Shown: positions 1 to 64,000 of the stretch, in pieces
Position numbering within the stretch: position 1 is the stretch's first letter
How the letters are laid out: every line of letters starts with the position of its first letter
DNA from: an uncultured Candidatus Saccharibacteria bacterium
Lineage (GTDB): Bacteria > Patescibacteriota > Minisyncoccia > UBA6257 > JAGOQP01
Assembly: GCA_964420205.1 (NCBI GenBank)
Contig: CAYQSO010000002.1
Coordinates: 7,765 to 71,764 of the forward strand
DNA length: 64,000 nt
Reading direction: 5' to 3'
Program-made: the position numbers and the translations under genes
The notes under the pieces: generated by a model
What the model was told of the DNA's origin: nothing
Seen by the model: only the letters and a program-made list of their open reading frames with translations
The model's database searches: none

Positions 1-861
1 ACCTACTATCTCGTAGTAAACTGTCATACCATCGAAAAGAAACGGATAAATTTTATCAGCAGTTTCTTTCCATACATCAGAATCATAAAAATGAGAAATC
101 TTCCTACTATTAAAATATTCATTTTTAATAACTCTTCTAGAACTATATAGCATACCATATTCTGAATCAATTACATTTATTTTTAATAATTTTAATAATT
201 TTTCTAATAAATTTAATCGCTTCTTAACTAATACTTTTCCTACTATAGCAGATGTTCCGTGATACTTCTCAGTAATTGATATAATATCATCCGGTTTTAA
301 TTTAAATATGTTTTTACCAAGCTGATCCGTATCATAATGTAATCTAAACTGTCCGTCTAATATTTTACTTTCTAATTTTTCACCTTGCGCTTTTTTACCT
401 TTACTAAATCCCGAAACATTTCTTTTAATAACATATTTTTTACATATATTAACCTTATTTATTTCATTAAACTCTTGCCCAACCTCTAATTTATCTTTTA
501 AAGACTCATCAATAAAATCTAATGAATCTAATTCTAAAAATAATCCATTCGAAGCATGTCCTCTAAATTTAACAGCCTTAATCCTACCATTATCTTCAAA
601 ATATCCTGGCTTCTCTGCTTCAGGGTTTATATTTTTCTCTTTATGTCTATATAAGTTATTATTCTTAAGAAATTTATTTGATAACTTACACTCAACGGGA
701 AAATAAATACCCATATCTCCTACTTTAGTATCCTTAGATACTATAACCAAATTACCGAAGATATTTGCATGTTGTACATTATCACAATTATCTAATAAGA
801 TAACCTTAGTTATTTGAACAACAGTTCCACAATAATTATTATTTGTTAATTTTAAATCCAT
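1..861 (-). CDS. RNA ligase, 5'-truncated by window edge (Rnl5/Rnl2-type nucleotidyltransferase with N-terminal OB-like module)
   Basis: My own translation of the minus strand from the ATG at 859..861 (not in the ORF track) gives MDLKLTNNNYCGTVVQITKV...ITEKYHGTSAIVGKV... The KxHGTS sequence is the adenylation motif I of Rnl2/Rnl5 (DraRnl-type) ligases, preceded by about 190 aa of OB-like sequence. The ORF runs off the window start. Confidence 0.5.
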   Translation of the reverse strand, partial: MDLKLTNNNYCGTVVQITKVILLDNCDNVQHANIFGNLVIVSKDTKVGDMGIYFPVECKLSNKFLKNNNLYRHKEKNINPEAEKPGYFEDNGRIKAVKFRGHASNGLFLELDSLDFIDESLKDKLEVGQEFNEINKVNICKKYVIKRNVSGFSKGKKAQGEKLESKILDGQFRLHYDTDQLGKNIFKLKPDDIISITEKYHGTSAIVGKVLVKKRLNLLEKLLKLLKINVIDSEYGMLYSSRRVIKNEYFNSRKISHFYDSDVWKETADKIYPFLFDGMTVYYEIVG

Positions 862-976
862 ATTAAACTACATTTCCTTTTAACTCATTACACACTTTAC
901 ACATTGTCTGGTAATTACCCATATAATTCTTAATTTGCACTTGTTCCATTTTTTTCCATTTTTTCTATTCCCTTCC

Positions 977-2020
977 CTAAAACACGTATTCTATTTCATC
1001 AAATTTATCATAAAGAGGTGGTGTAAAAGATTTCATCATATCTAATCTTACACTCACAGGAACAAATTTATTTTCTCTTTGTATATCTCTCTCTGTTATT
1101 ATATCATTACTTGTACAAAACACAATAGCTTTTTTGTAGTATGTATCGGGAACGTTACAAAGTACCTTATTCCTACTTTTAGAAGAAAGATTAGTTCTAT
1201 CTATTACTATATTATCATTATTCTTTAAAGATAACTGAACTCTTTCTGTAAACACACTATCTACTTTTTTGTGGTCTGCTTTTACCCACGCTTCATTGTA
1301 GTTACTTGTTCCACCCTCTTCTAAGACTATATCATCTCTAGAAATAATAGTATAGTTTTCTGTAAAATTTTCTTTCGCATAAGTTGATTTTCCACTACAC
1401 GGAAGACCTATTAACATGATAAATTCATTGTTACAATAATTCTTATCTTTTACAACAAAATATTTATTTAATCTATTAAATATATTATTGGCCTCTCCCA
1501 CAGATAAATACTGCGAAAAATTATTACTTACTTCAGTAAACCTACCATTAGAATCACAATAATAAAAATCAGCTAATGACCTAAGTAAATTTCTATTTCT
1601 ATTAAACTTCTCTTTTATCTTCTTTTCATTATTTTGGATATTTGGTAAATAAGAATGTAAACCAATAATTTCTAATATATACCTCTTACTTTCATTAGAT
1701 AAATGTAATTCGGGTTGATTAAGTATTTCAATAGCTTCAAAAAAACTTACCCCACTATGGCCGTAAAAACGTACTTTATTATCAGTCCTATCATTTCTAA
1801 CAAAACATTTCCCAAGGTCGTGTAAAAGAGCAGCTAATTGTAATCTCTCATCAGCAGAATAAAACTCAGCCATCTTACCTACTAATAAAGAATGAGTCCA
1901 CACATCACCTTCTAAATGATACGGATTTAAGTACTCACTAGAATAATGATGAGTACAACTCTTCATACTCTCTACTAAGTGCGGAAAGTTTTTATGTAAA
2001 AATTTAATATATTTATCCAT
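977..2020 (-). CDS. HD-domain phosphohydrolase fused to P-loop (polynucleotide-kinase-like) kinase
   Basis: N-terminal half has H..HD metal ligands (YHLEGDVWTHSLLV, LLHDLGK); C-terminal half has Walker A (IGLPCSGKST) and a Pnk-like kinase fold. Immediately upstream (in the transcription direction) of the RNA ligase. Confidence 0.55.
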   Translation of the reverse strand: MDKYIKFLHKNFPHLVESMKSCTHHYSSEYLNPYHLEGDVWTHSLLVGKMAEFYSADERLQLAALLHDLGKCFVRNDRTDNKVRFYGHSGVSFFEAIEILNQPELHLSNESKRYILEIIGLHSYLPNIQNNEKKIKEKFNRNRNLLRSLADFYYCDSNGRFTEVSNNFSQYLSVGEANNIFNRLNKYFVVKDKNYCNNEFIMLIGLPCSGKSTYAKENFTENYTIISRDDIVLEEGGTSNYNEAWVKADHKKVDSVFTERVQLSLKNNDNIVIDRTNLSSKSRNKVLCNVPDTYYKKAIVFCTSNDIITERDIQRENKFVPVSVRLDMMKSFTPPLYDKFDEIEYVF

Positions 2021-2498
2021 TAATTGCCCTTTCTAAAAGAGATTCGAAAGCTGCTTCTTCATTACTATACCAAGAATTAGACAACATATCTTTTATCGCA
2101 ATATCTAACATCTTTTCTAAAGTAGTTCTAGTTATATTAGCTTTATCTAACTCTTCTTGAACTCTTACAAGGTCTGCTGTTTTTTGATTAAGAGAATCCA
2201 CATCAGATTTTACTTTTGCTCTAATATTTTTTATTTCTGTCCTTAGCCTACTCTCCTTTTGTTTTAAAAAACTTTCTTTCCTAACTGCATCTCCCACCAT
2301 AACTCTTCCCGAAGTATAATCTATTAATCTTAAATCACACAATTGGGAATGAATTGCCCCCTCAGTTCTTCCAAAATATTTTGCTAATTTCGGTATGGAC
2401 ATACCATTTACAAACATATTTGTAAGTAAGTCTTTTAATTCTTTTGTCCATGGTTCCATGTGATTTCTATACTTCTTTTTCATTTCACTAATTGTCAT
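2013..2498 (-). CDS. HTH DNA-binding protein (sigma region-4-like helix-turn-helix) with C-terminal coiled coil
   Basis: MSIPKLAKYFGRTEGAIHSQL is an HTH-like segment; the remainder is predicted coiled coil. Confidence 0.35.
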   Translation of the reverse strand: MTISEMKKKYRNHMEPWTKELKDLLTNMFVNGMSIPKLAKYFGRTEGAIHSQLCDLRLIDYTSGRVMVGDAVRKESFLKQKESRLRTEIKNIRAKVKSDVDSLNQKTADLVRVQEELDKANITRTTLEKMLDIAIKDMLSNSWYSNEEAAFESLLERAING

Positions 2499-2655
2499 TT
2501 TCTTTCTCCCTATACTATTTCAAATAATAACCTAATACTAAGGAATTGAAATTCCTGTCTATTAAATCTTAAATTAATATTTTGTCCAGCCCAACCAAGA
2601 ACAGTTTCGTATTTCTATTTGTTAAGTACTCGATATCTTTTTCGTACTCTAAAAT

Positions 2656-2844
2656 CTATTGTCTTAGTTTATAAATTTCTGCTTTTGCTTTATTTGCAAG
2701 TGTTACTCCTGTCATATGTTTTACCGGTCTTCCAGTCGTACCGCAAACACTGTTCCGAAGCTTATCTTGGTAAAACACATAATAAGATAATAAACCACAA
2801 CCTTGCCTGTCTTCGTAAGGATAACTTATTAACTTCTTTCCCAT
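2656..2844 (-). CDS. hypothetical small protein
   Basis: 62-aa ORF of non-low-complexity composition in line with flanking minus-strand genes; a GA-rich stretch precedes its start. Confidence 0.3.
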   Translation of the reverse strand: MGKKLISYPYEDRQGCGLLSYYVFYQDKLRNSVCGTTGRPVKHMTGVTLANKAKAEIYKLRQ

Positions 2845-2856
2845 TTTTTCTTCTTC

Positions 2857-3033
2857 CTATACTCTTGAATATCTACTACACATTTCAAAACAAATATCTT
2901 CTTTATTATAAACTGGCTCATACATTTCAAAATTTTTACACTTATAAGCATACCCACACTTACCTTCCGGTAACGCCCTGCCCCTTTTACAGGTAAAACA
3001 GCACTTATTTTCTTCCTTTTTATATTTATACAT
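2857..3033 (-). CDS. hypothetical small Cys-rich protein (not in ORF track)
   Basis: Manual translation: MYKYKKEENKCCFTCKRGRALPEGKCGYAYKCKNFEMYEPVYNKEDICFEMCSRYSRV (58 aa, 8 Cys). It is abutted by the next minus ORF. Confidence 0.3.
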   Translation of the reverse strand: MYKYKKEENKCCFTCKRGRALPEGKCGYAYKCKNFEMYEPVYNKEDICFEMCSRYSRV

Positions 3034-3041
3034 TCTACTAC

Positions 3042-3380
3042 CTATAAGTACATAATTGCAAGATAATTTATTAAGAGATGTGCTGTATTGTCTCTAATGA
3101 TATTTATCCAAACTATCAACCAAACTGGTCTATCAGATTTATTACTATTAAAATAGTTTATTATATTATCTATATACTCACCAAATTTAATATGATCTAT
3201 TATAGCATGCGATAAACATATAACGAGCAAAGCTAATGAACTTTGTGTAATAAGTAAAAATGGTAAGATATATGTCGCAGCATGTTGTAATGCTAATCCG
3301 AAATTCTCTTTTTTACCAAGTGCCTGCCTATCTGTTTGTAGCCAATAGTCACCTATCAAATGAGCTATTAATTGCTCCAT
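3042..3380 (-). CDS. small integral membrane protein
   Basis: Three hydrophobic helices (YILPFLLITQSSLALLVICL, VWLIVWINII, LLINYLAIMYL); overlaps the QueC-like gene by 32 nt. Confidence 0.4.
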   Translation of the reverse strand: MEQLIAHLIGDYWLQTDRQALGKKENFGLALQHAATYILPFLLITQSSLALLVICLSHAIIDHIKFGEYIDNIINYFNSNKSDRPVWLIVWINIIRDNTAHLLINYLAIMYL

Positions 3381-4050
3381 CTCTTAATTCCTTTTCATAC
3401 TTTGCTAATTTATACGTTATACATGGGGTGCACTTCCCACACTCTATTATTTCTTTATTATCTAAAACAGGTTCTTCACACCACCAACAAAAATCTAAAA
3501 GACCTTCCTCTTCTAATTTATTTATTATCTCCAATTTCCTTTTAAGTGATAAAGGGAGCCTCCAAAGAGTACCTGAACACCCCACCATACGAAATGAATT
3601 ATTAATTATACTTTCTAATTCACTATAAGTATACCATATAGAATCATTATATATATAACCTAAATAAATACTGGTATTATCATCAATAAATGATAGTATA
3701 TTTGAAAACCAATAAAAAAATTGTAACCCTGAAGTAGTTCCTTGTTCTACCCAATTAATTTTAGGTAGTTTTAAATCTATTTTAACTTTAGCATAATTTA
3801 CATTATAACCTAAACTTTTTAAATACTTTTTAAACTTTTTTCTACTTTCTTCTTCTTTTTTTATCTTCTCTGATCTTAATCCCCAAAATTCCACAGAGAC
3901 ACAATTAATAGAATGCCCCTCTTTCTTACCATACTTCTTACAAAGTTCATACAATAATAAAGTAGAATCACACCCACCCGACCAAAGCAATAAGTGTTTT
4001 GTATGACCTGACTCAGGGTAATCTCCCAGATAGAAATAATTTTCTTCCAC
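3349..4050 (-). CDS. queC: QueC-like PP-loop ATPase (7-cyano-7-deazaguanine synthase family)
   Basis: PP-loop SGGxDS (LLLWSGGCDSTLLL) near the N-terminus and a QueC-type C-terminal zinc motif C..C...CGKCTPC (compare B. subtilis CGECPACHLR). 233 aa. Confidence 0.55.
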   Translation of the reverse strand: MEENYFYLGDYPESGHTKHLLLWSGGCDSTLLLYELCKKYGKKEGHSINCVSVEFWGLRSEKIKKEEESRKKFKKYLKSLGYNVNYAKVKIDLKLPKINWVEQGTTSGLQFFYWFSNILSFIDDNTSIYLGYIYNDSIWYTYSELESIINNSFRMVGCSGTLWRLPLSLKRKLEIINKLEEEGLLDFCWWCEEPVLDNKEIIECGKCTPCITYKLAKYEKELRDGAINSSFDR

Positions 4051-4110
4051 TACTTTCTCCTTTAAAACTATTAAACTAAATATATACCACTTATACTACT
4101 TTGTCAAGCA

Positions 4111-4145
4111 CAAATAAAAATCCCTTAGTAAAATTTTACTAAGGG
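4111..4145 (-). terminator. rho-independent terminator on minus strand
   Basis: Perfect palindrome cccttagtaaaa/ttttactaaggg (4122..4145), followed on the minus strand by ATTTTTATTTG. Confidence 0.45.
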
Positions 4146-4678
4146 AGATTAATTAGAAAGGATTAAAAATGAAAAACAAAAAATTAATAGTATAGGGTGG
4201 ATTCTGGTATACACACCAAGCTTTCACTACACAGTCATTCACCATTATTCCAGCATCTACCCAACTAATACTTGCAATTATTAATTGATAACAGTAGTAG
4301 AGATTTTCACTCTAAAATTTCACATCCAATACCATTTATTCTGTCTACGTAACTGTTTAAGAATGTGGCCTTTGCTACTTTAACCTCGTACAGAATCTTT
4401 TATTGAAGAAAATCTTCAATTAACCACAAGTACTTATATTTCCTTTGCAAGATATTTCAACCTTGTTCCAGATAACTTTCCTAAGATTTACGAGTCTGTT
4501 ATGGCTTATAGTTACTTACTACTTCCTTCGATTCGCTTTTGACAAAGCTATGAAGTCTATTCCAAGACTCTCTCCAGAATACCTTATGTTCTTGATCAAC
4601 ATATTCAGTCACCATACTATTAAATTTTCAAAGTTCAACTCAACTATATAAATAGCTTACCATGTTATTTAAATAAAA

Positions 4679-5572
4679 TCAACTACTTTTTAAAATATAT
4701 TTCCTAACATCTACTAACAATTTTTCTAAATTTACATGTTCATAGATTCCTGAAGTAGAAAGAGCATTAATTTCTACTACTGCTTCGCACAGGTCACTGC
4801 CACTTGCCCAATAACAAACATCTATAGTGAAGCAATCTAAATCTATATTATGTATAATTTCTTCTACGTTTTCAAAAGTAGATTTAAATGGCTTTGGATC
4901 TATTGCAACAGTATTGTTTACATATAATGAATAAGTAGAAATCTTCTTACCTACTATATAAAACCTGTATTCATACATTATTTCTTTTTCAGTAGATAAA
5001 ACAAGAATTGTATCTTTACTTACTCTAAGGTTATTTAATTTCATCTTCATATCAAATGGACCAAAAGCAACAAATGATTCAAAAATCTTATCGCCTCTAT
5101 CTGGTTTTACAAAAATCCCATTTTTATGTTTCTTAGTATGGGATAGAATACGATCATAATCATGATAAAACTGCTCATAAAAATCCCCCATTAAAGTCCA
5201 CGCTGGTACAAATAAACAATCTTTATTTAATAAAAATTGTTTAAGAATATTGTAATACCTGCTTACGTTATAAAACTCATCAAAACCATAAAATAAAAAA
5301 TTATACCTCTTACCAATACTAGGATAATTTTCAAAATCTATATGTTCTGTAAGCTTTCTAATATTTTGAATACTTGTAAAACCTGTATACAACTGATCTT
5401 TTTTAATGCTAGGGAATTGGTATCTTAAATTATTTGGGCTACTAAAACAAGTTTGCATATCATAAACTTGTCTACTTTTATCACCAAAAGATTTTATTAT
5501 TTGTTTAACTTCCTTAAACTGTTCTTTAGATGAAAATATTATATCTTGTAAAAACCATGTAATCTTAGACAT
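4679..5572 (-). CDS. ATP-grasp family protein
   Basis: C-terminal CEAVVEINALSTSG resembles the ATP-grasp E-x-N/Mg motif; GIFVKPDRGDKIFESF resembles the ATP-grasp lysine loop. 297 aa. Confidence 0.4.
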   Translation of the reverse strand: MSKITWFLQDIIFSSKEQFKEVKQIIKSFGDKSRQVYDMQTCFSSPNNLRYQFPSIKKDQLYTGFTSIQNIRKLTEHIDFENYPSIGKRYNFLFYGFDEFYNVSRYYNILKQFLLNKDCLFVPAWTLMGDFYEQFYHDYDRILSHTKKHKNGIFVKPDRGDKIFESFVAFGPFDMKMKLNNLRVSKDTILVLSTEKEIMYEYRFYIVGKKISTYSLYVNNTVAIDPKPFKSTFENVEEIIHNIDLDCFTIDVCYWASGSDLCEAVVEINALSTSGIYEHVNLEKLLVDVRKYILKSS

Positions 5573-5891
5573 TACTATTTTCCACTATTTAATATTACTA
5601 TAAATTAAAACACAGGTTAAAAGACTTGAACTCTTACTAAACGGGTTGGAGCCGTTTGTGCTACCGATTACACCAAACCTGCAAAATAAAACAGTAGTTT
5701 TTCATCAATACGGAACTATAAAACTACCAAAAATAGTCAGCGATTCTTTAACTAGTATTATTCGCTTAGGAACTTTGTTCAAAGTCTTAACAACCTTTAT
5801 CTTGTTAAGCACTTATCTAGAACAGGGAGAAACACTACCGTCTATTAATATTATAATAGCAAATTAAATATACTATGTCAAGCCTAAATTT

Positions 5892-6539
5892 TTAAAATTC
5901 TATCCCTTTTCTCGCAGGAATGGTTATTAACGTTGCCCCGCAATTAGGACAATAATTACTCCTATATTCAAAACTTCTTTTACAGACCTCACAATGCTTA
6001 TCGAAATAATGTTTAACACATCTAATGTCTGAAAATAAATCTGATATGTCTTTTATTTTATCATATAAAGAGTCTGACCATATCCTACCCGTTAAAACAA
6101 GCTCAAGATTAGATGGTTTTTCTCTTATAAAATCAAAAAACTGTTTCTGAGTAAGTAACCCAAGATTTAAAGCAGGTAATACTTCATCTAAAATCAAGAT
6201 ATTGAACGGGTGCTCATTATTTTCAGTGAGGGTTAGTTTTTCTACCATCAACGACCACGTATTTTGAACGAGCTCTTTATCTTCAGAAGTTTTATTATGT
6301 TCCATTACAATTCTATTAGAGTTATGAGACTGGATTATTGTTATTTTATCTTGGAAAAGACCACACGTCTTTATTTCACCATACTCTGTGTTGTCATCCC
6401 CTTTTAAAAATTGAACAATAAAAACTTTCCAATTTTTAGCTATTGACCGAAACGCAAGTCCAAAAGCACTAGTAGTCTTCCCTTTCCCTGAACCCGTATA
6501 GGTTTGTATGAACCCGTGATTTTTTAATTCATGTCCCAA
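5892..6539 (-). CDS. cobA: ATP:cob(I)alamin adenosyltransferase (CobA/BtuR/CobO family) with C-terminal zinc-ribbon extension
   Basis: TYTGSGKGKTTSAFGLAFRSI...VFIVQFLKG matches the CobA P-loop (TGNGKGKTTAAFG...VVQFIKG). ILILDEV and LVLTGR...VKHYFD match the remaining CobA blocks. An extra CEVCKRSF...CPNCG lies at the C-terminus. Confidence 0.8.
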   Translation of the reverse strand: MGHELKNHGFIQTYTGSGKGKTTSAFGLAFRSIAKNWKVFIVQFLKGDDNTEYGEIKTCGLFQDKITIIQSHNSNRIVMEHNKTSEDKELVQNTWSLMVEKLTLTENNEHPFNILILDEVLPALNLGLLTQKQFFDFIREKPSNLELVLTGRIWSDSLYDKIKDISDLFSDIRCVKHYFDKHCEVCKRSFEYRSNYCPNCGATLITIPARKGIEF

Positions 6540-6556
6540 AATCCATACCTACCTTT

Positions 6557-9500
6557 CTAACGTATGGGGCATACCCCATTTTCACAATCACTACCTAAAT
6601 CATCATCTAAATTATATTGTTTTTCATATTTAGCTATCAATTCGGGTGTTATTTTACCAAATTGTTTATTTAACTTATTATATTCTTCTTCTGTAATTGC
6701 TTCATAAGGGGCTAAAGGGTATTTAGCATCATACAAAGGTAAAAAAGATATTCCAACAAAATCATCCCAATTCTCATAAACCCAATCTATTACACCTGCC
6801 CATTCATTATCTCGAACAGTAACCGTGATAGATGTGTTATGGTCTGTGTAATTTCTCATGAACATTTTATAAGTTTCTAATTGTTCTATTGCACTAATAT
6901 CATATTTATTTTTACCTTCGGGTGACTTTACATAAAAATCTATTACATTAGTATCACAAGTTTCAGGGTCCTGTCCTACTTCAGGTGATATATTATATCC
7001 CAATTCTTCTGCTACTTTTAATAAAGGGTCCCCTGAATTAATTCGCACTCTTCTAATATAGTAAGGGGAGTGTGAATGATGAACACCCGGAGATATAGTG
7101 GGAAGTAAACTAAGTGTTCCAGAAGGTTTAATTGTAGTGACTAACTTAGGGGTATTTCTTCCTAGGGAATTTGCTATTTTAGTTGCTTCCGTACGTGCTG
7201 TTTCTCTTAGGAGTTTTAAAATAGATACTTGGTTCTCTTCCGACTTATCGTAGAGTAAATTCACTGCGTCTTGCCACCCACTTAAAGCTACCCCTAGTAA
7301 CATATGTTCTTCTTGGACTTTTTTCCATTCTGGTAACTCAATATTTACACAAGCCATTCTATACGAAGCACGTGTAAACGTCCTAACAGCATTTAATATT
7401 TCTTCATTAAGCTCCCCATCTTTTACAAAAGATTTTACATTAATCTCTACTAAATTACAAAATCCTTTAGAAGGTAAAAGTATCTCACAATTATGAACCA
7501 TAAAACCATTTACTATGCCCCAATGAGATAAAGGTTCTTCGAAATCAAAAACATCATGCTCCCCTATATGAGAAATATCTTCTATCGTAACAGTATTATA
7601 GTCACGTATTGAATCATTTTTCTTACAGTAAGACTGAAAAATCAAGCATTTACCTTTTAAATCCTTTGCTTTGCAATTTGAACCATCCTCAAGCATAAAA
7701 ATATGGTCTTCTGTACATTTTATAATTCTATTATTAGACATTTTTAACCTAATACAAGGTTTACGACCAGTAAACCAAACTTTGCCTTGTGATATATTTC
7801 CATCAGCATTTATTATATCTATTTGCTTCTCATTCAGTTCTTTAAAAGTTTTATAACCTTTTGATGTCAATAATTTCATATCCCCCGTAAAACAACAGGG
7901 ATTTAGCCCTTCCATAGTAGGGAGTCTACGTTGAGCCTCTTGTTTATTAATAAAGCCAGGTTCACCTGTAGTTTTTATACTGTTAAATATTTCTACCAAC
8001 TCTTCTTTCGACGGTCTTTTATTGAATAGAATACTATTGTTGCTCGATACCCTATGTGTTTTGTTTGGGTCAGATACCCACGCACCATCTTCATTTTGAT
8101 AGTAAATACCTTGTTTAGCCAGTCTCACGTCTTCATCGTCTTTATCAAATAAACAAACTAATGCAGTCCTTCTTACACCCCCAACCTGAACTGCGCATCC
8201 TACTAAATTACATATATCTAAAATGTCTATAGTTTTTAAACTACCATTAGACCTACTTACAATACCTATAATTTTCTCAAACAATATTTTAAGGGGGACA
8301 TGCCCACTTGCATAACCACCAAAAGTTTTTAAGGGGGCGCCTTCAGGTCTAACATTATCGAAGTCTACTAATATAGTAGATAATAGAGGGTTCTCTAAAC
8401 ATTTGAACAAGTACCTTAAGGCACCTACCCAACCCTCCTTAGAATCCCCTACAACAATAGTAGCGACGTTACCTGTGGTTTGTAATGTACTAAACTCTTC
8501 TTTATCTATTTTTTCAGAATATTCTTTAGATAATATTCTAATACTTGTATTTAAATTAGAAAAAGCACTAATATTTTCTATTACATCTAAAAAACCAACC
8601 CCACAACCTAATAAGAGGAGATAAAATAACTCACAGATATCTTCTGTATTATCTATTTTTGTAAAAGAACAATTTTTAGTCAATATATTATTCGCCAGAG
8701 TAAATGATTCTGTTTCTGGTTCAACAACACACCAAACATCTTCTATAATATCTGTTTCTTCTACACCTTTCACAACCCACGAAGGTTCAAAACTTGTTTC
8801 TTTTACACTTGACTTATGTTTACTATTCAAAAAGAAATCATCTGGTACATGTTTTGAATATAAATTCAATCTATAATTCGGAGCGTATTCTCCAGTATAC
8901 GGTGAAAGTTCTCTATTTAATTCAACTTTTCCACAATCAATACCTAATATAGAAAATATACTTTTAATATGGTCTAATGTGTTTTTATTAGAATTACTTA
9001 TTGAGATATTACTCTTGTAATAAGACCCATCTGTGGCAAATAAGCCCATCACAAACCCCATTAAATATTCCACATTAGAGTTCAGAGATGGGAGATTTTT
9101 CCATGTATTTGGTAGGCCATATATCACTTTCTGGTTATATTTTCCAGCGGTACATTGAGACCCTGTTGTAAAATATAATGCAAGTTCCTGCTTATTATCT
9201 ACTAAATGAACCCTACAATGGTTCATTTTTTTATTATATGTCCCATCTCCAAAAACCATACCATGTTGTATCCCAACAGAACACGGAACTATATTAGTTT
9301 GTTCATATCTTCTTTTCTCTCTCAAAATATCGCCATTTTTTAACTCATTAGTAGTCTTAACAATAAATTTTTTCTCAGACTTGTACCTTTTTACATACCA
9401 CCTATGATTTTCTGTAGTGTAAATAATATCTTCTCTTTTACCTCTACCAACAATCAACTTTACCAATTTAGACTTTCCGAAATTTCTAATAGTAGCAGTT

Positions 9501-9928
9501 TTCCACCCACCAGTAGAGGATAATATATCTACGTTATCACCATCACTAAAATCATTAAATGACTTTATTCCTTGCTTTGTTATAAATTCTGTATCTGATT
9601 TAAAACAGTTAAAATTACTAGAGGCATATTTTTTAGAGCTCTCTGTTCCACCTACCCATAATGTTCTGCCGCTTAAAAATCCTTTAAGGTTAAATATCGT
9701 ATCAAATAATTGCTCTGCTTCTCTTATAGAAACTCCATGAACTAACGAACAATTATATTCTACTGCTCTCCTAACTGTCTCCCACCAATACTCTCTTCTA
9801 TTTTGTTCTGGTAAATATCTTGAATAAGTTCTATAATAAACAAACTCTCCCAATGAAGTCATCGGTGGATTCACATCTTTATATTTACTTATAAATTCTT
9901 CACTTAATAACATTAATTTATGCCTCAC
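6557..9928 (-). CDS. nrdJ: adenosylcobalamin-dependent class II ribonucleotide reductase precursor, interrupted by two inteins
   Basis: N-terminal EFVYYRTYSRYLPEQNRREYWWETVRR is the class II RNR signature; NPC...EI thiyl-radical site; 1123 aa. About 450 aa is accounted for by two Hint/intein insertions. Confidence 0.85.
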   Translation of the reverse strand: MRHKLMLLSEEFISKYKDVNPPMTSLGEFVYYRTYSRYLPEQNRREYWWETVRRAVEYNCSLVHGVSIREAEQLFDTIFNLKGFLSGRTLWVGGTESSKKYASSNFNCFKSDTEFITKQGIKSFNDFSDGDNVDILSSTGGWKTATIRNFGKSKLVKLIVGRGKREDIIYTTENHRWYVKRYKSEKKFIVKTTNELKNGDILREKRRYEQTNIVPCSVGIQHGMVFGDGTYNKKMNHCRVHLVDNKQELALYFTTGSQCTAGKYNQKVIYGLPNTWKNLPSLNSNVEYLMGFVMGLFATDGSYYKSNISISNSNKNTLDHIKSIFSILGIDCGKVELNRELSPYTGEYAPNYRLNLYSKHVPDDFFLNSKHKSSVKETSFEPSWVVKGVEETDIIEDVWCVVEPETESFTLANNILTKNCSFTKIDNTEDICELFYLLLLGCGVGFLDVIENISAFSNLNTSIRILSKEYSEKIDKEEFSTLQTTGNVATIVVGDSKEGWVGALRYLFKCLENPLLSTILVDFDNVRPEGAPLKTFGGYASGHVPLKILFEKIIGIVSRSNGSLKTIDILDICNLVGCAVQVGGVRRTALVCLFDKDDEDVRLAKQGIYYQNEDGAWVSDPNKTHRVSSNNSILFNKRPSKEELVEIFNSIKTTGEPGFINKQEAQRRLPTMEGLNPCCFTGDMKLLTSKGYKTFKELNEKQIDIINADGNISQGKVWFTGRKPCIRLKMSNNRIIKCTEDHIFMLEDGSNCKAKDLKGKCLIFQSYCKKNDSIRDYNTVTIEDISHIGEHDVFDFEEPLSHWGIVNGFMVHNCEILLPSKGFCNLVEINVKSFVKDGELNEEILNAVRTFTRASYRMACVNIELPEWKKVQEEHMLLGVALSGWQDAVNLLYDKSEENQVSILKLLRETARTEATKIANSLGRNTPKLVTTIKPSGTLSLLPTISPGVHHSHSPYYIRRVRINSGDPLLKVAEELGYNISPEVGQDPETCDTNVIDFYVKSPEGKNKYDISAIEQLETYKMFMRNYTDHNTSITVTVRDNEWAGVIDWVYENWDDFVGISFLPLYDAKYPLAPYEAITEEEYNKLNKQFGKITPELIAKYEKQYNLDDDLGSDCENGVCPIR
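7490..7894 (-). mobile_element. intein 2 in nrdJ (about 135-aa mini-intein at the NPC active site)
   Basis: NPC|CFTGDMKLL...GFMVHN|CEILLP: N-terminal Cys, C-terminal HN, +1 Cys, and no endonuclease domain. Coordinates by residue counting (aa 679..813). Confidence 0.6.
8672..9607 (-). mobile_element. intein 1 in nrdJ (about 312 aa, LAGLIDADG homing-endonuclease type)
   Basis: Starts with Cys right after NFN (CFKSDTEF...) and ends ...ILTKN before the CSF extein. LAGLIDADG-like blocks HGMVFGDGTY and LMGFVMGLFATDGSY. Coordinates come from residue counting (aa 108..419). Confidence 0.65.
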
Positions 9929-9945
9929 TTAACTAATAAACTCAA

Positions 9946-9974
9946 TTAAAAAATTGCTGTACCTTGAACAGCAA
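9946..9974 (-). terminator. candidate rho-independent terminator on minus strand
   Basis: Stem ttgctgt/acagcaa (9954..9974) with a 7-nt loop; the plus-strand A6 run at 9948..9953 gives a T-run after the hairpin on the minus strand. Confidence 0.35.
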
Positions 9975-10061
9975 CGAAACCCATTTTAATACACAATTAT
10001 CTTAAGAATCTTCGCTTATTTTCTCTTCTAGACTCCCCATAAAAATTCTTACTAACTATAT

Positions 10062-10397
10062 TTAGCCGTACCATCTACCTAACATTTGTGCTAATGCTAC
10101 CCTACTATTTAACTCTATTTCAATATCTCTCAAAATACACTCTATCTCATAAATAGCATTAAATATACTAACATTATCTATTTTAGATTCTATTCGTTTA
10201 ATATCATCTTTATAAAATAGTATACGAAATAATACAGACCCGTCAAAATCATAATAAATTAAATCAAAATACTTATCTTTTCTATTAAAAGATAACTTTA
10301 CCTCCCTCTTGCCCAACTTAGTATCAAAAATATTCTTCCCATTTAGCATCTTCGCTATTTTTTCTATTCTTTTAAAAGTTTCTTTATAATTACACAT
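10062..10397 (-). CDS. hypothetical protein
   Basis: 111-aa ORF co-oriented with neighbours; no recognisable motif. Confidence 0.3.
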   Translation of the reverse strand: MCNYKETFKRIEKIAKMLNGKNIFDTKLGKREVKLSFNRKDKYFDLIYYDFDGSVLFRILFYKDDIKRIESKIDNVSIFNAIYEIECILRDIEIELNSRVALAQMLGRWYG

Positions 10398-10413
10398 TTT
10401 TATCTACTTCTTT

Positions 10414-10725
10414 CTACTTATATTTATATTTATCATCATATTCAGGGGGTTCATATCCTAAATCTTTTAAGTCTCCTAAATACATCCCCTTATACTTTTT
10501 TTCTACCTCTGGTTCTACATAATAAGAATACATCTTACATTTAGTTTTATAAAACTCGCTACCTTTAATTAGTACATTGTGTGTTTCCAATTCCTGTAAT
10601 AGAGGGCAATATGGAATACCACTTTCGTCCCTATCTTTAGTATTATTTACACATGTACTACACTTATCTAACGGAGATATTGAAAGCTCATACTTCTTAG
10701 TACTTTTATTATATACAACTTTCAT
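10414..10725 (-). CDS. hypothetical Cys-containing protein
   Basis: 103-aa ORF with CSTC...CPLL...C cysteines and a KYKYK tail. Confidence 0.3.
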   Translation of the reverse strand: MKVVYNKSTKKYELSISPLDKCSTCVNNTKDRDESGIPYCPLLQELETHNVLIKGSEFYKTKCKMYSYYVEPEVEKKYKGMYLGDLKDLGYEPPEYDDKYKYK

Positions 10726-10967
10726 TACAAAATTTCATCCACTAAATCATCTAACTTTGTTAATTTTTCTCTAGTTTTATTTCCAATTTTACTATTTTTT
10801 AAGAGACCTGTCAATATCCTCTTCATTTCTTGTAATATTTCATTATTTGTCTCTACAAAAATATTGGGTCTTTTTACTAAATACTTATGCAATACTGTTT
10901 TTTCTAAACAGAATTTTCTTTTTCCACCCCTAGATAAATAATAATTACAATTTTCATATGTAAGCAT
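10725..10967 (-). CDS. hypothetical protein
   Basis: 80-aa ORF whose start overlaps the stop of the downstream gene. Confidence 0.3.
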   Translation of the reverse strand: MLTYENCNYYLSRGGKRKFCLEKTVLHKYLVKRPNIFVETNNEILQEMKRILTGLLKNSKIGNKTREKLTKLDDLVDEIL

Positions 10968-11052
10968 ATATCTATCACAAAGATATATTCTATCTATTTC
11001 ATTTTCTTTAAGTTCTTTTAAAAGCTTATATGTAAGAATACAACACCTATTA

Positions 11053-11481
11053 TTAAACTAAACTACTAACTAAAAAGACCAAACTTGAAATTATTATACA
11101 AATATACACTACACATCTTAAAAATGTGAAGTATTTTTCAAAATTCTTATCCATATATTTCTTATATTGTTGTTTAGATTTTTTTAACCAGTACCCATCT
11201 ACACAAGTAAGAATTACTCCGGGAGCAACAAACATATAAGTACTAGAATCAAACAAATGTGTAGATACTGCTGAAGCTTTTCTCGGTTTATCCATACTTT
11301 GTAAAAAGAATAAATATATCCCCAAAGGGCAAAGTAAAAACAGTATTCGTAAAAATAGATCAATACTTTTGAAAATAACCTCTAATAAAAAGATAAAAAA
11401 TACTTTAGTATAATCTGCGCCAAGTCTGTTAGCTTTCGCAGATATTTTTTCTATTGCTTTTAATTTTAGTTTTTTTAGCAT
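11053..11481 (-). CDS. integral membrane protein
   Basis: Several hydrophobic helices (FFIFLLEVIF, ILFLLCPLGIYLFFL, ICIIISSLVFLVSSLV). Confidence 0.4.
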   Translation of the reverse strand: MLKKLKLKAIEKISAKANRLGADYTKVFFIFLLEVIFKSIDLFLRILFLLCPLGIYLFFLQSMDKPRKASAVSTHLFDSSTYMFVAPGVILTCVDGYWLKKSKQQYKKYMDKNFEKYFTFLRCVVYICIIISSLVFLVSSLV

Positions 11482-11483
11482 AT

Positions 11484-11957
11484 TTACTTACCAGTACTTC
11501 CCCAACCACCGTCACTTCTAATTGTTTCAGAAATCTCATCCACCTCTCTTATTCCCGCTCTACAATATTGCACAATAACCATCTGTGCTATTCTCTCATT
11601 AGGTTGAATAGTATAAGGTTCTTTAGATAGATTAATTAACGGAACACCCACAATACCACGAAAATCTGAATCCAATGTTCCTATACAATTGACAAGTGTT
11701 ATTCCGTGTTTTATTGATAGCCCTGAGCGAGGTCTTATCTGAGCTTCAGTCCCTTCCGGTAATTCTACTATTAATCCTGTGGGGATAATTCTTCTTTCAA
11801 ACGGTTGCAGTGTTATAGGTTCTTTTATACAAGCACTCAAATCCATTCCCGAAGAACCTATTGTTTTATACTCAGGTATTATTGCATTTGGGTCTGCTTT
11901 TTTAATATTAACTTCTGTAATTTTATTTGAACAATTACACATCATCTCTTTTTCCAC
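11484..11957 (-). CDS. dut: dUTP diphosphatase (dUTPase)
   Basis: All five dUTPase motifs are present: GSSGMDL, RPRSGLS, GTLDSDFRGIVGV and the C-terminal RSDGGWGSTGK (motif V). 157 aa. Confidence 0.85.
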   Translation of the reverse strand: MEKEMMCNCSNKITEVNIKKADPNAIIPEYKTIGSSGMDLSACIKEPITLQPFERRIIPTGLIVELPEGTEAQIRPRSGLSIKHGITLVNCIGTLDSDFRGIVGVPLINLSKEPYTIQPNERIAQMVIVQYCRAGIREVDEISETIRSDGGWGSTGK

Positions 11958-11977
11958 CTCTCAATATAAATTATAAT

Positions 11978-12382
11978 TTAACTTTTTTCGAACTTCTCTT
12001 TCAATTCAAGGTACTTTTTATAATCTTCTTCATCTTTCTTTTGGTTAACAATCTTATGTCTATCCAAGCGTTCTTTCTGTTTCTTTTTATAAGATTCTTT
12101 TATTTCTTCTATATAAGACTGTAAAGCATTTTCATCCCAAATAAATTCTTCTTTGAATTTTTTATAAGTATTATCACCACACTCTACAAAAACCTCTCGA
12201 TTACTTATCTCGTACTCCGACTCTTCTACTAAGAAAGCCTCCATGTCATAAGCGTAATCCCAGTCATCAAAAATACTGTATACCACATCAAGTTCTATTA
12301 GAGTATTCCCGATGTCACAAATTCGCTGTTTTATTTTATTTTCCTGTTTTCTAAACTCATAGTATTCTTCTTTTGTAATCAT
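11978..12382 (-). CDS. hypothetical acidic protein
   Basis: 134-aa Glu/Asp/Lys-rich ORF with no diagnostic motif. Confidence 0.3.
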   Translation of the reverse strand: MITKEEYYEFRKQENKIKQRICDIGNTLIELDVVYSIFDDWDYAYDMEAFLVEESEYEISNREVFVECGDNTYKKFKEEFIWDENALQSYIEEIKESYKKKQKERLDRHKIVNQKKDEEDYKKYLELKEKFEKS

Positions 12383-12591
12383 CTACTCTGGTACCCCATC
12401 ATCTTAGACAAACAACTTAAACAAATTTTATCGTGGTACGCTGAACATGTCATATTTACCTTCTTCTTACCACATACACCACATTTTTCACCAAATAAAA
12501 AATCTTTTACAGGCTCTAAAAACTTATGTATTCTATACGTCCAATGAAAACGTACTTTACACGGATAAATTGTATAATCTTCTCGTTTCAT
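12379..12591 (-). CDS. hypothetical zinc-ribbon protein
   Basis: CGVCGKK...C..C..C; 70 aa; starts only 34 nt downstream of the tnpB stop. Confidence 0.3.
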   Translation of the reverse strand: MKREDYTIYPCKVRFHWTYRIHKFLEPVKDFLFGEKCGVCGKKKVNMTCSAYHDKICLSCLSKMMGYQSR

Positions 12592-12625
12592 TATCTTCTG
12601 CTCCGTAATTTGTATTCAAACATAA

Positions 12626-13960
12626 TCATTCTAAAACAATTACATTTGAAGTTACTAATTCGCTTTTTCTTGCTTCATTGTACTCTCTTTTGTTGTTGCT
12701 TGCAACAACTACTTGAGTTTGTTTTAACACTCCACAAGCTTTACTAACTCTAACAGAATTAAAGTTAGTTCCCGACAAGCCATCGGTACATGTATTCCTT
12801 ACTTCATTAAGTAGGATATAATCTTTACAGTTCTTGAGATTAACTGCTGCATTGTAGTCTCTTTGGTGCTCTGCACCACAATTACTACATTTCCAGTTTC
12901 TATCTTTTAATTTTAGTTCTTTATTCTTCTCTCCACAGCTACTACATAACTTACTACTTGGAAAGAATTTATTTACTTCTCTTACTTCTATATTATGTTT
13001 TGTACACTTCTGTACAAGAACTTGTTTAAAATAGTAAGGTTTATTTTGAAGAATAGTTTTAGAAAGATGTTTGTTCCTAACCATTCCTTTAATATTTAAG
13101 TTTTCAACTGTAACATATCTAGGTTTCCCCTTAACTATGTTATCTATACATTTATTAGTATAAGAGTTTCTTATTTGTTCTAACCTGTAGTACACTTTTT
13201 CTACTCTTAGTTTATTTTTAATATAATTGTTACTTACTTTATCTCTCTTTTCTTTCTTCTTAGCTTCGTACTTTCTACTTAAAGCTCTCTGTTCTCTTCT
13301 TAATTTCTTTTCTAACTTTTTAACTCTAGTAGTTTTATTAATGTTTTTGTATTCTTCTTTGTTAGAACATGTTAAGAAAGTACTTATTCCCCAATCAATA
13401 CCAATACCTTCATTACAATTCTTATTATCTTTACTACTCTCTTCATCTGTTATAACAGAGATGAAATATCTATTAGATCTCTTAGTTATTACTCCACTTA
13501 TTATTTTATTGTTTCCTGTAGGGAGGTATCCTTTCTCTTTCAGAGAAACCTCTCCGAACATAGGAATTTTAATTTTATGCCTAGAACATCTTATAGGTCT
13601 GTTTGCCTCTACTCTAACAAAATAAACTCCTGTCTTGTCTTTAGAAGCTTTTTTAAATTTAGGAAATCCTTTCTTTGATTTAAATGCTTTTTGGTAAGTT
13701 GAATTACAATTATCTATAGTCTTTCTAAGAGCTTTACTCCCTGCTTCTTTCAACCAATGTTTATCTTCGTTCTCTTTTAAATAAACATTATTAAACCATT
13801 TAGAGAACTCGTAGTTATTAAGATATTTTTCTCCTGCGGAGTAACGTTCTTTATTAACAGAAATAAAAAGATTCCAGACAAATCTACATGCAGAAATTGT
13901 AAGCTTGTAAAGCTTCTCCTGTTCTTTATTTAGTTTTACTTCTGTCTTGTAAGCTTTCAT
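12626..13960 (-). CDS. tnpB: TnpB (IS200/IS605-family OrfB; OMEGA RNA-guided RuvC nuclease), copy 1
   Basis: Canonical MKAYKTEVKLNKEQEKL N-terminus, C-terminal zinc finger CSSCGEKN...CSNCGAEHQRDYNAAVNL (RuvC-III). The track ORF extends to 14086, but Met43 at 13958..13960 is the likely start, judged by alignment to copy 2. Confidence 0.85.
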   Translation of the reverse strand: MKAYKTEVKLNKEQEKLYKLTISACRFVWNLFISVNKERYSAGEKYLNNYEFSKWFNNVYLKENEDKHWLKEAGSKALRKTIDNCNSTYQKAFKSKKGFPKFKKASKDKTGVYFVRVEANRPIRCSRHKIKIPMFGEVSLKEKGYLPTGNNKIISGVITKRSNRYFISVITDEESSKDNKNCNEGIGIDWGISTFLTCSNKEEYKNINKTTRVKKLEKKLRREQRALSRKYEAKKKEKRDKVSNNYIKNKLRVEKVYYRLEQIRNSYTNKCIDNIVKGKPRYVTVENLNIKGMVRNKHLSKTILQNKPYYFKQVLVQKCTKHNIEVREVNKFFPSSKLCSSCGEKNKELKLKDRNWKCSNCGAEHQRDYNAAVNLKNCKDYILLNEVRNTCTDGLSGTNFNSVRVSKACGVLKQTQVVVASNNKREYNEARKSELVTSNVIVLE

Positions 13961-13993
13961 TGATAAAAAGAAAAGTTCTAAGAAATTATTTTG

Positions 13994-14057
13994 TAAGCAG
14001 ATACAATTCTTCCTAGAACTAAAATTAATATAAATCTTATTTAATTGTATCTGCTTA
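13994..14057. repeat. perfect 15-bp inverted repeat (taagcagatacaatt / aattgtatctgctta) with 34-nt spacer in the presumed IS left end
   Basis: Read directly from sequence (13994..14008 and 14043..14057); lies between the real tnpB start and the over-extended track start. Confidence 0.7.
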
Positions 14058-14175
14058 ATATTATAATTTAACTTAAAATTTTTCATTTAGATTTCCCTGT
14101 AAAGGTATTAAAAATGAATATGTTTTACATATATTTGATTATGTTATGGGAGACTGTTCATTATCTTCTCTCCTC

Positions 14176-15069
14176 TTAATTAAATACAGTACTTGTTTCA
14201 CGATGTTTTTCTCTTATATTTCCTATGCAAATGGAGGGTGCTTTTAATTCTATTAAAGTTTTATGGAGAGATATATCTCCCTCCCCTCTCCTTTGTAGTT
14301 TAGCTAAAACATCGGCTACTTTTATAAAAGTAATATTTTCTTTTATTACTTTAGAATCAAAAGCACCATCTATAAAAATTTCCTCATCCTGTTTACACGG
14401 AACTTTTAATTTTACCATTTCACCAGTTTCTGTATCGAACTGTAAATAAAATATTTGTCTATCTCTATTGTAAGTATTTTTATCATGTCTTGTAAAAGAC
14501 CCTATTCTATATAAGATACTATTTCCCACAAAAAGATCATCATACGGCGAATGATCATGATTAAGACACACATACTTATAATTAAGTTTTTTAATATCTT
14601 CTGCTGTTAAAGACTCTTCAAGGCACAAATCCATCTCGTAATAATTGTGTCCTAAAAGTACACCCTCATTCTTCTCATCTACTGGTATTTTACTAATATT
14701 CTTTTCACATAGAGAGACCCCAAACAAAACATTATCTAAATAAAAAAAGTTAGTCTTTACGTCTATTACACCTGTTAACATCAAAGAGCCTAATGTAGTT
14801 TTTTCTAAATTATAATTTCTTAACATTACATCGTGGTTTCCGGGAATTACAATAAACTTCCCTTTGTGCCGTTTAAAGAACTTATAGACTATATTAAAGA
14901 AAAAAGTACTATTTGCAAAACTATGAAATAAATCTCCTGGGATAATACAAACATCATTATTATTTGCAACGTATTCTAGTTTATCTAAAGTACTTTGGAG
15001 AAAATTATCTTTTCTTATACGAGGATTCCTCTCTTGTAAATGTATATCATTTATTATTGCTATTTTCAT
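14176..15069 (-). CDS. SbcD/Mre11-like calcineurin-type nuclease (T4 gp47-like)
   Basis: Metallophosphoesterase motifs INDIHL, PGDLFH, PGNHD and GHNY...H; downstream of an SbcC-like ATPase. Confidence 0.65.
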   Translation of the reverse strand: MKIAIINDIHLQERNPRIRKDNFLQSTLDKLEYVANNNDVCIIPGDLFHSFANSTFFFNIVYKFFKRHKGKFIVIPGNHDVMLRNYNLEKTTLGSLMLTGVIDVKTNFFYLDNVLFGVSLCEKNISKIPVDEKNEGVLLGHNYYEMDLCLEESLTAEDIKKLNYKYVCLNHDHSPYDDLFVGNSILYRIGSFTRHDKNTYNRDRQIFYLQFDTETGEMVKLKVPCKQDEEIFIDGAFDSKVIKENITFIKVADVLAKLQRRGEGDISLHKTLIELKAPSICIGNIREKHRETSTVFN

Positions 15070-15078
15070 TATTAATTC

Positions 15079-15666
15079 CTATATTACTTTTAATTGACAG
15101 AACTCTGGTTTGTGTCCTTTTTGCCAAACACAATGACAATAAGCTATCGAATCTGTCTTATTTGGTTCCCCTGGAATAAACCCCATTCTTTTATGATGTA
15201 CAAAGCAGTATTTAGGCATGTTCTCTTGCCAAAAACTAAAACGATCTTTAGACTCAAAGAAATTTAACCTAAGTAGCATTATAACGTATCCACCTTCTAC
15301 TGTGTCTAATAATGCTTTCTTAATTATATCTATTGCATTGTAAAACGGAGGATTTGTTATAATTAAATCCCATTCTATTTTTGAAGATACTTCCATAGTT
15401 AAATAATTACCTTTTAAGTCAGCCTTACTATCCTCTCTTATATCTACTGTCATTACAAAGTTATCAGTAAATTTACTAAGAGCATTAGGGTAACTCATTT
15501 TATATTTATCTGCACCTCCCGCACAAGGGTCTAATATATTTAAAGCATTTTCAAATATGTTGCCTTCTACTTTTATAAACTCCCCTAGAAATTTTTCTAT
15601 TTCATGTATTGGAGTTACGTAAAAATCTGCTTTATGACGTTCATAACCTCTATTAGTACTTGACAT
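15079..15666 (-). CDS. N6-adenine (NPPF-type) methyltransferase, small
   Basis: SAM-binding DPCAGGADK followed by catalytic ITNPPFYN; 195 aa; embedded in the SbcCD cluster. Confidence 0.5.
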   Translation of the reverse strand: MSSTNRGYERHKADFYVTPIHEIEKFLGEFIKVEGNIFENALNILDPCAGGADKYKMSYPNALSKFTDNFVMTVDIREDSKADLKGNYLTMEVSSKIEWDLIITNPPFYNAIDIIKKALLDTVEGGYVIMLLRLNFFESKDRFSFWQENMPKYCFVHHKRMGFIPGEPNKTDSIAYCHCVWQKGHKPEFCQLKVI

Positions 15667-15965
15667 TACACAGCCTCACAACTTTCTATTATGTCTTCTA
15701 ACATGCTTGCTATTTTATTTAAATAAGTTCTATCTTTTTCACTTTTAAATATCTCTCTAACGTGTAAAGTAACCCCTTCAACATAGCTTCTCTGACTTAG
15801 TTGGTAACAACCATCTATTTCATCTAATAAAACTACATCTATTAGTTGTAATAATCCACCTAACATTTGTTCTTCTACCGGATATAAACTAGAAGACTCA
15901 TCTATAAGCAAAGCACATATATACGACTTCAAGTCCATTAATTTTTGTGTTAATTTACTATTCAT
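15666..15965 (-). CDS. hypothetical protein
   Basis: 99-aa ORF tightly coupled to neighbours. Confidence 0.3.
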   Translation of the reverse strand: MNSKLTQKLMDLKSYICALLIDESSSLYPVEEQMLGGLLQLIDVVLLDEIDGCYQLSQRSYVEGVTLHVREIFKSEKDRTYLNKIASMLEDIIESCEAV

Positions 15966-16596
15966 TTGTTTTTTCTAAGATAGATACATTCCCATTTGCT
16001 ACCAATAAAGTTTCATCTGCGTGGTCCATATGCCTCGGATCATGTGTCACAAGGGCTAAAATTACTTCTTTTGAATCTGATAATTGTTTCAAAAACTCAA
16101 AATACCTCGGTGCATACGCTGCTGAAATCCCTGCTAATTTTTCATCTAAAAATAAAACTTTGCTCCCTAAATTTAAAATATAGTATAATTTAAGGATATT
16201 TCCTATTACTATAGCAGGTCCCTGTCCATCGTCTTCTAGCGGATCTAATCCATAAATATCTTTATCTAGATCATCTAAAGATAAATCAAGAGTCTTATTT
16301 CCTCTCTTGTCCTCTAAAATAAGATTTACTTCTAAATTACAATCATAAAAAGTATACTTTAAAGCAGTATTTATAGTATTTTTTAAAGCACCTATAGACT
16401 TATCATAAATCACATCTACTGCCTGTGAGTAAAACTTTTTACTATCTCTACTTACACTTAACTTTTTATTCAGTTCTTCTATATTCTTACTTACTTCTTC
16501 TATATTAAATTCTATACTATTTTTCATCTTTTGTATAGTATCTAATTCATTTAAACAAAAAGAAAGAGAATTTATTGTACTATCTTCTGTTAACAT
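15958..16596 (-). CDS. SbcC/Rad50-like ABC ATPase, C-terminal lobe (Walker B, D-loop, H-loop)
   Basis: VLFLDEKLAGIS (Walker B and D-loop) and LVTHD (H-loop); no Walker A, so it is the C-terminal half only. Confidence 0.6.
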   Translation of the reverse strand: MLTEDSTINSLSFCLNELDTIQKMKNSIEFNIEEVSKNIEELNKKLSVSRDSKKFYSQAVDVIYDKSIGALKNTINTALKYTFYDCNLEVNLILEDKRGNKTLDLSLDDLDKDIYGLDPLEDDGQGPAIVIGNILKLYYILNLGSKVLFLDEKLAGISAAYAPRYFEFLKQLSDSKEVILALVTHDPRHMDHADETLLVANGNVSILEKTNE

Positions 16597-16884
16597 CTAA
16601 CGTACTAGCCCTTCATCTAACTTTTGTTTTAAAGCACTATAATCTGCAATTACTTGCTCTGCTTCTTTTCTTTCTTCTGTAATAAGGTTACTTAGTTCTA
16701 CTTCCTTTTCTCTGAGTTTCGGAATATCCTGTAAAGAAGAAAATCCAAAAGATTTCATTATTTCTACCCCACGCTTCTTCTTCTCATTTGCCCTATCTAT
16801 TAAAATATTCTTTTCCTGAGCGCACTTATTTCTCTCTTCAATAAGTTTTTTATGTTCTTGTAAATCTTTTTCTGTTAACATCAC
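16597..16884 (-). CDS. coiled-coil segment protein (possible SbcC/Rad50 arm fragment)
   Basis: 95 aa, heptad-rich and charged; stop/start abutment on both sides (TAG then ATG at 16594..16599). Confidence 0.35.
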   Translation of the reverse strand: MMLTEKDLQEHKKLIEERNKCAQEKNILIDRANEKKKRGVEIMKSFGFSSLQDIPKLREKEVELSNLITEERKEAEQVIADYSALKQKLDEGLVR

Positions 16885-17243
16885 TATTCATCCTCTTTAT
16901 CATCTACTTGCGTACGTATAAATAATTCATTAAAAATTTCTTGTATAAGATCATCCGGTAGTTTTAAAATTTCTCTAATTACACTGTCAACATTGGTCAT
17001 TCCCACATATTCCATATCATCGGTACTATCATAAAACCCTGCCCAATCACAGTAGTCACAACCTTCCCCAAAACATTCATCACACTTTTCTACGGCTTCT
17101 CTGAAATCTCCCCTAGGGTCAAGCTGCCCTTCTGTTCCAAATCTATCATTACTTTTTAAATTATTTAAAGCATCTTGAAGCAAATTACAAAGACCACTTG
17201 ACGAACCATTTTCCAGTATATTTTTGAAAAAATCTTTACTCAC
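16884..17243 (-). CDS. acidic CxxC protein (possible Rad50 zinc-hook-like fragment)
   Basis: CDECFGEGCDYCDW cysteine pairs; 119 aa; overlaps the upstream ORF by 8 nt. Confidence 0.3.
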   Translation of the reverse strand: MSKDFFKNILENGSSSGLCNLLQDALNNLKSNDRFGTEGQLDPRGDFREAVEKCDECFGEGCDYCDWAGFYDSTDDMEYVGMTNVDSVIREILKLPDDLIQEIFNELFIRTQVDDKEDE

Positions 17244-18489
17244 AACTATTTCCTACTAATAATTGACCACATTTATCACAACGGTATTTCTCATACTCTT
17301 TTAATTTAACATCTGTATCAAATATTTTTTTATCTAGTATATTTTCATTTCTAGTACAACTCTCTATATCCGACTCAATCTCTTCTACCAATTTTATACT
17401 CTTTACTACTTCTATATATTTGTCACTAATTGTTTCTACTAAATCTATTTTATCTTGTTGCTTTACTATTTTACAATAATTACTTAGAGATTTCAACTCA
17501 CCTAAAGCGTTTTTTAAAAGAATATATTTATTCAGTATTTTTAAAGATATTTCTTCTATGGGAATTAAGTCTATTTGAAATTGATTCTCTATTTCTTCCA
17601 GTTCTATTAAAGCACTTAAAATCTTCCCGTACTCAATTAAACTATCAAAAGAAATTATCTCTTCTTTATTTTCTCCCCCTATTATTTTACAGTAGTAGTA
17701 TATCTCTTTGAGTTCTCTTAAACTCTTTACAACCTCAACATACTCATTTAGTATATCGTAAGGCCTTACTTCTACTTCAGTAGTATCCTCGATAATATTT
17801 AGATAATTAACTGTCTCTTCTACTGCTTCTATACTAATAGAAACCTTAGAAAAGTCCTTATTTAATTTAATAAGATTATCTCGTACTCTTTCTAAATTTT
17901 CTTTTTTAACACTCTTCTGTAAGTCTTCTATTAAAATAATTTTATCTTTATTTCTCTGAAACTCTATTTCTTTCTCTTTTATCTCAGAAGAAAGTAAATC
18001 TTCTTCCTGTTTATAGGCTTGAAAAATCTTAGCACTATCTGAAACAGAAAATATATTTTCAAATAATTTAAACAACTCCGAGTTTGTTAGCCCGTAAGGA
18101 AATAGTATTTCTTTTATTCCTTCTATATTATAACACTTATTCTTATTCCCGTCATAAGTAAAACCAGTATCTTGTAGTAACTTAAATAGATTAGAGTTCC
18201 CTACTTTCTTATACTCCTCACCATTAATTATATACATAGATTCTTTCTTAGTACGTACCCATGTAATATCATTACCATTATATAGCATACGTACTTTTGC
18301 ACAATCTGTTCCAATTCTTATTTTATTTTGAGACCCCGATGGATTAAGTAAAAGATATTTTAACGCCCTAAAAATTGCAGACTTACCATTCCTACTTTCA
18401 CCTGTTATAAGAGTTAACCCTTTATTAAAAACAATATGTTCTTTTTTAATAATCTCAAAATTTTCTATAAATAATTCTAATTTATTCAT
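17236..18489 (-). CDS. SbcC/Rad50-like ATPase, N-terminal lobe with coiled coil (T4 gp46-like N-half)
   Basis: Walker A GLTLITGESRNGKSAIFRALKY at the N-terminus, then about 300 aa of coiled coil ending in CDKCGQLLVGNSC. Confidence 0.65.
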   Translation of the reverse strand: MNKLELFIENFEIIKKEHIVFNKGLTLITGESRNGKSAIFRALKYLLLNPSGSQNKIRIGTDCAKVRMLYNGNDITWVRTKKESMYIINGEEYKKVGNSNLFKLLQDTGFTYDGNKNKCYNIEGIKEILFPYGLTNSELFKLFENIFSVSDSAKIFQAYKQEEDLLSSEIKEKEIEFQRNKDKIILIEDLQKSVKKENLERVRDNLIKLNKDFSKVSISIEAVEETVNYLNIIEDTTEVEVRPYDILNEYVEVVKSLRELKEIYYYCKIIGGENKEEIISFDSLIEYGKILSALIELEEIENQFQIDLIPIEEISLKILNKYILLKNALGELKSLSNYCKIVKQQDKIDLVETISDKYIEVVKSIKLVEEIESDIESCTRNENILDKKIFDTDVKLKEYEKYRCDKCGQLLVGNSCE

Positions 18490-18506
18490 TAACTAGATCT
18501 TCCAAT

Positions 18507-18650
18507 TCTTTATACATCTTATCTATATTCATCTTTTTCTTCTTGTGTCTGAATATACTCTTCCACATCTACTGAAATAGAACCGTCTTCATTTTCTACA
18601 GCAATGAAATATACTGCTTGCCCATCTTTTAGTAAATTTTTTCTACTCAT
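18507..18650 (-). CDS. hypothetical small acidic protein (not in ORF track)
   Basis: Manual translation: MSRKNLLKDGQAVYFIAVENEDGSISVDVEEYIQTQEEKDEYR (about 47 aa). Confidence 0.2.
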
Positions 18651-18695
18651 TTCATATAGTAATTATACTATAATCTTCTAAAAAATACAATAGTT

Positions 18696-18729
18696 CAAAA
18701 TAAAAAAACTAGTAGAGATTTTCTACTAG
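18696..18729 (-). terminator. rho-independent terminator on minus strand
   Basis: Hairpin ctagtaga-gattt-tctactag (18709..18729), followed on the minus strand by TTTTTTTATTTTG. Confidence 0.5.
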
Positions 18730-18761
18730 TAAAGAGAAGGATAAACGTACAAAACAATTTC

Positions 18762-19937
18762 CTAGTCTTCTTCGTCCTCATATTCGTCATTATTATCGTC
18801 TTCAACTTCCTGGCTACTTAAAACAAGCTTATATTGGTCTCTTTCCTTTAAAAAACTTATTAACTCTCCTCTATTTTCATGCACAAACACATTTAACTCA
18901 CGTAAAGTTAACTTTTCTTTTGCACTTTTTACAGGGAGTTCATCGCTTAATAAATAAATATTACTTTTTTTAGTGGGTTTATAAATATAACCAATCCCTT
19001 CTAGCATTCTTCTCAAAATATGCCAGTTATGAATATTCTTACCATAATGTACCAACGTACTCACATCAGGAAGTCTAAAAAATCTGTTCTTACAGGTCTT
19101 ACCTTTTGTACTAAGAGTAAGAATATATTTTTCAGTTATAGTTTCCTCACCAAAGCAAGTCTGTACCTTAACTTTTTTAATTTCTTTATCACTTACTCTC
19201 TTAGACAACTTACTAATAATACTTGCATAATGAACATCTGCCTTTGTTACAGCGTACCTGTCTTTTTCATCAAACAGCCCTGCACCTTGGTTATCTCTTA
19301 CTTGACATATTGATACCAAAGTAATACCTTTAGCCTCTAATTGTGGGACATACTGCTGTAAAAAAACTGAACGTGATTTAGCATTTAATCCAAAATTATT
19401 TTTTTCACAATTATTATCTAATAAGGTAGCTGAAATAACAGATGATATACTATCAATTACTATAAACTTAATATCTTTAAGCCTTGTTGGTGGTTTAGAT
19501 GATAATAATTTCTTAAAAAAATCTCCTAAATATTCGTAAGTTAAACTTCCCCCCCTATAAAGTAAATCCCCTGAATTTATAAAATCAGATACCTTCTCAT
19601 CAGGGTCATCAGAAAACCTTATTGTATTTAAAAGACCTTTAGACCCCTCTATATCAAAATACGCTACCTTATATGGTACTTTAATTGCTTTATGCCTTTT
19701 TATTAGCCTTGCACTACAATCAAGCATAAGAGTTGATTTTCCTACACTTGGAGGGGAATAAAAAAGTAAATACCCACCTTGTGGGATACCTAAACCATTA
19801 GTCAACCCTAAGTCAATTAGCATATTTCCTGTTTCTATAAAAGACATTTCAGTCTCTTCTGATGATGTTAAAAAATCTTCTAAAAACGCATTAGCAGTCT
19901 TTTTAGTCGTAGTTTCTTTTCCTTCATTATCTATCAT
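18762..19937 (-). CDS. RecA-superfamily recombinase (UvsX-like)
   Basis: 391 aa (same length as T4 UvsX); Walker A LLFYSPPSVGKSTLML, YFDIEG, FIVIDSISS (Walker B region) and an acidic C-terminal tail. Confidence 0.65.
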   Translation of the reverse strand: MIDNEGKETTTKKTANAFLEDFLTSSEETEMSFIETGNMLIDLGLTNGLGIPQGGYLLFYSPPSVGKSTLMLDCSARLIKRHKAIKVPYKVAYFDIEGSKGLLNTIRFSDDPDEKVSDFINSGDLLYRGGSLTYEYLGDFFKKLLSSKPPTRLKDIKFIVIDSISSVISATLLDNNCEKNNFGLNAKSRSVFLQQYVPQLEAKGITLVSICQVRDNQGAGLFDEKDRYAVTKADVHYASIISKLSKRVSDKEIKKVKVQTCFGEETITEKYILTLSTKGKTCKNRFFRLPDVSTLVHYGKNIHNWHILRRMLEGIGYIYKPTKKSNIYLLSDELPVKSAKEKLTLRELNVFVHENRGELISFLKERDQYKLVLSSQEVEDDNNDEYEDEED

Positions 19938-20063
19938 ATTATATATTATCCTTTATTTATTAACTATCTATATTTTCTATTAAAGTACCTTTATTAACTA
20001 CCAACAATATCGAAATTTAACTTAACTGAAAATATGGTCGAATTTACATTTCCCATAATTTCT

Positions 20064-20579
20064 CTAAAGTACTGTCTGGTATTGTATTAACCCGTATAAA
20101 CTTAAAAGGAGTGACTCTGATAAGTCTACGTGTTTATTTCTATTAGATTTTTGAAATTTCAATAACCCTATTCCAAACTCTTTTAAAAAAGCTTCAAATA
20201 TTTCGTTTGCTTTTAAAACGGACAATTCTTTATCCCCAGAAAGACCAAAATAACTCTTCCACTCTTCTGGTGTAGGATTATAAAACTCTACAGGATTTAA
20301 ATAAGAACACTGTCCTCTATGAATTCCACAAGAATCCCCAAAAATAAACGCTGTGTAATGACTTTCACCATATTTTGTAAATACTTTTTCTATTGAATAA
20401 ATAATTTCATATTTACCATTTACATAAGGTGTATATATTTCTCGTAACTTAGTAAAATCTGTCCACTTAAACTCTTTAAAAGCTTTTTCATACTTCCCTG
20501 TTTCTTTGTTTAAGACAAGTTTTTTTCTCTTTAATGAACTGCTTTTTGTAGTATAATAAGGTGCTGTTCTTAACTCCAA
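20064..20579 (-). CDS. hypothetical protein
   Basis: 171 aa; the FIFGDSCGIHRGQCSY segment is not assignable to a family. Confidence 0.3.
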   Translation of the reverse strand: MELRTAPYYTTKSSSLKRKKLVLNKETGKYEKAFKEFKWTDFTKLREIYTPYVNGKYEIIYSIEKVFTKYGESHYTAFIFGDSCGIHRGQCSYLNPVEFYNPTPEEWKSYFGLSGDKELSVLKANEIFEAFLKEFGIGLLKFQKSNRNKHVDLSESLLLSLYGLIQYQTVL

Positions 20580-20705
20580 TATCTTAAGGTCTTCTGTTAT
20601 TACCGAAATTCCCCCGCCTGATGCGCCTAACCAGGGTCCACTCCTATTGACAATAGTTTAGACACCTATAAATCACCTCTCTTTAATTATTTCTTAAACT
20701 ATTTA

Positions 20706-21839
20706 TTAATCATCTATTCCCATGAAATCTTCTTCACCATCATTATCAAATTCAAAGTCTTCTTCAGAAAAAGAATCATCTATTTCTATTTCACCTTTTT
20801 GAACTATTGAAGTAGATTTAACAACTTTTTGTTCAACTGATTTTACTTCTTCCTCTTCAATATCAAACGGAATATCTTCTTCTACTACTTGATTAGCCTC
20901 TTCTTGATCTTGTTTTTGTTTAGACTCTTTATAAGCTTTTATATTTTCTGCTCTTTCTTCATCACCTATAATATACTGGTTAAGCTCTTCAGGCGTCCAA
21001 GACATTGTAAAACTAGGTTCTTCTTTCTCCATAAGAGTAAGAAACTCTGTAACTTCTTCTCTAAACTCTTCAAGACCTTTTTCTTTTTCCCAATTCACTA
21101 TTTTTCTTCTGTCGCCAGATACTTTTGCAATAGCTTGCGCTGAAAACGGAATGAAAGAAAACTTAAGTAAATATTTTGCACTTGACTCTGAATCTGTCAC
21201 ATCAACCCTTACTACTACTTTTGAAAGGTATTTAGTAAGAACATCAAGTAACTCCTCATCTTCTAAAGAAGGGTCTATTATACTCTCCCCAGTATTGTCA
21301 TCTGCTTTTTTAAGTCTAGTTGCCAAACCCCCTAAAATATCTTGCCCCCATTGTTTTTTCGAGAATTCAAAGAAACAAAACTGACTTCCATCAAACTTAA
21401 GATGAGTCGCTTCATAAGCTTGGATTTTAGGATCTGTTAAACAATGTGCTAATTGAAGAGCAGGTAAATGATAAATTGGTTTTGCATAATCAATTAATCT
21501 TTTATCAGAATCTTTTCTTTCTGGGAGACGTTCTTTGTCGTGTTCATACAAATTACAACATATTGCAGGTTCTTCCAACCTATTGCCTTCCTCATCAAAT
21601 GAAGCGCACCTAATTTTAGGGTATGGGTTGTTTTTAAATTTTACTCTATCTGACTTTTTCTTTACACTATGTACCATAGATGAATAAGTATTTTCCTGTG
21701 GTCTAAGAAAAATAAAATATCTAGTAGCTCCTATTGTTTTTTCACTGATATCAGCTACTCTTCTAAAATTAAACTCACTACTAAAATACGTTTTTGGTTG
21801 AGCGTCTTCTGCTGCTTTTTTTAAACTAATTTTTGCCAT
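20706..21839 (-). CDS. possible gp32-like single-stranded DNA-binding protein
   Basis: His/Cys cluster H...C...CC..H resembling the gp32 zinc site (VHSVKK...KIRCASF...AICCNLYEH) and a long acidic C-terminal tail ending DDSFSEEDFEFDNDGEEDFMGIDD. Adjacent to the UvsX-like gene. Confidence 0.35.
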   Translation of the reverse strand: MAKISLKKAAEDAQPKTYFSSEFNFRRVADISEKTIGATRYFIFLRPQENTYSSMVHSVKKKSDRVKFKNNPYPKIRCASFDEEGNRLEEPAICCNLYEHDKERLPERKDSDKRLIDYAKPIYHLPALQLAHCLTDPKIQAYEATHLKFDGSQFCFFEFSKKQWGQDILGGLATRLKKADDNTGESIIDPSLEDEELLDVLTKYLSKVVVRVDVTDSESSAKYLLKFSFIPFSAQAIAKVSGDRRKIVNWEKEKGLEEFREEVTEFLTLMEKEEPSFTMSWTPEELNQYIIGDEERAENIKAYKESKQKQDQEEANQVVEEDIPFDIEEEEVKSVEQKVVKSTSIVQKGEIEIDDSFSEEDFEFDNDGEEDFMGIDD

Positions 21840-21936
21840 CGAAAAATTTCTCCTTTTAAATTTTTTCTTCTACTTAACTAATTATTAAAATACACTTTAA
21901 TAAATCTATAATTCCACTAACTTTTAAAAATACATT

Positions 21937-22425
21937 CTAATTTTCCATATTTTTATGAAGCTGTATTTTACTCTGTACTACTTTTTCTTCTAACTGAAGA
22001 TTAAGAGTTTTTAAAATAGATACCCATGTAATTTTTTCACTTTTAAAATTTTCTAACTTCTCATACAGGGGTTTTTTAATTTCATGAAACTGACTATTTC
22101 TATGACTAGACGAAAAATCAGAACTAGTTATATTTATTAACTGTGTGATTAATACAGATAAATTAGAAAGAATTTCTTGTACTGTGTCTATTTTCTTAGT
22201 TAAAGATATACTATCTAATACTTCAAATTCTGTTACTAGTAATAAATACCTCTTCTCATAACTAGATAATACTCTTCTTAAAAGAATCTGAGTATCTTCA
22301 AACTCTACTTCTTTCTCTCTATATTTATCTATTTTATCAACTAAATCTCTTAATCTTTTTACTACATAATCCGGTTTTTCATCGAAAAGATTACATACAT
22401 AATTTTTAATATAAATTAAATCCAC
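21937..22425 (-). CDS. hypothetical protein
   Basis: 162-aa ORF with no motif. Confidence 0.3.
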   Translation of the reverse strand: MDLIYIKNYVCNLFDEKPDYVVKRLRDLVDKIDKYREKEVEFEDTQILLRRVLSSYEKRYLLLVTEFEVLDSISLTKKIDTVQEILSNLSVLITQLINITSSDFSSSHRNSQFHEIKKPLYEKLENFKSEKITWVSILKTLNLQLEEKVVQSKIQLHKNMEN

Positions 22426-23156
22426 TATCTATTTCTCTCTAACTGTTTTTCTAATTTTTTATTTTTATTTTTAAGTCTGTTTATCTCTAATCTCATTTCA
22501 TAAATCTTATTTTTATAAACTTGTGAATCTCCATAACTTCCACTACGAGCTATTTTTCTCTCTGTTAGTATATCTTTATACGGAAAACCTAAATGTTTTG
22601 CTTTATTTATAACACGCTGTTTATCAACTCCTAAAACAGATACTAAATCTTCTAGGGTTCTTCCGTTACTTAAATATTCTATAATAATTTTTTCCTGTTC
22701 TTCTGTCCAATTTATATAGGTATTATTTCTTTTAACAAAACCGTGTTTATAAGAATAATTGATTACAGAATTTATAGGTTTGTTTAAAATCTCAGCAATT
22801 TCGTGAACCATAAACCCGTCTTCTTTTAAAAGCTTAAGCTGTTGCAATTCTTCGTCAGACCAAATATCTCTATGTTCTCTAACAGATATTCCTATGTAAT
22901 TCCTTCTATATAAAATACTACTATAAGATCTATTAGGTAGAAGCTTCATTAGATAAAATGGGGTTCGTTTACTATTGGTTTTTAATATAGTGTCTTCCTC
23001 TTCAGTCCACCTTTTAGAAGAGCCTTTTCTATATAGTAGTTTTATTTTTTCTATTATCTGATCTTCAGATTTATTAGGGAAAACTCTTTTAAGCCCTACT
23101 AAAGCTTTATCCATATTTTCTTTTAAAAGACTAGTTTCTTCTTTTGTCCACTTCAT
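22425..23156 (-). CDS. DNA-binding protein with three Myb/SANT-like (W-x-EE) HTH repeats
   Basis: KWTKEETSLLKENMDK, RWTEEEDTILKTNSK and NWTEEQEKIIIEY, each followed by helix-turn-helix-like segments; basic coiled-coil C-terminus. Confidence 0.45.
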   Translation of the reverse strand: MKWTKEETSLLKENMDKALVGLKRVFPNKSEDQIIEKIKLLYRKGSSKRWTEEEDTILKTNSKRTPFYLMKLLPNRSYSSILYRRNYIGISVREHRDIWSDEELQQLKLLKEDGFMVHEIAEILNKPINSVINYSYKHGFVKRNNTYINWTEEQEKIIIEYLSNGRTLEDLVSVLGVDKQRVINKAKHLGFPYKDILTERKIARSGSYGDSQVYKNKIYEMRLEINRLKNKNKKLEKQLERNR

Positions 23157-24090
23157 TACTAATACTTTCTTCTGCTATTTTTATAAACTCATTATTTAGT
23201 TCTATACCAACGTATCTTCTATTATGTTTAATAGCATTAGCTGCTACTGTTCCACCACCCATAAATGGGTCTAATACAATCCCGTTTTCTGGACATCCAG
23301 ACAATATCATTGGTTCTACTAGCTTATCTGGAAACTGTGCAAAATGATTATTTTTTCTCGGTTGAGTATTAATACTCCATACAGTTCTCTTATTTCTACC
23401 ACCTTTGTTATAGTAGTCTCTATCCCCTTCAGAAAATCTATTTATACCCCCCATTCCATTATTACAATTTTGTTTTGATTTGTCAATAGGTTTTTGTTTT
23501 TTACTTTCATAAGGTTCTAATATTTGATTAAAATAGTACTTTTTATTTTTAGTAAAAAAGTAGAGATACTCATGAGAGCGAGTAAATCTATCTTTTACTG
23601 ACTCAGGAAGACAATTTGGTTTTTCCCATATTATATCATTTCTAAGTAAAAATCCTAATTCGTCTACCATTCTAATAGCAAATCTCTGTGGAATTTGTAT
23701 AAGAGATTTCTTGGGATAGTCTTTTAAATTATTCTTAGAAACTTCTTGCCCATTTCTACCTTCTTTGTACTTAGAATCTCTGTAACTACCTTTACTCCCT
23801 GTCCCATTAAAACTATCTGATATGTTTACAAAAAGAATTCCTTCATCTTTTAGGACTCTCTTAACCTCTTTAAAAATACATATTAAGTGGGCTATGTACA
23901 TATTGAAATGCGGTTCTTGTCCCAATTCACCTACCCAACCATCTGGCCATTCTACTGGATTTGTTTTGTAGTTCCTTAAAGCATAATACGGTGGTGACGT
24001 AATAACACTATCAACACTATTAGAAGGTATATTTTTTAATACTTCTAAAGAATGTCCTTGATATATGTGATTTATTTTTAATTCTTTCAT
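23131..24090 (-). CDS. DNA methyltransferase, beta-class (N6-adenine or N4-cytosine)
   Basis: Motif IV VITSPPYY precedes motif I LDPFMGGGTVAANA (circularly permuted beta-class order). Confidence 0.8.
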   Translation of the reverse strand: MKELKINHIYQGHSLEVLKNIPSNSVDSVITSPPYYALRNYKTNPVEWPDGWVGELGQEPHFNMYIAHLICIFKEVKRVLKDEGILFVNISDSFNGTGSKGSYRDSKYKEGRNGQEVSKNNLKDYPKKSLIQIPQRFAIRMVDELGFLLRNDIIWEKPNCLPESVKDRFTRSHEYLYFFTKNKKYYFNQILEPYESKKQKPIDKSKQNCNNGMGGINRFSEGDRDYYNKGGRNKRTVWSINTQPRKNNHFAQFPDKLVEPMILSGCPENGIVLDPFMGGGTVAANAIKHNRRYVGIELNNEFIKIAEESISNEVDKRRN

Positions 24091-24102
24091 TGTATAAAAA
24101 CC

Positions 24103-24474
24103 TTAATATAATTCGTCTGATTGTACAGGGGACTGCTTTATAAAATCAAAAATTACCGTAGACGGTGTATTCCAACTCACCAATTCTTTCTTTCCTGTAC
24201 CACCATCATATTTTCCATGTAAATAATCTTTATTATTCTCTGAAACATCCCAACATATCTTATCTATATAATGTACCCCGAACCACTCCATTCTGTTACC
24301 TATTTGCATCCTATAACCAGATTTCCAAATCTTCTCAGCGTGTTCTCTTGCTTTAAATTCATTTTCTATTTCATACTGGCCTACGCTTCCATTTGTAAGA
24401 TAAATATAAATTTTCATAACTACTTCCCTCTCACAGTAATTAGTGTTTGTAACTCTTCTCTTGTTTTTACACAT
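24103..24474 (-). CDS. hypothetical protein
   Basis: 123-aa ORF with a probable internal start at MKIYIYL. Confidence 0.3.
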   Translation of the reverse strand: MCKNKRRVTNTNYCEREVVMKIYIYLTNGSVGQYEIENEFKAREHAEKIWKSGYRMQIGNRMEWFGVHYIDKICWDVSENNKDYLHGKYDGGTGKKELVSWNTPSTVIFDFIKQSPVQSDELY

Positions 24475-25940
24475 TTATTCGGAGTTTTATCGTGCTTAAA
24501 TTGTAACCCTTCTCCGTAAAGTACTGCATGATTAAATTTCAATTCTTTATGACTCAAAGAACGCCCATTTATAGCAAGAACTTTACCTAAATATTCCTTT
24601 TTAATAATAATTTTACCATCAAAATCTACCTCACTTAAAAGGTATTTATCTTCATGTCTTAACCCTGATATATTACCTATTATGTGTTCTGTAAATTCTC
24701 CATCATCTTCTTTAATATAAATAGATACTGTTAGAGCTGCAAATAATCCTTTTTCTTTAAAATCTTTACTTTTAGGTTGGGTGCATCCAGAAATAAAAGC
24801 ATCAAAATCTTCTACTTCTCCAGTATTATCTAACATATGGGAAATACTAGTTTTTATTTTATACATTGCTCTATGAGACCTATTATCTGTTGCAAAATAC
24901 GGTGCTTCTAATAACTTTATTATACTCCCTTCTAAACCATTTCGTATCATCTCATCAGCAAATGCAACTTTATCTCCATCATCTGATTGAATATGGTCAA
25001 ACGGTAACCCCTGCCCCTTTAAAAAATTAATTATATTGTTTCTTAGTTTTCTTCTCTTTTTAAAAGCCCAATGTCTTATATCACCTTCTAAAGAATCTTT
25101 TAAACCATATAAATAGGCATATAAAGATTTTCCCGGAGACTTCTCCCAACCTTTCTTACCTTTTTTACCATGTTCATCTAATAGACAACTAGTTATTAAA
25201 TAAGATTTAAAATTATCTTCAACCCATTTCGCTTCTTCTTGTGTTACTTCTTCTTTTCTAAATTTGTACTCCATTATTTGAGATAATATTTCTTCAATTG
25301 GTTTTGCTTCTTTCTCAAAATAAATACAATCGAAGCCCCTAAAATTTAAAGTCTTTCCTTGTAATTGTAATTCATGCGAACGTTGTGGCAATGACCCTAA
25401 TATAGATTGTAACAAATCTTCTACTGAAAGATATTCAACCCCGTCTGCTATAAGACTTGATTCTGTCATAGCTCCACAATCTAATACAAATCTATACGGG
25501 AAAACACCTTTATAATCTTCCGGTCTTCGTACTATTCCGTTTTTTATAAGCAAAACATTAGGGGTAAAATTATTAAATAGATACGTACCTACTACCTGAT
25601 TCCTGGAAAAAAACTCAAAACCCTGCTCTGGTGAGTATGAAATTAGCATTCTAAAATCGTCGCACTTGAGTTCACTTACCCAATGTTGGGAATCTATTGG
25701 AAGGTAATCTTCTGTATATCTATGTTTGTTATCTTTATAGTGATTCACAAGGCAGGGCGATTCTAGCGCACAGTTACAAAAAAGCTCCCCAAACGTATGA
25801 GTTTCAGGGTTATTTTTTATATAGTCATTTCCTAGTACTTTTATACTATTTATAATAGTTAATTTTATATCGTCTGGTACTTGAATACCTCTTTTTGATA
25901 TTTCTTCATTAAGTGCATCTTTTTTAAAAGACTGTGACAT
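24420..25940 (-). CDS. ATP-dependent polynucleotide ligase (DNA ligase-like)
   Basis: Motif I/Ia ELKCDDFRMLISY...FFSRN (K-x-D-D-x-R with Asp in the Gly position, then SRN), motif III FVLDCGAM, motif IV EGSIIK, motif V AMYKIK; 506 aa. Confidence 0.5.
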   Translation of the reverse strand: MSQSFKKDALNEEISKRGIQVPDDIKLTIINSIKVLGNDYIKNNPETHTFGELFCNCALESPCLVNHYKDNKHRYTEDYLPIDSQHWVSELKCDDFRMLISYSPEQGFEFFSRNQVVGTYLFNNFTPNVLLIKNGIVRRPEDYKGVFPYRFVLDCGAMTESSLIADGVEYLSVEDLLQSILGSLPQRSHELQLQGKTLNFRGFDCIYFEKEAKPIEEILSQIMEYKFRKEEVTQEEAKWVEDNFKSYLITSCLLDEHGKKGKKGWEKSPGKSLYAYLYGLKDSLEGDIRHWAFKKRRKLRNNIINFLKGQGLPFDHIQSDDGDKVAFADEMIRNGLEGSIIKLLEAPYFATDNRSHRAMYKIKTSISHMLDNTGEVEDFDAFISGCTQPKSKDFKEKGLFAALTVSIYIKEDDGEFTEHIIGNISGLRHEDKYLLSEVDFDGKIIIKKEYLGKVLAINGRSLSHKELKFNHAVLYGEGLQFKHDKTPNKCVKTREELQTLITVRGK

Positions 25941-25941
25941 C

Positions 25942-26472
25942 TTACATTATCTCCTTTTTCTCTAAATACTTTTCATATGTTTTTAAAAATAACTCGTGCC
26001 CCCATTCAGAGTTACACAATAATTCTATACATTTTAAAGAGTTATCCTTATAAATATTTTTTCGTGACCCGTTACAAGAAGAACAAGTAACCCAATCGTG
26101 GTCTATGATATTTGGGACAGAATAACCTCCCAATCCCTTGCATTTTACACATCTTTCCTGTTCCTTAATAGCAGGTTCTACTTGATCTAGAATATTTGTT
26201 ATTTCTTTATGTTCTAGTAAATCTTCTAATAATTTATGATGGATATTCGCATAAATTAACCTCTTTATTTCTATTAAACTAGATAACTCCTGTAATATAA
26301 AATCTTTATCTATTACAGTTTCATCTACTATAGGATTCCTTAAAAGACTCTTAAACTCTCCTAAAACTCTTTGTACTTCTGAATATTGGCTGTATGCTTT
26401 TTTCTTTAATTCATCATTATAATACTTTTTACTGGCTTTCTCAAAAACATTTCTTAACTCTATTAAATCCAT
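25942..26472 (-). CDS. hypothetical protein with C-terminal zinc ribbon
   Basis: CVKCKG...CSSCNG motif; 176 aa. Confidence 0.3.
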   Translation of the reverse strand: MDLIELRNVFEKASKKYYNDELKKKAYSQYSEVQRVLGEFKSLLRNPIVDETVIDKDFILQELSSLIEIKRLIYANIHHKLLEDLLEHKEITNILDQVEPAIKEQERCVKCKGLGGYSVPNIIDHDWVTCSSCNGSRKNIYKDNSLKCIELLCNSEWGHELFLKTYEKYLEKKEIM

Positions 26473-26795
26473 TATTCTCTATACCTAGTCCCAGTTTCCT
26501 TATACTCTCTTATTTTAATATTATCTTCTTCTACACAATCACAAGTAACATATATATTATCATCACTACACCAGAAGTATATTTCTTCTGCTATTTCGTC
26601 CCAGTATTCTACTTCATCTTCTTCTATACAAAAAGTATTATGTACTATCTTCTTAAATTTGTCAAACTTTTTATAATACTTTTTTATTTTGAAAGAATTT
26701 AAATGTGTGAACGGAAATACTTGAATCCAATACCCTTTCCCTAATTCATAATACTCTTTAGTTTCATCCTTTATTAAATAATATTCTACACCCAC
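26472..26795 (-). CDS. hypothetical protein
   Basis: 107-aa ORF, tightly coupled. Confidence 0.3.
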   Translation of the reverse strand: MGVEYYLIKDETKEYYELGKGYWIQVFPFTHLNSFKIKKYYKKFDKFKKIVHNTFCIEEDEVEYWDEIAEEIYFWCSDDNIYVTCDCVEEDNIKIREYKETGTRYRE

Positions 26796-26796
26796 G

Positions 26797-27207
26797 TTAT
26801 AAACTCCTTATTATATTTGTTATTTTATTTAAAGCGTCTTCAAATTTTTTCTTATAGTATTCTTGACAATCATTTAATCCGTAATTTTCGCTTACTATAT
26901 TAGACCAATGTAAAGGGCTGGTGATTAGCTCTATTTCATAACTATCATCCAAGTCTATCCCATTATCAGAAAAAGCATCTTCCCTAATATCAATGTAAAT
27001 ACCTTTTTCAGAGCTTAAAATCTTATGAAAGTATTCTGCCCCTAATGCACATGAGCTGTGCCCATACCTATAAAATGGGAACGTAACTTCGATTTCTTTT
27101 GTTTGAGTAACAGTTTCTTTAATTTTAATCTTTTGTTTCATCCCTAGTACCTTTCTTATTGTTCCAATACACCTTGTTAGAAAATAACATAAATAAAGGA
27201 ATTCCAC
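26797..27207 (-). CDS. hypothetical protein
   Basis: 136-aa ORF. Confidence 0.3.
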   Translation of the reverse strand: MEFLYLCYFLTRCIGTIRKVLGMKQKIKIKETVTQTKEIEVTFPFYRYGHSSCALGAEYFHKILSSEKGIYIDIREDAFSDNGIDLDDSYEIELITSPLHWSNIVSENYGLNDCQEYYKKKFEDALNKITNIIRSL

Positions 27208-27409
27208 TCCTATAAGCTAAGTTATAACATCTTACAAAACCAAGGTCAAACCCTGCTCCAAACATTAACATTACTTAATCCTTTAGGTCGTACCGTTTAT
27301 TTAACTTGCTTTTATCTTCTAGAATATCGTCCATCCACCTACCCTCGAGTAAAACCTCTTCTAGATATTCGTCTAATTCTTCATTTATTGGTTTATATTC
27401 TTCCATTAT

Positions 27410-27658
27410 TTATTCTTCTCTAATAATTCTTTTAAGATATTTTGATTTAATTTGTATAGTCAATATATTTTCTAAAAACTTTTCGCTAAGTTTAGTTCTT
27501 TTTTCTACTATGTTTAACAGTCCCTCCGAATCACTATCCTCTAGCACACCTATATTATCTACTAGATCTTCAAAAACAACACCAAACTTACTATTCAAAT
27601 CTTGGGAACTTTTTAAATACCCACTTAGTTCTTGACTTAGGGAATTATATTCTTCCAT
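27410..27658 (-). CDS. hypothetical small acidic protein
   Basis: 82-aa ORF. Confidence 0.25.
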   Translation of the reverse strand: MEEYNSLSQELSGYLKSSQDLNSKFGVVFEDLVDNIGVLEDSDSEGLLNIVEKRTKLSEKFLENILTIQIKSKYLKRIIREE

Positions 27659-27661
27659 TAT

Positions 27662-27988
27662 TTAGTCCTTAACTGTAAACTCAAATATTGTAAACATTGT
27701 TTCATCACCTATGTCAGAGTATATTTCTGTTAAAACCTCTTCTAGCTCTCTTTTGTCCTGAAAACCGTCATTTTCAGCATCTTGATTTGTTAGAGAAAAT
27801 AAAGTTTTAAATTCTAATCTATCTAAGGTTGCATAAGCAATATCTTCTTCAAAATTATCATTACTGTCTCTTAACGCTTTTAAGACTAAATCCCTACTTT
27901 CAGGGATTCTTACTCCTTTTCGAATAGTAGTAAATTTTTCTCCTGATAAAGTCATTTGAAAATATTCATCTTTAAATAATAATTCCAT
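27662..27988 (-). CDS. hypothetical small acidic protein
   Basis: 108-aa ORF. Confidence 0.25.
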   Translation of the reverse strand: MELLFKDEYFQMTLSGEKFTTIRKGVRIPESRDLVLKALRDSNDNFEEDIAYATLDRLEFKTLFSLTNQDAENDGFQDKRELEEVLTEIYSDIGDETMFTIFEFTVKD

Positions 27989-28007
27989 TACCTATTCCCC
28001 AATCTTT

Positions 28008-28829
28008 TTAATAACTCTTAGTTTGAAATCCACTAGCTTTTACATGTCCGCCACCACCGTATTTCTCAGCTAACTTAGAACAGTTTATGTTATCTTTCTT
28101 AGTATAAATAGAAATAGTGTATTGCTGCCCATCATAGAAGAAAGGCATCATCAAATCAAAGTCTTCCTTTACACTGTCAAATAACTTACTCGACGTTTTC
28201 GCTACGTTACAGCAAACTGCTTTATGTCCCTCAAACTCTGCAAAAAACCCAACAGCTTCTATAACCTCTTTATATAACTCAGTTCTATATTGTAAAGCAT
28301 TCCTACCCTTCCCCAATACTTCTTTTAAGCCGTTCCCAAAAACCCAACTCAACCAATTATTACTATTCGGTGAAGTATCAAACAAAACTAAACCCGCTTG
28401 TAAAACATCTAATTGTTTTCCATACTTACCAAAATCCCAGACATCATAATGTCCTACCATTTCTACTGCTTTTGGAACTTTAACATTTGGATTATAATAT
28501 TCCCATGTTAACATGCAACCGGCAGTACCATCTCTTCTTATACCATCAAGAGTTTTGTTCTCTTCTTTATTTTTATTAATCGCTGAAATATGGTGATCAA
28601 TCCATACCACATTTTTAGTAATATCTAATAGTTTTTTAAACTCCCCTTCCTTTTGTAAAGAGAAATCTACTATTATTACTTCTTCATCTTTCTTTATTTT
28701 ATCGAATGGAAAATCTTTATTATAATCCATTTCTATAAGATCGTTATTTTTTACTTTATTTATATTTGCTCTATAAGCTATAAATGCAGAGCATCTTCCA
28801 TCTGCATCATTATGATAAAATATCTTCAT
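28008..28829 (-). CDS. DHH-DHHA1 family phosphoesterase (NrnA/RecJ-core-like)
   Basis: N-terminal HNDADGRCSA (DHH motif I region), WIDHHIS (DHH) and C-terminal GGGGH (DHHA1). Confidence 0.7.
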   Translation of the reverse strand: MKIFYHNDADGRCSAFIAYRANINKVKNNDLIEMDYNKDFPFDKIKKDEEVIIVDFSLQKEGEFKKLLDITKNVVWIDHHISAINKNKEENKTLDGIRRDGTAGCMLTWEYYNPNVKVPKAVEMVGHYDVWDFGKYGKQLDVLQAGLVLFDTSPNSNNWLSWVFGNGLKEVLGKGRNALQYRTELYKEVIEAVGFFAEFEGHKAVCCNVAKTSSKLFDSVKEDFDLMMPFFYDGQQYTISIYTKKDNINCSKLAEKYGGGGHVKASGFQTKSY

Positions 28830-28894
28830 AATTATTTTCTCCTTTCCTTCAGATTATTATAATCTCTCTATTATATTTTTGTCAACTACTCTGT

Positions 28895-30760
28895 TTATAT
28901 TTTCCAACTATATTCTCCATTAGGTTTTTTCAAAATGTTAATTAGAGACACACTACCATTTCTGTATATTATAGCAGAGCTATTCAACCACGTAGATGGT
29001 CCATGATTATAACCCATCCTCAATTTAGATAAGGTTCCTGTTTGGACTACATTCCTATGTATTCTAGGGGAGTGTGAGTGTCCTATAATTGCTTTAGGAT
29101 AGCACTTTTCTATATTTACAGCAGAACCTCTAGCTCCATTTGGTCCTAAAAAACCATGATTAGCACACTGCCACCCTTTTACACAATAGTCCTCATCGAA
29201 ATCTAACCACCTCATACTTATATTGTCTGATAAACCTACCTTTTCCTCCAATGTATACTGTAATGGATTCTTACCCTCCATATAAGCTTTACATATATCT
29301 AAAGCATAATAGCAATTTTGAGCATCATTAAGAAAACGACCATCCTCAATATAGCGTGTCAAGAAAGCGTCGTGGTTGCTTCTTATCACTACTACTTCCC
29401 CATCAATCCAACTACCAACATCCTCTAGATACTCTGCTGTTTGTATACACTCTTTTTCCAAGGACCCTACCCCATTTATAGCATTAGTCGCTCTTATAAT
29501 AGGTTTACTGTAGGTGTGGTGTGATATAGAACCCCCCTCAAACAAGTCATGGAGTAATACAGAATTTGTATTAGTCTCGTAAACTATTTCTTTCATTATT
29601 TCGTGAACTTCATCATCTTTTTCAGAAGCGTGAGAATCCCCAAAAACCATAACAGAGTCTTCCAAATATTCTATAGAGCCATCAGAAAAATACTCTGTAT
29701 TAATATCACAAAAACTTTCAGATTCCTCTATATACTGTATTTGTCTAAAATGAAAAATTTCTTCATCTTCAACTTCTACTACTACTGCACTTACCTTATG
29801 ATCCTGATCTGCAAGCTTGGAAAGCCGTTTACTCATATAAAAATCTGTTTCATAATTATTTACTGTGATTGCACCTGTACTCATTATAGCAATAGGGACT
29901 TTATTATTCCCCGTCGGAACAAACTCAAGAAATTGCTTCGGCGATGCTAAAACCATTGACCCTCTTCCTTGTCCCAATCTAGAAAGCCCTCTAGTAGGGA
30001 GTAGAAATTTCGCACTCACCTTAATATCACTGATAAAAATATTATTATTTAAATAAGTATCTTTAAATACCACGTAACCTAAATCTCTTAATTTTGGATC
30101 TAAGTCCCATTGACATGGCGATTTTCTATTACAAACATCCTCACAAGGTAAAATAAGAGTAAGTGCTTTTTGTCTCTTAGCGTAGTTCTGTAAAGTTTTA
30201 TAAAATCCTTCGTGTACTTTCTTACCGGATACTGCTGTAGTTATTACAAACCTCTTGTATTTTTTAACCTCTTTTCGAAACACTGTATTATAGTCCTCCG
30301 TAAAAGATGTCTCATTAAATACTAGTTTTTTTATTTCTTTATTCTTTTCTGCTGTCTCATTAAAAAGTTCTATAATAGAATTGAAATGTTTCCTTATTGT
30401 TCTCCTATCAATCATAGAATAAGTGACAAATTCCTCTAATGACGGAATTCTATTTAATTCCTTAATATAGTCTGAGAAAACCTCTATTATCGAATCTTTT
30501 TCTACTAAAATCTCATCTTTCTTTTCTCTGTTTTCTTTTATAATTATTGGCTTAGGAAAAAATAGATTTAACGCATTCCTGTAACCCCCGATCTGGAATA
30601 AGTTATCTTTATGTAAATATACAATTTTGTTTTCCAGGCACGTTCTACAATACTCGTCTCTCTTAATACGCCATGGTTCTTTTTTAAGTATTTTAGCTAC
30701 CTCTTGTAAAGACTCTTTAAAAATACACGTCAATTCTTGTAAATTACTACTTCTTACCAT
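28895..30760 (-). CDS. large protein with C-terminal calcineurin-like metallophosphoesterase domain
   Basis: C-terminal third has VMVFGDSHAS, LLHDLFEGG, IRSNHDAF and GHSHSP motifs (GDxH / GNH[DE] / GHxH); the N-terminal 350 aa are unassigned. Confidence 0.5.
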   Translation of the reverse strand: MVRSSNLQELTCIFKESLQEVAKILKKEPWRIKRDEYCRTCLENKIVYLHKDNLFQIGGYRNALNLFFPKPIIIKENREKKDEILVEKDSIIEVFSDYIKELNRIPSLEEFVTYSMIDRRTIRKHFNSIIELFNETAEKNKEIKKLVFNETSFTEDYNTVFRKEVKKYKRFVITTAVSGKKVHEGFYKTLQNYAKRQKALTLILPCEDVCNRKSPCQWDLDPKLRDLGYVVFKDTYLNNNIFISDIKVSAKFLLPTRGLSRLGQGRGSMVLASPKQFLEFVPTGNNKVPIAIMSTGAITVNNYETDFYMSKRLSKLADQDHKVSAVVVEVEDEEIFHFRQIQYIEESESFCDINTEYFSDGSIEYLEDSVMVFGDSHASEKDDEVHEIMKEIVYETNTNSVLLHDLFEGGSISHHTYSKPIIRATNAINGVGSLEKECIQTAEYLEDVGSWIDGEVVVIRSNHDAFLTRYIEDGRFLNDAQNCYYALDICKAYMEGKNPLQYTLEEKVGLSDNISMRWLDFDEDYCVKGWQCANHGFLGPNGARGSAVNIEKCYPKAIIGHSHSPRIHRNVVQTGTLSKLRMGYNHGPSTWLNSSAIIYRNGSVSLINILKKPNGEYSWKI

Positions 30761-30887
30761 TTAAATTCCTCTATTTAATTAAATACTTTTATATTTTAAT
30801 GTATTTTACTCAACGAGTACCCAATTAAAGAATTGTTTTATATTTAATAAATCCCCTGAGACAACTCTTCCATACACCCAAAAAACA

Positions 30888-31148
30888 TTAAACAATAACC
30901 CATCCTTTATTCCCAAAATAATTAAGTAAACTATTCCTATCTTTTGTTTCATATACTTCTAAATAGGTACCGTTATCTTGCATTATTGCTAATCCATAAG
31001 ATAATACCCCCATTTCTAATTCACTGCCACTAGTTTCTTTAGGATAAGATAAACACTTATATGTTATTTTAGCACACGGAATAGTAATTGTGAAGCTTTT
31101 ATGAGAAATTTTATTTAATAATCCGTGAAAATCTATACTATTTTTCAT
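30888..31148 (-). CDS. hypothetical protein
   Basis: 86-aa ORF. Confidence 0.25.
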   Translation of the reverse strand: MKNSIDFHGLLNKISHKSFTITIPCAKITYKCLSYPKETSGSELEMGVLSYGLAIMQDNGTYLEVYETKDRNSLLNYFGNKGWVIV

Positions 31149-31485
31149 TATAAAATCTTTCTAATATATCATCTGTTATTTTTCTAACTGTGATTGAATA
31201 AGAATACAAATTAAACATATTAATTAAACTTAAATGTTCGAAGTACACGTGTACTACCTTATTACTTTTAAACAAGACAATAATTTTATATTTAAGTGTT
31301 CGATGATCATAGTCTACTGCTACATAATCTATAATATTCTTACTTCTTAAATAATATTTTAAATATTTAAGAAGTCTATCTACTTCGTTAAACTTTTTCC
31401 AACTCTGTTTATGTTCTACTTCAATAGAACTGAACCAACATAAAATATCTTCTTTTATTTTATTGAAACTTAAACTTATTCTCAA
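31138..31485 (-). CDS. hypothetical protein
   Basis: 115-aa ORF. Confidence 0.3.
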   Translation of the reverse strand: MRISLSFNKIKEDILCWFSSIEVEHKQSWKKFNEVDRLLKYLKYYLRSKNIIDYVAVDYDHRTLKYKIIVLFKSNKVVHVYFEHLSLINMFNLYSYSITVRKITDDILERFYNEK

Positions 31486-31847
31486 CCTAATTCTATCCCA
31501 TTATCGTTATAAAATTCTATCGCAGAAGAAATAGCGTCCTCCATTTTTTCTACATCATCTGTCCTATAACCCTTTTCAATAATATAATAAAGTTCTTTTA
31601 TTAATTTGTATTGCCTATTAGCCTCATCTATATAAGATTCCATATCATTTATTGTAAAATTTAAATCATCTATTTTTTCTTCTAACTCATCTATTTCTGA
31701 CACTAAATCTTGAGAAAAACCACGTCCCGTTTCTAATTTTACTCGTTTTTCTAAACATTCAAAAGAACAGTAAAAATCTCCATTATATTTAATAGAGTTC
31801 TCGTCTATTCTTGGAGAGTAACATGTATTACATAAACTTATTATCAT
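31482..31847 (-). CDS. hypothetical zinc-ribbon/coiled-coil protein
   Basis: CNTCYS...CSFEC cysteines; 121 aa. Confidence 0.3.
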   Translation of the reverse strand: MIISLCNTCYSPRIDENSIKYNGDFYCSFECLEKRVKLETGRGFSQDLVSEIDELEEKIDDLNFTINDMESYIDEANRQYKLIKELYYIIEKGYRTDDVEKMEDAISSAIEFYNDNGIELG

Positions 31848-31848
31848 C

Positions 31849-32115
31849 TTATCCTTTTATATTTAATTTACTACCAGTATGTTTATTATACAAATTATTT
31901 TGTTTATTAAATAGTATATCCTCTACCTTATGCTTCATTTTATTGTGCCATGCTAACACACTCTGTCTTTCCGTCTTTTGTGGATTAAAAAATGTTACTT
32001 CGCTTTTATTAGTTGACAACATCTCTTTTAATCCTCGAATTTCACCTTCACTAAATTTAAGATAAAGTGGGATATTTAAAGAATTTAAACTACTATAGCC
32101 TACTCTTACTTCCAC
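31849..32115 (-). CDS. hypothetical protein
   Basis: 88-aa ORF. Confidence 0.25.
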   Translation of the reverse strand: MEVRVGYSSLNSLNIPLYLKFSEGEIRGLKEMLSTNKSEVTFFNPQKTERQSVLAWHNKMKHKVEDILFNKQNNLYNKHTGSKLNIKG

Positions 32116-32125
32116 TTACTTACCT

Positions 32126-32947
32126 CTATTCTTCTATCTCATTTGAATCTGGTTCAGCAAAACACATGTTTTCTTTCTTAGGTTTTAAACCACAACTTTT
32201 AAATTCATTACAGTACCCTAAAGAAAAACATTTAGGTTTAAGATACGGTTTAAGCCAATTCTCCTTTTTTAAAACCTCTAATGCCATTTCCTTAACCAAC
32301 GCCCTAATTTCTTGTTGAGCATTATTACACATTCTTAAGTTACATAAATGTATCAATGCTTGTAAATTACACGTAACTACTACATTTGTTTTGAAATTTA
32401 ACCCTAAAATACCCCTAGCATCTTCTGCTTTTACCCCCCTTTGAACAAGTTGTCTATAACTCAGCATGCTGTTAAAACAGGCTACTTTATATAATTCTAG
32501 TTGTTCCTCAGTTTTAAGATTGGGTATTACATAATACTTTTCTACGTCTACTTTTTTTAACGTTTCAAAATCAAACTCAACATATCTCATTGACTGTTGA
32601 GAGTAAGCAAACCCTGCAATATGCCTTTCTAACTGATTAATACAAGCCCTACTTACACCACTTAATGTAAATACAAAATTAATATGTCTAAGTACTGATA
32701 AATGCCCAGAATTAATAACCTTATTTACAAGAGATAAAACTTTTTTAGTATTTACTTTATTTACTTTTTCACAAGTACCTAACTCAAATAATAGACAAAT
32801 AGGATCGTGTTCACTTGTGCAATCTTTACAAGGGTTAATAACTTCTTCAAAGATTGCTTCAGGCGTTTGTTCTGAATAACACGTCCTACACGCTGTATAT
32901 ATTATTTCTTTTAAATTATTTGGTTTACTTATTAATTTTACTTCCAT
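32126..32947 (-). CDS. thyX: flavin-dependent thymidylate synthase ThyX
   Basis: ThyX signature RHxxxSxxxxSxRY present as LERHIAGFAYSQQSMRYV; 273 aa. Confidence 0.85.
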   Translation of the reverse strand: MEVKLISKPNNLKEIIYTACRTCYSEQTPEAIFEEVINPCKDCTSEHDPICLLFELGTCEKVNKVNTKKVLSLVNKVINSGHLSVLRHINFVFTLSGVSRACINQLERHIAGFAYSQQSMRYVEFDFETLKKVDVEKYYVIPNLKTEEQLELYKVACFNSMLSYRQLVQRGVKAEDARGILGLNFKTNVVVTCNLQALIHLCNLRMCNNAQQEIRALVKEMALEVLKKENWLKPYLKPKCFSLGYCNEFKSCGLKPKKENMCFAEPDSNEIEE

Positions 32948-32956
32948 CCTATTCTC

Positions 32957-33802
32957 CTACTTTATGAAATGCAGATAACCTGTTTTAGGTTTCCACTTTA
33001 TTACATCGAAAGCGCTATTATGTAAAAAATAATGCAGCCCCGTAGAATCTACAATCCCATGCCCATTTTCACTTACGTATAGGGCGATAGGTTCGTTTAT
33101 CTTCTCTACTACACTACTATCTTTTAAATATACTCTGTAACTTTCTGAAGATATGTCAGTAAATTCTAAACCAGACTTATTTATTAAGTCTTCAAACTTT
33201 AAAGTGTTTTCAACAGATTTTTGCTTTACACTTGGTGGTCTTTCCTCTGAACAATCTTTTGGCGGTTCATTTGTTCCAAATTTTTCTTTTTTAAATTCAG
33301 TTAAATAATCCCTCCGAGAATCATTCAGCACATGAACGTTATCACTTAACTCAGAGTTTGTAAAATTCCCAATACTTAAAATATTATCAGAGTTTTTTAA
33401 TTCCAGGGCGTCAGCAGCTTTTTGTGCTAATTCAGATTCTAACTTTAACTCTTCTTGGGGGTCATACCTATGTGCCCTAATTTCAAGTTTACCGTCTATT
33501 ACATATGTATAGGTTTCATCCCAATCCCCAGACTTTTCTCTTCTATTACTCACATCTTCTACATTTTCAAACATCACTGTGTTAAAAGATATGGGATAAT
33601 CTTTCTTTCCTGAAGAGTAATGGTAAGAATAAATTTCTTTTAGATAAACTCCAGAGTTGCTTCTCCCTATTCTTATGGGTTCTGAAACTTCATATTCTTC
33701 ACCTTCTTTTAAGAACTTATTTGCGTATTTTCTCTCGCTATCATACCCATTTTTATTATGATAACGTACTTTATCACCTATTCTTGTTTTATAAATATCC
33801 AT
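32957..33802 (-). CDS. hypothetical protein
   Basis: 281-aa ORF with no motif. Confidence 0.3.
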   Translation of the reverse strand: MDIYKTRIGDKVRYHNKNGYDSERKYANKFLKEGEEYEVSEPIRIGRSNSGVYLKEIYSYHYSSGKKDYPISFNTVMFENVEDVSNRREKSGDWDETYTYVIDGKLEIRAHRYDPQEELKLESELAQKAADALELKNSDNILSIGNFTNSELSDNVHVLNDSRRDYLTEFKKEKFGTNEPPKDCSEERPPSVKQKSVENTLKFEDLINKSGLEFTDISSESYRVYLKDSSVVEKINEPIALYVSENGHGIVDSTGLHYFLHNSAFDVIKWKPKTGYLHFIK

Positions 33803-33804
33803 CT

Positions 33805-34116
33805 CTATCCTCTTTTATAGCAATCCATTAAATAAGTATAGTCCATGTCACTACAATCCCCTTTATCTGACCAAAAAGACCAGTCTACAGTGTCGTCTCT
33901 TTGTAATACAACACTATCATCTTTAGCCCAATTTTCTATAAAATCCCACTCTACTTTAGAAAACTCGTCTGCTCTATCGAAAAAATTTCTCGGTCTCCAG
34001 TTAGGTATTTTAAAAACATGCATTATGTCGGGGAAAACACTACCTATAAAGCTACCTTTACCTAAGTGTAGGACTTCTTTTATATTTGGTTTTACTAAAT
34101 AAAATTCTGTTGCCAT
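33805..34116 (-). CDS. hypothetical protein
   Basis: 103-aa ORF. Confidence 0.3.
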   Translation of the reverse strand: MATEFYLVKPNIKEVLHLGKGSFIGSVFPDIMHVFKIPNWRPRNFFDRADEFSKVEWDFIENWAKDDSVVLQRDDTVDWSFWSDKGDCSDMDYTYLMDCYKRG

Positions 34117-34363
34117 TTTTATTCCATTGTCTATAAAATTAAATAAAATAAGTTTACTTCCTAATATGTCTTTATTCCTCGTAAGGGTATTTCTTTATGT
34201 TTAACCAAGTCCTTAAATCTTCAAAACAGTCCCAACAAATATAACACAATGTATCTGTTGAAAATCCCGAATCTAATAGTAACCTTGGTTTTCTGTAGTC
34301 ATTTTTTTAACTCTTTTCCACACTTAAGACAATTTTCTTTTAACATAATTAATCTCCTATTTA

Positions 34364-35056
34364 CTAAAAATCTGCCTCTCCAATTATTCTACAAAAAGCG
34401 TCTTGCACACTTTCACCGTTCTTCATTTTTCTGCTGAACCCAACAACCCCGCCTTTCCAACTTCCCTTATCACTCCCTATTTCCCTATCAAATTCTATGT
34501 TAAGATCTTGTATTACTCTTTTCGGAAACAATTTCCAAATACCTAATTTCTTTAGAATTCTCCAACTACCTATCCATCTTTCCATTGAACAAGTCGCTAC
34601 TGCTTTCTGATTTAATACATCTTCTGGTAAATGTTCTTTCCACGATGGTAAGCAGTATCTTAAACCAAATTGCCATGTCTTTAATCTATTCTCTTTAAAC
34701 CAATAACGTTCTTTCTCTGTTAAATTCTCCCAGTTTTCCTCTTCTATAATGTCTTCCTTCCACATACCATTTACTGTATAATACTCTTTCGCTACTTGCT
34801 CTATCATCCACGGCATATAAAATATTCGCCAGTTCTGTGGTATCTCTTTACCTATTGGTTTAAAACCTTCACAAACTCCCCAATGAACATATAAACTACC
34901 ATTATCATAAGATACCTCATATTTGTATGTAAGTAACCTATCTAATGATTTAGACACTGGAATGTACCACTTATCATTTATTTTTAAGCACCAAGGGGCT
35001 TTTTGCCCCACGATGCTCTTTTTCGTATAATTAACTAATGCAATACCAAATTTCAT
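34364..35056 (-). CDS. hypothetical Trp-rich protein
   Basis: 230-aa ORF. Confidence 0.3.
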   Translation of the reverse strand: MKFGIALVNYTKKSIVGQKAPWCLKINDKWYIPVSKSLDRLLTYKYEVSYDNGSLYVHWGVCEGFKPIGKEIPQNWRIFYMPWMIEQVAKEYYTVNGMWKEDIIEEENWENLTEKERYWFKENRLKTWQFGLRYCLPSWKEHLPEDVLNQKAVATCSMERWIGSWRILKKLGIWKLFPKRVIQDLNIEFDREIGSDKGSWKGGVVGFSRKMKNGESVQDAFCRIIGEADF

Positions 35057-35251
35057 TTAAAACTCCTAAACCTACAAAACAAACACTTTATTTTCTTTAT
35101 CTTCCTCTAACATGTCGGGTAAATGAAAACTACAACTATAAGTCAATTCGTAAGGTTTATTTTGATATTGAATTTCGAATTCTGCTTTTCTATTACATTT
35201 TTCATAACAACAAACTAAAGTATCTTTCATAATTTACTCCTCTTATAACTA

Positions 35252-36727
35252 CTAATCGTTAATTATCTCACCACCATCATCTAACTGTTTTTTAAACCAA
35301 TCAGGTTTAGAATTATTAATAGAAGTATTTTGATCTACTGCACCTACTACTTCTTTTCCATCTACCATAGAACCAAAAACCGTTGGTAATTGAATTCCAG
35401 CTTGTTTAGCTAAGTCCTGCATTTGTGGAATCGTACCCATAATATCTCTTGCAAGACCTGAAATAAGACCCTGACCATCTTTTCCACTACTATTTCCAGA
35501 ATCCCAAATAGTAAGTTTATCAATTTTAAGATTTTCAAGAGCTTTAACCTGTTCTTTAATAATAGGTTCAATCTTATCAAGCATTAAATATCCGTTTGCC
35601 ATTGCAGGGTTTCCTCCAGCAGCTTCTACTAGCTTTTTATAACCATCTGCTTGCGCTTTCAGAACCTTCTCAATACCATCTGCTTCTGCATAATACTTAG
35701 CTTTTACAGCGTCTGCCTCGCCTTGAGCTATTCTACGAATTCTCTCTGCTTCTGCTTCTGCTTGTACTGCTATTTTCTGTTTCTCAATTTCTTCTCTTAC
35801 AACTTCTTCTTTTTCTAAGCGAGCTTTTTCTGTAAGTTTCTGTGCCTCTGCTACAGCTTTCTCTGCTTCTGCCTTTGCTATGTCACCTTTTCTCATAGTT
35901 TCAGCTTCCTTAATCTTTAACTGAGCATTTGTTTCAGCAATCACCATTTTAGAAGTATTCTCACCTTCTACAGCAGTTGCATTTAATTCAGCAGTTTTTA
36001 TCCTCCTTTCCTGTTCTGCTCCCACCTGACCAATATTTGTCTGAGCCATTTGCTGTGCCACTTCAACTTCTCTACCTCTTACAGCTTTTGCCTCTCCTGT
36101 AGCACCGAACTGTTCCTGTTGTGCAACTTCTACTCTTGCTTTGTTTATTGCTTCTGAGGCCGCTTTCTTGCCTATGGCTTCAATATAACCAGACTCATCT
36201 GTGATATCTGTTATATTTACATTAATAAGACTTAATCCAATTTTATTAAGTTCTTCTTCTACATTAGTATTGATTTGGTTTAAGAATTTTTCTCTATCTT
36301 GATTAATTTCTTCTATAGTTAAAGTTGCTGCTACTAACCTTAGTTGGCCAAATATAATATCCCTAGCCTGTTCTACTATTTCCTTTTCTGAAAAATCTAA
36401 CAATCTTTCTGCTGCATTCTGCATAAGTTCATCTTTTGTTGACACTGCAAAAGTAAACGTAGAAGGAATATTAATTCTAATATTCGTCTTAGATAAAGCT
36501 CCTTTAAGGTCAATATCAGCTACCATAGGATGTAATGATAAGTACCCGTAGTCTTGTAAAATAGGAATTACGAATTTACCACCACCATGATAACTCTGAG
36601 CAGATTTACTACCTGTTTTACCAAAAACTACTAAAATCTGATTAGAAGAACAACGTTTATACTGCGCTATAAAAACAGTAGATGCTACTCCTAATCCACC
36701 TAAACCAAATAAACTTTCTAAAATCAT
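35252..36727 (-). CDS. flotillin-like SPFH/band-7 membrane protein (FloT/YuaG-like)
   Basis: N-terminal membrane anchor (LFGLGGLGVASTVFIA), SPFH domain and a long Glu-Ala-rich coiled coil (AKAEAEKAVAEAQK...AVQAEAEAERIRRIAQGEADA) characteristic of flotillins. Confidence 0.7.
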   Translation of the reverse strand: MILESLFGLGGLGVASTVFIAQYKRCSSNQILVVFGKTGSKSAQSYHGGGKFVIPILQDYGYLSLHPMVADIDLKGALSKTNIRINIPSTFTFAVSTKDELMQNAAERLLDFSEKEIVEQARDIIFGQLRLVAATLTIEEINQDREKFLNQINTNVEEELNKIGLSLINVNITDITDESGYIEAIGKKAASEAINKARVEVAQQEQFGATGEAKAVRGREVEVAQQMAQTNIGQVGAEQERRIKTAELNATAVEGENTSKMVIAETNAQLKIKEAETMRKGDIAKAEAEKAVAEAQKLTEKARLEKEEVVREEIEKQKIAVQAEAEAERIRRIAQGEADAVKAKYYAEADGIEKVLKAQADGYKKLVEAAGGNPAMANGYLMLDKIEPIIKEQVKALENLKIDKLTIWDSGNSSGKDGQGLISGLARDIMGTIPQMQDLAKQAGIQLPTVFGSMVDGKEVVGAVDQNTSINNSKPDWFKKQLDDGGEIIND

Positions 36728-36739
36728 TTTGTACTCTCT

Positions 36740-36860
36740 CTTTCTTTTTAATGTGTATTTTACTAACTATTAACTTACTTAATGTATATTATATTAACTA
36801 TTAATTTTTTAAAACCTATTATACCTGTTATTAATGTTCCTGAAACCCTTATAGAGTATA
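36740..36860 (-). promoter_or_regulatory. AT-rich promoter-like region with duplicated TTAATAGTTA motif upstream of the flotillin gene
   Basis: Minus-strand reading ...TTTTAAAAAATTAATAGTTAATATAAT...TTAATAGTTAGTAAAAT... gives two -10-like hexamers (TATAAT, TAAAAT), each preceded by TTAATAGTTA. Confidence 0.25.
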
Positions 36861-36865
36861 TTATA

Positions 36866-37090
36866 TTATATTTCTTTTAATTTATTTTGCATAAGTAATA
36901 TTTCTTCTACGAACAAATCTCTCATATCTTTCTCATTTCTAAAATTATAAATTTTAACTACACCTGACTTATATACTATAGATACTATATAATCTGTTTT
37001 ATCTAAAAACTCACCAAAATCAATATCTACTTCCATTGAAAGTATCTCATCTATATCTATATAATAATCACTACAAATCTCAGTTAGCAT
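36866..37090 (-). CDS. hypothetical small protein
   Basis: 74-aa ORF. Confidence 0.25.
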   Translation of the reverse strand: MLTEICSDYYIDIDEILSMEVDIDFGEFLDKTDYIVSIVYKSGVVKIYNFRNEKDMRDLFVEEILLMQNKLKEI

Positions 37091-37170
37091 ACTACTATCC
37101 TAATTTCTCCATATTAATACAAATCTACATCTAAATAATCACATTGTTCACGTATTTCGTCATCTATAGA

Positions 37171-37392
37171 CTATCTTCCTTTATCTATGCATCCTATATG
37201 TTTATTAATCAATGCTTTCACATAATCATCTTCTCTATTATCTTTCAATTCTATTATAATGTTATCTTCAAATACCTTAACAGAAAAATATTTTAAGTCT
37301 AAATCAGCTATTAAATCTTTTAAGTTATCTTTAAAATCATCATGACCTAAATATTCAGAAGCACCTGAGTAAGCATTGAAAACTCTCCCCAT
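37171..37392 (-). CDS. hypothetical small protein
   Basis: 73-aa ORF. Confidence 0.25.
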   Translation of the reverse strand: MGRVFNAYSGASEYLGHDDFKDNLKDLIADLDLKYFSVKVFEDNIIIELKDNREDDYVKALINKHIGCIDKGR

Positions 37393-37664
37393 TATAAACT
37401 ACTTTCTACCTCCATAAATAATTTGCTTACGAAATAATCTAAAGAATTATATGTAATTTTAATATCTTTTATCATAATTTGAACAGGTTTTAAATCGTTA
37501 ATATATTTCAATAAATGCGATATATCATCATAATGAGTTGAATCTAGTTGAACTAATAAACTTATACAAGCTACTCCTGTCTTTTTAACAAACACTCTTT
37601 TTACAGATGGCCTTCTTTTTAATTCCTCTATCAAATATTCCTCACTTCCAAATTTAGACATCAC
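37392..37664 (-). CDS. hypothetical small protein
   Basis: 90-aa ORF, coupled to the ACP-like gene. Confidence 0.25.
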   Translation of the reverse strand: MMSKFGSEEYLIEELKRRPSVKRVFVKKTGVACISLLVQLDSTHYDDISHLLKYINDLKPVQIMIKDIKITYNSLDYFVSKLFMEVESSL

Positions 37665-38047
37665 ACCTTACCCACTAATATTTCGTAAATATCTCTAACA
37701 ATATATATGTCATCCCATTCTTCATCTGTAATTTCAATATTAAACTCATCTTCTAAAGCCATCACTAGCTCAACTTCATCTAAATAGTCTAAGGATAGAT
37801 CTTCATAAATATTAGAATCTATATCTATTACTATATCACTCCCTCTTAAATAAGTAAAGTACTTATAAAGAACATCATAAATTTTATTTAATACATCATT
37901 ATCTAAGGAATCTTCTCTATCATTTTTATAATAATTCTGATAGTAATAATAAACATCGTAACATTCTTCATATCTTGTAATATAATCGGAATAACTATGT
38001 ATTAATTTAATAAGTTGTTCTTTATTTAGTTTTTTAAGGTCTAACAC
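37661..38047 (-). CDS. acyl-carrier-protein-like protein (ACP helix-II look-alike; canonical phosphopantetheine Ser replaced by Tyr)
   Basis: C-terminal [25 protein letters not shown] aligns with E. coli ACP [25 protein letters not shown], but the DSL serine position is Tyr (DYL). Verified by manual back-translation. Confidence 0.5.
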   Translation of the reverse strand: [128 protein letters not shown]

Positions 38048-38268
38048 TAAGACTCTCCATATCTTCTGTAAGCTTCTGATTTAGGGTCAAATACCCCTTC
38101 GGATTCTAAATAAACCAATTTAACACACCCTAATTCCATACCAACGTCTTCCTGTACATATAAGTCTCCTAAGTAAGGTGACTTTCCTAATTGCTGTGAT
38201 AAATAACCTATCCAATTAGTTTTATTTTCTTTGTACGTTTTAGGATGAACCTTTACTACAAATCCCAA
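38047..38268 (-). CDS. hypothetical small protein
   Basis: 73-aa ORF. Confidence 0.25.
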   Translation of the reverse strand: MGFVVKVHPKTYKENKTNWIGYLSQQLGKSPYLGDLYVQEDVGMELGCVKLVYLESEGVFDPKSEAYRRYGES

Positions 38269-38353
38269 ATTTATTTCTCCTTAAATAAAAATAGTTTACT
38301 ATTTATTAGAATAATAAACTACTTTTTATCTTGTGTCAATACGTAGATTTATT

Positions 38354-41300
38354 TTAGAGCGGTTTCGGTATTAAAGTAGTACGTGATTCATCATCTACCC
38401 ATTTAAAATCGAATATTTGTCCAAAACGATACCCCAGTCCAATTGTAGCTTTAATAGGCAAAGGCCAATCTGGTAAGCTAAAATACATTATATCTTCTAT
38501 TAACCTAGTGTATTCTACTATTTTATCTAAATCAACATAAAGGTTCACTTCGTCATGTATTGTCGAAAGAAAAGCACACTCTTTTTCTTTTTCGGATATA
38601 CTAAATATTTTCTGATACATCTTCTTAAGAACTATACGCATAATATCCCCCGCACTTCCCTGGATTATGTGGCTGCTGACTCTTCTCTCAGCAGCAGATA
38701 TCATATTATTTGACTCTCTTTCACCTTTCCTAGGGTCTTCTGCTTCTCTTTCTATCCTCTCAGCCATATTTACATATGACCCGAAGCGTCTGGGCCTCCC
38801 ACAGAACGTAAATGTAGTTCCGGCATTATTCCACATCTTATTTATTTCATTTTGTCTCCATTGCATAGCCCCAAAAAAAGCTTCACAATAGGCATCATAA
38901 AGAGCTGTTGCGTGTTCTAACGGGATTCCAGAATTCTTAGATATGGAATCAGAATGACCACTATAATTTATAGCAAAATTCACAGCCTTTGCTATTTTTC
39001 GTAGCCCCTTGTTATAATTTTCTCTACCCCATATAGCGTACGCTGTCGCAGTATGTGGATCAATACCTTCCCTGAAATTTGATAACTTTACACTATCTTT
39101 ACTGTAATTAGTAAGGAGAACGTCTTCCTGTGAACTGTAATCCACACTCAAAATAATCTTTTTCTTACTATTAACCTTTTTAAATGATGGAACTACTACA
39201 CAATTTCTAATATTAAAATTAGGGGAGAACCCTTCTACTAAATAACAGTCTTCTGAGTCAGTGTGGTTTTTAATGTCTTCATCAGACATTAAATCAAAAC
39301 ACCAACCTAATATATTACCCTCTTTCTCAGATTTGTATGCTTTATAAATCGCTCCTGACGGTTTACTAAGATTCTGCGCATTAAGATCTATATAATAGGG
39401 GTTCTTAGTCTTCTTATCACTCTTACTCCCATTACCACTTGCAAATCTCCCTGAAGCGGTCCCAAAAAGTTTATATCTCATCCTACACTCATCTACCTTA
39501 GTCAGTTTATCAATGTAACTATTGATAGCCTTATTCATAGTAGAGTACTTCTGTATCTTCTTTAAAATACTTAACTTTTCATTTTCTTTTTTAAGCATTA
39601 TTTTTAATATTTTTAAAAAATATTTTCTATTGAGAATTCTACTTCCTTTTTTAAGCGGAACTAGTTTCTTATTTTTATTCTTTCTTTTCGCTCTGCTCAA
39701 TACTCTTATAGTATTGTTATTCAACTGCATTACTTGGAAATAGTCACTCCCATGTGCTTCTAGTATTTTATATAAATAAAACATATCTACGTGTTCTCTT
39801 ATATGTAATTCTGAAGCACAAAATCCTTTTGTAAAATAACCTTCTTCATTCTTTTCTAATTTTTCTATAATACCTCGTAAATCTGTTAAATTCTTAGAAA
39901 ATATTCTTGTACCATCTTTTTTACCAAAAGAAATCTGATCTGTATCTGTCCTTGCCCCAGTATCTATATTCTTAGATGCCATAGCATTTTTAAACTCTTT
40001 AGAAGAGGTACTAAGGTTGAATATTCCTATATCAAAATAATTATATATTTCCTCCTTAAGCTGAGTTATTACTTCGATAGCTTTTTCTTTATATTTTTTA
40101 GCTTCTTCTTTATCTATATAAAGTTTAGTATGTCCATAATAATCAATCCAATACCTTATAAGAGTGTTGTCTGATTTTATAACGTCAAATTTTTTACCGT
40201 TAAACTCTACTATATTGGGGTAAGTACTTATTAGTTTTTTAACTTTCGGATATAAATAGTAAAAAAGTGCCAAGCAGCAACATGAGTCTGCACAATTACC
40301 CGAAACCAAGACTTTACCATTTCTTCTAGTTATTAAAGTGTGATTTGGTACTTCTGCACAATAAACCACCCCACTATATGGAACAATTTCTCTCTGGTAT
40401 TTCTTGTATCTAACACTTTTCTGTCTTTGTGTGTACACACTATAAATTTGGTGCACATTTTCTCTTTTTATTACACGTCCTCTAATAACACAGTCTTTTT
40501 TAGGTGGTGCTTTTAAAGTTAATATACTAGTCCTACCACCCAACATTAATAGCTCTTGTAACTGATTAGCCATTTTGATAGATGTAGTATAAAAAACCCA
40601 CGCTGAGTCAGTTTTTCTAGACCCATCACAATAATTAAAATATTTTAGAAACTCATTTATACAGTACGAATCCATTTTAAAAATTTCAGGTGGAATATAC
40701 TTTTTCTGAGCCTTACCTTCCATATAAGGTTTTATCCAATTATAAAACTTTTTATTATAACAAACCCAGCTATTCCCTTTTTCTCTTTTGTTAGGGCGAA
40801 ACCCCATATTAGTTTCCATTAACATATTTTCTAACTCTTTTTTGAATTTATCGCTACAAACAGCCAGCCCTATGTGATAACAAACTTGCTTGTCGCCTCT
40901 TTGAACAATCCAACCATCTGCCAACAACGCACCTGTTAATCTGGCTAATTGTACAGGGGTTAAATTAACATTCTTACTAAAATGAAAAGAATCCTTCCCA
41001 CTACCTTTCTTCTCTGTGGGAGCTTTATAACCGCTTTCTTCAACTAAAAGATCTTTTGCCTGTTTGAATACCCATTCTTTATGTTGTGCTCGCTTAACTA
41101 GCATATTATGGTTGGGGGTAACACAAAAATCAAGATGTTTACTTTTATAAGAAATCATCTCTCCTTTATATTCATACGCATATAACCTTAGAGGACGCTG
41201 GTACTCTAATTCATCTTTTTCCACATTTACAGTAGCTAAAAGGTCTTCTCCATTATAATCTTTCCACATTACCCAACCATTTTCAGTCAATACTTCAGTC

Positions 41301-42319
41301 TGATCATCGTGGCATGCATAAATAACTGTGCTCCTATCGTAGGGGCATACATACTTGAATTCACCCGGAAATTCTAACATAGTACGTCCTAGATACAATT
41401 TAGCACTTAACTTAAGTCCTGCCATTTTTGACTCCGCATCAAAAAGATACGGAAGTATCATAGAGTCAAAAAAGTTAACTTTTTCAATAGAATAACCTTC
41501 TTTCTTATACATATTAAGGTCAAATTCAGCATTATGGATTACTACTAACTTTGCACTTGTTAAAGCTTTATATAAAATATCAAGGGACTTTTTTGCACTT
41601 CTCTCATTTTCTTCTTCTGTTAAAACATAACTAGAAACTTCCATTTCAGATAAATGCTTTTCAAAGTCTCCTATCATACAGTCTATACTACCAAGTTTAG
41701 CTTCTACTACTTCTTTTTCTAAATCTTTAGAATTTTCAAGAAAGTTTTCTTTATCTTGTTTTAACCCATCTATTAATTTTTGCGTCTCTTCTCTTTGTCT
41801 CTGTAATTCTAATTGCTCCCTTACTTCTTTGCTACATATATTTCCATTATGTAATGAATACTCATACGTCTTTACCGTAGTCTGACTTACTCTTCCTGTT
41901 TTAGTATATACTACATTTCCTTCTTCATCTAATTTAGGAACTTTTTCTGAACCCACTTCTTTTTTTCGCATATGTCTCAAAGGGCAATAAATCCCCGAAT
42001 TGTCGTCCAGTGAAAGAGAGAACCCTACAATGTAATCACCACCTTCTTCTCGAGGTGAACTGTTCAGTCCAGTAGTTTCAGTGTCAAACCCGATTATCTT
42101 ATCTTTACAAAGTTCTACGAATTCTTCCAACTCTTCTAAAGTATTAACAAGTTTATAGTCCCCTAAATAAATAAGATTCCCTTCCTCATCGTATTTATGA
42201 AACTTATTATCAAACTCTCTATAACCATGTACAGGTATATATTTGTACAACGTTTTACTGCTTTTTTTCTTTTGTTCTACCTTTTGTTGAACATATTTTT
42301 TCTTATAATCTTTTGTCAT
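38354..42319 (-). CDS. family A DNA polymerase (3'-5' exo plus polymerase domains) precursor containing an intein
   Basis: Exo I IGFDTETTGL; polymerase motif A LSVDYSSQE, motif B RKIAKAVNFAINYS, motif C LSTIHDEVN. The likely true start is MTKDYKK, 12 codons inside the track ORF (which begins at 42355). Confidence 0.85.
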   Translation of the reverse strand: MTKDYKKKYVQQKVEQKKKSSKTLYKYIPVHGYREFDNKFHKYDEEGNLIYLGDYKLVNTLEELEEFVELCKDKIIGFDTETTGLNSSPREEGGDYIVGFSLSLDDNSGIYCPLRHMRKKEVGSEKVPKLDEEGNVVYTKTGRVSQTTVKTYEYSLHNGNICSKEVREQLELQRQREETQKLIDGLKQDKENFLENSKDLEKEVVEAKLGSIDCMIGDFEKHLSEMEVSSYVLTEEENERSAKKSLDILYKALTSAKLVVIHNAEFDLNMYKKEGYSIEKVNFFDSMILPYLFDAESKMAGLKLSAKLYLGRTMLEFPGEFKYVCPYDRSTVIYACHDDQTEVLTENGWVMWKDYNGEDLLATVNVEKDELEYQRPLRLYAYEYKGEMISYKSKHLDFCVTPNHNMLVKRAQHKEWVFKQAKDLLVEESGYKAPTEKKGSGKDSFHFSKNVNLTPVQLARLTGALLADGWIVQRGDKQVCYHIGLAVCSDKFKKELENMLMETNMGFRPNKREKGNSWVCYNKKFYNWIKPYMEGKAQKKYIPPEIFKMDSYCINEFLKYFNYCDGSRKTDSAWVFYTTSIKMANQLQELLMLGGRTSILTLKAPPKKDCVIRGRVIKRENVHQIYSVYTQRQKSVRYKKYQREIVPYSGVVYCAEVPNHTLITRRNGKVLVSGNCADSCCCLALFYYLYPKVKKLISTYPNIVEFNGKKFDVIKSDNTLIRYWIDYYGHTKLYIDKEEAKKYKEKAIEVITQLKEEIYNYFDIGIFNLSTSSKEFKNAMASKNIDTGARTDTDQISFGKKDGTRIFSKNLTDLRGIIEKLEKNEEGYFTKGFCASELHIREHVDMFYLYKILEAHGSDYFQVMQLNNNTIRVLSRAKRKNKNKKLVPLKKGSRILNRKYFLKILKIMLKKENEKLSILKKIQKYSTMNKAINSYIDKLTKVDECRMRYKLFGTASGRFASGNGSKSDKKTKNPYYIDLNAQNLSKPSGAIYKAYKSEKEGNILGWCFDLMSDEDIKNHTDSEDCYLVEGFSPNFNIRNCVVVPSFKKVNSKKKIILSVDYSSQEDVLLTNYSKDSVKLSNFREGIDPHTATAYAIWGRENYNKGLRKIAKAVNFAINYSGHSDSISKNSGIPLEHATALYDAYCEAFFGAMQWRQNEINKMWNNAGTTFTFCGRPRRFGSYVNMAERIEREAEDPRKGERESNNMISAAERRVSSHIIQGSAGDIMRIVLKKMYQKIFSISEKEKECAFLSTIHDEVNLYVDLDKIVEYTRLIEDIMYFSLPDWPLPIKATIGLGYRFGQIFDFKWVDDESRTTLIPKPL
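40295..41314 (-). mobile_element. intein in DNA polymerase (about 340 aa, LAGLIDADG type) inserted in the Exo III motif (YA|C..D)
   Basis: VIYA|CHDDQTEVLTENGW...LARLTGALLADGW...FLKYFNYCDGS...VPNHTLITRRNGKVLVSGN|CADSCCCLALFYYL; the extein junction restores the Y-x-x-x-D exo motif. Coordinates by residue counting (aa 348..687). Confidence 0.6.
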
Positions 42320-42644
42320 TATTAAAATTAACTCCTGTACTAGATAAACCAACATTAGTGAAATTAAAATCTTTGTACTTCCACCAATCTTTTTTCTTCA
42401 TCATCTTTTTAACTTTTCTTGGGTACTTATCCCACCTACAGTACTTCCCGATACCTAATATGTAATTAAATATTATTAATTTTACTCTATTTTCTATATT
42501 AGTTTGAATTTCTCCCACACATTCGCCATAGGGCTCTCTTACAGCAGAAGTAGCAGTATCTCTTGACTCACATAAATATTGAGACGATATTCCTGTTGCC
42601 ATAACAATGTCTTGTCTTAATTTATATAATCTCTCTTCTATCAT
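42303..42644 (-). CDS. hypothetical protein
   Basis: 113-aa ORF upstream of the polymerase. Confidence 0.3.
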   Translation of the reverse strand: MIEERLYKLRQDIVMATGISSQYLCESRDTATSAVREPYGECVGEIQTNIENRVKLIIFNYILGIGKYCRWDKYPRKVKKMMKKKDWWKYKDFNFTNVGLSSTGVNFNNDKRL

Positions 42645-43828
42645 CTATTAATTCTCTCTACTACTTCTCCTACACCTAAATTCATTAAATATTCCTGAGC
42701 TGTTGCAGGTAAAATCCTAATATCATCTCTTAACTCTTTTTCTAATATCTCACACTGCTCCTGTTCTAAAATATTTTTCGCCATATTATCTATTAAACAC
42801 CTTTTATCAATATCTTTTAACTCTAACTTTATATCCATCCTACCATCTCTTAAAAAGGCTCGGTCTAATTTATCAATATGATTAGTTGTGAAAAAACAAA
42901 TAAGACTTTCCGGTGTATTTATTCCGTCAAAAATATTCAAAAGATTTGACAATGATAACCTACTGTCACTATCATTACTATTATATACAATACTACCTTC
43001 CCCCCCACTATTTCCTCTACTCTTACTCAAACATCTCTCATGTACGTCTACTCCCGCTGCATCAATGTCCTCTATGAGAAATATTGTATTTTTATTACAA
43101 GCCAATATTCTCTGTAAATCATTAAAACTACCCATAGTTTCTAAATTAACTATACATATTTTAAAACCAAAATAAGAGGCCAGCGCCCATACTAATGAAG
43201 TTTTACCTGTCCCTGGAGTTCCATAAAATAAATAGTTTCTCTTATAAGAAATTCCTTTAGACCTATAGGATTGTTTACTGTCTAAAAAAGAACTTATATC
43301 TTTTATTAAAAAATCTTTATCTTTCTGCGAGAGAGCTATTGTATTTAAAGGTCTTTTACCCTTTAAAAACCTAGTATACCCTGAAATAACTACAACGTCA
43401 TCCTCATAAGCAGAATCATTAAACTGCGTTACCTCATCTAATATAGTACTAACATCTTTAAGGTTTCCGAAAAAAACTTTTATTGTAATAGAATCTATTA
43501 CTTTAAAACTTCCATTTTTATCTATTCTCTCTTTTCCCACAGAACAAAATTTCCCGTTGATATTATAAAGAGACTGGCCATATCCTACACCCAAAAAAGT
43601 TTTTTCTACTTCTTCATTTTCTTTTAATTGATAGGTATTACAAAATACTACCTTCTGTTGCCCCAACCACCCCTCTAACTTATTAAATAATTCTTCATTT
43701 ACAGAGTTATCTATAGTAATCTGTTTATAAACTAAATTACTTATTAAATCAAATAAACTAGTTACATGATTTTTTAAAGTAACGAATATTAACCCGCCTA
43801 TTCCTAATTCTATTCCTGATATAGTCAA
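42641..43828 (-). CDS. BCS1-like AAA+ ATPase
   Basis: Walker A LFYGTPGTGKTS, Walker B IFLIEDIDAAG, and LSNLLNIFDGINTPESLICFFTTNHIDKLDRAFLRDGRMD matching the BCS1 sensor and arginine-finger region. Confidence 0.75.
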   Translation of the reverse strand: MTISGIELGIGGLIFVTLKNHVTSLFDLISNLVYKQITIDNSVNEELFNKLEGWLGQQKVVFCNTYQLKENEEVEKTFLGVGYGQSLYNINGKFCSVGKERIDKNGSFKVIDSITIKVFFGNLKDVSTILDEVTQFNDSAYEDDVVVISGYTRFLKGKRPLNTIALSQKDKDFLIKDISSFLDSKQSYRSKGISYKRNYLFYGTPGTGKTSLVWALASYFGFKICIVNLETMGSFNDLQRILACNKNTIFLIEDIDAAGVDVHERCLSKSRGNSGGEGSIVYNSNDSDSRLSLSNLLNIFDGINTPESLICFFTTNHIDKLDRAFLRDGRMDIKLELKDIDKRCLIDNMAKNILEQEQCEILEKELRDDIRILPATAQEYLMNLGVGEVVERINR

Positions 43829-43838
43829 TTTATAAAAC

Positions 43839-44054
43839 CTATATCTTTCCTGTTATGTATAAATGTAAACAATAACAATAATCACAAATAATTTTATTCT
43901 CTAATAAATAAGAAAATCCTTGAGGAAATTTTGTCCTACATTGTTCACATATTATTTCTGTATTAAACCATTCCTCATTTTCTTTTCTCATTTCTTCTAT
44001 ATCTGATTTAAACAACCTCACCATTCTACCACCATAACAGATGCCATAGTCCAA
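43839..44054 (-). CDS. hypothetical zinc-ribbon protein
   Basis: CEQCRTKF...CDYCYC; 71 aa. Confidence 0.3.
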   Translation of the reverse strand: MDYGICYGGRMVRLFKSDIEEMRKENEEWFNTEIICEQCRTKFPQGFSYLLENKIICDYCYCLHLYITGKI

Positions 44055-44118
44055 TTCTGTACTCTAAAACCTACTATATTACTCAGTAAAATTCTCTTCA
44101 GAAATTTTCCTAGCTTCT

Positions 44119-44856
44119 TTAGCCGTTAACATCTACGCACCCCATTTTTTCTTTACACATATAATATTCTCTTAGACAATTTCCACAATCCTTACACTTT
44201 ATAACTCCGTCACAATAATATACTAACTTATTCTTATAAATATCTTTTAGCTTATTAATATAATCTATTTTTAAACACCAGTAACTATTAGTAACCCGTT
44301 GCCTAAATTCATAATAATCTTTATAATCTTCAGGGCCTCTTTCATTATAATATGACATAAAAGTCAAGACTACCGGTATATTATTATCTGTATAATAATG
44401 TATCGCAGGTTCTACTACACTTTTTAAATTCCACATATTAACTCTAACCCTAACAAACATCAAATTACTTGGTACAGGACTTAATTTATGAAAAAATTTA
44501 TCTGTCATTTCCGCAGGGTTAACCGTTAATACCACAGGGGCTTTAAAACCCTCAATATCTCTTGGGATAGATGTATTATAAAAATAATCATCAAATTGCT
44601 CTGCCGTAGACATTACGAGTTCTCGTTGAATATTTGAGTCATTCCCGTCATTCATACGAACCACCTTTCCTTTAGTCATTTCTAACGATGGTATGTGTGG
44701 TAAATTTTCTGACAGCGGCTCTATATACGAACGTCCACTTTGAAAAAAACAATCTTTACATCCTACAGGACATTCACCCTCTTGTGGAATACATTCTATT
44801 ATTCCACTGCCTATTAACTTAGGATTTCTTTTAAACACCTTACTACTCACTTTCAC
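44119..44856 (-). CDS. Fe-S protein with radical-SAM-type CX3CX2C motif and second C-terminal Cys cluster
   Basis: ECPVGCKDCFF (C-x3-C-x2-C) at residues about 29..36; C-terminal CDGVIKCKDCGNC...C...C; 245 aa. No clear GGEP-like SAM motif seen. Confidence 0.35.
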   Translation of the reverse strand: MKVSSKVFKRNPKLIGSGIIECIPQEGECPVGCKDCFFQSGRSYIEPLSENLPHIPSLEMTKGKVVRMNDGNDSNIQRELVMSTAEQFDDYFYNTSIPRDIEGFKAPVVLTVNPAEMTDKFFHKLSPVPSNLMFVRVRVNMWNLKSVVEPAIHYYTDNNIPVVLTFMSYYNERGPEDYKDYYEFRQRVTNSYWCLKIDYINKLKDIYKNKLVYYCDGVIKCKDCGNCLREYYMCKEKMGCVDVNG

Positions 44857-45424
44857 AATTGTTATACTTAACTATATAATCATATAAATCTTCTATTGTC
44901 TTTATATTATTTACTACATAAAAACTATCATCTTTTGTTTTATACACAAAATCCTGAAATAAAGCTAACCCGTCTTCTCCAACACAACCTTCTAATGCTA
45001 CTTCAAACGAAAATAAAATACTCTCGTAAATTTCATCTGTATTTATAAATCCTGTGTCTTCTAATTTTTCTTTATCCTGTACATATTTTATATAATAATC
45101 ATAAATACGAATAAACTTCTTTTTAGATATATTTATGTTAGTATCCAAATAAACAATATCCCCACTCTCCACTAGGTAGTCATTTGAATTTATAAAATAG
45201 CCCGTAGTGCAGCCTGTATCTAACCTAGAATTTGGTTCATATCCAACCTCATAAAGCTTACACTTACCCTCTTCCCAAAAGTCCCCAACGTGTTTTTTAC
45301 ACACATGCCAATAATTAACAGAATAATTAAGACTACACTCATCCACTACCGTAAAATAAGCTGGACTCTCACACCGAACACCATCTTTACAGTAACAACA
45401 CTTAATTTCCTCTTCTTCACTCAT
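44843..45424 (-). CDS. hypothetical Cys-rich protein
   Basis: IKCCYCKDGVRCES plus further Cys and His residues; 193 aa. Confidence 0.3.
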   Translation of the reverse strand: MSEEEEIKCCYCKDGVRCESPAYFTVVDECSLNYSVNYWHVCKKHVGDFWEEGKCKLYEVGYEPNSRLDTGCTTGYFINSNDYLVESGDIVYLDTNINISKKKFIRIYDYYIKYVQDKEKLEDTGFINTDEIYESILFSFEVALEGCVGEDGLALFQDFVYKTKDDSFYVVNNIKTIEDLYDYIVKYNNCESE

Positions 45425-45429
45425 TCACT

Positions 45430-45897
45430 TCACCCACCCAAACTGTAAACTTTCTCTATATAATCTGACACATCTTCTTCACATTCTATATAAGTATTAT
45501 TTAAATACTCTATTTTCTTTTCTAACAGAGCAGAATCAATATTAATATATCCTTTTTGGAGTGCTTCATATAACGGTAAAATTTCTTCTTTATTCTTATT
45601 TTTTATTAAGTATTCATAAGGGTCTTCTTCCATTACCATTGTTACGTAATCGTATACAGAATAATTTCTTCTTGATGTCCAGCAGTGCAACTCTTGAATA
45701 TCTTTTTCATCGTTATAAAACATCTTAGAAGCAGGGGATCTTAAATTTTCCGAATACCCTTCTGCTGGATGAAACTTACAGTAAATGTTTCCTGTGTTAC
45801 TATCAACCCCATCATAATAAGAATCTAACTCTGCAAAAGTAAACAATCTTTCTACTATTACTCTTAATATTTTTTTATTGTTTTTTAACTGCTCCAT
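45430..45897 (-). CDS. hypothetical protein
   Basis: 155-aa ORF. Confidence 0.3.
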   Translation of the reverse strand: MEQLKNNKKILRVIVERLFTFAELDSYYDGVDSNTGNIYCKFHPAEGYSENLRSPASKMFYNDEKDIQELHCWTSRRNYSVYDYVTMVMEEDPYEYLIKNKNKEEILPLYEALQKGYINIDSALLEKKIEYLNNTYIECEEDVSDYIEKVYSLGG

Positions 45898-46231
45898 TTT
45901 ATATTCCTTTTTAAATTATATTTTTTTAAATATTCTTGTAATGAAATTTCTTTCCTGTACGGTATAGAGATTGGTCTAAACCAGCGTATTTTCCAATATT
46001 TTTCCACCGATCTTTGGAAAGAAATTTGTGACAAGCTCTCTCATAGTTTAACCCATATATTACCCGTTCCATTTGTTTTTCCGTGAAACTGTATCTTTGT
46101 TTTATGGTTTGTATAAATTCTTTAGTATAGTCTACACTCCCATAGACATTTTAATAAAATCATACCACTTAGGGCTATCAAATGGAACTAGTCTTGAAAA
46201 ATCTACAATAACAGTTGAATATTCATCTCTT

Positions 46232-47764
46232 TTAATCAACATCCATGAAATCCTCATCTACCATTGCTTCTACATCTTCTTGCGAACAATCTTCTTTTAT
46301 ATTCGTAACTTTTTCTCTAAACTTATCTATATCCCCCCTTCTTTCAGTTAAGTCTATTATTGCTTCACCCCCTATAATACCTTGTGCAAAATTAGAATGT
46401 AACTTTATAGGTGTACTCGGCACTTCTCCTTCTCTTGATTTAGAGAAATATATATTAACTCTTTGTAACGACCTCATCGGGGGGTCCGAATAAATTACCA
46501 TACCTACTGTACATCTATCCCCCAATGCTCTGTATTGTCTAAATACTGTCGGGTCTATTTTTACATCACTTTTCTTTTCCCCGTCAGTATTCATGTTTTT
46601 TTCATTTTTAATTATTTTAGCAATACCCTCTTGACTTAATTGTGTAAGGAACAGAAATACAGTACCATATCCATCACAATATGTTTTAACAAAATCGTCA
46701 GTCTCTATTATGTGGTTATTAACATTATCATTAGCGTCTGACGATACCCCCCTGAATCTTTTTAAACTATCTACGTTTTCTATTATAACGAGGTCAGCGG
46801 GTCTCCCTCTATCCCCTGCTATTTTCTCCAACTTAGCCTTAAACTCCCCATAAGTGTTCATACTGAAATCTTCAGCCCCCAACGGGTTTAAAAATCCATC
46901 AGATTCCTTTAATTTTGCAAGTAATGATGTCATGTTCTTTTTATATAGAGTTTTTCCACCGTCATCTAACTTGTTCTGCCTCATATCTTTATAAATCATA
47001 TTATCTTTAGAATAATAACTCTCTATAGCTACCATTCCCATCCAAATGTACTCTTTAGGGTCTTCAAAAGATATGTAATCTACAAACTTACCGCCATGAA
47101 CCGATGCATTATACGCTATCGTTCTTGCTAAAGTTGATTTACCAGAAGCATTTGGACCTCCCAAGACAGCAATACTTTTATTTCCCAATACACCTATTAT
47201 ATTATCTATTAAAGGAATATGCGTTTTTATACCGTTATAATTTTTAGAAAATTCCTCATAAAGATTAATAAGAGATTCTTTTGTTTGTTTATTATCCTCT
47301 AAATTTCTAAAGGAGTAGTTAGTTAGGAGCTTTACAAATTCTTGTGCTTTTTCAGGGTCTACATTATGGGGGTCACTTAAAAGTAACTCCTTGTCCAAAT
47401 GAATTATTTGTACATCTAACCACCTTAAAAACTCCTCATAAATATAAAATGACCAATCATACCTATAATCTTCTTTAATTATTATATTCTTATCTTTAAA
47501 TCGTGCACTTAAACATTTTACATCAGGAAATTTACCGTGTTGCTTGAAAAATTGATTGTAAGCGTAATCATACCAGTCCCACATAGTAAGAGCCGGATTA
47601 CTAAATCTCTTTGCTACAGGGTGGTACTTTACTTTATCCAATCTATTCATAATAGCTTTAATAAGTTCGGGTTTTTTATCAAACTCAACTAAAGAATTTA
47701 ACATAATCCAATTAAGTCTCTCGGGTGTGAGTTTCTCTTGGAATTCCTTTTTAAATACTACCAT
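46232..47764 (-). CDS. DnaB-family replicative helicase
   Basis: RecA-fold C-terminal domain with Walker A IAVLGGPNASGKSTLA, Walker B VIIENVDS, FLTQLSQEG (H3-like) and YRALGDRCTVGMVIY (arginine finger region); about 190-aa N-terminal domain. Confidence 0.65.
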   Translation of the reverse strand: MVVFKKEFQEKLTPERLNWIMLNSLVEFDKKPELIKAIMNRLDKVKYHPVAKRFSNPALTMWDWYDYAYNQFFKQHGKFPDVKCLSARFKDKNIIIKEDYRYDWSFYIYEEFLRWLDVQIIHLDKELLLSDPHNVDPEKAQEFVKLLTNYSFRNLEDNKQTKESLINLYEEFSKNYNGIKTHIPLIDNIIGVLGNKSIAVLGGPNASGKSTLARTIAYNASVHGGKFVDYISFEDPKEYIWMGMVAIESYYSKDNMIYKDMRQNKLDDGGKTLYKKNMTSLLAKLKESDGFLNPLGAEDFSMNTYGEFKAKLEKIAGDRGRPADLVIIENVDSLKRFRGVSSDANDNVNNHIIETDDFVKTYCDGYGTVFLFLTQLSQEGIAKIIKNEKNMNTDGEKKSDVKIDPTVFRQYRALGDRCTVGMVIYSDPPMRSLQRVNIYFSKSREGEVPSTPIKLHSNFAQGIIGGEAIIDLTERRGDIDKFREKVTNIKEDCSQEDVEAMVDEDFMDVD

Positions 47765-48292
47765 TTAATATACTGCTCCATTCGTAGAAATTGATTGTGG
47801 GGTACTTGTAAACTTACCTACACCTTTAATATCATCCGTTCTTAAATATACCATCTCTATCTCATCTTCTATTTTTTCAAAATACTTTAAATTCTTTTCA
47901 GTTAATATTAGAGTATAACAATTTTCTAATCTATTTCTATTTCCTACTATATCTAATAATACATCTTTTATATAACTTTCAGTATTCCCTGTTTCTATAG
48001 TATTCTTATGATAAACAATTATCATTAATTCTGGACAAGGTAAAGGTGTATTAGAAAACTTGTAGTCTAACAACTCACCTACTGTAAAAGTAATATAACT
48101 ATAGTAATCATTATTAGTATAGAGTAAAAAAGTATTAACAAATTTCTTAAGTGTTTTATAACTAGTAGAAAATGCCACATAAGACTTTTTCTGTAAGTTA
48201 AGAGCATCAAAATATTTTGATTCCTTCTTAGAAAAAGGTACATCATACTTTCCTAAGTATATCTTAAGTTGTTCAAAAAAATTATCTGACAA
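47765..48292 (-). CDS. hypothetical protein
   Basis: 175-aa ORF immediately downstream of the helicase, overlapping its stop and start. Confidence 0.3.
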   Translation of the reverse strand: MSDNFFEQLKIYLGKYDVPFSKKESKYFDALNLQKKSYVAFSTSYKTLKKFVNTFLLYTNNDYYSYITFTVGELLDYKFSNTPLPCPELMIIVYHKNTIETGNTESYIKDVLLDIVGNRNRLENCYTLILTEKNLKYFEKIEDEIEMVYLRTDDIKGVGKFTSTPQSISTNGAVY

Positions 48293-48363
48293 TCTCTACT
48301 ACTCCAATAAATTAAACTACTATATAGAATAGCAGTTTTTTAAAAATAAATCAAGTAGTAAAA

Positions 48364-49083
48364 CTATTTTTTAAGTTTCCTACTTCTACGTCGCCATAAA
48401 ATACTTTGTCTTACCTGCTCAAAAACATGCTTATGGTAATTATCATATTCTGCTGTAGGTATTGAGTTACAATGTAGAAGCCCCTCTTCTATAGTAGACC
48501 TACTACTTAGTAACTCTTTAGAATATTCATCTATAGTTCCATTAACTATTATAAACCTTATTTTAAATATATCAAACTTACCAAACATCCTAGCAATACG
48601 CCCAATAACCTGCCTAAATTTGCGATACGCAGTGGGTACTGTATAAAGGATAAGTTCATCAGTAGGATTAAGATTAAGAGAGGCTCCCCCCGCATCACTA
48701 ATAAAAACTATCTTTCTTTCTGGATTATCATGAAACCAGTCTTCTACTTCTTTTCTTTTGTGTGTTTTCTCAACACCTGTTATCTTTTTACACTGAACGT
48801 TAATGTCTTTACTTTTTATAAATTCTATTAAATTAGAGATTGTTTTTACTCTTTTTGCATAAACAACTACACCTTTATCTATAATCTTTTTACCAGAATC
48901 CTCATCCACTACCTCAGCCAATACTTTAAAGAACAAGTCTTTTTTCTCATCGGTATTATCTACATATTCCTGCATATCGGCAAGAGCAGCACCGACATTT
49001 AACTTCTTTTTCTTCTCTTTAGAAGAGTTACTCTTCTTTATTATATTTAGTGCTTTTTGTAGATTTAGATTTATCTTTGGCAT
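48364..49083 (-). CDS. SF2 helicase, C-terminal domain (motif VI)
   Basis: FRQVIGRIARMFGKFD corresponds to helicase motif VI (QxxGRxxR); continuation of the upstream ORF after a frame change. Confidence 0.5.
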   Translation of the reverse strand: MPKINLNLQKALNIIKKSNSSKEKKKKLNVGAALADMQEYVDNTDEKKDLFFKVLAEVVDEDSGKKIIDKGVVVYAKRVKTISNLIEFIKSKDINVQCKKITGVEKTHKRKEVEDWFHDNPERKIVFISDAGGASLNLNPTDELILYTVPTAYRKFRQVIGRIARMFGKFDIFKIRFIIVNGTIDEYSKELLSSRSTIEEGLLHCNSIPTAEYDNYHKHVFEQVRQSILWRRRSRKLKK

Positions 49084-49891
49084 TTTTTTCCAACCCTATC
49101 TTTATTATACTATCATACTCTTTATAGTCTTTTAACTCAGTAGTATATTCAAAAAACTTTAAATTTATTTTAGGGAAATAAAAATAAGTAAACGATTCGA
49201 GCTCTTTTCTTAGTCCTGAAATATTAATGTACTCTACAGGGTCCATTCTAAGAAACTTCCCCCTCCAATCTTTAACTTCTTCTTCTACTATATATTTTTG
49301 TTTAAATTCCTTTATAGCACTGCTTAAATATTTATAATATTTTTCCGGTCTTACCAAACACATCATACCTAAAACCTGTAACAAAGAACTCGACCACGGG
49401 GTAGCTGTCATCGCTATGATTCTATCCCACATAAAATAAATTTTCTGGTAAGCACCGTGAACTATAGAATCGTAGTTATTCATTTCGTGTGCTTCATCTA
49501 TAATTAGTAATATCTTCTTATAATTCTTAGTTAAAGACTTTTTAAAGAATTGAATGTTTTCTTCATCTAACCCAATATCCTTAATCATAGAATGTTTTAT
49601 TAAAATTATTTTATCATCACCCTCAACAGCCTTTTTAAAATCTTCTACTAATTCAATTATACTTAGTTTTATACCTAATTTTTCAGCATCTTTAATAAAA
49701 GGAGTCGTTGCTGAAGGTGTTGCTACAATAACTATTTTATCTATCATTTTATTTTTATACAAATAACGTCCTGTAAAGACCGAGGATAGGGTCTTACCTG
49801 CACCTGCTGATACAAACCATAAACACTTCTTAATATTTATAGCAAATTTAGCTGCGTTTTGCTGATAATCTCTTAAAACTATTTTTTTCAT
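49028..49891 (-). CDS. SF2 helicase, N-terminal RecA-like domain (motifs I, II, III)
   Basis: Walker A FVSAGAGKTL, DEAH box LIIDEAHEM and motif III MTATP. Overlaps the downstream ORF by 56 nt in another frame. Confidence 0.6.
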   Translation of the reverse strand: MKKIVLRDYQQNAAKFAINIKKCLWFVSAGAGKTLSSVFTGRYLYKNKMIDKIVIVATPSATTPFIKDAEKLGIKLSIIELVEDFKKAVEGDDKIILIKHSMIKDIGLDEENIQFFKKSLTKNYKKILLIIDEAHEMNNYDSIVHGAYQKIYFMWDRIIAMTATPWSSSLLQVLGMMCLVRPEKYYKYLSSAIKEFKQKYIVEEEVKDWRGKFLRMDPVEYINISGLRKELESFTYFYFPKINLKFFEYTTELKDYKEYDSIIKIGLEKNAKDKSKSTKSTKYNKEE

Positions 49892-50406
49892 TATGGATTG
49901 AATACCTCTGGGTAACCTGTAAAAGTTTCAATCCCGTCTATATGAACATACCCTTTAGGAACAGTTACTTTGTCTATTTCTATTCTTTTAAAAAATTTTA
50001 ATCTACCTTGTATCATCAAATCCCATATAAAATTAAAAAATAACTGATACTGCTTATTAGCAGGTTCTAAATCAAAAGCTCTAAAAGAACAATGAGCACT
50101 TAAATAAGGTATTTTCTTACCTTTTACAATAGAATCTATGTTTGACCTCAATCCTCTCTGTGTCATATTACCATTAAAAGCCCACGTATTTATAAAAATG
50201 CCCTTAGACAGGACTTTAAGATCAGAGAAGGTATCACAATATTCTTCCCACTTTTCTCTTATAAAATCTAACTCCCTCGGAGCTTGTTCAGGGAACATTA
50301 ACCATAAAAATTCCTCTCCAAAACGAGGAACATAATAATTATATACTAAAGGGCTAACTAACTCCTTTAAAATAAAATGTTCACACTTATACATACTACA
50401 CACCAA
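49891..50406 (-). CDS. LAS-superfamily zinc peptidase (M15-like), possible peptidoglycan hydrolase
   Basis: SAHCSFRAFDL fits S-x-H-x4-A-x-D and the downstream GYVHIDG fits the second His ligand of M15 peptidases; 171 aa. Confidence 0.4.
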   Translation of the reverse strand: MVCSMYKCEHFILKELVSPLVYNYYVPRFGEEFLWLMFPEQAPRELDFIREKWEEYCDTFSDLKVLSKGIFINTWAFNGNMTQRGLRSNIDSIVKGKKIPYLSAHCSFRAFDLEPANKQYQLFFNFIWDLMIQGRLKFFKRIEIDKVTVPKGYVHIDGIETFTGYPEVFNP

Positions 50407-51310
50407 TTAAACTTAAATTAACTTTATAAAACTGACATAACTGTGTTAGTTCTTCCTTAGAAATTGTGCTAAGTAACATTTTAGTGTTACTTAAAATAGA
50501 TTTATCTTTCCAACAATCCAACAAAGATACTAATTTATAATTTAATAAGATAGTATCAAAATTTTCTGCTATCTTATGTTTTAAAGACATATCTGTTAGA
50601 TTACATATTATGTTATCTGCTAAATTCCCCTCATCTAAATATTTACCATTCCACTTCTGTATTATAGCTTTCACATCCTTATAATTTATTTTCGGAATTG
50701 CTGGTTTAATATTATCTGAAATATCACCTTTAAAAGTTTTCCATAATACAGATGTTTTTAAATCCTCCGATATAAAACTATAATCATTATCTTTACCTAC
50801 TTTAAACTTTTTATTAAGGTCTTTTTTAGATAGGGTTATGAATTTCCCGCCCCTATAGTTATTCGAAAGACTTATATTAGGAAATCCGCACAGTTGGATA
50901 AGATCCTTATCCCCACTATGTATTGTTGCTTCTTTACCTTTTCTAGACTCTTTTACCGCTAGTGCTGCAATAACTTCATCTGCTTCATGAAATTTATTTC
51001 GTAATATAATGAATTTACTATTAAAAGAAGATAAAATCTTTAAAAAATCACCCCAATTTTTATAAACAGTTTCTTTTTTATCCCCTCTCCCAGATTTATA
51101 TTCTGGATAGAGTTTTTTCTTTTCGTGGTTCTTTAAATCAGAATCTAATACAATATAAATCTTTCCAAACTCTTCTAGATTATTTCTTGCTATAAGATTT
51201 AAAAAATAACAAGTACCATAAATTCCGGGGTCTTTATAACCTTGACCATCATTTACATACCAATACCTATGGAAAACATATGATAAATCTACTATTAAAA
51301 TTTTTTCCAA
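50396..51310 (-). CDS. 5'-3' exonuclease / flap endonuclease (FEN, T4 RNase H-like)
   Basis: N-terminal ILIVDLSYVFHRY, IYIVLDSD and YPEYKSGRG (the YKxxR motif of the 5' nuclease family), plus a downstream acidic cluster. Confidence 0.7.
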   Translation of the reverse strand: MEKILIVDLSYVFHRYWYVNDGQGYKDPGIYGTCYFLNLIARNNLEEFGKIYIVLDSDLKNHEKKKLYPEYKSGRGDKKETVYKNWGDFLKILSSFNSKFIILRNKFHEADEVIAALAVKESRKGKEATIHSGDKDLIQLCGFPNISLSNNYRGGKFITLSKKDLNKKFKVGKDNDYSFISEDLKTSVLWKTFKGDISDNIKPAIPKINYKDVKAIIQKWNGKYLDEGNLADNIICNLTDMSLKHKIAENFDTILLNYKLVSLLDCWKDKSILSNTKMLLSTISKEELTQLCQFYKVNLSLIGV

Positions 51311-51312
51311 AA

Positions 51313-52071
51313 CTATATCTCTATTACTAAATCTTCTTGAAAACCTGTGTCTTCATTAGGGTATCCTAATTGGTTGCTAATAAAAACTACCTCACCGTTA
51401 GTAAAGGGTTTACTAATTCTATGAGAACAGTGAGTATGCCCTGAAAACCAATATGTACAGAGTCTCTCTGCTTTATTAAAATCATCAGTCAAATCAACTT
51501 CGAAAGCATACTTCAGTACACTATTACTTTCTGTTAAAAAAGGTTGATGGTGTGTTACTACTATACAGACCTCTTTACTATTATTTAACTCATTAAAAAT
51601 ATATTCTTTACTTTGTTCATATAAGTAATTAACGAAAAACGGAGTTATCCCTTTATAATTAAGTTTTTCAGTAGTAATATATTTATAATCATTTAAACCA
51701 AACTGGATATTATAAATATCTGTCGAATTCATTCTATTGAAATCTGTCCAAAGCGTACTTCCTATAAACCTGACATTATCTATTACTACTGAACTATTAT
51801 TTAAAAAGAAATATCTATCATTTTCTTCAGACTTCTCTTTCATTCTCCTATCTATCTTTTCCATCCTATGACTAGAATAATATAGATGATTTCCAGGAAC
51901 CTCTACTATTTTTAAAATAGGGTATTTTTTTAATAATTTATCAGAAAATTCCCACGCTGTAAGACCCTCACCTATATCTCCAGCAAGACACAAAACATCT
52001 ATACCCTCTAAATTAGGTTCATAATCTAGTCTAAACCCTAAATGTATATCACTAAATAATTTTATTTTCAT
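51313..52071 (-). CDS. calcineurin-like metallophosphoesterase
   Basis: MKIKLFSDIHLG, LCLAGDIGEG, VPGNHLYY and GHTHCSHR motifs. Confidence 0.7.
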   Translation of the reverse strand: MKIKLFSDIHLGFRLDYEPNLEGIDVLCLAGDIGEGLTAWEFSDKLLKKYPILKIVEVPGNHLYYSSHRMEKIDRRMKEKSEENDRYFFLNNSSVVIDNVRFIGSTLWTDFNRMNSTDIYNIQFGLNDYKYITTEKLNYKGITPFFVNYLYEQSKEYIFNELNNSKEVCIVVTHHQPFLTESNSVLKYAFEVDLTDDFNKAERLCTYWFSGHTHCSHRISKPFTNGEVVFISNQLGYPNEDTGFQEDLVIEI

Positions 52072-52108
52072 TTTAATAGTTTAAACTATTTTAAAAATTT
52101 AGTCAAGT

Positions 52109-53026
52109 CTAAGCTAAAATAGAAATAAGTTTGTTTATTTCTTTTTTCCACTCACCTTCTATGTAATCATAAGTAAGATTTATAAGGTTTGGGATATTCT
52201 CTATTGTGTTCATTGCATCTAATTTTTCTGGGAGAATTGGATTAAACACGAATCTACGATCTTCGTCTAGTAATTTTTGAATAGCATAGCTTGTCGTATC
52301 ACTTTGCCCATCATTCACTATGTCGAAGAGAGAAGATGCCCAATTAAATACTGTCCAATTCTTAATCTTATTAAAAGGTATTGAATAAGAATAACTACCT
52401 GTCCCAATACTTACTACTATTACTTCTTTATCTGGGAACATCTTTTTTGCTTCAATATACCCATATATTGTAGGATCATTGGCAAAAACACCCCCATCTA
52501 TCAGAGACATACTTCCTATCTTATAAGGTGGGAAGTATGTAGGAGCCGCACTAGTTGCACGAGCAAACTTCCATATCTCAATATCCTCATATATCTCTTG
52601 AGTAGAATTTATAAAACGGGCTTGTCTATCTTTAGTATCATACATAGTAGTTATGACAGGATTACTTAAAGTTGTTAAAGTATACTCACCTAGCTTCTCC
52701 TTTAAAATACCTTCGATGCCCTCTGAAGAATGTTTATGTTTGATATAATTTATAGGCCACTTAAAAATTCTTTTATCAAAAATTTTTTTAGCCGACTCAC
52801 CTGTAAAGAAATCTATTACGTCTTTTGTAGTATACCCTTGCCTACACGTATAAAGATAAGATAAAATACCCCCTACAGAAGTACCTATAAAAGCATCAAA
52901 TAAATCTCTCGGCTGCTTCCCCGTTAAATTAAAAATATGGTGAAGCAAAATAGCTTGTATAACTCCTTTACAACCCCCACCCGAAAGACTAAGTAATACT
53001 ACCCTATTTTTACCTATTTTCATCAT
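52109..53026 (-). CDS. patatin-like phospholipase
   Basis: Oxyanion loop SGGGCKG, nucleophile elbow GTSVGG (GxSxG), ATSAAPTYFPP and DGGVFANDP (catalytic Asp). Confidence 0.8.
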   Translation of the reverse strand: MMKIGKNRVVLLSLSGGGCKGVIQAILLHHIFNLTGKQPRDLFDAFIGTSVGGILSYLYTCRQGYTTKDVIDFFTGESAKKIFDKRIFKWPINYIKHKHSSEGIEGILKEKLGEYTLTTLSNPVITTMYDTKDRQARFINSTQEIYEDIEIWKFARATSAAPTYFPPYKIGSMSLIDGGVFANDPTIYGYIEAKKMFPDKEVIVVSIGTGSYSYSIPFNKIKNWTVFNWASSLFDIVNDGQSDTTSYAIQKLLDEDRRFVFNPILPEKLDAMNTIENIPNLINLTYDYIEGEWKKEINKLISILA

Positions 53027-53339
53027 CTCTAAAATTTTTAAAACTACTACTAAGAATTATATTAACTTTTGCATCTAATCCTGTTACAGACTTTAATATT
53101 TCTGTATTAGAATTTTTTAAATCATTAAAAGCTCTTTGTAACTCTCTTAATGCTTCATTGTCCGCTTTCTTTTCTATTTTATCATAAATTTCTTTTCTAC
53201 ATTTTTGTTGGCATTGTACACAAGACTCATTTGTTTTAAATGCGTTACTAAGAAATTCTATGACTTTCTGAATAGCATTAATTATTATATAGAGTACTAT
53301 AAAGGCACCTAAACCTACTACATAATATATTGAATCCAT
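53010..53339 (-). CDS. small membrane-anchored coiled-coil protein
   Basis: N-terminal TM helix YYVVGLGAFIVLYIIINAI, CVQCQQKC, then predicted coiled coil; overlaps the patatin gene start by 17 nt. Confidence 0.35.
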   Translation of the reverse strand: MDSIYYVVGLGAFIVLYIIINAIQKVIEFLSNAFKTNESCVQCQQKCRKEIYDKIEKKADNEALRELQRAFNDLKNSNTEILKSVTGLDAKVNIILSSSFKNFRDDENR

Positions 53340-54810
53340 TATTGTTCTCCTTACCTATTGACTTTTAATCTGTTGAACTAAAGACTCTATATACAAATCA
53401 AACTGCTCCAAATTAGTAACTTTAAACATAATTTATCCTACTTGAAGTTACTAATTCGCTTTTTCTTGCTTCTCCAGTATACCTGTTAGGTATACAATCG
53501 TACTCTCTTTTATCACCAGAGGCGACTACTTGAGTTTGTTTTAACACTCCACAAGCGTTAATTCCCGACAAGCCATCGGTATTTACACTATTTAACAATG
53601 TGTATTCTTTACAATTCTTAAGGTTTACTGCTGCATTGTAGTCTCTCTGGTGCTCTGCACCACAACTACTACATTTCCAGTTCCTATCTTTTAATCTTAA
53701 CATATTATTTTTAGTATTACAAATACTACATAATTTAGATGAAGGGTAAAATCTACCTACTTCTCTTACTTCTATATTATGTTTAGTACACTTTTGTGTT
53801 AGAGTTTGTTTAAAGTAATAAGGTTTATTTTGTAGGGTAGCTTTACTTAGATGTCTGTTTTTAACCATTCCTTTTACATTAAGGTTCTCAATAGAAACAA
53901 ATTTAGGTTTCTTCCTAACTATATCATCAATACACTTATTAATGTAGGAATTTCTTATTTGTTCTAACCTATAATGAAGTTTAGAAACTTTATCTTTATT
54001 CTTTATATAATTGTTAGAAACTCTATCTCTTTTCTCTTTTTTCTTGGCCTCGTACTTCCTATTTAAAGCTCTCTGTTGTCTTTTAAGATTTTTTTCTAGC
54101 TTCTTAATCTTAGTAGTCTTATTAATATTTTCGTAACTAGTACTATTAGAACATGTCAAATATGTACTAATCCCCCAGTCAGCACCAATTCCTTCATTAC
54201 AATTCCTGTAATCTCTCGTACTCTCCTCGTATACTATAACAGAGATAAAATACTTACTAGCTCTCTTAGTTATTGCTCCACTTATTATTTTATTAGACTC
54301 TATAGGAAGATATCCTTTTTCTTTTATGTGTATCTCTCCAAACATAGGAACTTTTATCTTGTGTCTCTCACATTTAATAGGTTTATCTAAAGATGCTCTT
54401 ACAAAATATACCCCTGTCTTATCAGTAGAAGCTTTTTTAAATTTAGGAAATCCTTTCTTCTCCTCCATAAATTTAACATAAGTATTATCACAATTCATCA
54501 TTGTCTTCCTAAGAGCTTTACTTCCAGCTTCCTTTAACCACTGTTTATCTTCATTCTCTTTGAGATACTCATTATTGAACCATTTACTAAAGTTGTAGTT
54601 ATTAAGATATTTTTCTCCTACGGAGTATCTTTCTTTATTAACAGAGATAAACAAATTCCAGACAAACCTACAAGCTGAAGTAGTAAGCTTGTAAAGCTTT
54701 TCCTGTTCCTTATTTAATTTTATCTCTGTTCTATAAGCTTTCATTAATGGGACTGTTCTATCTTTTATACTCATCAAATGTGTAAAATAATGTTATTAAA
54801 ATTTAATTTA
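53340..54810 (-). mobile_element. second TnpA-less IS605-family element (boundaries approximate)
   Basis: tnpB copy 2 with a 10-bp inverted repeat aattagtaac/gttactaatt flanking its stop codon (53411..53456) and a 3' flank partly shared with copy 1 (aaacataat). Confidence 0.45.
53422..54744 (-). CDS. tnpB: TnpB (IS200/IS605-family OrfB; OMEGA RNA-guided nuclease), copy 2
   Basis: MKAYRTEIKLNKEQEKLYKLTTSACRFVWNLF N-terminus; CSICNTKNN...CSSCGAEHQRDYNAAVNL C-terminus. Roughly 70 percent identical to copy 1 by eye. The track start at 54777 is 11 codons upstream of the canonical MKAY start. Confidence 0.85.
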   Translation of the reverse strand: MKAYRTEIKLNKEQEKLYKLTTSACRFVWNLFISVNKERYSVGEKYLNNYNFSKWFNNEYLKENEDKQWLKEAGSKALRKTMMNCDNTYVKFMEEKKGFPKFKKASTDKTGVYFVRASLDKPIKCERHKIKVPMFGEIHIKEKGYLPIESNKIISGAITKRASKYFISVIVYEESTRDYRNCNEGIGADWGISTYLTCSNSTSYENINKTTKIKKLEKNLKRQQRALNRKYEAKKKEKRDRVSNNYIKNKDKVSKLHYRLEQIRNSYINKCIDDIVRKKPKFVSIENLNVKGMVKNRHLSKATLQNKPYYFKQTLTQKCTKHNIEVREVGRFYPSSKLCSICNTKNNMLRLKDRNWKCSSCGAEHQRDYNAAVNLKNCKEYTLLNSVNTDGLSGINACGVLKQTQVVASGDKREYDCIPNRYTGEARKSELVTSSRINYV

Positions 54811-55509
54811 GTTTGCTTTTATTTGGCCTATTAAGACGTTAACGTACAAATCAAACTCTACATCCGTCATATTTATTATACTATTTGCATTACCCATTAT
54901 AGCCATCGCAAACTGATTTAATTGTTGCTCCGTCATAGTAAATACTGCTATTGCTAACTGTTCATTAGCTGTTCTTATTTTATTACTTATTTTTACATCC
55001 AGCTCTGTTAAATCATCTACTTTTTGTGTGATCAAATCTCTTATTCTCTCTACCTCAAAAGAATCTATGGAAATTACTTCATCTAAACCTGTATCATAAT
55101 GTTTAATTTTATGTTTCTTTATACTACCGGATTTCATAGCAGTAAGCACAAGATCACTCAATGTTTCTTCAAGGAGATTTAACTTAGCAATAACTTTATA
55201 CCCATCTGCTTTAGTTACCTGTACTGGAAACGATAAAGCTCTATATTCACTTGCTTTTTCTAAATAAAAATTAAGCCCGTTTTCTCTAAGTAATTCTATG
55301 TCTAATAGCTTTTCTCTATAATAAGGGTAATTATCCATTGGTTCATACTCTTTACCATCATCAGGAATTTCAACTAAATTATAAAAAGAGCTATTTTCAC
55401 ATTCTGTATTATTCTTACTATAAATTATACTTAATGTTTCTTTATCTAATATTCTACAACTTTTATACACTATTAAAAACTCCTCTTTGTTGTAAATATA
55501 ATTTCCCAT
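54808..55509 (-). CDS. hypothetical protein
   Basis: 233-aa ORF directly upstream of the tail-fibre genes. Confidence 0.3.
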   Translation of the reverse strand: MGNYIYNKEEFLIVYKSCRILDKETLSIIYSKNNTECENSSFYNLVEIPDDGKEYEPMDNYPYYREKLLDIELLRENGLNFYLEKASEYRALSFPVQVTKADGYKVIAKLNLLEETLSDLVLTAMKSGSIKKHKIKHYDTGLDEVISIDSFEVERIRDLITQKVDDLTELDVKISNKIRTANEQLAIAVFTMTEQQLNQFAMAIMGNANSIINMTDVEFDLYVNVLIGQIKAN

Positions 55510-57179
55510 TTAGAGTATGTTATTCTGCATTCTTCTATACCCGCTTCTCTAATAACTGCAAATGGTTGAAGAGTTCCAGCAGCTCTAGTTGTATGAGTTA
55601 TTCCAGTTAATTTATTTAATTTATAAACATATTCACTAGAGTCAAAAACGCCATCAATACTTTTACCAAACCCTTTTGCTTTTTCACCTACCTCATATCC
55701 ATATTCAGAAGAAATACATATTAATTCATTTTCACTCTTGCAGTCTGAACCAATATTATGGCTAAATGATATATTTGTTAATGCTGTTGATGGAATAGCA
55801 CTTTGTATGACTGATTTACCATTTAAAGCATAACTTATGGGTGTTCCAAGTATTCCACCTGTTTTTGTAACTTCACCTAATTTAACAAATTGTGTTTCAA
55901 TCCAAGCACCCCCACCATATTTATATGGAATATATGGTTTAACAGATATATCTAACCAATAATCACCACTTGAAGGTGTTGCTGGTTCACTATAACTTTC
56001 GGTTATTGTACCACTACATAATGAAGCAGTTGTATTACCTTTTTCAATTATAATATAATACGTATCATCAGAAGATAATTCACTTGAAATATTTGCTAAA
56101 CTTTCAAATGTTGAAACAGTTCCATCTGGAAAAGTACAAACTAAATTTTCATAGCTTGTTCCACCATCTACATCAAAACTTACTTCTGTATCTGATACTT
56201 TATTAATAAAATCAGCATATCCATCTGAGTCTCTATATGCACTATTTACTGAATAAGTAGTATATATATCAGGTTGTAAGCTTATTAGTTGACTATAGTT
56301 TACTGCGTCATAATTAGATACCCCGTTAGCTACTTCAAAATTAACAGAACTATCTCCTAATCTCTTTGCATAATCTCCTACAACACTATAAGCTATTTCT
56401 CTACATCCAGTAGCACTAAACTCGTAAATTCCCACATCACCAATTTGTGTAACTCTATTAGTTCCTCTTAATAATACCAAACTTGTTGCATTATATGTTA
56501 AAGTTCTCACAGTATTCCAACGTATTACAGCAATACCTTTTGTCCACCCTGTAATAGATGTTATGGTTTCTCCCCCATTCGCTATAAAAGAATTACTTGT
56601 CTCATCTAACGTTAATACACCGCCAGATGAAGTTTTGGAAACAGAATTTGGTTGGTGCAAGGCACCTGTCATAGTATCCCCTGCTTTTTTTACCCATCTA
56701 TCTTGGTGAGCATTGAGATCTAAGTTATGTGCGTTTACATCCCCAGCAGCATAAATAAAATTAAATACACCTGCTCCTGAGCCTTGTGAAAATTGTACTT
56801 CTACATCTATCTGATAATTTACAATTTCTGAATATGTAATAGCATTTCCATCGGGAGGATGTATAATTGCTAAAAGATATGTACTACCGCCATTAGTATT
56901 CGCATATAAATATAACTCATTTATTAAACTACCGTCTACTATAGGAACTTCATCGGAAGACGGTGGAATAATCATAGATATCTCTATTTTATTATCGGAA
57001 ACTGTTGCTACTGGATTAAAGGTATCGGTGAACCACGTTGGATTTGCAATTGTTCTTGTGGGGTCTAATGTCCCTTGAACAGATGATACTGCAAAAGAAG
57101 TTACATTTATAAGACTTGGATTAGCTAAAACTTCTGATAATGCTTGTGCTGTAAGCACCCCTGTAAATGAATTTGACAT
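55473..57179 (-). CDS. tail fiber protein
   Basis: Contains the widespread tail-fibre motif KAGDTMTGAL, is rich in Ser/Thr/Asn/Gly, and is positioned after the baseplate genes. Confidence 0.55.
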   Translation of the reverse strand: MSNSFTGVLTAQALSEVLANPSLINVTSFAVSSVQGTLDPTRTIANPTWFTDTFNPVATVSDNKIEISMIIPPSSDEVPIVDGSLINELYLYANTNGGSTYLLAIIHPPDGNAITYSEIVNYQIDVEVQFSQGSGAGVFNFIYAAGDVNAHNLDLNAHQDRWVKKAGDTMTGALHQPNSVSKTSSGGVLTLDETSNSFIANGGETITSITGWTKGIAVIRWNTVRTLTYNATSLVLLRGTNRVTQIGDVGIYEFSATGCREIAYSVVGDYAKRLGDSSVNFEVANGVSNYDAVNYSQLISLQPDIYTTYSVNSAYRDSDGYADFINKVSDTEVSFDVDGGTSYENLVCTFPDGTVSTFESLANISSELSSDDTYYIIIEKGNTTASLCSGTITESYSEPATPSSGDYWLDISVKPYIPYKYGGGAWIETQFVKLGEVTKTGGILGTPISYALNGKSVIQSAIPSTALTNISFSHNIGSDCKSENELICISSEYGYEVGEKAKGFGKSIDGVFDSSEYVYKLNKLTGITHTTRAAGTLQPFAVIREAGIEECRITYSKWEIIFTTKRSF

Positions 57180-57354
57180 ATTTTATATTAAACCTGTAAA
57201 TTGACTGTATTAGATACTATTAATAAAATTTAACTTAAAACTAAGTAAACTTAACCTACTATCTTTAATATTACTTCTATATTTAACACAGTTAGTAGAA
57301 ATATTTATCTTCAATATTTTAGTCATATTTAAGAGTAAATTTCATTTTCACTCC

Positions 57355-58458
57355 TTATGGTTTATCTATATAGCCTTCATAATTTCCTCTTGTATTAGCA
57401 CTTGGGGATAAACCACTTGCTGTTGTAGCATGGGCATAAATAAAACCGCCACTTCTAGCATATAAATCATTTGTAGAGTTACTACTAGCTGTGCCACTTC
57501 CAAATTGAACACTTGCGCAAACAGATGCTTGTACTCCATTGCCACCATTACTAGAACAAGTTCCACCAGAAGCATATACCCTTGCTCCATTACTTGCGTT
57601 TATACCATCTCCACCATTATTAGAACTATTTATATTAGTTACAATTGAATCCCCACCATTAGTACTATATCCATCATCTAATGCATTTTGACTAATAATA
57701 TCTTCTGCTCTTAAATAAGAACCACTATGACATACAATGTTTTTATAAAATTCTATAATTTTAACTTGAGGTTCAGCAGTACAATTTCCACCTTCTTTTA
57801 ACCATAAACCATAAACATCTGATGTAACGCCATCACCTTTAATCGTTACGCCTGATATTCTAAACACACATCCACAATCAACAACAAACCCGTTTGAGCC
57901 ATTATTAAAATGTAAAATAACATTATCTGCATCTGTCGGGTCTCCCTGGACAAGAATATTTTGCCCCTGTGAATGATTTCTTAAAAATTCATCATTAAAT
58001 GTATACGTCGTAGGGGGGCTAGAATAATCCAACTGGATCGTAACCAAGACACCTGCCTTGATAACTTTATCGGCAAGATACTCAAATGCATCGTTAAGCG
58101 TTGGATAATCTGTTGATGGCACACTTATAGTAGTATCAACAGAAATCATAATAGCTTTTAAAACATCTAACTGGGTCTGAATATTACTATAAACATTATC
58201 CAAATAGCTTAACTCAGTAGCTGTAATATCTGAAACAACTATTTTACCACTTGCATCAGTGACTCCTACCCTATCCCCAGTCAAATTAGCATCTATTAAT
58301 TCACTAACAGCGCCATCTTGTGCACCCCCTTTTACAAAGTCTTGTACAGTGCATTTTTTACTCACGGGAAAGCTGTTTACATCATCAACTATATAAGCTA
58401 AATTGTCTACTGCTACTTCAGTTTCTGGATTTAATTGCGTTACTTTTTTATCTATCAT
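57355..58458 (-). CDS. tail fiber / tailspike protein with Gly-Asn-rich beta-helix-like C-terminal region
   Basis: Repetitive NGGDSIVTNINSSNNGGDGINASNGARVYASGGTCSSNGGNGVQASV segment typical of parallel beta-helix/pectate-lyase-like fibres. Confidence 0.45.
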   Translation of the reverse strand: MIDKKVTQLNPETEVAVDNLAYIVDDVNSFPVSKKCTVQDFVKGGAQDGAVSELIDANLTGDRVGVTDASGKIVVSDITATELSYLDNVYSNIQTQLDVLKAIMISVDTTISVPSTDYPTLNDAFEYLADKVIKAGVLVTIQLDYSSPPTTYTFNDEFLRNHSQGQNILVQGDPTDADNVILHFNNGSNGFVVDCGCVFRISGVTIKGDGVTSDVYGLWLKEGGNCTAEPQVKIIEFYKNIVCHSGSYLRAEDIISQNALDDGYSTNGGDSIVTNINSSNNGGDGINASNGARVYASGGTCSSNGGNGVQASVCASVQFGSGTASSNSTNDLYARSGGFIYAHATTASGLSPSANTRGNYEGYIDKP

Positions 58459-58483
58459 ACATCCTACCTATTTACTTTAAAAT

Positions 58484-60433
58484 TTAATTAAAAACAAGAA
58501 TATAAGAGATAGTATTATTATCCTCTGTTAAAACATAATGATTATTATCATTTTTTATAATATTTGCATATACTAGTGAATTCTCAATATCTTCTTTAAC
58601 AAATATTCTAGTAATATTTAAACTATTAATAAACTCTATAGTATCTACTATAAATTCATTCGAATTGGAACTACTATAATAAGCATTTATTCTATCCCAC
58701 TCTTGAAAATGTGTTGTAAAATCACTTATCCCTACTTTATCTAAATATATCGCTAAAGCATTATTAATGTTTATTATTGCGGTTTCTGTCAATTCCTCAG
58801 CTATAATAAAATCTACATATTTAACACCTATAAACCTACTAGCATCATCTTCCTGATATCTACTTTCTACCTTAGCTGATGTATTTTCCATAGAAACATA
58901 AGCTTGTAAAGTATTCTCACTAGTATCTAATTCAGAACCACCCCTAAATATTTTTATACCTGCTCTAGGGTCCGACTCATTTCCATCATAAGTTGCTGTA
59001 TATAGAGAATTACCAAAATAACTTCCTACATCTGAGTATCTACCTTGTGTAATACCAGAAGAATTATCTGTAAGATAAAAATAGGTTTTGTTATTATCTC
59101 CTACATAGAATCTCCATTCTTTATTTCCTGTATAATATTTAGATAAAAATGTTTTTTTAACACTGTCATAATTAACGTTACAATAACTACCCACTGAAAA
59201 AGGTGAATCACTAATACCGTCTCCAAAAGAAAAATCATCAGTATCGTTTATATACATATATTCATCTGTTTCTTGAAAAGAGATACCTCTCCCATCTGCG
59301 GATAACAAGGAAGCATCTTTTGTTAAATATAACGTATTCCCATTTCCCGAATAATCTGTTATTTCTGTTCCCGAAGTAATATTATAAAACCATAGTCCTT
59401 TTATATTACTTTCGCTAGAAATATTGTCTTTTATAACATTATATAAATCTAGTTCTTCCTCTGATAAAGAAGTGTTTTTTTGAATATCGAAATAATCCTT
59501 ATCACTATTTACTACTTGTTGAGCTAATATTGTATATTCTCTTTGTACTGCTCCTTTTATTATTTTTGAATAAACTCTTGAATTTGGAATACTCTCGGCA
59601 ACATAAACTCTTGTTGCATTTAAACTGTTTACGTATTCAAAACTGCTTACTATATAATCGTCATAAATCCCAGTAGCATAAAAACAATGTAAAATTCCCC
59701 CTGCTAAAAAATTATCTGTATAATCACCTTCTATTTCAAAATAATCTAAAGCACTATTTATTACTTGTTGATCTGTTATTAAAAATTCTTCATAATCTTC
59801 TAGTAAAAGCCTCCCTTTTGGGGTACTTATTGTTCCATCATTATAAGTTACACTATAAGAACCTTGTAAATCTGTGTTTAAAGTAATACCAATAGTAGTA
59901 GAATACTCTATTTTAAACTGTACTTCGGGGTAAACATAATTACGTATAAAAGTTTCAAATTTTCTATACGTTTCAGCGTCTTCTTGGTCTGCAAAAGTAC
60001 TTGAATCTATAACAAGAGTGAAAGTATTCGGTGTTCCTACAGGGGTTTCTTCCCACCACTCAGTTATCTGGGCACTTATTCCTACAATATTTAATACTAA
60101 TTCAAGACCTATTCTACTTCCCTTTAAAAAATGAACAAGCATTAAAAAAGCAACTAATTTTTTAGCTCTCGCTTCATCTAACTGTAAGAAGTCATTAATA
60201 TATCCATAACCCATTTCATCAATATACTTCACAAGTCCTTCTAAAGGAAGGTCTTGCGTATTAATATATTTATCTATAATCTGGTAAAATGCCTCACTCA
60301 TTTTACTTTTTTCTACATTATTATTAGATAAAAACCAATCTATTAACGGGATTAACTTGTCACTCCAAAGCGAGGCGTTTTCAATCCACCACCTCGGTAA
60401 TAATCTTGCTGCGCTGTAACCTAATATAGACAA
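58484..60433 (-). CDS. baseplate/tail-fibre structural protein (gpI-like position)
   Basis: 649 aa, positioned between a J-like gene and the fibres; no catalytic motif. Confidence 0.3.
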   Translation of the reverse strand: MSILGYSAARLLPRWWIENASLWSDKLIPLIDWFLSNNNVEKSKMSEAFYQIIDKYINTQDLPLEGLVKYIDEMGYGYINDFLQLDEARAKKLVAFLMLVHFLKGSRIGLELVLNIVGISAQITEWWEETPVGTPNTFTLVIDSSTFADQEDAETYRKFETFIRNYVYPEVQFKIEYSTTIGITLNTDLQGSYSVTYNDGTISTPKGRLLLEDYEEFLITDQQVINSALDYFEIEGDYTDNFLAGGILHCFYATGIYDDYIVSSFEYVNSLNATRVYVAESIPNSRVYSKIIKGAVQREYTILAQQVVNSDKDYFDIQKNTSLSEEELDLYNVIKDNISSESNIKGLWFYNITSGTEITDYSGNGNTLYLTKDASLLSADGRGISFQETDEYMYINDTDDFSFGDGISDSPFSVGSYCNVNYDSVKKTFLSKYYTGNKEWRFYVGDNNKTYFYLTDNSSGITQGRYSDVGSYFGNSLYTATYDGNESDPRAGIKIFRGGSELDTSENTLQAYVSMENTSAKVESRYQEDDASRFIGVKYVDFIIAEELTETAIININNALAIYLDKVGISDFTTHFQEWDRINAYYSSSNSNEFIVDTIEFINSLNITRIFVKEDIENSLVYANIIKNDNNHYVLTEDNNTISYILVFN

Positions 60434-60443
60434 ACCAACAACC

Positions 60444-62609
60444 CTATAAAATCGTCAAATCATAATTTATTGAGTTATATGACTTCCAACTAGTTAAACA
60501 CTTAGTATTATCGTCTACTATAACCCAATTTATAAAACCGTCTTGGGTCCCTACATATTCTTTCTGAATTTTTGTATAAGAGAGAGAATTCACTACTGTT
60601 TGATTAACAGTTACTCTTGTTCTTCCCGTACTATTTAAATAAGCTACTGTATCTACTGAAAAAGAGTAGTATAAAGAATTACTCACAAAAACCTTTAAAA
60701 CATCGTCTTCCTTAAAAAATGCTGAGTAATCTCCTGTTATTTCAAAATAATCAGCACCTTTATCTACTATAATATATTCGTCTAGTTCAAATATGGGGGT
60801 GGTAGAAAGAGCTTCATCTGTTTTACCTCTGTATCCCACACACTCATAAGAATAAGAACCTACTTTTATATTATCTCCTAAACGATAATTTGTATTTGCT
60901 GTTCTATCAGGGTGGGACATATTTAAAAGCTTTCTAACCCATAAAATATTTCCATCATTTACAAAATCACCTATTTCCCCAGTAGAAAAACCAGATGGGG
61001 TAGCAGATAATGCTTCGTCATTATATTTTATTAAATCAACAACTTTAAACATATAATATGGGAAAGATGTTGATAAAACATAATCACCTATCTTATACTT
61101 AGTATTAGCCTGCCAATTTTCTAACCTAGAAATATCTAATTTCTTGTAAGTTCTCCAAACAATACTATTGTCTATTGTATCTAATTCTGTATCAATATCT
61201 GTAGCAGGGATTGATAAAGCTGGGACATTCCATAACGGTTCTAAAGAGTCTGACTGTCCTAGTACCTCACACGCTTTATAATTAATATCATCCTTTAAAA
61301 TTACATCCCCAATATTATAGTAAGTATTTGCTATACGTGTTTTTTCATTTACAGTTACCCTAGCATATTTAACATAACTTAATTGTTCTATTAATTTTTC
61401 TACATCAAAAGTATCTAAAGTTTTATTTACTATATTCTCATAATAAACTTCAAAAATACTATTTAAATCTGTATTAACATTTGCAAGAGAGACAAGATTA
61501 TTTAAAGGTTTAATACTTATATCTAAAGTTACTAAATCTCTTTTAGGATTAGTTATATCTGGTAAGGGGGCTCCAATACTTCTTTCTCCTTCTAGAGTTG
61601 TTTTTAAATTTGTTCTCTCTGTACTTGTTAAAAAAGACAGATCATTTTTTAAATAAGAAACTGCAACATACTCAGGTGTTATATCTATTAAATCAGAATA
61701 TGTTATTTTTGTATTAATTTCTGGAAATCTTTTCGGATAATCTTCTCTAGCTCGTATTGTACTTTGTACTTCATGACTATAGGGTGCTGTTATTTTTATT
61801 CTCTGTACAGTCTCCGGTGCATTATATTTTTCAATAACTCTTGTATTATCTAATGTAAAATAAGTAAACATTCCACTTATGTACTGAATACTAGGGGCAT
61901 CTGCTAACTCTATATATTTTATAGTAAATATGGACTCTGTATTATAAGTATATTGGGCTCCTACAGCATCGTTTAAATACTGAATATCAATAGAACCAAA
62001 CGGATTAGTCCTTACCCAGTATTTATCATCTGCCATGTCTTTAGCAACTTTAGAAAACGGTACTTCAACACTGTCTTTTAAAAGAACTAAATCTTCTGAT
62101 ATTTTTTCCGTATAAAAAGTAAACGTCTTTAATTCAGAAGTTCCTGCTCTTTGTTGAATTGTTTTTACTTTTCCAATTACAGTAAGAACTTCTACTTGTA
62201 CGTTTTCCTGTAAAGTAGTGTCTTCTAAATTAATAATGTCATAGTCGTTATTATACGTTCCTATTACACTAAATTTTGGTAAAACTACTGTTTGTGAGGG
62301 GGTAACTGTTATAAGTCTCCTTTGATTTGAACCCCTATAAACTGAATAACCTAAATTGACAGCAATACCTGTAACAGAGGATAGTAAATTAGCTGTACTT
62401 ATAAATGCTTCTCTAAAATAAGATATAATTCGATAACTTAAATTAGAAAGGACAGTTGCCATAACTCTTATTAAAAAAGTACCTTCAGTAGTTCTTGTTA
62501 AAGACTTATAAGCACTATTATTATCTTGTGAAGTAAAGTAAGACTTTATTAAATTAAAGCAACTGGTTATTGATAAAGCACTTAATGTTTCGTTATCTGG
62601 GGCTGTCAT
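60444..62609 (-). CDS. baseplate wedge protein (gp6 / baseplate-J-like by position)
   Basis: 721 aa, immediately downstream of a gp25/W-like gene as in the T4, P2 and Mu gene orders. Confidence 0.4.
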   Translation of the reverse strand: MTAPDNETLSALSITSCFNLIKSYFTSQDNNSAYKSLTRTTEGTFLIRVMATVLSNLSYRIISYFREAFISTANLLSSVTGIAVNLGYSVYRGSNQRRLITVTPSQTVVLPKFSVIGTYNNDYDIINLEDTTLQENVQVEVLTVIGKVKTIQQRAGTSELKTFTFYTEKISEDLVLLKDSVEVPFSKVAKDMADDKYWVRTNPFGSIDIQYLNDAVGAQYTYNTESIFTIKYIELADAPSIQYISGMFTYFTLDNTRVIEKYNAPETVQRIKITAPYSHEVQSTIRAREDYPKRFPEINTKITYSDLIDITPEYVAVSYLKNDLSFLTSTERTNLKTTLEGERSIGAPLPDITNPKRDLVTLDISIKPLNNLVSLANVNTDLNSIFEVYYENIVNKTLDTFDVEKLIEQLSYVKYARVTVNEKTRIANTYYNIGDVILKDDINYKACEVLGQSDSLEPLWNVPALSIPATDIDTELDTIDNSIVWRTYKKLDISRLENWQANTKYKIGDYVLSTSFPYYMFKVVDLIKYNDEALSATPSGFSTGEIGDFVNDGNILWVRKLLNMSHPDRTANTNYRLGDNIKVGSYSYECVGYRGKTDEALSTTPIFELDEYIIVDKGADYFEITGDYSAFFKEDDVLKVFVSNSLYYSFSVDTVAYLNSTGRTRVTVNQTVVNSLSYTKIQKEYVGTQDGFINWVIVDDNTKCLTSWKSYNSINYDLTIL

Positions 62610-62619
62610 TTATTATCCT

Positions 62620-63012
62620 TTATGTATTAGATATAACTTCTATGGTAGGTAAGTTAAATTCTTCGCCTGTTTCTATAATCTGTAAAACAAGGTCAATTTT
62701 TATAGACTCATTATCATAATCAACTGTAAGAAGGGATTTATCTTCTAAAATAATAATAGAATCTGAAAAAAATCTTTCTATCTTATCTCTAATATATTCA
62801 TAAACAATATCACCTGTATCAAAATTCAAAGGCATATGAAGAAACTGTTCAAGGTTTAACCCCCACGCTCTATAATAAGGGGTTTCTTGTTCTTTTGACC
62901 TAATAAATAAAATGAGGGACTGCTTTATTGCATCATAATCATAGACAACCATATTATCAGAGTCATCTACTTCTTTAATCCTTACATTTATATCAGAAAA
63001 AATACTTACCAA
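62620..63012 (-). CDS. baseplate wedge protein, gp25/GPW family
   Basis: YDAIKQSLILFIRSKEQETPYYRAWGLNLEQFLHMPLN matches the DAIKQSI..IL.T..GER...P.FG core of the GPW/gp25 family; 130 aa. Confidence 0.65.
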   Translation of the reverse strand: MVSIFSDINVRIKEVDDSDNMVVYDYDAIKQSLILFIRSKEQETPYYRAWGLNLEQFLHMPLNFDTGDIVYEYIRDKIERFFSDSIIILEDKSLLTVDYDNESIKIDLVLQIIETGEEFNLPTIEVISNT

Positions 63013-63051
63013 GAGAAGACCTACAAAACCTACTATTATATAAAATTTAAC

Positions 63052-63453
63052 TTAAATGTCTAAAGGATCTGGTAAAGTTGGTGCTTCGGGTAAATCGGGA
63101 GTTTCTATATTACATTGTAACGTGGATATTTTATTAATAATAGTTGTTATTAATTCTGTATATTTTTGAACCATTTCAGCATATGTTTCTATTGTATCTA
63201 TAAGTGGGAGGTAATACTTGACTACTAAATTTTTTATTTTATTTAAATACCCTAAAACACCATCAACGGACGACGGAATCGTTAATAAATCTTCTAATAA
63301 AGATTTCAACTCTAGTTGCTTATCTAAAGATTCTATTTGTTCTGCTAAAGCATCTTGTACTAATTGTAATTTTTCATTAAGCAATTGACACTGGTTTTCT
63401 TGCTCTACCCACTCTACTGTCTTATCAAACCACTCTAAATTTACTTTTGACAT
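63052..63453 (-). CDS. hypothetical coiled-coil protein (baseplate module)
   Basis: 133-aa ORF between a spike-like gene and the gp25-like gene. Confidence 0.3.
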   Translation of the reverse strand: MSKVNLEWFDKTVEWVEQENQCQLLNEKLQLVQDALAEQIESLDKQLELKSLLEDLLTIPSSVDGVLGYLNKIKNLVVKYYLPLIDTIETYAEMVQKYTELITTIINKISTLQCNIETPDLPEAPTLPDPLDI

Positions 63454-63474
63454 CGCTCATCTCCTTATAAAACT

Positions 63475-64000
63475 TGAACTAAAATACCATTTTCAAATAT
63501 TAGTACATTAGAACCACATACTATGGTAGCAGATTTCCCTGTACTTGCACCTAATTTCCCATCTATAAATAAGCTAGGGGCTTTTATCTCCAATCCGCTA
63601 TCACGGAACTTATATGTGCTACCCTTTTTAGATTGTACTATTATTTCTCCATAATCGTCTAACGTAACTTTAGACCCTAAACTATGTTCTAATTTAGTAT
63701 AGTCTTCTGTTATTTCTACATAACTTCCATTAGCATGTGTAGCTTTTATATTTCCGTTCTCTATAATCTTAATATTAGTGCCGGAACTATGTTGGAAAAT
63801 AATTTCTTTTTTTGTTTTGTTTACTTTAAAGAAATTTAAAATACTATCAACCCAACCATACGTTTGAGGATAATTTTCAAACAGAACATTTTCTTTATTA
63901 ACGTTTAAATTAGTTAAGTATGTTCCTTTATATGCAGGATTATTTTTATCCTTATTTGGAAAAAATACAGTAACATCTGTACCTACTTCCGGTATACTTA
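63475..64000 (-). CDS. baseplate-associated protein, 5'-truncated by window edge (possible central spike/gpV-like)
   Basis: Manual translation of the minus strand ends ...GSKVTLDDYGEIIVQSKKGSTYKFRDSGLEIKAPSLFIDGKLGASTGKSATIVCGSNVLIFENGILVQVL* (stop at 63475..63477). The beta-strand-rich Gly/Ser C-terminus and its position upstream of W/J-like genes suggest a spike/hub protein. Confidence 0.3.

Follow-up and report, generated by a model that had tools for sequence, protein, structure and literature searches.

A predicted LAGLIDADG intein within the Exo III motif of a phage family A DNA polymerase

What is a segment of 340 amino acids doing between two catalytic residues of the 3'-5' exonuclease of a DNA polymerase? 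The polymerase gene lies in a window of 64,000 nucleotides, which is the whole stretch of DNA analyzed. The segment, which lies between Ala347 and Cys688 inside the Exo III motif (Y-A/C-A-D, the slash marking a splice junction here and below), is very probably an intein of class 1 type that houses a LAGLIDADG homing endonuclease. The features are as follows.

38354..42355, minus strand: precursor open reading frame of 1333 aa, a family A DNA polymerase with a 3'-5' exonuclease domain into which the intein is inserted (from the ORF call, Pfam, and NCBIfam).
41315..42355, minus strand: N-extein, residues 1-347, ending ...VIYA, with Exo I, Exo II, and the Exo III Tyr (Y346).
40295..41314, minus strand: intein of 340 aa, protein residues 348-687, running from Cys1 to Gly339-Asn340 and followed by the +1 residue Cys688 (from translation, family alignment, and fold).
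40994..41314, minus strand: N-terminal splicing (Hint) part, intein residues 1-107, with block A CHDDQTEVLTENGW and block B T66-P-N-H69; kept in same-site mini-inteins.
40415..40993, minus strand: nested LAGLIDADG homing-endonuclease region, intein residues ~108-300, absent from mini-inteins of 146-153 aa (from PF14528 and matches to I-DmoI).
40910..40948, minus strand: LAGLIDADG motif 1, LARLTGALLADGW, intein residues 123-135, with acidic D133 and G134 (from the family alignment).
40619..40651, minus strand: LAGLIDADG motif 2, FLKYFNYCDGS, intein residues 222-232, with acidic D230 in an invariant column.
40295..40414, minus strand: C-terminal splicing part, intein residues 301-340, with block F VVYC319AEVPNH325TLI and block G KVLVSG339N340; conserved in mini-inteins.
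38354..40294, minus strand: C-extein, residues 688-1333 plus stop, starting C688-A-D690 and holding the polymerase domain (from the junction and Pfam).

The host gene encodes a phage family A DNA polymerase. The 4-kb reading frame is uninterrupted in DNA of 33% G+C, and the precursor matches PF00476 (1e-34), PF01612 (5e-8), and, under the equivalog cut-off, the NCBIfam DNA polymerase I family (4e-42). Residues D91 and E93 of Exo I and N275, F278, and D279 of Exo II are invariant among 53 related polymerases, as is Y346 of Exo III (53/53); D690 of Exo III is found in 51 of the 53, with the other two explained by an alignment shift. Exo I (D-x-E), Exo II (N-x2-3-F/Y-D), Exo III (Y-x3-D), and a PolA catalytic domain are all present, which is the makeup of a DEDDy family A enzyme. 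The motif names follow the established Klenow-type exonuclease pattern and were assigned from sequence. A phmmer search with the spliced exonuclease domain gave no matches among PDB sequences; Klenow residue numbering therefore cannot be transferred by alignment, and motif invariance and the Pfam profile were used. The polymerase gene has no cultured close relative, judging from a full-length megablast search that returned no matches among 50,697 phage records, and a scan of IMG/VR with the C-extein found nothing. An RNA intron was rejected, with no Rfam RNA intron family matched in the gene.

The translated junctions read ...STVIYA/CHDDQTEVLT... and ...KVLVSGN/CADSCCC.... The original prediction placed an intein at 40295-41314, which proves exact to the base when the reading frame 38354..42355 is translated, and held that joining the exteins would restore Y-x-x-x-D. 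Joining the flanks indeed gives Y346-A-C-A-D690, a whole Exo III motif whose two invariant catalytic residues are separated by the intein. In the precursor, the Pfam DNA_pol_A_exo1 match breaks off at profile position 138; after in silico excision, it covers positions 64-170 of 173 and spans the junction. About 40 homologous polymerases, 40-50% identical, lack precisely this segment and have an uninterrupted YxYA-CxD, so the segment does not belong to the conserved domains of the polymerase. Insertion and boundaries are thus established. The intein-free site rebuilt in silico is 42 bp, AGGAGCACAGTTATTTATGCA/TGTGCAGACTCATGTTGCTGC, or AGGAGCACAGTTATTTATGCATGTGCAGACTCATGTTGCTGC when joined. Base composition is uninformative on recent acquisition (G+C of 34.1% in the intein vs 32.7% in the gene). 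The mature polymerase would be 993 aa, not 1333, and should be annotated with that predicted length.

Structure modeling establishes the Hint fold. An AF2 model of the intein has a pLDDT of 95.1 and a pTM of 0.92, and its top Foldseek matches are all endonuclease-containing inteins, with TliVMA (7qsu) best at E 1.5e-16, along with PI-PfuI and PI-SceI. These are followed by I-DmoI, mini-inteins (6frg, 4e2t), a bacterial intein-like domain, and the Hedgehog Hint domain 1at0; the endonuclease part also matches I-SceI and WhiA. At the sequence level, a phmmer search with the intein found no matches among PDB sequences, and the curated Hint profiles are significant by E-value and below their thresholds: PF14890 reaches 26.0 of the 35.8 bits required (E 9e-6), and TIGR01445 reaches 17 of 24.5 bits, a weak match covering intein residues 5-73. 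Only the LAGLIDADG profile passes, with PF14528 (LAGLIDADG_3) matching two stretches at 1e-6 and 29.4 bits, above its cut-off of 22.5. An annotator relying on curated Hint profiles could therefore miss the splicing domain. The Hint similarity expected by the original prediction is present, with intein structures as the best fold matches despite the subthreshold profiles. Both LAGLIDADG-like strings that it quoted were found as well, and with polymerase homologs lacking the 340 aa, its reading as a LAGLIDADG intein is upheld.

The endonuclease region has the two-motif LAGLIDADG arrangement, with an alpha-beta-beta-alpha-beta-beta-alpha core and acidic residues followed by Gly. D133-G134 and D230-G231 are both conserved: among the 83 sequences with an endonuclease domain, position 133 is D or E in 82, Gly134 is found in 82, and D230 in 81. 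The same Exo III site is occupied by full-length alleles in other polymerases (P0122, P0124, P0201, P0202, and P0226, as well as P0018 and P0215, whose sequences are incomplete) and by mini-inteins of 146-153 aa that lack residues ~108-300 (P0126 and P0142-P0144); empty sites are also present among related polymerases. All three allele types, full, mini, and empty, are therefore documented at a single site. Roughly 15 alleles are occupied in all, with P0130, P0134, and P0204 in addition to those just named. A neighbor-joining tree of the splicing domain places the same-site alleles in one clade, and their splicing domains are 52-58% identical to the query vs at most 47% for inteins of other hosts. 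A closely related intein-free allele was sought and none was found, the nearest empty polymerase being 50% identical. The sole near-identical contig (ENA ERZ23495300, from sample SAMN06140901, 13.2 kb) also has the intein, identical throughout. There are two polA insertion points within Exo III, four codons apart. These are apparently undescribed, in that no account of a PolA intein at the Exo III site was found in the literature searched, which is short of proof that none exists.

The allele series bears on a conceivable, if rather unlikely, alternative: that the intein is decaying, with a Hint domain that still splices and a LAGLIDADG endonuclease already inactive, so that the element is inherited vertically on its way to becoming a mini-intein. 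Splicing would be kept because polymerase function requires it. The same-site mini-inteins point to repeated loss of the endonuclease in this lineage, and the endonuclease region of same-site alleles is far less conserved than the splicing region (identity of 41-43% over the whole intein vs 53-58% for the splicing domain). However, D133, D230, and the glycines that follow them are intact and conserved throughout the family, the endonuclease domain is modeled at high confidence with no disordered segments, and there is neither a frameshift nor a stop. An intein with a presumably functional endonuclease remains the preferred reading.

The splicing residues were counted in an alignment of 87 intein family members. 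Cys1 is found in 86, T or S at position 66 and H69 of block B (T-x-x-H) in all 87, and the terminal Asn340 in 86, and wherever the end of a relative is complete (82 cases), the +1 extein position holds Cys, Ser, or Thr. Two positions are noncanonical, and the original prediction is silent on both. The penultimate residue is Gly339 (87/87) rather than the typical, though not obligatory, His, and position 4 of block F, commonly Asp, is Cys319 (85/87). Class 3 inteins are defined by the absence of an N-terminal nucleophile and by a Trp(B12)-Cys(F4)-Thr(G5) triplet (PMC2807308, PMC5050341). The block F Cys prompted a check for this class, which was rejected: Cys1 is conserved in 86/87, B12 is Met (M, L, I, V, or F in the family and never Trp), F4 is Cys, and G5 is Ser (mostly C or S in the family).

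The same residues allow for a co-opted conditional switch, in which splicing would be tuned, e.g., by redox through a Cys-rich junction, so that the polymerase and its proofreading would mature late or only under certain conditions during infection. The C-extein starts C-A-D-S-C-C-C, four Cys in seven residues, vs mostly CCDTSG in relatives; Cys1 and the nearly invariant Cys319 may both act as active-site thiols; and variation in the penultimate residue has been argued to tune splicing rate in phage replication proteins (PMC5050341). The pattern of mini and empty alleles fits a purely selfish element instead, and a switch seems improbable. Equally doubtful is the broader suggestion that invariant Cys1, the block F Cys, and the penultimate Gly mark a distinct catalytic or regulatory variant, with either redox-gated or rate-tuned splicing or a form intermediate between class 1 and class 3 in which the block F Cys is an alternative nucleophile; with CADSCCC, such a variant could gate proofreading.

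The two odd positions and the subthreshold Hint profiles might also be taken as signs of a splicing-dead insertion, making the gene a pseudogene or its product a proofreading-deficient enzyme. This is highly improbable. The odd positions recur across a family that sits in essential genes of many phages, all nucleophiles are present, the 4-kb reading frame is intact at 33% G+C, and a homologous intein with both features splices efficiently in published experiments (PMC5050341).

The spread of the family speaks to mobility. The 340 aa match 91 database proteins over their full length (E 3e-41 to 1e-8) and 10,327 cluster representatives at E<=0.001, numbers that rule out a chance match. Full-length copies, 25-35% identical, are found in unrelated hosts, including a papain-like protease (at its catalytic Cys), ThyX, MCM, ligase, topoisomerase, RecT, phosphoesterase, and RNA polymerase beta; RNR is another unrelated host. 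More than 10 unrelated host proteins carry the element with identical boundaries, establishing movement between genes, and carriers among cultured phages include P1201 (ThyX), a Staphylococcus phage (RNR and NAMPT), and a Vequintavirus (PolA). The polymerase intein is unremarkable within this phage intein family, which is very large. A lineage-specific accessory domain retained in the mature polymerase, which would not be mobile and has nothing but its in-frame position in its favor, is effectively refuted by the ~40 homologs without it, the copies in unrelated proteins, the Hint fold, and the separation of two invariant catalytic residues of one motif.

For the preferred class 1-type intein, we infer that both protein splicing and DNA cleavage probably occur. 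The 1333-aa precursor would be translated with its exonuclease site split. Cys348 (intein Cys1) would carry out an N-S acyl shift at the Ala347-Cys348 bond, the +1 residue Cys688 would attack the resulting thioester to form a branched intermediate, and cyclization of Asn687 would free the 340-aa intein. An S-N shift would then leave a native peptide bond in a polymerase of 993 aa with Y346-A-C-A-D whole. These are steps of established intein chemistry. Given that the family has Gly in place of the penultimate His, the role of that residue is presumably filled by others, with His325 of block F as a candidate. Once freed, or while still part of the precursor, the intein would cleave intein-free polA of co-infecting relatives as a site-specific endonuclease, and repair of the cut polA would copy the intein in (homing).

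The polymerase intein changes no concept, as inteins in the active sites of replication enzymes, DNA polymerase I included, are already well known (PMC4760082). The Exo III site, with its full-length, mini-intein, and empty versions, offers a natural series for the study of the homing cycle, and the natural mini-inteins with a Gly-Asn end are possible splicing tools. Other selfish elements are found in the window. The original prediction counted two RNR inteins and two tnpB copies and called the phage heavily colonized. A class II RNR (6557..9928) does hold two intein-like inserts and TnpB reading frames lie at 12626..14086 and 53422..54777, making the description accurate for the window, with three inteins and two tnpB copies.

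Among known systems, PI-SceI, PI-PfuI, and TliVMA/PhoVMA share the bipartite build of Hint and LAGLIDADG domains (Foldseek E 1.5e-16 to 1e-9, TM 0.55-0.63), with only 9-15% identity and no match at the sequence level. These inteins also differ in having the canonical penultimate His, a larger size, and extra DNA-recognition regions. Class 3 inteins, e.g., in DnaB of mycobacteriophage Bethlehem, resemble it in the Cys of block F position 4 and in their phage-centered distribution. They have no N-terminal nucleophile but a Trp-Cys-Thr triplet (PMC2807308), whereas the polymerase intein has Cys1 and no Trp at B12.

Closer likenesses are found within the family. The ThyX intein of Corynebacterium phage P1201 and the ThyX, RNR, and NAMPT inteins of Staphylococcus, Tenacibaculum, and T5-like phages match over their full length in tblastn (24-28% identity, E 1e-14 to 9e-24). 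The CxxxxTEVLT ... GN/C, S, or T architecture of the polymerase intein recurs in ThyX and other such genes, as known from metagenomic relatives rather than from boundaries in cultured phages. The P1201-type inteins occupy other host genes and sites, none of them within a polymerase exonuclease motif. The family A polymerase of a Vequintavirus, Escherichia phage Mangalyan, has an intein of the same family (24% identity over the full length, end VCGN/C), but it is placed in the polymerase domain (GDAH/C...N/CNNAKA) of an unrelated polymerase lineage. The annotation of the Mangalyan polymerase record does not mention an intein.

The Bethlehem RDF intein (in a phosphoesterase; gp52 in GenBank and "gp51" in Kelley et al. 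2016) is a homolog over its whole length by hhalign (99.7%, E 5e-26), with 20% identity by BLASTP (E 1e-8). It shares Cys1, T-x-x-H, the Gly-Asn end, a nested LAGLIDADG domain, and Cys at block F position 4 (VWCLRVPN) with the polymerase intein. It differs in its metallophosphoesterase host, its site (GNHD/C...N/S, with +1 Ser), and its divergent N-terminal block (CSWTNARAVT vs CHDDQTEVLT). With its native penultimate Gly, the Bethlehem RDF intein splices efficiently by experiment, the G316H change slows it, and its toxicity has been linked to the endonuclease (PMC5050341).

The phage family A DNA polymerase (PolA) encoded in the window carries a 340-aa segment that interrupts its exonuclease domain.

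38354..42355, minus strand: PolA precursor ORF, 1333 aa
40295..41314, minus strand: 340-aa segment, PolA residues 348-687

Pfam assigns DNA_pol_A to residues 1063-1310 (E 1e-34) and DNA_pol_A_exo1 to residues 257-337 (E 5e-8), the latter stopping at profile position 138 of 173, and also reports a LAGLIDADG_3 match and a weak Intein_splicing match. The original prediction, a LAGLIDADG intein in the Exo III motif, quoted strings that are found in the translated ORF, and its coordinates are exact: CHDDQ...VSGN occupies the segment end to end, with STVIYA before it and CADSCCC after it.

The segment is an insertion, not a polymerase domain. When the 993-aa polymerase spliced in silico was searched against 5.8 billion proteins, 53 same-clade proteins were recovered at 38-50% identity, except one copy at 99%. 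Were the 340 aa a conserved domain, these homologs should carry it; about 40 of the 53 have no residues between the equivalents of A347 and C688 (e.g., YVYA-CCDT in the MAFFT alignment). Y346 is present in 53/53 and D690 in 51/53, the other two reflecting an alignment shift from a neighboring insertion, and Exo I (D91, E93) and Exo II (N275, F278, D279) are invariant. With the insert excised, the Pfam exonuclease match, which covered profile positions 64-138, reaches 64-170 of 173 and spans the junction. Because the match becomes continuous and both residues are conserved, the insert splits the Tyr from the Asp of the Y-x3-D motif, which we take to be Exo III from established knowledge of DEDDy exonucleases. 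Joining the exteins restores this motif as Y-A-C-A-D, as had been proposed. Direct sequence alignment gave no match to solved Klenow-type structures. A separate, highly charged 79-aa insert between Exo I and Exo II (residues 176-254, window 41594..41830, minus strand; KEVREQLELQRQREETQKLIDGLKQDKENF...) is probably helical, is missing in nearly all of 52 homologs, and is not intein-like.

Searched alone, the 340 aa matched 91 proteins (E 3e-41 to 3e-5), with most alignments covering 100% of the length at 24-35% identity. The hosts are unrelated and include a papain-family protease, ThyX, MCM, an ATP-dependent ligase, a type II topoisomerase, RecT, a metallophosphatase, peptidase M15, and RNA polymerase beta; in the papain-family copies the insertion falls at the catalytic Cys (QGxxGS|C). 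Wherever both ends are complete (82 relatives), the element begins with Cys, finishes with Gly-Asn, and has Cys, Ser, or Thr as the next residue. The segment is a mobile intein. Across 1.84 billion cluster representatives, searched exhaustively with HMMER, 10,327 proteins match at E<=0.001, many with multiple copies per protein, and 271 at E<=1e-30. Among annotated cultured-phage genomes, the family occurs in the thymidylate synthase of Corynebacterium phage P1201, Staphylococcus phage RNR and NAMPT, Tenacibaculum RNR beta, Lak megaphages, a cluster C mycobacteriophage nucleotidyltransferase, a Gordonia phage terminase, and a Vequintavirus DNA polymerase. The non-polymerase relatives with the best E values in the first intein search (P0001-P0009 and P0013) are hosted by papain-family cysteine proteases, where the insertion near the catalytic Cys falls at QGxLGS|C or at the adjacent QGxLG|SC; one relative lies on a Thaumarchaeota-labelled MAG contig.

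An AlphaFold2 model built with a 66-sequence alignment has a mean pLDDT of 95.1 and a pTM of 0.92, with nothing under 50. Its top Foldseek ranks against the PDB are endonuclease-containing inteins, namely TliVMA (7qsu, E 1.5e-16), PhoVMA, PI-PkoII (2cw7), PI-PfuI (1dq3), and PI-SceI, followed by the free-standing LAGLIDADG enzyme I-DmoI and then mini-inteins, a bacterial intein-like domain, and the Hedgehog Hint domain. Similarity to Hint domains is thus present. By curated profiles, LAGLIDADG_3 scores 29.4 bits (cut-off 22.5), Intein_splicing (PF14890) 26.0 bits (cut-off 35.8), and TIGR01445 17 bits (cut-off 24.5), so annotation by thresholds sees the endonuclease alone. For this very large family of Gly-Asn-ended phage inteins, LAGLIDADG_3 is the only one of the curated profiles scored that passes. 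PHROGs, whose profiles for "thymidylate synthase" and "ribonucleotide reductase" contain inteins, places window 40295..41314 in these families for that reason; together with the sub-cut-off profiles, this is a source of mis-annotation.

Three states of the Exo III site coexist within the polymerase clade. Full-length inteins of 339-340 aa are found in the homologs P0122, P0124, P0201, P0202, and P0226, as well as in P0018 and P0215 (incomplete sequences); mini-inteins of 146-153 aa occupy the same site in P0126, P0142, P0143, and P0144; and other sites are empty. The mini-inteins are without query residues ~108-300, exactly the endonuclease region, and retain splicing blocks that are strongly conserved (CVTPNHNM, YVYCAEVPNHTLITRRNG). 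These alleles are the footprint of a homing cycle. Neighbor-joining of the splicing domains, a distance method run here with no support values, groups all PolA Exo III inteins in a single clade; they are 48-58% identical to the query, versus <=47% for inteins of other hosts. In P0130, P0134, and P0204, inteins of the same clade sit four codons farther downstream at a second insertion point (YAxxDA|C...GN|C), which suggests a small target-site shift inside one motif. Cys accounts for 33 of the +1 residues among the 53 homologs (occupied alleles included), Ala for 9, and Val for 6, and every occupied allele has Cys; from intein chemistry, alleles with Ala or Val should be unable to support splicing.

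The sole near-identical sequence, ENA contig ERZ23495300 scaffold_3154 (13,238 nt, collinear with window 37830..51067), carries an identical intein, and no closely related empty allele was found. The two differ by eight substitutions in 13,238 nt, all inside 50 nt and seven non-synonymous.

38907..38956, minus strand: substitution patch, PolA residues 1134-1150

In relatives a second intein sits at a motif B position 10-26 codons upstream of this patch. The patch could be the trace of an earlier homing or loss event, either as a co-conversion tract or as target-site variation, or just the result of local recombination. The motif B intein, seen in the related polymerases P0127, P0129, P0131, and P0132, is a different, canonical His-Asn-ended element (KKAKA|C...SHN|CNF), full-length at 418-421 aa and also mini at 131-136 aa; the window's own site (residues ~1124/1125, about 38981..38986) is empty, with Val at the would-be +1.

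Residues of the PolA intein, counted over 87 family sequences (LAGLIDADG acids over the 83 with the domain)
Block A position 1: Cys1, 86/87
Block B: T/S66-x-x-H69, 87/87
Block B position 12: Met; in the family M/L/I/V/F, never Trp
LAGLIDADG acid 1: D133, D or E in 82/83
LAGLIDADG acid 2: D230, 81/83
Block F position 4: Cys319, 85/87
Block F His: His325, 50/87
Block G position 5: Ser; in the family mostly Cys or Ser
Penultimate: Gly339, 87/87
Terminal: Asn340, 86/87

By this inventory all class 1 splicing nucleophiles are present. Class 3 inteins are without the N-terminal nucleophile and carry a Trp-Cys-Thr triplet (PMC2807308, PMC5050341), and that class is ruled out by Cys1 and by the residues at block B position 12. 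Two assisting positions are non-canonical, Cys at block F position 4 and the penultimate Gly, where standard inteins commonly have Asp and His, respectively (PMC2807308, PMC5050341). The analysis shows the element's sequence, fold, distribution, and allele states; its activity we infer, and the main caveats are these two residues, the sub-threshold curated profiles, and that no closely related polymerase allele was found empty. The most likely mechanism, standard class 1 splicing, would begin with an N-S shift at Cys348, followed by trans-thioesterification to Cys688, Asn687 cyclization, and an S-N shift, and the proofreading site would be rebuilt through the restored Y-A-C-A-D. During co-infection, empty alleles would be the targets of homing promoted by the LAGLIDADG domain.

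Every large ORF of the window is on the minus strand, phage tail, replication, and nucleotide-metabolism genes among them. Two RNR inteins and two tnpB copies had also been proposed, and both pairs were located, the RNR insert boundaries being read from the sequence.

6557..9928, minus strand: class II RNR ORF, 1123 aa
8672..9607, minus strand: RNR insert 1, 312 aa, intein-like with a LAGLIDADG match, CFKSDTEF...ILTKN|C (Lys-Asn|Cys end)
7490..7894, minus strand: RNR insert 2, 135 aa, mini-intein-like, CFTGDMKLL...FMVHN|C (His-Asn|Cys end)
12626..14086, minus strand: first TnpB (IS605 OrfB / Cas12f-like) ORF, 486 aa
53422..54777, minus strand: second TnpB (IS605 OrfB / Cas12f-like) ORF, 451 aa
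12667..12738, minus strand: RAGATH-18 RNA match (Rfam, 64.7 bits)

The 312-aa RNR insert is distantly related to the PolA intein family (E 5e-10). The RAGATH-18 match overlaps the 3' end of the first TnpB ORF, which fits the expected position of a TnpB guide-RNA region; the second TnpB ORF has no such match at the Rfam gathering threshold. A SNF2/ResIII helicase is present as two overlapping ORFs, 48364..49083 and 49028..49891 (both minus strand), comprising an N-terminal ATPase (287 aa) and a Helicase_C half (239 aa). The split recurs on the independent ENA contig; it may reflect programmed frameshifting, or the gene may truly be in two parts.

Earlier work documents inteins in replication proteins, bacterial DNA polymerase I among them (PMC4760082), and phage inteins whose penultimate residue varies (PMC5050341), and the PolA intein will not surprise a specialist. 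Among the papers that could be searched, none was found to place an intein in Exo III of a family A polymerase. The element is accordingly assigned to a known kind of intein, with the Exo III insertion possibly a new insertion-site allele. The intein of the Vequintavirus Mangalyan polymerase, by contrast, is inserted in the polymerase domain (GDAH|C...CGN|CNNAKA) rather than the exonuclease domain. An experimentally studied comparison is the RDF/phosphoesterase intein of mycobacteriophage Bethlehem (from AY500153), an end-to-end homolog of the PolA intein (hhalign 99.7%, E 5e-26); its block F contains VWC and its C-terminal junction reads TGN|S. With its native Gly it splices essentially to completion, the G316H change slows splicing, and its endonuclease is toxic on cloning (Kelley et al., PMC5050341). 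By this homology, the Bethlehem intein is a direct experimental precedent for the PolA intein type.

Follow-up and report, generated by a model that had tools for sequence, protein, structure and literature searches.

Layout of the locus and its surroundings

The window that we analysed is a 64-kb stretch of DNA with a GC content of about 30%, the minus strand of which carries nearly every sizeable ORF. Four neighbouring genes on this strand, which an earlier note on the same DNA had delineated at identical coordinates, are listed here together with the motifs discussed below.

42641..43828, minus strand: BCS1-family AAA+ ATPase, 395 aa (Pfam, PDB, hhalign and Foldseek)
43199..43222, minus strand: Walker A motif of the ATPase, GTPGTGKT (from the translation)
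43839..44054, minus strand: 71-aa zinc-ribbon-like ORFan, with CxxC at residues 36-39 and 57-60
44119..44856, minus strand: protein of 245 aa (or 239 aa) from a radical-SAM-fold Fe-S enzyme family without annotation
44176..44214, minus strand: C-terminal CX5CX2CX2C motif of the 245-aa protein (C215, C221, C224, C227), CDGVIKCKDCGNC, predicted auxiliary metal or Fe-S site
44749..44772, minus strand: CX3CX2C motif of the 245-aa protein (C29, C33, C36), CPVGCKDC, predicted site of the SAM-cleaving [4Fe-4S] cluster
44843..45424, minus strand: 193-aa ORFan, Cys-rich at its N-terminus (8 of 10 Cys within residues 9-72)

The ATPase gene and the 71-aa gene are 10 nt apart, and 64 nt separate the latter from the 245-aa gene. 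The 193-aa and 245-aa genes overlap by 14 nt, or are separated by a 4-nt gap if the 245-aa gene is read from an alternative start at 44838, which gene callers prefer and which yields a protein of 239 aa. No terminator-like site was found across the four genes between 41.8 and 46.6 kb, and promoter-like matches around them did not exceed the level expected by chance. The description of three consecutive Cys-rich genes beside an ATPase was borne out, in that Cys accounts for 8.5%, 4.5% and 5.2% of the residues of the 71-aa, 245-aa and 193-aa proteins, respectively, compared with 1.68% in the 38 other ORFs of the window.

The four genes belong to a block of replication and nucleotide-metabolism genes in an uncultured phage. 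This block also encodes a family-A DNA polymerase with an intein, two helicases (one DnaB-like, the other split and of the SNF2 type), a 5′-3′ exonuclease, a ligase-like protein, a RecA-like protein, ThyX, and a class II (B12-dependent) ribonucleotide reductase with an intein, after which comes a corrinoid adenosyltransferase. Two metagenome contigs (L001 and L002) represent the same phage with an identical gene order, and the largest contig bearing these proteins is 83,277 bp; a megablast search of the region against 50,697 deposited phage genomes returned no nucleotide match.

Two of the Cys-rich proteins, the 71-aa zinc-ribbon protein and the 193-aa protein, are lineage-specific ORFans. The former has a weak LIM-like Pfam match (1.8e-4) that lies under the cut-off, and among 108 loci it has no relatives outside this same phage. 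The latter matched no family in Pfam, PHROGs or NCBIfam, and its sole match among 5.8 billion clusters was itself. A recurrent zinc-ribbon partner was also sought upstream of relatives of the ATPase, and none was found.

The BCS1-family ATPase

What kind of ATPase is encoded at this locus? The 395-aa protein is a BCS1-family AAA+ ATPase, because its best matches in the PDB sequence, profile and Foldseek comparisons are all BCS1, in agreement with the earlier note. Pfam AAA (PF00004) matches residues 199-337 at 9e-18, and both G203, P205, G208 and K209 of Walker A and E253-D254-x-D256 of Walker B are invariant in the alignment of its relatives. A search of PDB sequences placed BCS1 chains best (E~1e-29), with Cdc48/p97 following at ~1e-16 (5e-16). 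Both PF08740 and PF00004 are present in homologs whose alignment spans 84-96% of the query. In a profile-profile comparison by hhalign, the phage ATPase group matched BCS1_N-bearing proteins, a profile that takes in eukaryotic mitochondrial BCS1, with a probability of 100 and an E-value of 5e-68 over 382 columns, phage-group columns 1-403 pairing with columns 1-415 of the BCS1_N-bearing profile.

The AlphaFold model of the ATPase (pLDDT 77) comprises an N-terminal helix (residues 3-33), a beta-rich domain resembling the Bcs1-specific domain (~34-157) and an AAA domain (~168-395). When this model was searched with Foldseek, full-length Bcs1 cryo-EM chains ranked at the top (E 2e-26 to 1e-21, ~380-420 columns), followed by B. 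subtilis YjoB (8e-17) and then by proteasome ATPases and generic AAA proteins (~1e-10). The Bcs1-specific N-terminal domain is recognised by profile and fold and not by the Pfam model itself: a Pfam scan of the ATPase gave no direct match to BCS1_N (PF08740), and the N-terminal 188 aa alone matched no PDB sequence, solved Bcs1 included. The predicted N-terminal helix is Gly-rich and hydrophobic, with a maximum 19-residue hydropathy of 1.43 that would be marginal for a membrane anchor, the corresponding values in BCS1_N-bearing relatives being 1.1-2.0.

The full-length architecture of helix, beta-rich domain and single AAA domain is shared with mitochondrial Bcs1 (PDB 6uko, 6sh3, 8tp1, 9gs2) and likewise with the BCS1 orthologs of jumbo phages (PMC7824862). 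The ATPase of the window differs from Bcs1 in its marginal N-terminal hydrophobic segment and in having no bc1 complex context. YjoB (PDB 7w42, 7w46), a bacterial Bcs1-like AAA+ protein, is the second-best structural family (E~1e-16, ~410-420 columns), but at 18% identity its match is clearly weaker than that of Bcs1.

The further statement that BCS1-type ATPases are uncommon in phages proved to be wrong. A tblastn search with the ATPase matched 152 deposited phage records, 19 of which cover at least 80% of the query, and phiTE, RSL2, CcrPW and Munch are among the phages matched; the protein also matches phrog_7485 from end to end (5e-64). BCS1 orthologs have been described in all three major groups of jumbo phages, and a role in membrane-proximal virion assembly was suggested for them (Iyer et al., PMC7824862). 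The ATPase is thus of a kind already known from large phages. The genes beside its relatives differ from case to case: primase/helicase in phiTE and, elsewhere, T4-like head genes, HNH endonucleases, a GroEL/HSP20 neighbourhood or hypothetical early genes. The protein presumably forms a ring and remodels or translocates folded proteins.

The 245-aa protein and its family

The loop that follows strand beta-1 is where the cluster of radical SAM enzymes is bound. The core of the 245-aa protein is a partial (beta/alpha) TIM barrel of the radical SAM type, and the CX3CX2C motif of the protein lies at that position, in the loop right after beta-1 (strand 19-23). Among the 89 full-length representatives of its family, a set restricted to members that align through the C-terminus (the copy in a second phage, at locus L082, has a different Cys-rich tail), C29, C33, C36, C215, C221, C224, C227, D73 and R136 are invariant in all 89, and N11, K13, R67, N69, S74, T95, T111, N113, M133 and T165 are near-invariant. 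The proposals that the CX3CX2C motif is of the radical SAM type and that a second Cys cluster is present are both supported, the former by fold and by three Cys conserved in 89/89 representatives, and the latter by four Cys of the C-terminal motif conserved in as many. A zinc-finger structural protein accompanied by a clamp-loader-like ATPase, the outcome named in the earlier note as fatal to its idea, is not what the analysis found.

A partial (beta/alpha) barrel with CX3CX2C after beta-1 is common to this protein and SPL, QueE, MoaA, NifB and viperin, and MoaA also has a second Cys cluster at its C-terminus. In contrast to these enzymes, with which it has no detectable sequence homology, the 245-aa protein is unusually compact (~240 aa), several of its barrel helices are reduced, and it has a four-Cys CX5CX2CX2C tail and motifs of its own. 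The invariant motifs specific to the family are NPK, NDG[NH]DSN, FNT, TxNP, MxxRxR and LTFMAYY. An aromatic residue before the third Cys (CxxxCx-aromatic-C) is common in the radical SAM superfamily, although not universal; here, position 35, before the third Cys, is a near-invariant Asp, and the aromatic residue (F/Y37) comes after it. Residues G71-x-D73 (after beta-2), T111-x-N113 (after beta-4) and T165-F-M167 (beta-6) are candidate equivalents of the SAM-binding motifs of the superfamily (GGE-like, ribose and GxIxGxxE-like), judging from where they stand relative to the strands.

Searches with the 245-aa protein and 42 separate members against Pfam and NCBIfam, including PF04055 and its relatives, gave no match at E<=1, and neither the single sequence nor the family profile found anything but noise among PDB sequences, with no match at E<=10. 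Accordingly, no sequence homology to SPL, QueE, anSME/SPASM, NrdG/PFL-AE or MoaA was detected in PDB, Pfam or NCBIfam, and PHROGs yielded a single marginal match (0.016). When the family was compared by hhalign with two genuine radical SAM proteins, the probability was below 1%, and only beta-1 and CX3CX2C were aligned, in register. Homologs of the protein fall into 1,451 clusters, all unnamed and as a rule 55-63% identical to it, and an exhaustive profile search of 1.84 billion representatives with the family recovered only 247 proteins at E<=1e-3. By such sequence comparisons, the family is compact, without a bridge into the large radical SAM superfamily.

Because the protein combines a radical SAM fold and motif with a miss in profile searches and an Asp before the third Cys, we call it radical-SAM-fold or radical-SAM-like, and its catalysis is something that we infer. 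Within the radical SAM structural superfamily, it represents a sequence-orphan branch that had not been annotated before. The ATPase had been known earlier; the Fe-S protein is a newly recognised sequence-orphan form of a known kind of enzyme. We found no prior description of the family in the literature. Catalogues of radical SAM enzymes are built from sequence profiles, and families such as this one are therefore left out of them. Tightly conserved, with two clusters and a radical SAM fold, and missed by every profile library, the family represents enzymatic dark matter of considerable size.

The family occurs only in uncultured phages and in bacteria of candidate phyla (Patescibacteria). 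A tblastn search with the Fe-S protein found no member in the 50,697 deposited phage genomes. Among 185,579 species genomes the family occurs 18 times, only in metagenome-assembled genomes (MAGs) and mostly in Patescibacteria, and IMG/VR contains 80 loci, several of which lie on contigs of 130-460 kb. Some MAG copies have ordinary chromosomal contexts, with IMPDH directly upstream (L092), or with rpoC (L094), IspD/GHMP kinase (L102) or a NUDIX-cytidylyltransferase (L096) as neighbours; other MAG copies are on phage contigs binned with the MAGs.

Fusions involving family members were also considered. An HNH intein interrupts one member, and a Pfam scan of 10 fused members revealed no known domain apart from one intein. 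About nine members bear a small N-terminal Cys motif that is unrelated to the 193-aa protein of the window, and neither this protein nor the 71-aa or a 155-aa protein of the window is related to the N-terminal extensions of fused members. In one protein (P0278), the C-terminal extension looked NDT-like at first, but a profile comparison revealed no match between it and the cluster of NDT-like neighbours.

Gene context and function

Do the ATPase and the Fe-S protein form a system? The earlier note suggested that the AAA protein could be a chaperone dedicated to an Fe-S enzyme, and by analogy with Bcs1 and the folded Rieske Fe-S protein the ATPase could be a chaperone, unfoldase or translocase of the adjacent enzyme. 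A BCS1-like ATPase was found beside the Fe-S gene in two of 76 non-redundant loci (1,639 genes, within about 10 kb). One of these is the present phage, in which the ATPase is two genes downstream of the Fe-S gene. The other (L082) belongs to an unrelated phage of higher GC content, the Fe-S copy of which is only 45% identical; its ATPase, a distant relative (E 1e-23), starts 16 nt past the Fe-S stop codon. Conversely, no Fe-S family member was present in 12 loci around ATPase relatives, including the nearest at 35-41% identity (10 distinct loci, because L088-L090 and L118/L119 are duplicates). The comparison of genomic context thus revealed no conserved arrangement of ATPase, Fe-S and Cys-rich genes across loci. 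Because the ATPase accompanies 2/76 Fe-S loci, the Fe-S family accompanies 0/12 ATPase loci and the ORFans occur nowhere else, the pairing is not a conserved module. The L082 locus is a single independent recurrence, noteworthy but statistically thin (n=2).

The reading that we regard as probable is that the four genes are functionally independent, comprising a phage BCS1 ATPase, two ORFans and a sequence-orphan branch of the radical SAM superfamily. That the ATPase should instead serve the adjacent Fe-S enzyme seems to us unlikely. It is a full-length BCS1 homolog, and in both co-occurring loci it lies one or two genes downstream of the Fe-S gene on the same strand; at ~21 genes per locus, two such placements would arise by chance with a probability of roughly 0.01-0.04, by our own estimate from n=2. 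However, such an ATPase is missing within about 10 kb in 74 of the 76 Fe-S loci, the closest ATPase relatives have no Fe-S gene nearby, and none of the 152 deposited phage genomes that match the ATPase contains the Fe-S family. The chromosomal copies in Patescibacteria likewise adjoin IMPDH, rpoC or IspD and have no ATPase, and because nearly the whole 64-kb window is co-directional, adjacency on the same strand is weak evidence. We give even less credence to a broader scheme, in which the Fe-S family would be a new radical SAM class of Patescibacteria and uncultured phages that performs an undescribed nucleotide or DNA transformation, and a few phages would have recruited a BCS1-type ATPase as its handler. 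If this were true, the recruited ATPase acting on a folded Fe-S protein would be a parallel, in viruses of prokaryotes, to Bcs1 and the Rieske protein.

If the genes are independent, as we favour, what might the 245-aa protein do? When the two genes closest to the Fe-S gene on either side were scanned in bulk with Pfam in the 76 non-redundant loci, no obligate partner emerged, and the consistent theme among these neighbours was nucleotide metabolism and DNA replication or modification. A more specific link to DNA methyltransferases was not upheld: these genes were not enriched at adjacent positions in the 76 loci, and the 12 loci that seemed to have a D12 methylase directly downstream came mostly from related phages, with the methylases 0.4-2 kb away on either side. 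The substrate may accordingly be a nucleotide or DNA, as the gene context suggests. In the mechanism that we envisage, C29, C33 and C36 would hold a [4Fe-4S] cluster, the fourth iron of which would bind SAM; reductive cleavage of SAM would generate a 5′-deoxyadenosyl radical that could abstract hydrogen from the substrate, and the substrate would be positioned or oxidised by an auxiliary cluster (or zinc) bound to the C-terminal cysteines.

More specific assignments were also weighed. A lyase similar to spore photoproduct lyase, which would reverse a DNA lesion, is improbable as an identity for the protein; the fold scores fail to separate SPL from other radical SAM subfamilies. We consider it very unlikely that the protein binds zinc or has a structural function without being catalytic, its resemblance to radical SAM enzymes being generic TIM-barrel similarity, because a purely structural role would fit poorly with the fold, with the genomic setting and with the invariant polar residues. 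That the protein activates a glycyl-radical enzyme, for instance an anaerobic (class III) ribonucleotide reductase, is scarcely credible. The ribonucleotide reductase of this phage is of class II and has its own adenosylcobalamin-forming enzyme next door, which makes a NrdG-type activase unlikely; moreover, the ribonucleotide reductases that neighbour other Fe-S loci are also of class II, no NrdD or PFL-type neighbour was seen in the Fe-S loci, and activase profiles in Pfam and NCBIfam gave no match to the protein.

The family is small and well defined, and it should therefore be a tractable target for anaerobic biochemistry. Its substrate, once identified, could reveal a new modification of nucleotides or DNA, or a step of salvage in organisms of minimal metabolism. 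The bearers of the family, phages from anoxic habitats and Patescibacteria, have all so far escaped cultivation. As an anecdotal observation, in one phage contig contained in a MAG (L112), RecA, SSB, PolB and six DNA methylases are encoded around the Fe-S gene.

Surroundings of the Fe-S family and of the BCS1-like ATPase at other loci

How is the Fe-S family, whose fold is that of radical-SAM proteins, placed in other phages? In L112, a phage contig binned as Patescibacteria, six DNA methyltransferase genes (two of the D12 type, three N6_N4 and one MT-A70) occupy 7.5 kb at positions 5426-12849. The Fe-S family gene on this contig is flanked by two methyltransferase genes, with overlapping start and stop codons. 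In about nine members of the family, the N-terminus is lengthened by a conserved segment of ~50-90 aa that contains the motif DGxCMCSCxDxCPxGK...RCTKEE (P0004, P0005, P0012, P0022, P0027, P0037, P0049 and P0099 are named carriers); this small Cys-rich module is without any Pfam match.

In one phage (L118/L119, positions 2191-4532 and 8001-9215), a BCS1-like ATPase gene lies a few kilobases from phage-encoded GroEL (Cpn60) and HSP20 genes. This proximity is a hint that some ATPases of the family sit among protein-folding genes.

Split, repeated and intein-interrupted genes in the window

48364-49891, minus strand: SNF2/ResIII helicase in two overlapping open reading frames
12626-14086 and 53422-54777, both minus strand: a phrog_506 'transposase' present as two paralogs (E~1e-92)
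38354-42355, minus strand: family-A DNA polymerase, 1,333 aa, intein-interrupted
6557-9928, minus strand: class II ribonucleotide reductase, 1,123 aa, intein-interrupted

The helicase is divided into an N-terminal ResIII/SNF2 part of 287 aa and a C-terminal Helicase_C part of 239 aa. Contig L001, an independent one, shows the gene divided in the same way, so this is no assembly error. The phrog_506 copies, which are probably TnpB/OrfB-like, lie in the same orientation ~40 kb apart within the phage genome. Both intein-interrupted proteins matched LAGLIDADG and intein-splicing domains; an HNH intein is present in P0298, an Fe-S family member from another locus.

Possible cofactor-supply, counter-defence and signalling genes

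5892-6539, minus strand: ATP:corrinoid adenosyltransferase (CobA/CobO/BtuR; 4e-41)
34364-35056, minus strand: CBASS inhibitor Acb3-like protein (PF25187, 1.5e-21)
35252-36727, minus strand: SPFH/Band 7-flotillin protein (3.5e-29), adjoining the preceding gene
52109-53026, minus strand: patatin-like phospholipase
4679-5572, minus strand: R2K-clade ATP-grasp protein
28008-28829, minus strand: DHH/DHHA1 phosphoesterase

Adenosylcobalamin may be a cofactor that the phage produces for itself; the adenosyltransferase gene is located directly downstream of the B12-dependent ribonucleotide reductase gene. The phospholipase, ATP-grasp and phosphoesterase genes possibly serve in counter-defence or nucleotide signalling. 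At other loci, Band 7 proteins also occurred twice among the neighbours that lie downstream of Fe-S family genes.

Follow-up and report, generated by a model that had tools for sequence, protein, structure and literature searches.

The stretch of DNA analysed here (64,000 nucleotides in full, hereafter the window) is part of a phage genome, with a baseplate and tail module upstream and replication genes downstream of a gene that, judged from its sequence, encodes a catalytically complete patatin phospholipase. Gene context in the window and in relatives tips the balance slightly towards a role for this enzyme as a late-made, signal-independent membrane lipase that assists in envelope disruption and lysis. 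Sequence comparisons place the patatin closest in kind to the CBASS effector CapV, and yet by its profile score, its cGAMP contacts and the lack of a cyclase partner among the ORFs scanned it does not appear to be a CapV.

The three ORFs that an earlier note had recognised at this locus, for a metallophosphoesterase (MPE), the patatin and a small protein, are all present in the ORF list on the minus strand (Table 1). The small-protein gene overlaps the start of the patatin gene by 17 nt. In the direction of transcription, the order is baseplate and tail-fibre genes, the gene for a 233-aa protein, a TnpB insertion, the 109-aa gene and the patatin gene; the upstream module includes a baseplate wedge protein, a tail protein and Tail_P2_I. 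Downstream, genes for the MPE and FEN lie between the patatin and a candidate endolysin, which is thus the third gene downstream. Since all genes around the patatin are co-directional, the layout shows neither the limits of operons nor their timing, and a scan for promoters and terminators, which gave no difference from shuffled sequence, did not define operons either. No integrase or lysogeny genes were found among the window ORFs scanned, and the phage, which has its own polymerase, RNR and helicases, looks virulent. The window covers 64 kb of an 83-kb contig, so canonical holin or spanin genes, or a cyclase, may lie in the other 19 kb or among window ORFs beyond those scanned. At the nucleotide level, the region had no match among GenBank phages. 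A large block of nucleotide and DNA-metabolism genes adjoins the locus, with the MPE and FEN hydrolases beside the patatin, and the relatives of the MPE, of an A1-like protein and of the candidate endolysin point to Gram-negative phages.

Table 1. Positions of the patatin gene and of the features discussed with it (window coordinates)
Feature	Position	Strand	Length	Basis or remark
Candidate endolysin, M15	49891-50406	minus	171 aa (167 aa from ATG)	Family profile
Calcineurin-like metallophosphoesterase (MPE)	51313-52071	minus	252 aa	Pfam, phrog_1649
Patatin-like phospholipase	52109-53026	minus	305 aa	Single domain; Pfam PF01734
Small membrane protein	53010-53339	minus	109 aa	TM helix at residues 4-23, charged C-terminal tail
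TnpB (IS200/IS605-type RNA-guided nuclease), second copy of the window	53422-54777	minus		Pfam, PHROG
Protein 3' of the tail-fibre-like gene	54808-55509	minus	233 aa	Homologous to 212-aa protein of L007
Tail-fibre-like protein	55473-57179	minus	568 aa	Likeness to C-terminus of 308-aa protein of L007
Baseplate and tail-fibre genes	63453-55473	minus		Upstream of the patatin unit
TnpB, first copy of the window	12626-14086			

The patatin domain is matched with an E-value of 1.1e-27 and 98 bits, against a Pfam cut-off of 27.7. The full catalytic apparatus that had been claimed for it is borne out. An oxyanion loop of the G-G-G-x-[K/R]-G type (S15-G16-G17-G18-C19-K20-G21), a nucleophile elbow (G48-T-S50-V-G52) and the D177-G-G motif that completes the Ser-Asp dyad are all present, and G16-G18, G48, S50, G52 and D177-G179 are invariant in six close and 24 broader homologues. 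The S50 and D177 motifs align with S58 and D192 of AbCapV. There is no signal peptide; residues 8-14 form the first beta-strand of the fold. The AF2 model (pLDDT 86, pTM 0.87) matched both plant patatin-17 and the AbCapV filament in Foldseek (E 2e-20, TM 0.84), and ExoU and VipD were poor structural matches (TM 0.3-0.5). Neither the model nor Foldseek revealed a tail-attachment, structural or extra targeting domain, and the protein is a bare catalytic domain. Its sister group consists of chromosomal standalone patatins of bacteria. An IMG/VR scan with the close-clade alignment gave no confirmed relatives, and a JGI metagenome scan gave no member of the close clade, with matches of at most 39% identity.

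The position of the gene among phage genes is best seen in comparison with its relatives. The four loci examined in the closest prophage clade (L005, L088, L089 and L090; 37-38% identity) all have a tail module, a GH108 endolysin and the patatin, in that order. The genes overlap or are separated by 12-15 nt, and the patatin is the final late gene before the strand switches. In a close relative, L007, whose patatin is 45% identical, the start of the gene is overlapped by that of the 212-aa protein following the tail fibre, which implies co-transcription with the late genes. This protein is matched by the 233-aa protein of the window (E 9e-8), and the gene order is that of the window minus TnpB. 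For Wolbachia phage WO, a putative patatin-based lytic cassette has been proposed, in which a patatin and a holin-like protein lie beside the tail module (Bordenstein & Bordenstein 2022, PMC9203015). At another locus (L003), the patatin gene is a solitary one, encoded on the other strand and surrounded by small phage ORFs, and has a moron-like look. Among 100 genes adjoining cellular relatives, the commonest domains were peptidoglycan-binding ones (PG_binding_1, six; PG_binding_3, three), and all-versus-all clustering of the neighbours at 87 loci gave no dominant partner family. Of the several roles that the earlier note had suggested, gene context in the GH108 prophages, L007, WO and L092 gives the best support to a part in lysis or membrane attack; such a role for phage patatins, the WO cassette included, is itself a proposed one.

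The small protein encoded just ahead of the patatin is a candidate holin-like or anchor-like partner. Its TM segment is strong (mean Kyte-Doolittle 2.27) with a weak topology signal, three cysteines (Cys40/43/47) follow just past the helix, and 35% of the residues in the C-terminal tail are charged. A strong ribosome-binding site (AAGGAG) precedes the gene. A search of 5.8 billion proteins for homologues recovered only the protein itself, so that it is an ORFan. An N-terminal TM helix with a charged tail occurs in only one or two of about 80 window ORFs, and the same architecture is found beside the patatin in phage WO and in L092, i.e. in three unrelated phages including that of the window; BLASTP found no similarity between the 109-aa protein and the small proteins of WO and L092. 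The GH108-type prophages lack a small TM partner, and none was seen in L003, L004 or L007. The earlier description of a TM/coiled-coil protein whose gene overlaps that of the patatin holds for the TM helix and the overlap; the coiled coil is not supported, as heptad periodicity is weak. An i-spanin identity was considered and rejected for want of an o-spanin lipoprotein partner: no other minus-strand ORF of at least 20 aa lies within the small-protein gene, and the overlapping downstream gene encodes the patatin rather than a lipoprotein.

The second tnpB that had been reported just upstream is there. It is an insertion that separates the tail-fibre-associated gene from the 109-aa gene and lies outside the patatin unit. 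The two copies in the window are 75% identical at the nucleotide level over 53442-54748 only; the shared segment ends before the 109-aa gene, which is therefore outside the repeat unit. There is no TnpB at the corresponding spot in L007. A RAGATH-18 match at 53463-53555 is below threshold, and the nearest relatives of the TnpB are on Clostridia plasmids.

Downstream, the MPE is recognised by Pfam (Metallophos, E 3e-9) and by phrog_1649 (E 5e-34), and all five of its metal-binding motifs (DIH/GD/GNH/THH/GHTH) are intact in the sequence. An orthologue that is 44% identical lies downstream of the patatin in L004. However, relatives of the MPE occur in 134 phage records, mostly of large lytic Gram-negative phages, without association with a patatin, and most related patatins have no MPE beside them. 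No relatives were found among solved structures, and only a weak match to TIGR03729 was obtained. The MPE is thus probably a neighbour by synteny, with no functional link to the patatin. Of the earlier picture of a patatin bracketed by an MPE and a TM protein, one side survives: the small TM protein is of a recurrent partner type, whereas the MPE belongs to a family widespread in patatin-free phages and is probably no more than a neighbour.

The 171-aa ORF listed as M15 had no direct match in Pfam, PHROG or NCBIfam and no meaningful profile match in PDB, and its AF2 model was poor (pLDDT 57). A deep profile search yielded 273 relatives. In 95 of these, H101, D108 and H151, a zinc triad of the form S-x-H-x-x-G-x-A-x-D ... 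H-x-D, are invariant, and Pfam matches among the 95 are to Peptidase_M15_3 (PF08291; 29), M15_4 (PF13539; 8) and M15_2 (PF05951; 7). Assigned through these relatives, the ORF is a putative divergent LAS/Peptidase_M15 peptidoglycan peptidase and a candidate endolysin; it has no signal peptide. L004 has an Amidase_2 lysin in the position, flanked by FEN and SNF2, that the M15 peptidase occupies in the window.

These features suggest how the patatin could contribute to lysis. Made late along with the tail proteins and lacking a signal peptide, the enzyme would begin in the cytoplasm and hydrolyse membrane glycerophospholipids by means of the Ser50-Asp177 dyad, and it would do so without the cGAMP signal that gates CapV. 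The 109-aa protein, which is predicted to be co-translated with it, would most likely be holin-like, or else would act as a membrane anchor or timer for the lipase. Damage to the membrane would then give the signal-less M15 peptidase access to the wall. Alternatively or additionally, the patatin may act once the wall has been breached and destroy the remaining (outer) membrane, as spanins, LysB and the phiKT 'disruptin' do elsewhere.

A competing interpretation arises from the similarity to CapV. The patatin matches the PADLOC CBASS phospholipase model with an E-value of 7e-50, its top NCBIfam match is the CapV equivalog CBASS_lipase (NF041079), and its best matches among solved structures are cGAMP-activated lipases (E 2e-24 to 5e-16). 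These matches speak for a CapV effector that the phage has captured and that, still responsive to a cyclic dinucleotide, permits triggerable lysis or exclusion, or else for a CapV mimic that soaks up cGAMP; the intact MPE next to it, conserved in L004, might in that case degrade nucleotide signals. However, the NF041079 score is 143.4 bits against a cut-off of 200 (192.8 bits for the L005 prophage patatin and 141.6 bits for that of L004). In AbCapV, the essential cGAMP-contacting residues are F147, K149, D159 and E207, together with the R279 region, and K149 and D159 are each individually essential for filament formation and activity (PMC12480259). In a multiple alignment, F147 and E207 correspond to F138 and E192 of the patatin and are kept, which is in line with a CBASS origin; K149 is replaced by N140, an Asn that is invariant in the window clade, and the loop with D159 has been lost. 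Of the four protomer-A contacts that are essential, two are thus missing, in a mapping that covered F147, K149, D159 and E207 and stopped short of the C-terminal contacts L272, F275, R279 and E328-K332. A loss of E207, suggested by pairwise alignment, was ruled out by the multiple alignment. No CD-NTase was found among about 45 window ORFs scanned, in which the neighbours of the patatin are the TM protein, MPE, FEN and TnpB, and none is recurrent among the 100 genes adjoining patatin relatives. Conservation of the catalytic residues argues against a pure cGAMP sponge, many phages without a patatin carry members of the MPE family, and the fold is equally close to plant patatin and to CapV. Such CBASS-related functions are therefore very improbable, and the earlier suggestion of a hijacked CBASS or abortive-infection effector is not upheld, given the sub-threshold CapV score, the loss of K149 and the D159 loop, the absence of a CD-NTase from the scanned ORFs and from the recurrent neighbours of relatives, and the chromosomal standalone sister group.

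The same gene context bears on three further alternatives. The patatin could be an accessory 'moron', mobile cargo that aids the host bacterium or acts on a eukaryote or competitor in the manner of ExoU or VipD and has no part in phage release. The isolated L003 gene fits this description, as do the chromosomal sister clade, which shows recent exchange, and the mosaic gene content around the patatin with its adjoining TnpB insertion; moreover, Burkholderia prophage patatins have been interpreted as virulence morons (PMC2920897). However, the virulent look of the phage, with no integrase or lysogeny genes in the scanned ORFs, makes a lysogenic-conversion gene unlikely, the patatin is without the secretion signal or extra targeting domain of ExoU and VipD, and a fixed place right after the endolysin in four of four prophages is atypical for random cargo. 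We consider this explanation unlikely. A lipase delivered by or attached to the tail, which locally degrades host membrane lipid at DNA injection, would account for the location of the gene after the tail-fibre and fibre-associated genes, for its overlap with the latter in L007 and for the tail modules that it borders in WO and the GH108 prophages. Yet tail genes are commonly followed by lysis cassettes as well, in the four prophages the patatin adjoins the endolysin and not baseplate proteins, and a bare catalytic domain offers no means of attachment to the tail. Additionally, we are not aware of any patatin in the virions of tailed phages, and an entry function is, if anything, somewhat less plausible still. 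Finally, patatins are broad acyl hydrolases, and the gene lies at the junction with the metabolism block, beside two other hydrolases, so that a non-lytic esterase that remodels or scavenges host lipids or esters during infection (e.g. for fatty acid supply or membrane properties) could be envisaged. However, the window has no further genes of lipid metabolism close to the patatin, and the relatives are found with endolysin and tail genes rather than metabolic ones, which makes this the most improbable of the explanations considered.

If the patatin does act in lysis, the idea of a patatin lytic cassette would reach beyond WO to phages of free-living bacteria, both virulent and temperate, and a lipolytic enzyme would join holins, spanins, LysB and disruptin as a means of breaching membranes. 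A wider generalisation, which is doubtful at present, is that patatin lipases are an unrecognised class of envelope-disrupting enzymes that perform the step of spanins or holins in numerous phages infecting low-GC diderm bacteria, well beyond Wolbachia. On this generalisation, a single ancestral membrane-killing enzyme might have been put to two uses, in CapV and in the lysis lipases: cyclic-nucleotide gating (K149 and the D159 loop) would have been gained for defence, and in the phage version the timing would come from expression and from a small partner in the membrane. As the phage lipase and CapV are near relatives that differ at cGAMP-sensing positions, the question of whether the lysis enzyme or the immune effector came first becomes testable, and the GH108-patatin prophages and the window phage offer simple systems in which to test the lysis role. 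In practice, automated annotation may mislabel phage patatins as 'CBASS cGAMP-activated phospholipase', as the L005 protein falls just under the cut-off (193 bits against 200).

Among the systems with which the locus can be compared, the GH108-patatin prophages, the nearest phage-borne outgroup, resemble it in that the patatin closes the late region, 3' of the tail genes, with no basic residue at the K149 position and no D159 loop. They differ in that their 333-aa patatin comes straight after a GH108 lysozyme, with no small TM partner adjoining it, whereas the lysin of the window is an M15 peptidase three genes away; they are also temperate and siphovirus-like (Phage-tail_3, integrase). The patatins of WO and of the window share 31% identity, and both border a tail module. 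In each case the small partner is shorter than 150 aa and has a single TM helix near the N-terminus and a charged tail at the C-terminus. The holin-like protein of the proposed WO cassette is also described with a coiled coil, which the weak heptad periodicity of the 109-aa protein does not support, and the two proteins have no sequence homology. In contrast, WO has no peptidoglycan endolysin, for which its patatin is proposed to substitute, and carries ankyrin (sometimes PLD) genes, whereas the window has its candidate M15 endolysin and no ankyrin gene in the neighbourhood. The WO patatin also keeps Lys at the K149 position, where the window clade has Asn, and the virulent-looking window phage has relatives from anaerobic digesters rather than from an insect endosymbiont; a related sample came from a biogas plant.

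Lipolytic or otherwise non-spanin envelope disruptors have precedents in lysis, such as LysB (PMC5707550) and gp28 of phiKT, and about 15% of phages are without spanins (10.1101/515445). LysB, the gp28 'disruptin' and the Rz/Rz1 spanins may be considered analogues of the patatin in the proposed role, in which a signal-less protein of the lysis cassette clears away the lipid barrier that outlasts the action of holin and endolysin (PMC5707550; 10.1101/515445; PMC6139136). LysB, a mycolyl-arabinogalactan esterase of mycobacteriophages, is a serine esterase like the window patatin, but it has a cutinase-like alpha/beta hydrolase fold, and the substrate of the patatin would be a glycerophospholipid. 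Unlike the patatin, gp28 is a cationic peptide, and the spanins act as fusogens without enzymatic activity, so that the analogy is one without homology. CapV (AbCapV; PDB 8zr9/9jeh; PMC12480259) is nearest in kind, belonging to the same single-domain patatin subfamily with the same catalytic motifs, a TM-score of 0.84 for the AbCapV filament form and equivalents of F147 and E207, and both enzymes probably kill by breaking down membrane phospholipids. The window patatin is nevertheless 30-60 residues shorter, scores under the equivalog cut-off, has Asn for K149 and no D159 loop, and is encoded by a phage beside tail and lysis genes, whereas CapV is found in a defence operon with a CD-NTase.

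The window has a GC content of approximately 30% and is DNA of a novel phage; no nucleotide match to the region searched was present among GenBank phages. Every gene is on the minus strand, including those for the patatin, a metallophosphoesterase (MPE), and a 109-aa protein, all three of which lie where an earlier note on this DNA had placed them, with the 109-aa gene overlapping the patatin gene and the second of two TnpB genes just upstream. Genes for a baseplate wedge protein, a tail protein, Tail_P2_I, a virion protein, and a tail-fibre-like protein precede this unit, and genes for FEN, a split SNF2 helicase, DnaB, DNA polymerase, ribonucleotide reductase (RNR), thymidylate synthase, dUTPase, ligase, and a methyltransferase follow it. 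The phage looks virulent and myovirus-like; its relatives are from anaerobic digesters, and biogas plants are the source of related contigs. The same two overlapping SNF2 ORFs are called in L002, an independent assembly, and the related locus L004 has the N-terminal part as a gene of its own; the split therefore looks conserved rather than a sequencing error. In the 1333-aa DNA polymerase ORF, residues ~345-715 match thymidylate-synthase and PhoH-like PHROGs, while the 1123-aa RNR ORF has RNR similarity in two stretches, none of it before residue 416; either ORF may contain domain insertions or inteins. A single tRNA gene is present.

Features of the window and of patatin loci in relatives
Feature	Location	Strand	Remark
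MPE	51313-52071	-	252 aa
Patatin	52109-53026	-	305 aa
109-aa protein	53010-53339	-	final 17 nt overlap patatin start
TnpB copy 2	53422-54777	-	directly upstream of patatin unit
RAGATH-18 RNA match	53463-53555		sub-threshold
TnpB copy 1	12626-14086		first of two in window
171-aa ORF	49891-50406	-	divergent LAS/M15 candidate endolysin
SNF2-type helicase, ResIII/SNF2_N	49028-49891		overlaps next ORF
SNF2-type helicase, Helicase_C	48364-49083
DNA polymerase	38354-42355		1333 aa
Exonuclease-like gene	17236-18489
SbcD-like MPE	14176-15069
142-aa ORF	11053-11481		beside dUTPase gene
RNR	6557-9928		1123 aa
tRNA-Trp (CCA)	5610-5683	-
GH108 endolysin and 333-aa patatin	L005 5527-7002; L088 7527-9002; L089 5969-7435; L090 7532-9002		two-gene unit
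Patatin and 103-aa protein	L092 7992-9215		phage contig
Sister-group patatin and 735-745-aa protein	L006 3732-5939; L172 4702-6939		chromosomal

The complete patatin catalytic apparatus proposed earlier was borne out by a match to Pfam PF01734 (E 1.1e-27; 98 bits, gathering score 27.7) and by the motifs G16-G-G-C-K20-G, G48-T-S50-V-G, and D177-G-G, of which the glycines, S50, and D177 do not vary across 6 close and 24 broader homologues. AF2 gave a confident model (pLDDT 86, pTM 0.87) of a bare single domain, whose first beta-strand is formed by residues 8-14; there is therefore no signal peptide. It superposes equally well (TM 0.84 for each) on plant patatin and the AbCapV filament with bound cGAMP, less well on CapE and PlpD, and poorly on ExoU and VipD.

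By sequence, the nearest characterised relatives are the cGAMP-activated lipases of CBASS (PADLOC effector model, E 7e-50; PDB 9wn1, 9kh6, and 9kh7, E about 2e-24; AbCapV 8zr9, 5.5e-16), and the protein can be likened to the CBASS effector CapV as a predicted membrane-degrading patatin. However, it is not a CapV equivalog: its score with the CBASS_lipase equivalog model of NCBIfam is 143 bits, against a cut-off of 200. In AbCapV, F147, K149, D159, E207, and R279 are each needed for cGAMP-induced filament formation and activity (PMC12480259). In a multiple alignment that included one AbCapV segment and spanned the first four of these positions, F147 and E207 are kept in every clade, the D159 loop is missing from both phage clades, and at the K149 position the window clade always has Asn and the related prophage clade has Ser, Asn, Ala, or Cys. 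Of the best 120 homologues, 87 carry Lys or Arg here, and residues that are not basic occur mainly in the phage-borne clades and the sister group to these. A scan of ~45 window ORFs detected no CD-NTase. The equivalog score, the lost cGAMP contacts, and the missing cyclase partner thus all argue against the hijacked CBASS or abortive-infection effector suggested by the earlier note, and a CBASS-derived effector or decoy is very improbable.

Gene context in relatives is the most informative evidence on the role of the patatin. Patatins of the close clade are about 300 aa long and 42-51% identical. In L004, the order is patatin, MPE, x, FEN, Amidase_2, SNF2, and the MPE is 44% identical to that of the window. 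In L007, a tail fibre gene is followed by that of a 212-aa protein, homologous to the window's 233-aa protein, which overlaps the patatin gene by 8 nt; this locus carries neither TnpB nor the 109-aa gene. The next clade comprises 333-aa patatins (37-38% identity to the window patatin). In 4/4 loci examined, a prophage tail module (Phage-tail_3) leads into a GH108 endolysin and then the patatin, with gaps of 12-15 nt or overlapping genes, and the patatin is the final gene before a strand switch; an integrase is also near in L088. These elements are temperate phages or prophages (32-34% GC) with a conserved two-gene unit in which the patatin is the last late gene. At 193 bits, their patatins fall just short of the CapV equivalog cut-off of 200 and so risk being labelled CBASS lipases.

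L092, a 190-kb low-GC phage contig, encodes a patatin of 300 aa that falls with the window clade, and 10 nt downstream begins a 103-aa protein whose N-terminal helix is hydrophobic and whose tail is charged. GenBank phage matches were limited to the patatins of Wolbachia phage WO and one uncultured phage record; WOVitA1 has, in order, a tail module, an ankyrin protein, a 71-aa protein (TM helix, charged helical tail), and the patatin. Cellular relatives (80 GTDB loci, at most 39% identity) have heterogeneous contexts, and the 100 same-strand genes directly next to them include no recurrent CD-NTase family, the commonest domains being PG_binding_1 (6 genes) and PG_binding_3 (3 genes). Chromosomal standalone patatins make up the sister group of the window clade. 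In two such loci, a conserved 735-745-aa protein without a Pfam match is encoded ahead of the patatin (325 aa), and alpha-amylase genes are near; the two genes may represent a cellular unit ancestral to the phage patatin.

A strong ribosome-binding site (AAGGAG) precedes the 109-aa gene, whose product is an ORFan by homologue search. Its description as a TM/coiled-coil protein held for the robust TM helix (residues 4-23), which is accompanied by a 35% charged tail, while a coiled coil was not established, heptad periodicity being weak. Topology was likewise not established, there being little charge bias across the helix. Directly after the helix, a C-x2-C-x3-C cluster (Cys40/43/47) may serve in metal binding or disulfide formation, according to the membrane side faced. 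A canonical i-spanin was rejected, as no lipoprotein ORF is embedded in or adjacent to the gene. Sequence common to the two TnpB copies stops at 53442, outside the 109-aa gene; the copies share 75% nucleotide identity (53442-54748 vs 12646-13964), and the nearest plasmid TnpBs are from Clostridia (40-45% identity). The RAGATH-18 match (31.3 bits, below the threshold of 44.9; E 0.0065) falls at the 3' end of copy 2, the expected omega-RNA place. The small TM, charged-tail architecture adjoins patatins in three unrelated phages (the window, L092, and WO) and is found in only 1-2 of ~80 window ORFs, which suggests a functional pairing, though not a universal one. Of the two neighbours said to bracket the patatin, the small TM type is the recurrent partner. 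The MPE has a full set of metal-binding motifs and no relative found among solved structures; its family (phrog_1649; 134 phage records, most of them from large lytic phages that infect Gram-negative bacteria) shows no patatin association in those records, and it is regarded as a syntenic neighbour. The phage has two distinct MPEs, the other (SbcD-like) being directly beside TnpB copy 1 and near an exonuclease-like gene.

Three genes from the patatin, in the slot filled by Amidase_2 in L004, is a 171-aa ORF with a poor AF2 model and no direct match in family databases. A deep profile search retrieved 273 relatives; in 95 of them, His101, Asp108, and His151 are invariant, and these 95 gave Pfam matches to Peptidase_M15_3 (29/95), M15_4 (8/95), and M15_2 (7/95). 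Together these features identify the ORF, at the sequence level, as a predicted divergent LAS/M15 peptidoglycan peptidase lacking a signal peptide and a candidate endolysin. Elsewhere, the 142-aa ORF, which matches no family, is predicted to have three TM segments and could be a class-I holin distant from the patatin.

Of the roles raised earlier, a lipase acting in lysis or membrane attack is favoured by gene context in relatives, with activity predicted from sequence, and it is moderately probable that the patatin is a late lysis-accessory lipase that disrupts the envelope. As the overlaps in L007 and the GH108 prophages suggest, it would be made late, alongside tail genes; given the lost contacts and missing cyclase, it would be cytoplasmic and constitutively competent rather than cGAMP-gated. 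Ser50 and Asp177 would, as in the family, hydrolyse membrane phospholipid, and the co-translated 109-aa membrane protein may be holin-like or an anchor or timer. Membrane damage would give the signal-less M15 peptidase access to the wall; alternatively or additionally, the patatin may remove the outer membrane once the wall is broken down. A moron or toxin benefiting the host would fit a Burkholderia precedent and the arrangement in L003, where a close-clade patatin is solitary and on the opposite strand amid small phage ORFs, and is unlikely. A virion or entry lipase is quite improbable and a non-lytic lipid-metabolic esterase highly so. Neither the GH108-patatin arrangement in prophages nor the recurring small TM partner is described in the literature searched; the two together open the lysis hypothesis to direct testing.

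A small TM protein and patatin pair was proposed in WO as a 'patatin-based lytic cassette' (PMC9203015), and the window patatin is filed under this known kind, itself only hypothesised. It agrees with the WO-type cassette in position and partner architecture, but differs in coexisting with a peptidoglycan hydrolase and in belonging to a virulent-looking, myovirus-like phage with anaerobic-digester relatives. That phage envelope disruptors include patatins as a general enzymatic class, kin to CapV and differing in cGAMP gating, is a tentative and rather doubtful extension. Spanins, LysB, and phiKT gp28 hold the same gene position and lysis step in other phages (PMC6139136, PMC5707550, 10.1101/515445), and by analogy the window patatin would take over both.

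What the first reader, a model, noticed from the sequence alone, without database searches (positions are those of the whole stretch)
53340..54810. Second, diverged tnpB copy 40 kb away in direct orientation, with different 3' ends
Copy 2 (53422..54744) is colinear with copy 1 at protein and DNA level but diverges exactly at the last about 6 codons and in the 3' flank (ELVTSNVIVLE* versus ELVTSSRINYV*). Only a short aaacataat block downstream is shared. That is what is expected if the two copies carry different omega-RNA guides or right-end junctions. A 10-bp inverted repeat (aattagtaac...gttactaatt) brackets the copy 2 stop codon. Two roughly 1.3-kb direct repeats bracketing the polymerase, helicase and RNR block could also mediate large deletions or rearrangements.
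Basis: seen in the sequence. Interest (0 to 1): 0.7.

Follow-up and report, generated by a model that had tools for sequence, protein, structure and literature searches.

The report
Two phage TnpB guide-RNA nuclease modules
The phage carries two old, intact copies of a known transposon-derived RNA-guided DNA cutter (IS607-type TnpB with its RAGATH-18 guide RNA) but no transposase; the "different 3' ends" lie in a variable hairpin loop of the guide-RNA scaffold, and the real guides start about 40 bases further on.

Summary
Two colinear tnpB genes lie on the minus strand 40.8 kb apart (12626..13960 and 53422..54744), 78.6% identical in DNA and 74% in protein, and their last 6-8 codons differ.

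Both are IS607-family TnpB genes whose 3' ends encode a RAGATH-18-type guide RNA (reRNA; Ren et al. 2024). The divergent codons and the 10-bp inverted repeat belong to a long terminal hairpin of the RNA scaffold. Similarity resumes after them and runs to a conserved terminus, ...GGAGCAG, which 10 close relatives and 82 ordinary IS607 loci also have. The guides therefore begin at 12597 (AAGATAATGAAACGAGAAGA) and 53402 (TTTGATTTGTATATAGAGTC).

The window has no tnpA. Both nucleases keep the RuvC triad and are under purifying selection (dN/dS 0.15, dS about 1).

Three features are unusual:
- The ORF reads through almost the whole scaffold, a trait of a clade found in phage-like contigs.
- Each copy has, upstream of tnpB, a TAM-like (G/T)AGAG followed by exactly the first 11 guide bases.
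- Copy 2 sits in the 3' end of a gene and carries a recoded replacement for that end.

Most likely role: TnpA-independent, homing-type selfish nucleases. This is a variant of a known kind.

The parts
53422..54744 (-). tnpB copy 2 (440 aa, from the conserved start MKAYRTEI; the mechanical ORF starts at TTG 54777)
   Evidence: ORF. Pfam HTH_OrfB_IS605 + OrfB_IS605 + Cas12f1-like_TNB. RuvC D/E/D and zinc-ribbon cysteines conserved.
53403..53580 (-). reRNA scaffold of copy 2: 5' flank hairpin, RAGATH-18 core, terminal hairpin, ...GGAGCAG. Almost wholly inside the ORF.
   Evidence: nhmmer and alignment with copy 1 and 8 relatives. Covariation in the 5' hairpin and the outer stem.
53463..53555 (-). 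RAGATH-18 core of copy 2, carrying an extra inserted hairpin
   Evidence: Rfam RF03064, 31.3 bits, E = 0.0016; below the gathering score of 44.9 because of the insertion.
53409..53458 (-). Terminal scaffold hairpin of copy 2.
   Evidence: MFE -15.0 kcal/mol, z = -4.67. The same helix position is seen in the relatives.
53383..53402 (-). Predicted guide of copy 2, TTTGATTTGTATATAGAGTC (a length of 20 nt is assumed)
   Evidence: First bases after the conserved ...GCAG terminus. Unique in the window.
53355..53402 (-). Displaced remnant of a gene 3' end (FDLYIESLVQQIKSQ*), a diverged duplicate of the C-terminus of the gene upstream of copy 2. It templates the guide.
   Evidence: Translation and BLOSUM62 test: 0 of 18,596 11-mers from the phage's proteins score as high. 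Identity by segment 11/11, 2/9, 14/28.
54808..54855 (-). Resident, recoded 3' end of gene 54808..55509 (FDLYVNVLIGQIKAN*). Its first 11 nt (54845..54855) equal guide positions 1-11.
54856..54860 (-). TAM-like TAGAG immediately 5' of the 11-nt partial target of copy 2
   Evidence: Sequence. Compare the AGGAG TAM of ISFba1.
12626..13960 (-). tnpB copy 1 (444 aa, from the conserved start MKAYKTEV; the mechanical ORF starts at ATG 14086)
   Evidence: E = 8.9e-102 to PDB 8iaz_A, assigned here to ISFba1 TnpB. AlphaFold2 core confident.
12598..12787 (-). reRNA scaffold of copy 1. It has a 24-nt in-frame hairpin insertion between the 5' flank and RAGATH-18.
12667..12738 (-). RAGATH-18 core of copy 1
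   Evidence: Rfam RF03064, 64.7 bits, above the gathering score of 44.9.
12604..12662 (-). Terminal scaffold hairpin of copy 1. It contains the divergent last codons and the stop codon 12626..12628.
   Evidence: MFE -14.7 kcal/mol, z = -2.90.
12578..12597 (-). Predicted guide of copy 1, AAGATAATGAAACGAGAAGA. It covers the spacer, the start codon (12589..12591) and the first codons of gene 12379..12591.
   Evidence: Family-wide position of a start codon just after the right end.
14157..14174 (-). Left partial target of copy 1: AGGAG (14170..14174) overlapping GAGAG (14168..14172), then AAGATAATGAA (14157..14167), which equals guide positions 1-11. It lies 207 nt upstream of the tnpB ATG.

Best explanation
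Each copy is a tnpA-less IS607-family TnpB module, that is, an RNA-guided RuvC nuclease gene whose 3' part doubles as the template for its RAGATH-18-type guide RNA (reRNA).

The RNA consists of:
- a 5' flank hairpin;
- the RAGATH-18 core;
- a long terminal hairpin with a variable tip;
- a single-stranded ...GAGCAG;
- about 16-20 nt of guide copied from the DNA just beyond the right end.

The two proteins differ at their C-termini because, in this clade, the ORF runs on through the scaffold and stops inside the variable tip of the terminal hairpin.

Likely function (inferred): TnpB plus reRNA cuts DNA that carries a TAM followed by the 20-nt target. In this case that DNA would be a related co-infecting phage lacking the module. 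Recombinational repair from the module-bearing genome then copies the module across (TnpA-independent, non-restorative homing), or the cut simply disables the competitor.

The phage's own DNA would be spared for two reasons. At the right end the target is preceded by GCAG, not a TAM. The TAM-flanked copies upstream of tnpB match only guide positions 1-11.

Shown here: family membership, RNA architecture, right-end position, intact catalytic residues, purifying selection, absence of tnpA, the partial targets and the duplicated gene end. Inferred: expression, RNA processing, TAM identity, cleavage and homing.
For: Protein:
- Pfam HTH_OrfB_IS605 / OrfB_IS605 / Cas12f1-like_TNB in both copies.
- E = 8.9e-102 to PDB 8iaz_A over residues 1-381. 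I take this chain to be ISFba1 TnpB because its active-site D and TAM-reading residues fit the paper's numbering with a +3 offset.
- D189 and E286 are invariant and D368 nearly invariant in 40 homologues.
- Core dN/dS is 0.15 at dS 1.05.
- AlphaFold2 pLDDT is high for residues 1-386.

RNA:
- RAGATH-18 scores 64.7 bits in copy 1 and 31.3 bits in copy 2.
- Ren et al. 2024 showed that RAGATH-18 reRNAs guide IS607 TnpB, with a 5' flank, a roughly 64-nt 3' flank and a 20-nt guide.
- All 10 distinct close relatives end in RRRGCAG followed by unrelated DNA.
- 82 ordinary IS607 loci end in ATTTTGAGTRGCAG or close variants.
- A terminal hairpin starts right after AAxAAG and closes 6 nt before the end in 9 of 10 relatives, with CG/UA and GC/CG exchanges at its base. 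z-scores range from -1.0 to -7.5.
- The 5' hairpin and the outer RAGATH-18 stem covary.
- Synonymous divergence is halved where the ORF overlaps the RNA (dS 0.47).

Context:
- No tnpA in the window.
- The close relatives sit in phage-like contigs, and one (L186) still has a serine-recombinase tnpA.
- Complete IS607 copies have AGGAG directly left of the left end.
- The guides are unique in the window.
- TnpA-independent homing is described for TnpB in the review PMC13565253.
Against: - No expression or cleavage data exist.
- The RAGATH-18 core of copy 2 falls below Rfam's gathering score because of an extra hairpin inserted near the conserved GAUGAAG motif, so its RNA may be impaired.
- No recognisable left end or promoter lies upstream of either tnpB.
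- No related phage with an intact TAM plus target was found. IMG/VR hits to the guides are chance matches, and the gene flanking copy 2 is an ORFan.
- The TAM is uncertain. The ISFba1 TAM readers N121/N122 are V/E in copy 1 and A/S in copy 2 (my mapping). Copy 2 has TAGAG rather than AGGAG.
Confidence: 0.8

Rival explanations
1. One reading: the scaffold/guide junction is where the last 6-8 codons diverge (after ...ACTTCAA). The guides would then be ATGTAATTG... and GTAGGATAA..., and the downstream similarity would be accidental.
For: The sequences do switch from 31 identical bases to dissimilar ones at 12645 / 53441.
Against: - Similarity resumes after a 10-nt length difference and runs to GGAGCAG.
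- L083 is alignable with copy 1 straight through the 'divergent' block.
- The block is the tip of a hairpin conserved in position in 9 of 10 relatives.
- The family-wide terminus is ...GCAG.
- A junction at TTCAA would leave only 21 nt of 3' flank, against about 64 nt in ISFba1.
Confidence: 0.03
2. The copies are inert relics, that is, stranded IS607 fragments that lost tnpA and the left end and now merely persist, with no present activity.
For: - No tnpA in the window.
- No conserved left end.
- No promoter above chance.
- The copy 2 RNA core is sub-threshold.
- No SD-like sequence directly upstream of either ATG, read by eye.
Against: - Both ORFs are intact after dS of about 1, with dN/dS 0.15.
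- Catalytic and zinc residues are kept.
- The indels seen in the RNA-overlapping region are in frame.
- Scaffold motifs and helices are conserved.
- The frame stays open through the scaffold in 9 of 10 clade members, against 2 of 65 ordinary scaffolds.
Confidence: 0.1
3. The modules are co-opted by the phage. The TnpB/reRNA complex would bind the TAM plus 11-nt partial target upstream of its own gene without cutting. That binding would throttle read-through transcription of tnpB (autoregulation) or serve another regulatory purpose. Alternatively, the complex serves purely as a weapon against competitors.
For: - Both copies, and none of 78 other elements, have an in-register 11-nt match to the guide start next to a (G/T)AGAG upstream of tnpB. 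Controls reach 11 nt or more in 1 of 480 tests.
- Guide positions 12-20 are almost fully mismatched (1/9 and 2/9).
- The guide would pair with the template strand of the transcription unit (inference from the strand of the sites).
Against: - There are only two cases, both in one genome.
- In copy 2 the repeat is the best-kept part of a 48-nt duplicated gene end, so it may be a scar of how the module arrived rather than an operator.
- RuvC is intact, unlike known TnpB-derived repressors (my knowledge of TldR).
- ISFba1 is reported to be very mismatch-sensitive, but binding at 11 nt is untested.
Confidence: 0.07

Closest known systems
ISFba1 TnpB with its RAGATH-18-derived reRNA (IS607 family; Ren et al. 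2024, PMC11061315; PDB 8iaz)
   Same: - Same protein family (E = 8.9e-102, colinear over 381 residues) and the same RuvC triad.
- Same RNA parts: 5' flank hairpin, RAGATH-18 core, a 3' flank with a stem-loop, and a guide taken from the DNA beyond the right end.
- G-rich TAM of the ...GAG type.
   Different: [quoted passage not shown] Here the ORF covers all but the last 22-31 nt of the scaffold and adds a tail of about 58 aa that is predicted to be disordered.
- There is no tnpA next to either copy.
- TAM readers N121/N122 are replaced (my mapping).
- Extra hairpins are inserted in both scaffolds.
Complete IS607 copies in phages, such as ISCbt4-a of Clostridium phage c-st and the element in L186
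   Same: - TnpB of the same family in phage genomes.
- Right end ...GCAG.
- Insertion immediately 3' of AGGAG.
   Different: - Those keep a MerR-resolvase TnpA and a left end with a promoter.
- The window copies have neither.
- The window copies are flanked by AG + 11-nt direct repeats, whereas IS607 is described as making no target duplications.
ISDra2-type TnpB and omega-RNA (IS200/IS605)
   Same: The guide RNA overlaps the 3' end of tnpB, and the guide is the flank beyond the right end. Restorative and homing roles are described.
   Different: - Different RNA family (no RAGATH-18).
- AT-rich TAM.
- Y1 HUH transposase with hairpin ends.
- Only E = 8e-33 to the window protein.
Free-standing homing endonuclease genes of T-even phages (Seg and Mob; intronless homing)
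   Same: - A nuclease gene wedged between phage genes.
- It presumably cuts a related phage's allele while the resident allele is resistant through sequence differences.
- It spreads by recombinational repair (review PMC13565253).
- Copy 2, with a resistant recoded gene end plus a retained sensitive-allele fragment, fits this logic.
   Different: Specificity would come from an RNA guide templated by the retained 48-nt fragment, not from protein-DNA recognition. Nothing here has been tested experimentally.

Membership tests
IS607-family TnpB / RAGATH-18 reRNA nuclease (ISFba1 type) | TnpB domain set (HTH, RuvC/OrfB_IS605, zinc-ribbon TNB) and close homology to ISFba1 TnpB | tested here: met
   Pfam hits in both copies. 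phmmer E = 8.9e-102 to 8iaz_A.
IS607-family TnpB / RAGATH-18 reRNA nuclease (ISFba1 type) | RuvC catalytic D-E-D (ISFba1 D194, E290, D371) | tested here: met
   D189 and E286 invariant and D368 nearly invariant in alignment A2. Present in both copies.
IS607-family TnpB / RAGATH-18 reRNA nuclease (ISFba1 type) | RAGATH-18 RNA motif at the 3' side of tnpB | tested here: met
   Copy 1: 64.7 bits, above the gathering score of 44.9. Copy 2: 31.3 bits, E = 0.0016, full model length but below the gathering score because of an inserted hairpin.
IS607-family TnpB / RAGATH-18 reRNA nuclease (ISFba1 type) | Conserved 5' and 3' flanking RNA motifs ending at a fixed terminus, followed by a variable guide | tested here: met
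   ...RRRGCAG in 10 close relatives and ...GAGTRGCAG (or close variants) in 82 other loci. The flanks after it are unrelated. Terminal hairpin.
IS607-family TnpB / RAGATH-18 reRNA nuclease (ISFba1 type) | reRNA separate from the coding sequence (stated as a family trait by Ren et al.) | tested here: not met
   The stop codons lie 31 nt (copy 1) and 22 nt (copy 2) before the right end, so the scaffold is almost wholly inside the ORF.
IS607-family TnpB / RAGATH-18 reRNA nuclease (ISFba1 type) | TAM 5'-AGGAG or GAGGG next to the target | tested here: inconclusive
   Copy 1: GAGGAGAG precedes the 11-nt partial target. Copy 2: TAGAG. No intact target was found anywhere. The TAM-reading residues differ.
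IS607-family TnpB / RAGATH-18 reRNA nuclease (ISFba1 type) | RNA-guided double-strand DNA cleavage | not testable with these tools
   Needs biochemistry or interference assays.
Autonomous IS607 insertion sequence | Serine-recombinase TnpA (MerR + resolvase) upstream of tnpB | tested here: not met
   tblastn of two TnpA proteins against the whole window gave no hit at E <= 1. The upstream genes are a metallophosphatase homologue and an ORFan.
Autonomous IS607 insertion sequence | Defined left end directly after the TAM; no target-site duplication | tested here: not met
   The upstream regions of the close relatives share no obvious similarity (by eye), and those of the two window copies align no better than shuffles. 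Each window copy is flanked by an AG + 11-nt direct repeat. Complete IS607 copies show AGGAG|LE without such repeats.
IS200/IS605 TnpB / omega-RNA | Y1 (HUH) TnpA, hairpin-forming ends, AT-rich TAM, omega-RNA of that family | tested here: not met
   The RNA is RAGATH-18. The best solved relative is the IS607-type protein, E = 9e-102, against 8e-33 for ISDra2 TnpB.
Free-standing (intronless) homing endonuclease gene | Cuts the allele of a related phage that lacks the gene, resident allele resistant, biased inheritance | not testable with these tools
   Only the anatomy fits: a resistant recoded gene end plus a retained target fragment at copy 2. No sensitive allele is available.

The most novel reading that the evidence does not exclude
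The TAM plus 11-nt seed-only matches upstream of both tnpB genes may be functional self-sites. The nuclease's own guide RNA would dock there without cutting, either to regulate its own read-through transcription or to mark self.

Copy 2 may also show how an RNA-guided nuclease can home into a coding sequence. It carries a recoded, cleavage-resistant replacement for the gene's last 15 codons, and it keeps the sensitive 48-nt original just beyond its right end as the guide template.
Probability: 0.2. Interest if true: 0.75.

Novelty: new variant of a known kind. Interest (0 to 1): 0.45.

Why it matters
For annotation: in this family the guide begins after ...GCAG, not where the protein ends or where paralogues first differ. 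In one clade found in phage-like contigs, the nuclease ORF and almost the entire guide-RNA scaffold occupy the same DNA. This contradicts the published generalisation that IS607 reRNAs are separate from the coding sequence.

For biology: these copies are intact, selected, transposase-free TnpB modules in a phage that also carries inteins. They are good candidates for testing whether TnpB acts as an RNA-guided homing or competitor-killing nuclease between phages. The partial self-targets and the recoded gene-end patch give concrete sites to mutate.

Family-wide, the right ends sit 2-14 nt upstream of a start codon in 60 of 70 cases. This implies that the AGGAG TAM is usually a Shine-Dalgarno sequence.

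Tried and rejected
- Megablast of both 5.5-kb neighbourhoods against GenBank phages: no match. tblastn of the DnaB-like protein: no match. The phage has no close sequenced relative in that collection.
- Single-protein scan of IMG/VR for close TnpB relatives: none.
- DNA pattern scan of JGI metagenomes for the 5' flank hairpin: none.
- GTDB genomes: 518 relatives, the best listed 52% identical on a partial match and 46% on a full-length one. None was recognised as the read-through type, though this was not checked locus by locus.
- Search for empty sites:
  - The upstream gene of copy 2 has no homologue.
  - L172 has a 52%-identical metallophosphatase without tnpB and a similar TAAGAAGATAATAATGAAAGG junction, but it is too diverged to prove the insertion point.
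  - Guide 18-mers in IMG/VR gave 7 hits without a TAM or related context, taken as chance.
- Idea that the roughly 205 nt between the left repeat and the copy 1 ATG is a tnpA remnant: tblastn found nothing meaningful.
- Idea that a short motif (GAACAGTC.CCCAT) shared upstream of both copies marks a common left end: a local alignment of the upstream regions is not better than shuffles (216 of 2000), so it was dropped.
- Idea that flank repeats are a general IS607 feature: rejected. Complete IS607 copies and 78 other elements lack them.
- Promoter and terminator scans: nothing above shuffled expectation.
- Global RNAalifold on the ten scaffolds recovered only two helices, because the loops differ in length. 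The terminal hairpin had to be shown sequence by sequence.
Full report
**1. The observation**

Both genes are on the minus strand. Copy 1 is ORF 12626..14086, with the conserved start MKAYKTEV at 13960. Copy 2 is ORF 53422..54777, with the conserved start MKAYRTEI at 54744.

They align colinearly. Identity is 78.6% over ungapped columns between the ATG and the right end, and 335 identical residues in 452 protein columns. The longest exact run is 34 nt.

The C-termini differ as reported (…ELVTSNVIVLE* and …ELVTSSRINYV*). The 10-bp inverted repeat around the copy 2 stop codon and the shared ATTATGTTT block are also there.

The differences are not confined to the end, however. Synonymous divergence in the core is about 1.05 per site, and several in-frame indels lie upstream. 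After the 'divergent' block the two sequences become similar again, up to GGAGCAG at 12598..12604 and 53403..53409.

**2. What the genes are**

Pfam finds HTH_OrfB_IS605, OrfB_IS605 and the Cas12f1-like zinc-ribbon domain in both copies.

The best solved relative is 8iaz_A (E = 8.9e-102, residues 1-381). I assign this chain to ISFba1 TnpB of the IS607 family, because its active-site D and TAM-reading residues fit the paper's numbering with a +3 offset. ISDra2 TnpB scores only 8e-33.

The RuvC residues D189 and E286 are invariant and D368 nearly invariant in 40 homologues. dN/dS between the two copies is 0.15 in the core. AlphaFold2 models residues 1-386 confidently. Both copies are therefore intact nucleases under selection that diverged long ago, not a recent duplication.

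**3. The RNA**

Rfam finds RAGATH-18 inside the 3' end of copy 1 (12667..12738, 64.7 bits). It finds a full-length but sub-threshold match in copy 2 (53463..53555, 31.3 bits), interrupted by an extra inserted hairpin.

Ren et al. 2024 (PMC11061315) showed that RAGATH-18 is the core of the guide RNA (reRNA) of IS607 TnpB. That RNA has a 5' flank, a 3' flank of about 64 nt and a 20-nt guide, and the TAM is AGGAG or GAGGG.

**4. Where the scaffold ends**

I collected the closest relatives: P0003-P0039, with DNA in L001, L083, L164, L167, L169, L184, L186 and L187. All ten distinct elements share three things:
- the 5' hairpin ACCGATGGCTTGTCGG;
- the RAGATH-18 core and the GAAGCAAGAAAAAG motif;
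- a terminus …AAATTAGGAAGCAG or …GGAGCAG, after which the sequences are unrelated.

Twenty ordinary IS607 loci all have RAGATH-18. In total 82 such loci end in ATTTTGAGTRGCAG or close variants.

Between AAxAAG and the last six bases, nine of the ten relatives fold into one long hairpin with the same base position. Its length varies widely, and the base pairs show CG/UA and GC/CG exchanges. z-scores are -2.9 for copy 1 and -4.7 for copy 2. The 5' hairpin and the outer RAGATH-18 stem covary.

L083 aligns with copy 1 right through that block.

The guides therefore start at 12597 (AAGATAATGAAACGAGAAGA) and 53402 (TTTGATTTGTATATAGAGTC). Each occurs only once in the window.

**5. Variant feature 1: the ORF runs through the scaffold**

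Typical relatives are 384-394 aa and stop before the RNA. [quoted passage not shown]

The closest clade (430-460 aa) reads on through the scaffold. The frame is open to within 35 nt of the right end in 9 of 10 clade members, against 2 of 65 ordinary scaffolds. The indels between the two window copies in this region are in frame.

The added tail (residues 387-444) is predicted to be disordered. There dS drops to 0.47 and dN/dS rises to 0.45. This fits RNA-level rather than protein-level constraint.

L083 uses a different frame across the scaffold: it has a stop in the common frame at scaffold position 51, yet its ORF continues to 7300. So the amino-acid sequence of the tail is probably unimportant.

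All fetched clade members lie in phage-like contexts with genes such as NrdD, DnaB, PolA, GroEL and amidase. None was recognised among the GTDB hits.

**6. Variant feature 2: no transposase**

tblastn with two IS607 TnpA proteins finds nothing in the window. The upstream regions of the relatives share no obvious similarity (by eye). L186 shows that the clade can still carry a MerR-resolvase tnpA.

Complete IS607 copies have AGGAG immediately left of their left end, as in phage c-st ISCbt4-a.

**7. Variant feature 3: partial self-targets and a patch**

Upstream of each tnpB is an in-register copy of exactly the first 11 guide bases, preceded by AG and a TAM-like pentamer:
- Copy 1: GAGGAGAG|AAGATAATGAA at 14157..14174.
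- Copy 2: GTAGAG|TTTGATTTGTA at 54845..54860.

Among 80 distinct elements only these two reach 11 nt. Control offsets reach 11 nt or more in 1 of 480 tests, and other clade members reach at most 7. Guide positions 12-20 match at only 1/9 and 2/9.

For copy 2, the 48 nt after the right end encode FDLYIESLVQQIKSQ*. This is a diverged duplicate of the C-terminus of the upstream gene, FDLYVNVLIGQIKAN*. None of 18,596 11-mers from the phage's proteins scores as high.

So, relative to an uninterrupted allele, the module sits at the TAM|target boundary inside the gene's 3' end. It brings a recoded replacement for the last 15 codons, and the original end survives as the guide template. How this arose is not resolved. 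Candidates are recombination between diverged phage alleles or integration through the 13-nt identity. IS607 itself makes no target duplications.

**8. Likely function**

Transposase-independent ('non-restorative') homing by TnpB is described for plasmids and proposed for phages (PMC13565253).

The anatomy here fits that role. The nucleases are intact. The guides would match module-free alleles. The resident copies are protected either by the lack of a TAM (right end) or by mismatches (left copies). The genome already hosts LAGLIDADG-type intein insertions in its RNR and DNA polymerase genes.

No sensitive allele could be found, and the TAM is uncertain because the TAM-reading residues differ. 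The function therefore remains an inference.

**9. The deletion idea**

The two copies share exact runs of up to 34 nt, so recombination between them is conceivable. It would remove DNA polymerase, helicase, ligase and other genes, so it could only yield defective genomes. This is inference.

**10. Verdict**

These are known machinery (IS607 TnpB with RAGATH-18 reRNA), and relatives are already present in 379 GenBank phage records.

The ORF/scaffold overlap, the seed-only self-targets and the recoded gene-end patch make this a variant of the known kind that merits a targeted experiment. It is not a new class.

Noticed in passing
Loci L003-L163 (family-wide); in the window, 12578..12601: In 60 of 70 distinct IS607/RAGATH-18 right-end flanks, the start codon of an ORF of at least 50 codons lies 2-14 nt (mostly 6-9) after ...GCAG, against 204 of 1400 random positions. 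All five complete IS607 copies have AGGAG just left of the left end. These elements therefore usually sit between a Shine-Dalgarno sequence (which is the TAM) and a start codon. Ren et al. 2024 do not mention this.
   Followed up: partly
window 6557..9928 and 38354..42355 (minus strand): The class II ribonucleotide reductase gene has intein-splicing and LAGLIDADG domain hits, and the family A DNA polymerase gene has a LAGLIDADG hit. The phage thus hosts several kinds of selfish nuclease elements.
   Followed up: no
window 12739..12762 and about 53472..53495 (minus strand): Each copy has its own 24-nt, in-frame hairpin insertion in the scaffold. In copy 1 it lies between the 5' flank and RAGATH-18 (TTTAATTCTGTTAGAGTTAGTAAA). 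In copy 2 it lies next to the GAUGAAG motif (TGTATACCTAACAGGTATACTGGA) and lowers the Rfam score.
   Followed up: partly
L188 (Clostridium phage c-st, ISCbt4-a), 860..875 and 2812..2822: The first 10 nt after the right end (TGGTAATATG) recur in the -10 region of the left-end promoter of the same IS, preceded by ATAG. This may be another partial self-target, or it may be chance.
   Followed up: partly
L083 5915..5935 and 7330..7345: The closest DNA relative of copy 1 has AGGAG|AATAAAT at its left side and GCAG|AATAAAT at its right end. The left copy supplies the last codon and the stop codon of the upstream gene. The 7-mer is AT-rich and occurs three times nearby, so the evidence is weak.
   Followed up: partly
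L172 3735..3770: A related phage contig has a 52%-identical metallophosphatase and no tnpB after it. Its junction reads TAAGAAGATAATAATGAAAGG, resembling the duplicated AGAAGATAATGAA of copy 1. The next gene there is a 436-aa fusion of a zinc-ribbon-like N-terminus, an insert and a dUTPase-like C-terminus (read by eye).
   Followed up: partly
L167 3640..3900: Upstream of a clade member's tnpB, a consensus promoter (TTGACA-17-TATAAT) is followed by about 200 nt that are visibly more GC-rich than their surroundings. This could be a structured RNA.
   Followed up: no
L001 3473..4609: The related 99-kb contig carries a second, unrelated and disrupted tnpB (306 aa plus a 50-aa fragment) 1.4 kb upstream of its intact clade member. 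This suggests repeated TnpB colonisation of this phage group.
   Followed up: no
window 5611..5682 (minus strand): A tRNA gene (Rfam tRNA, 58.7 bits).
   Followed up: no
window, whole: All 54 ORFs of at least 120 aa except 3 short ones are on the minus strand. The plus strand has G 10.7% against C 19.6% (30% G+C), a strong strand asymmetry.
   Followed up: no
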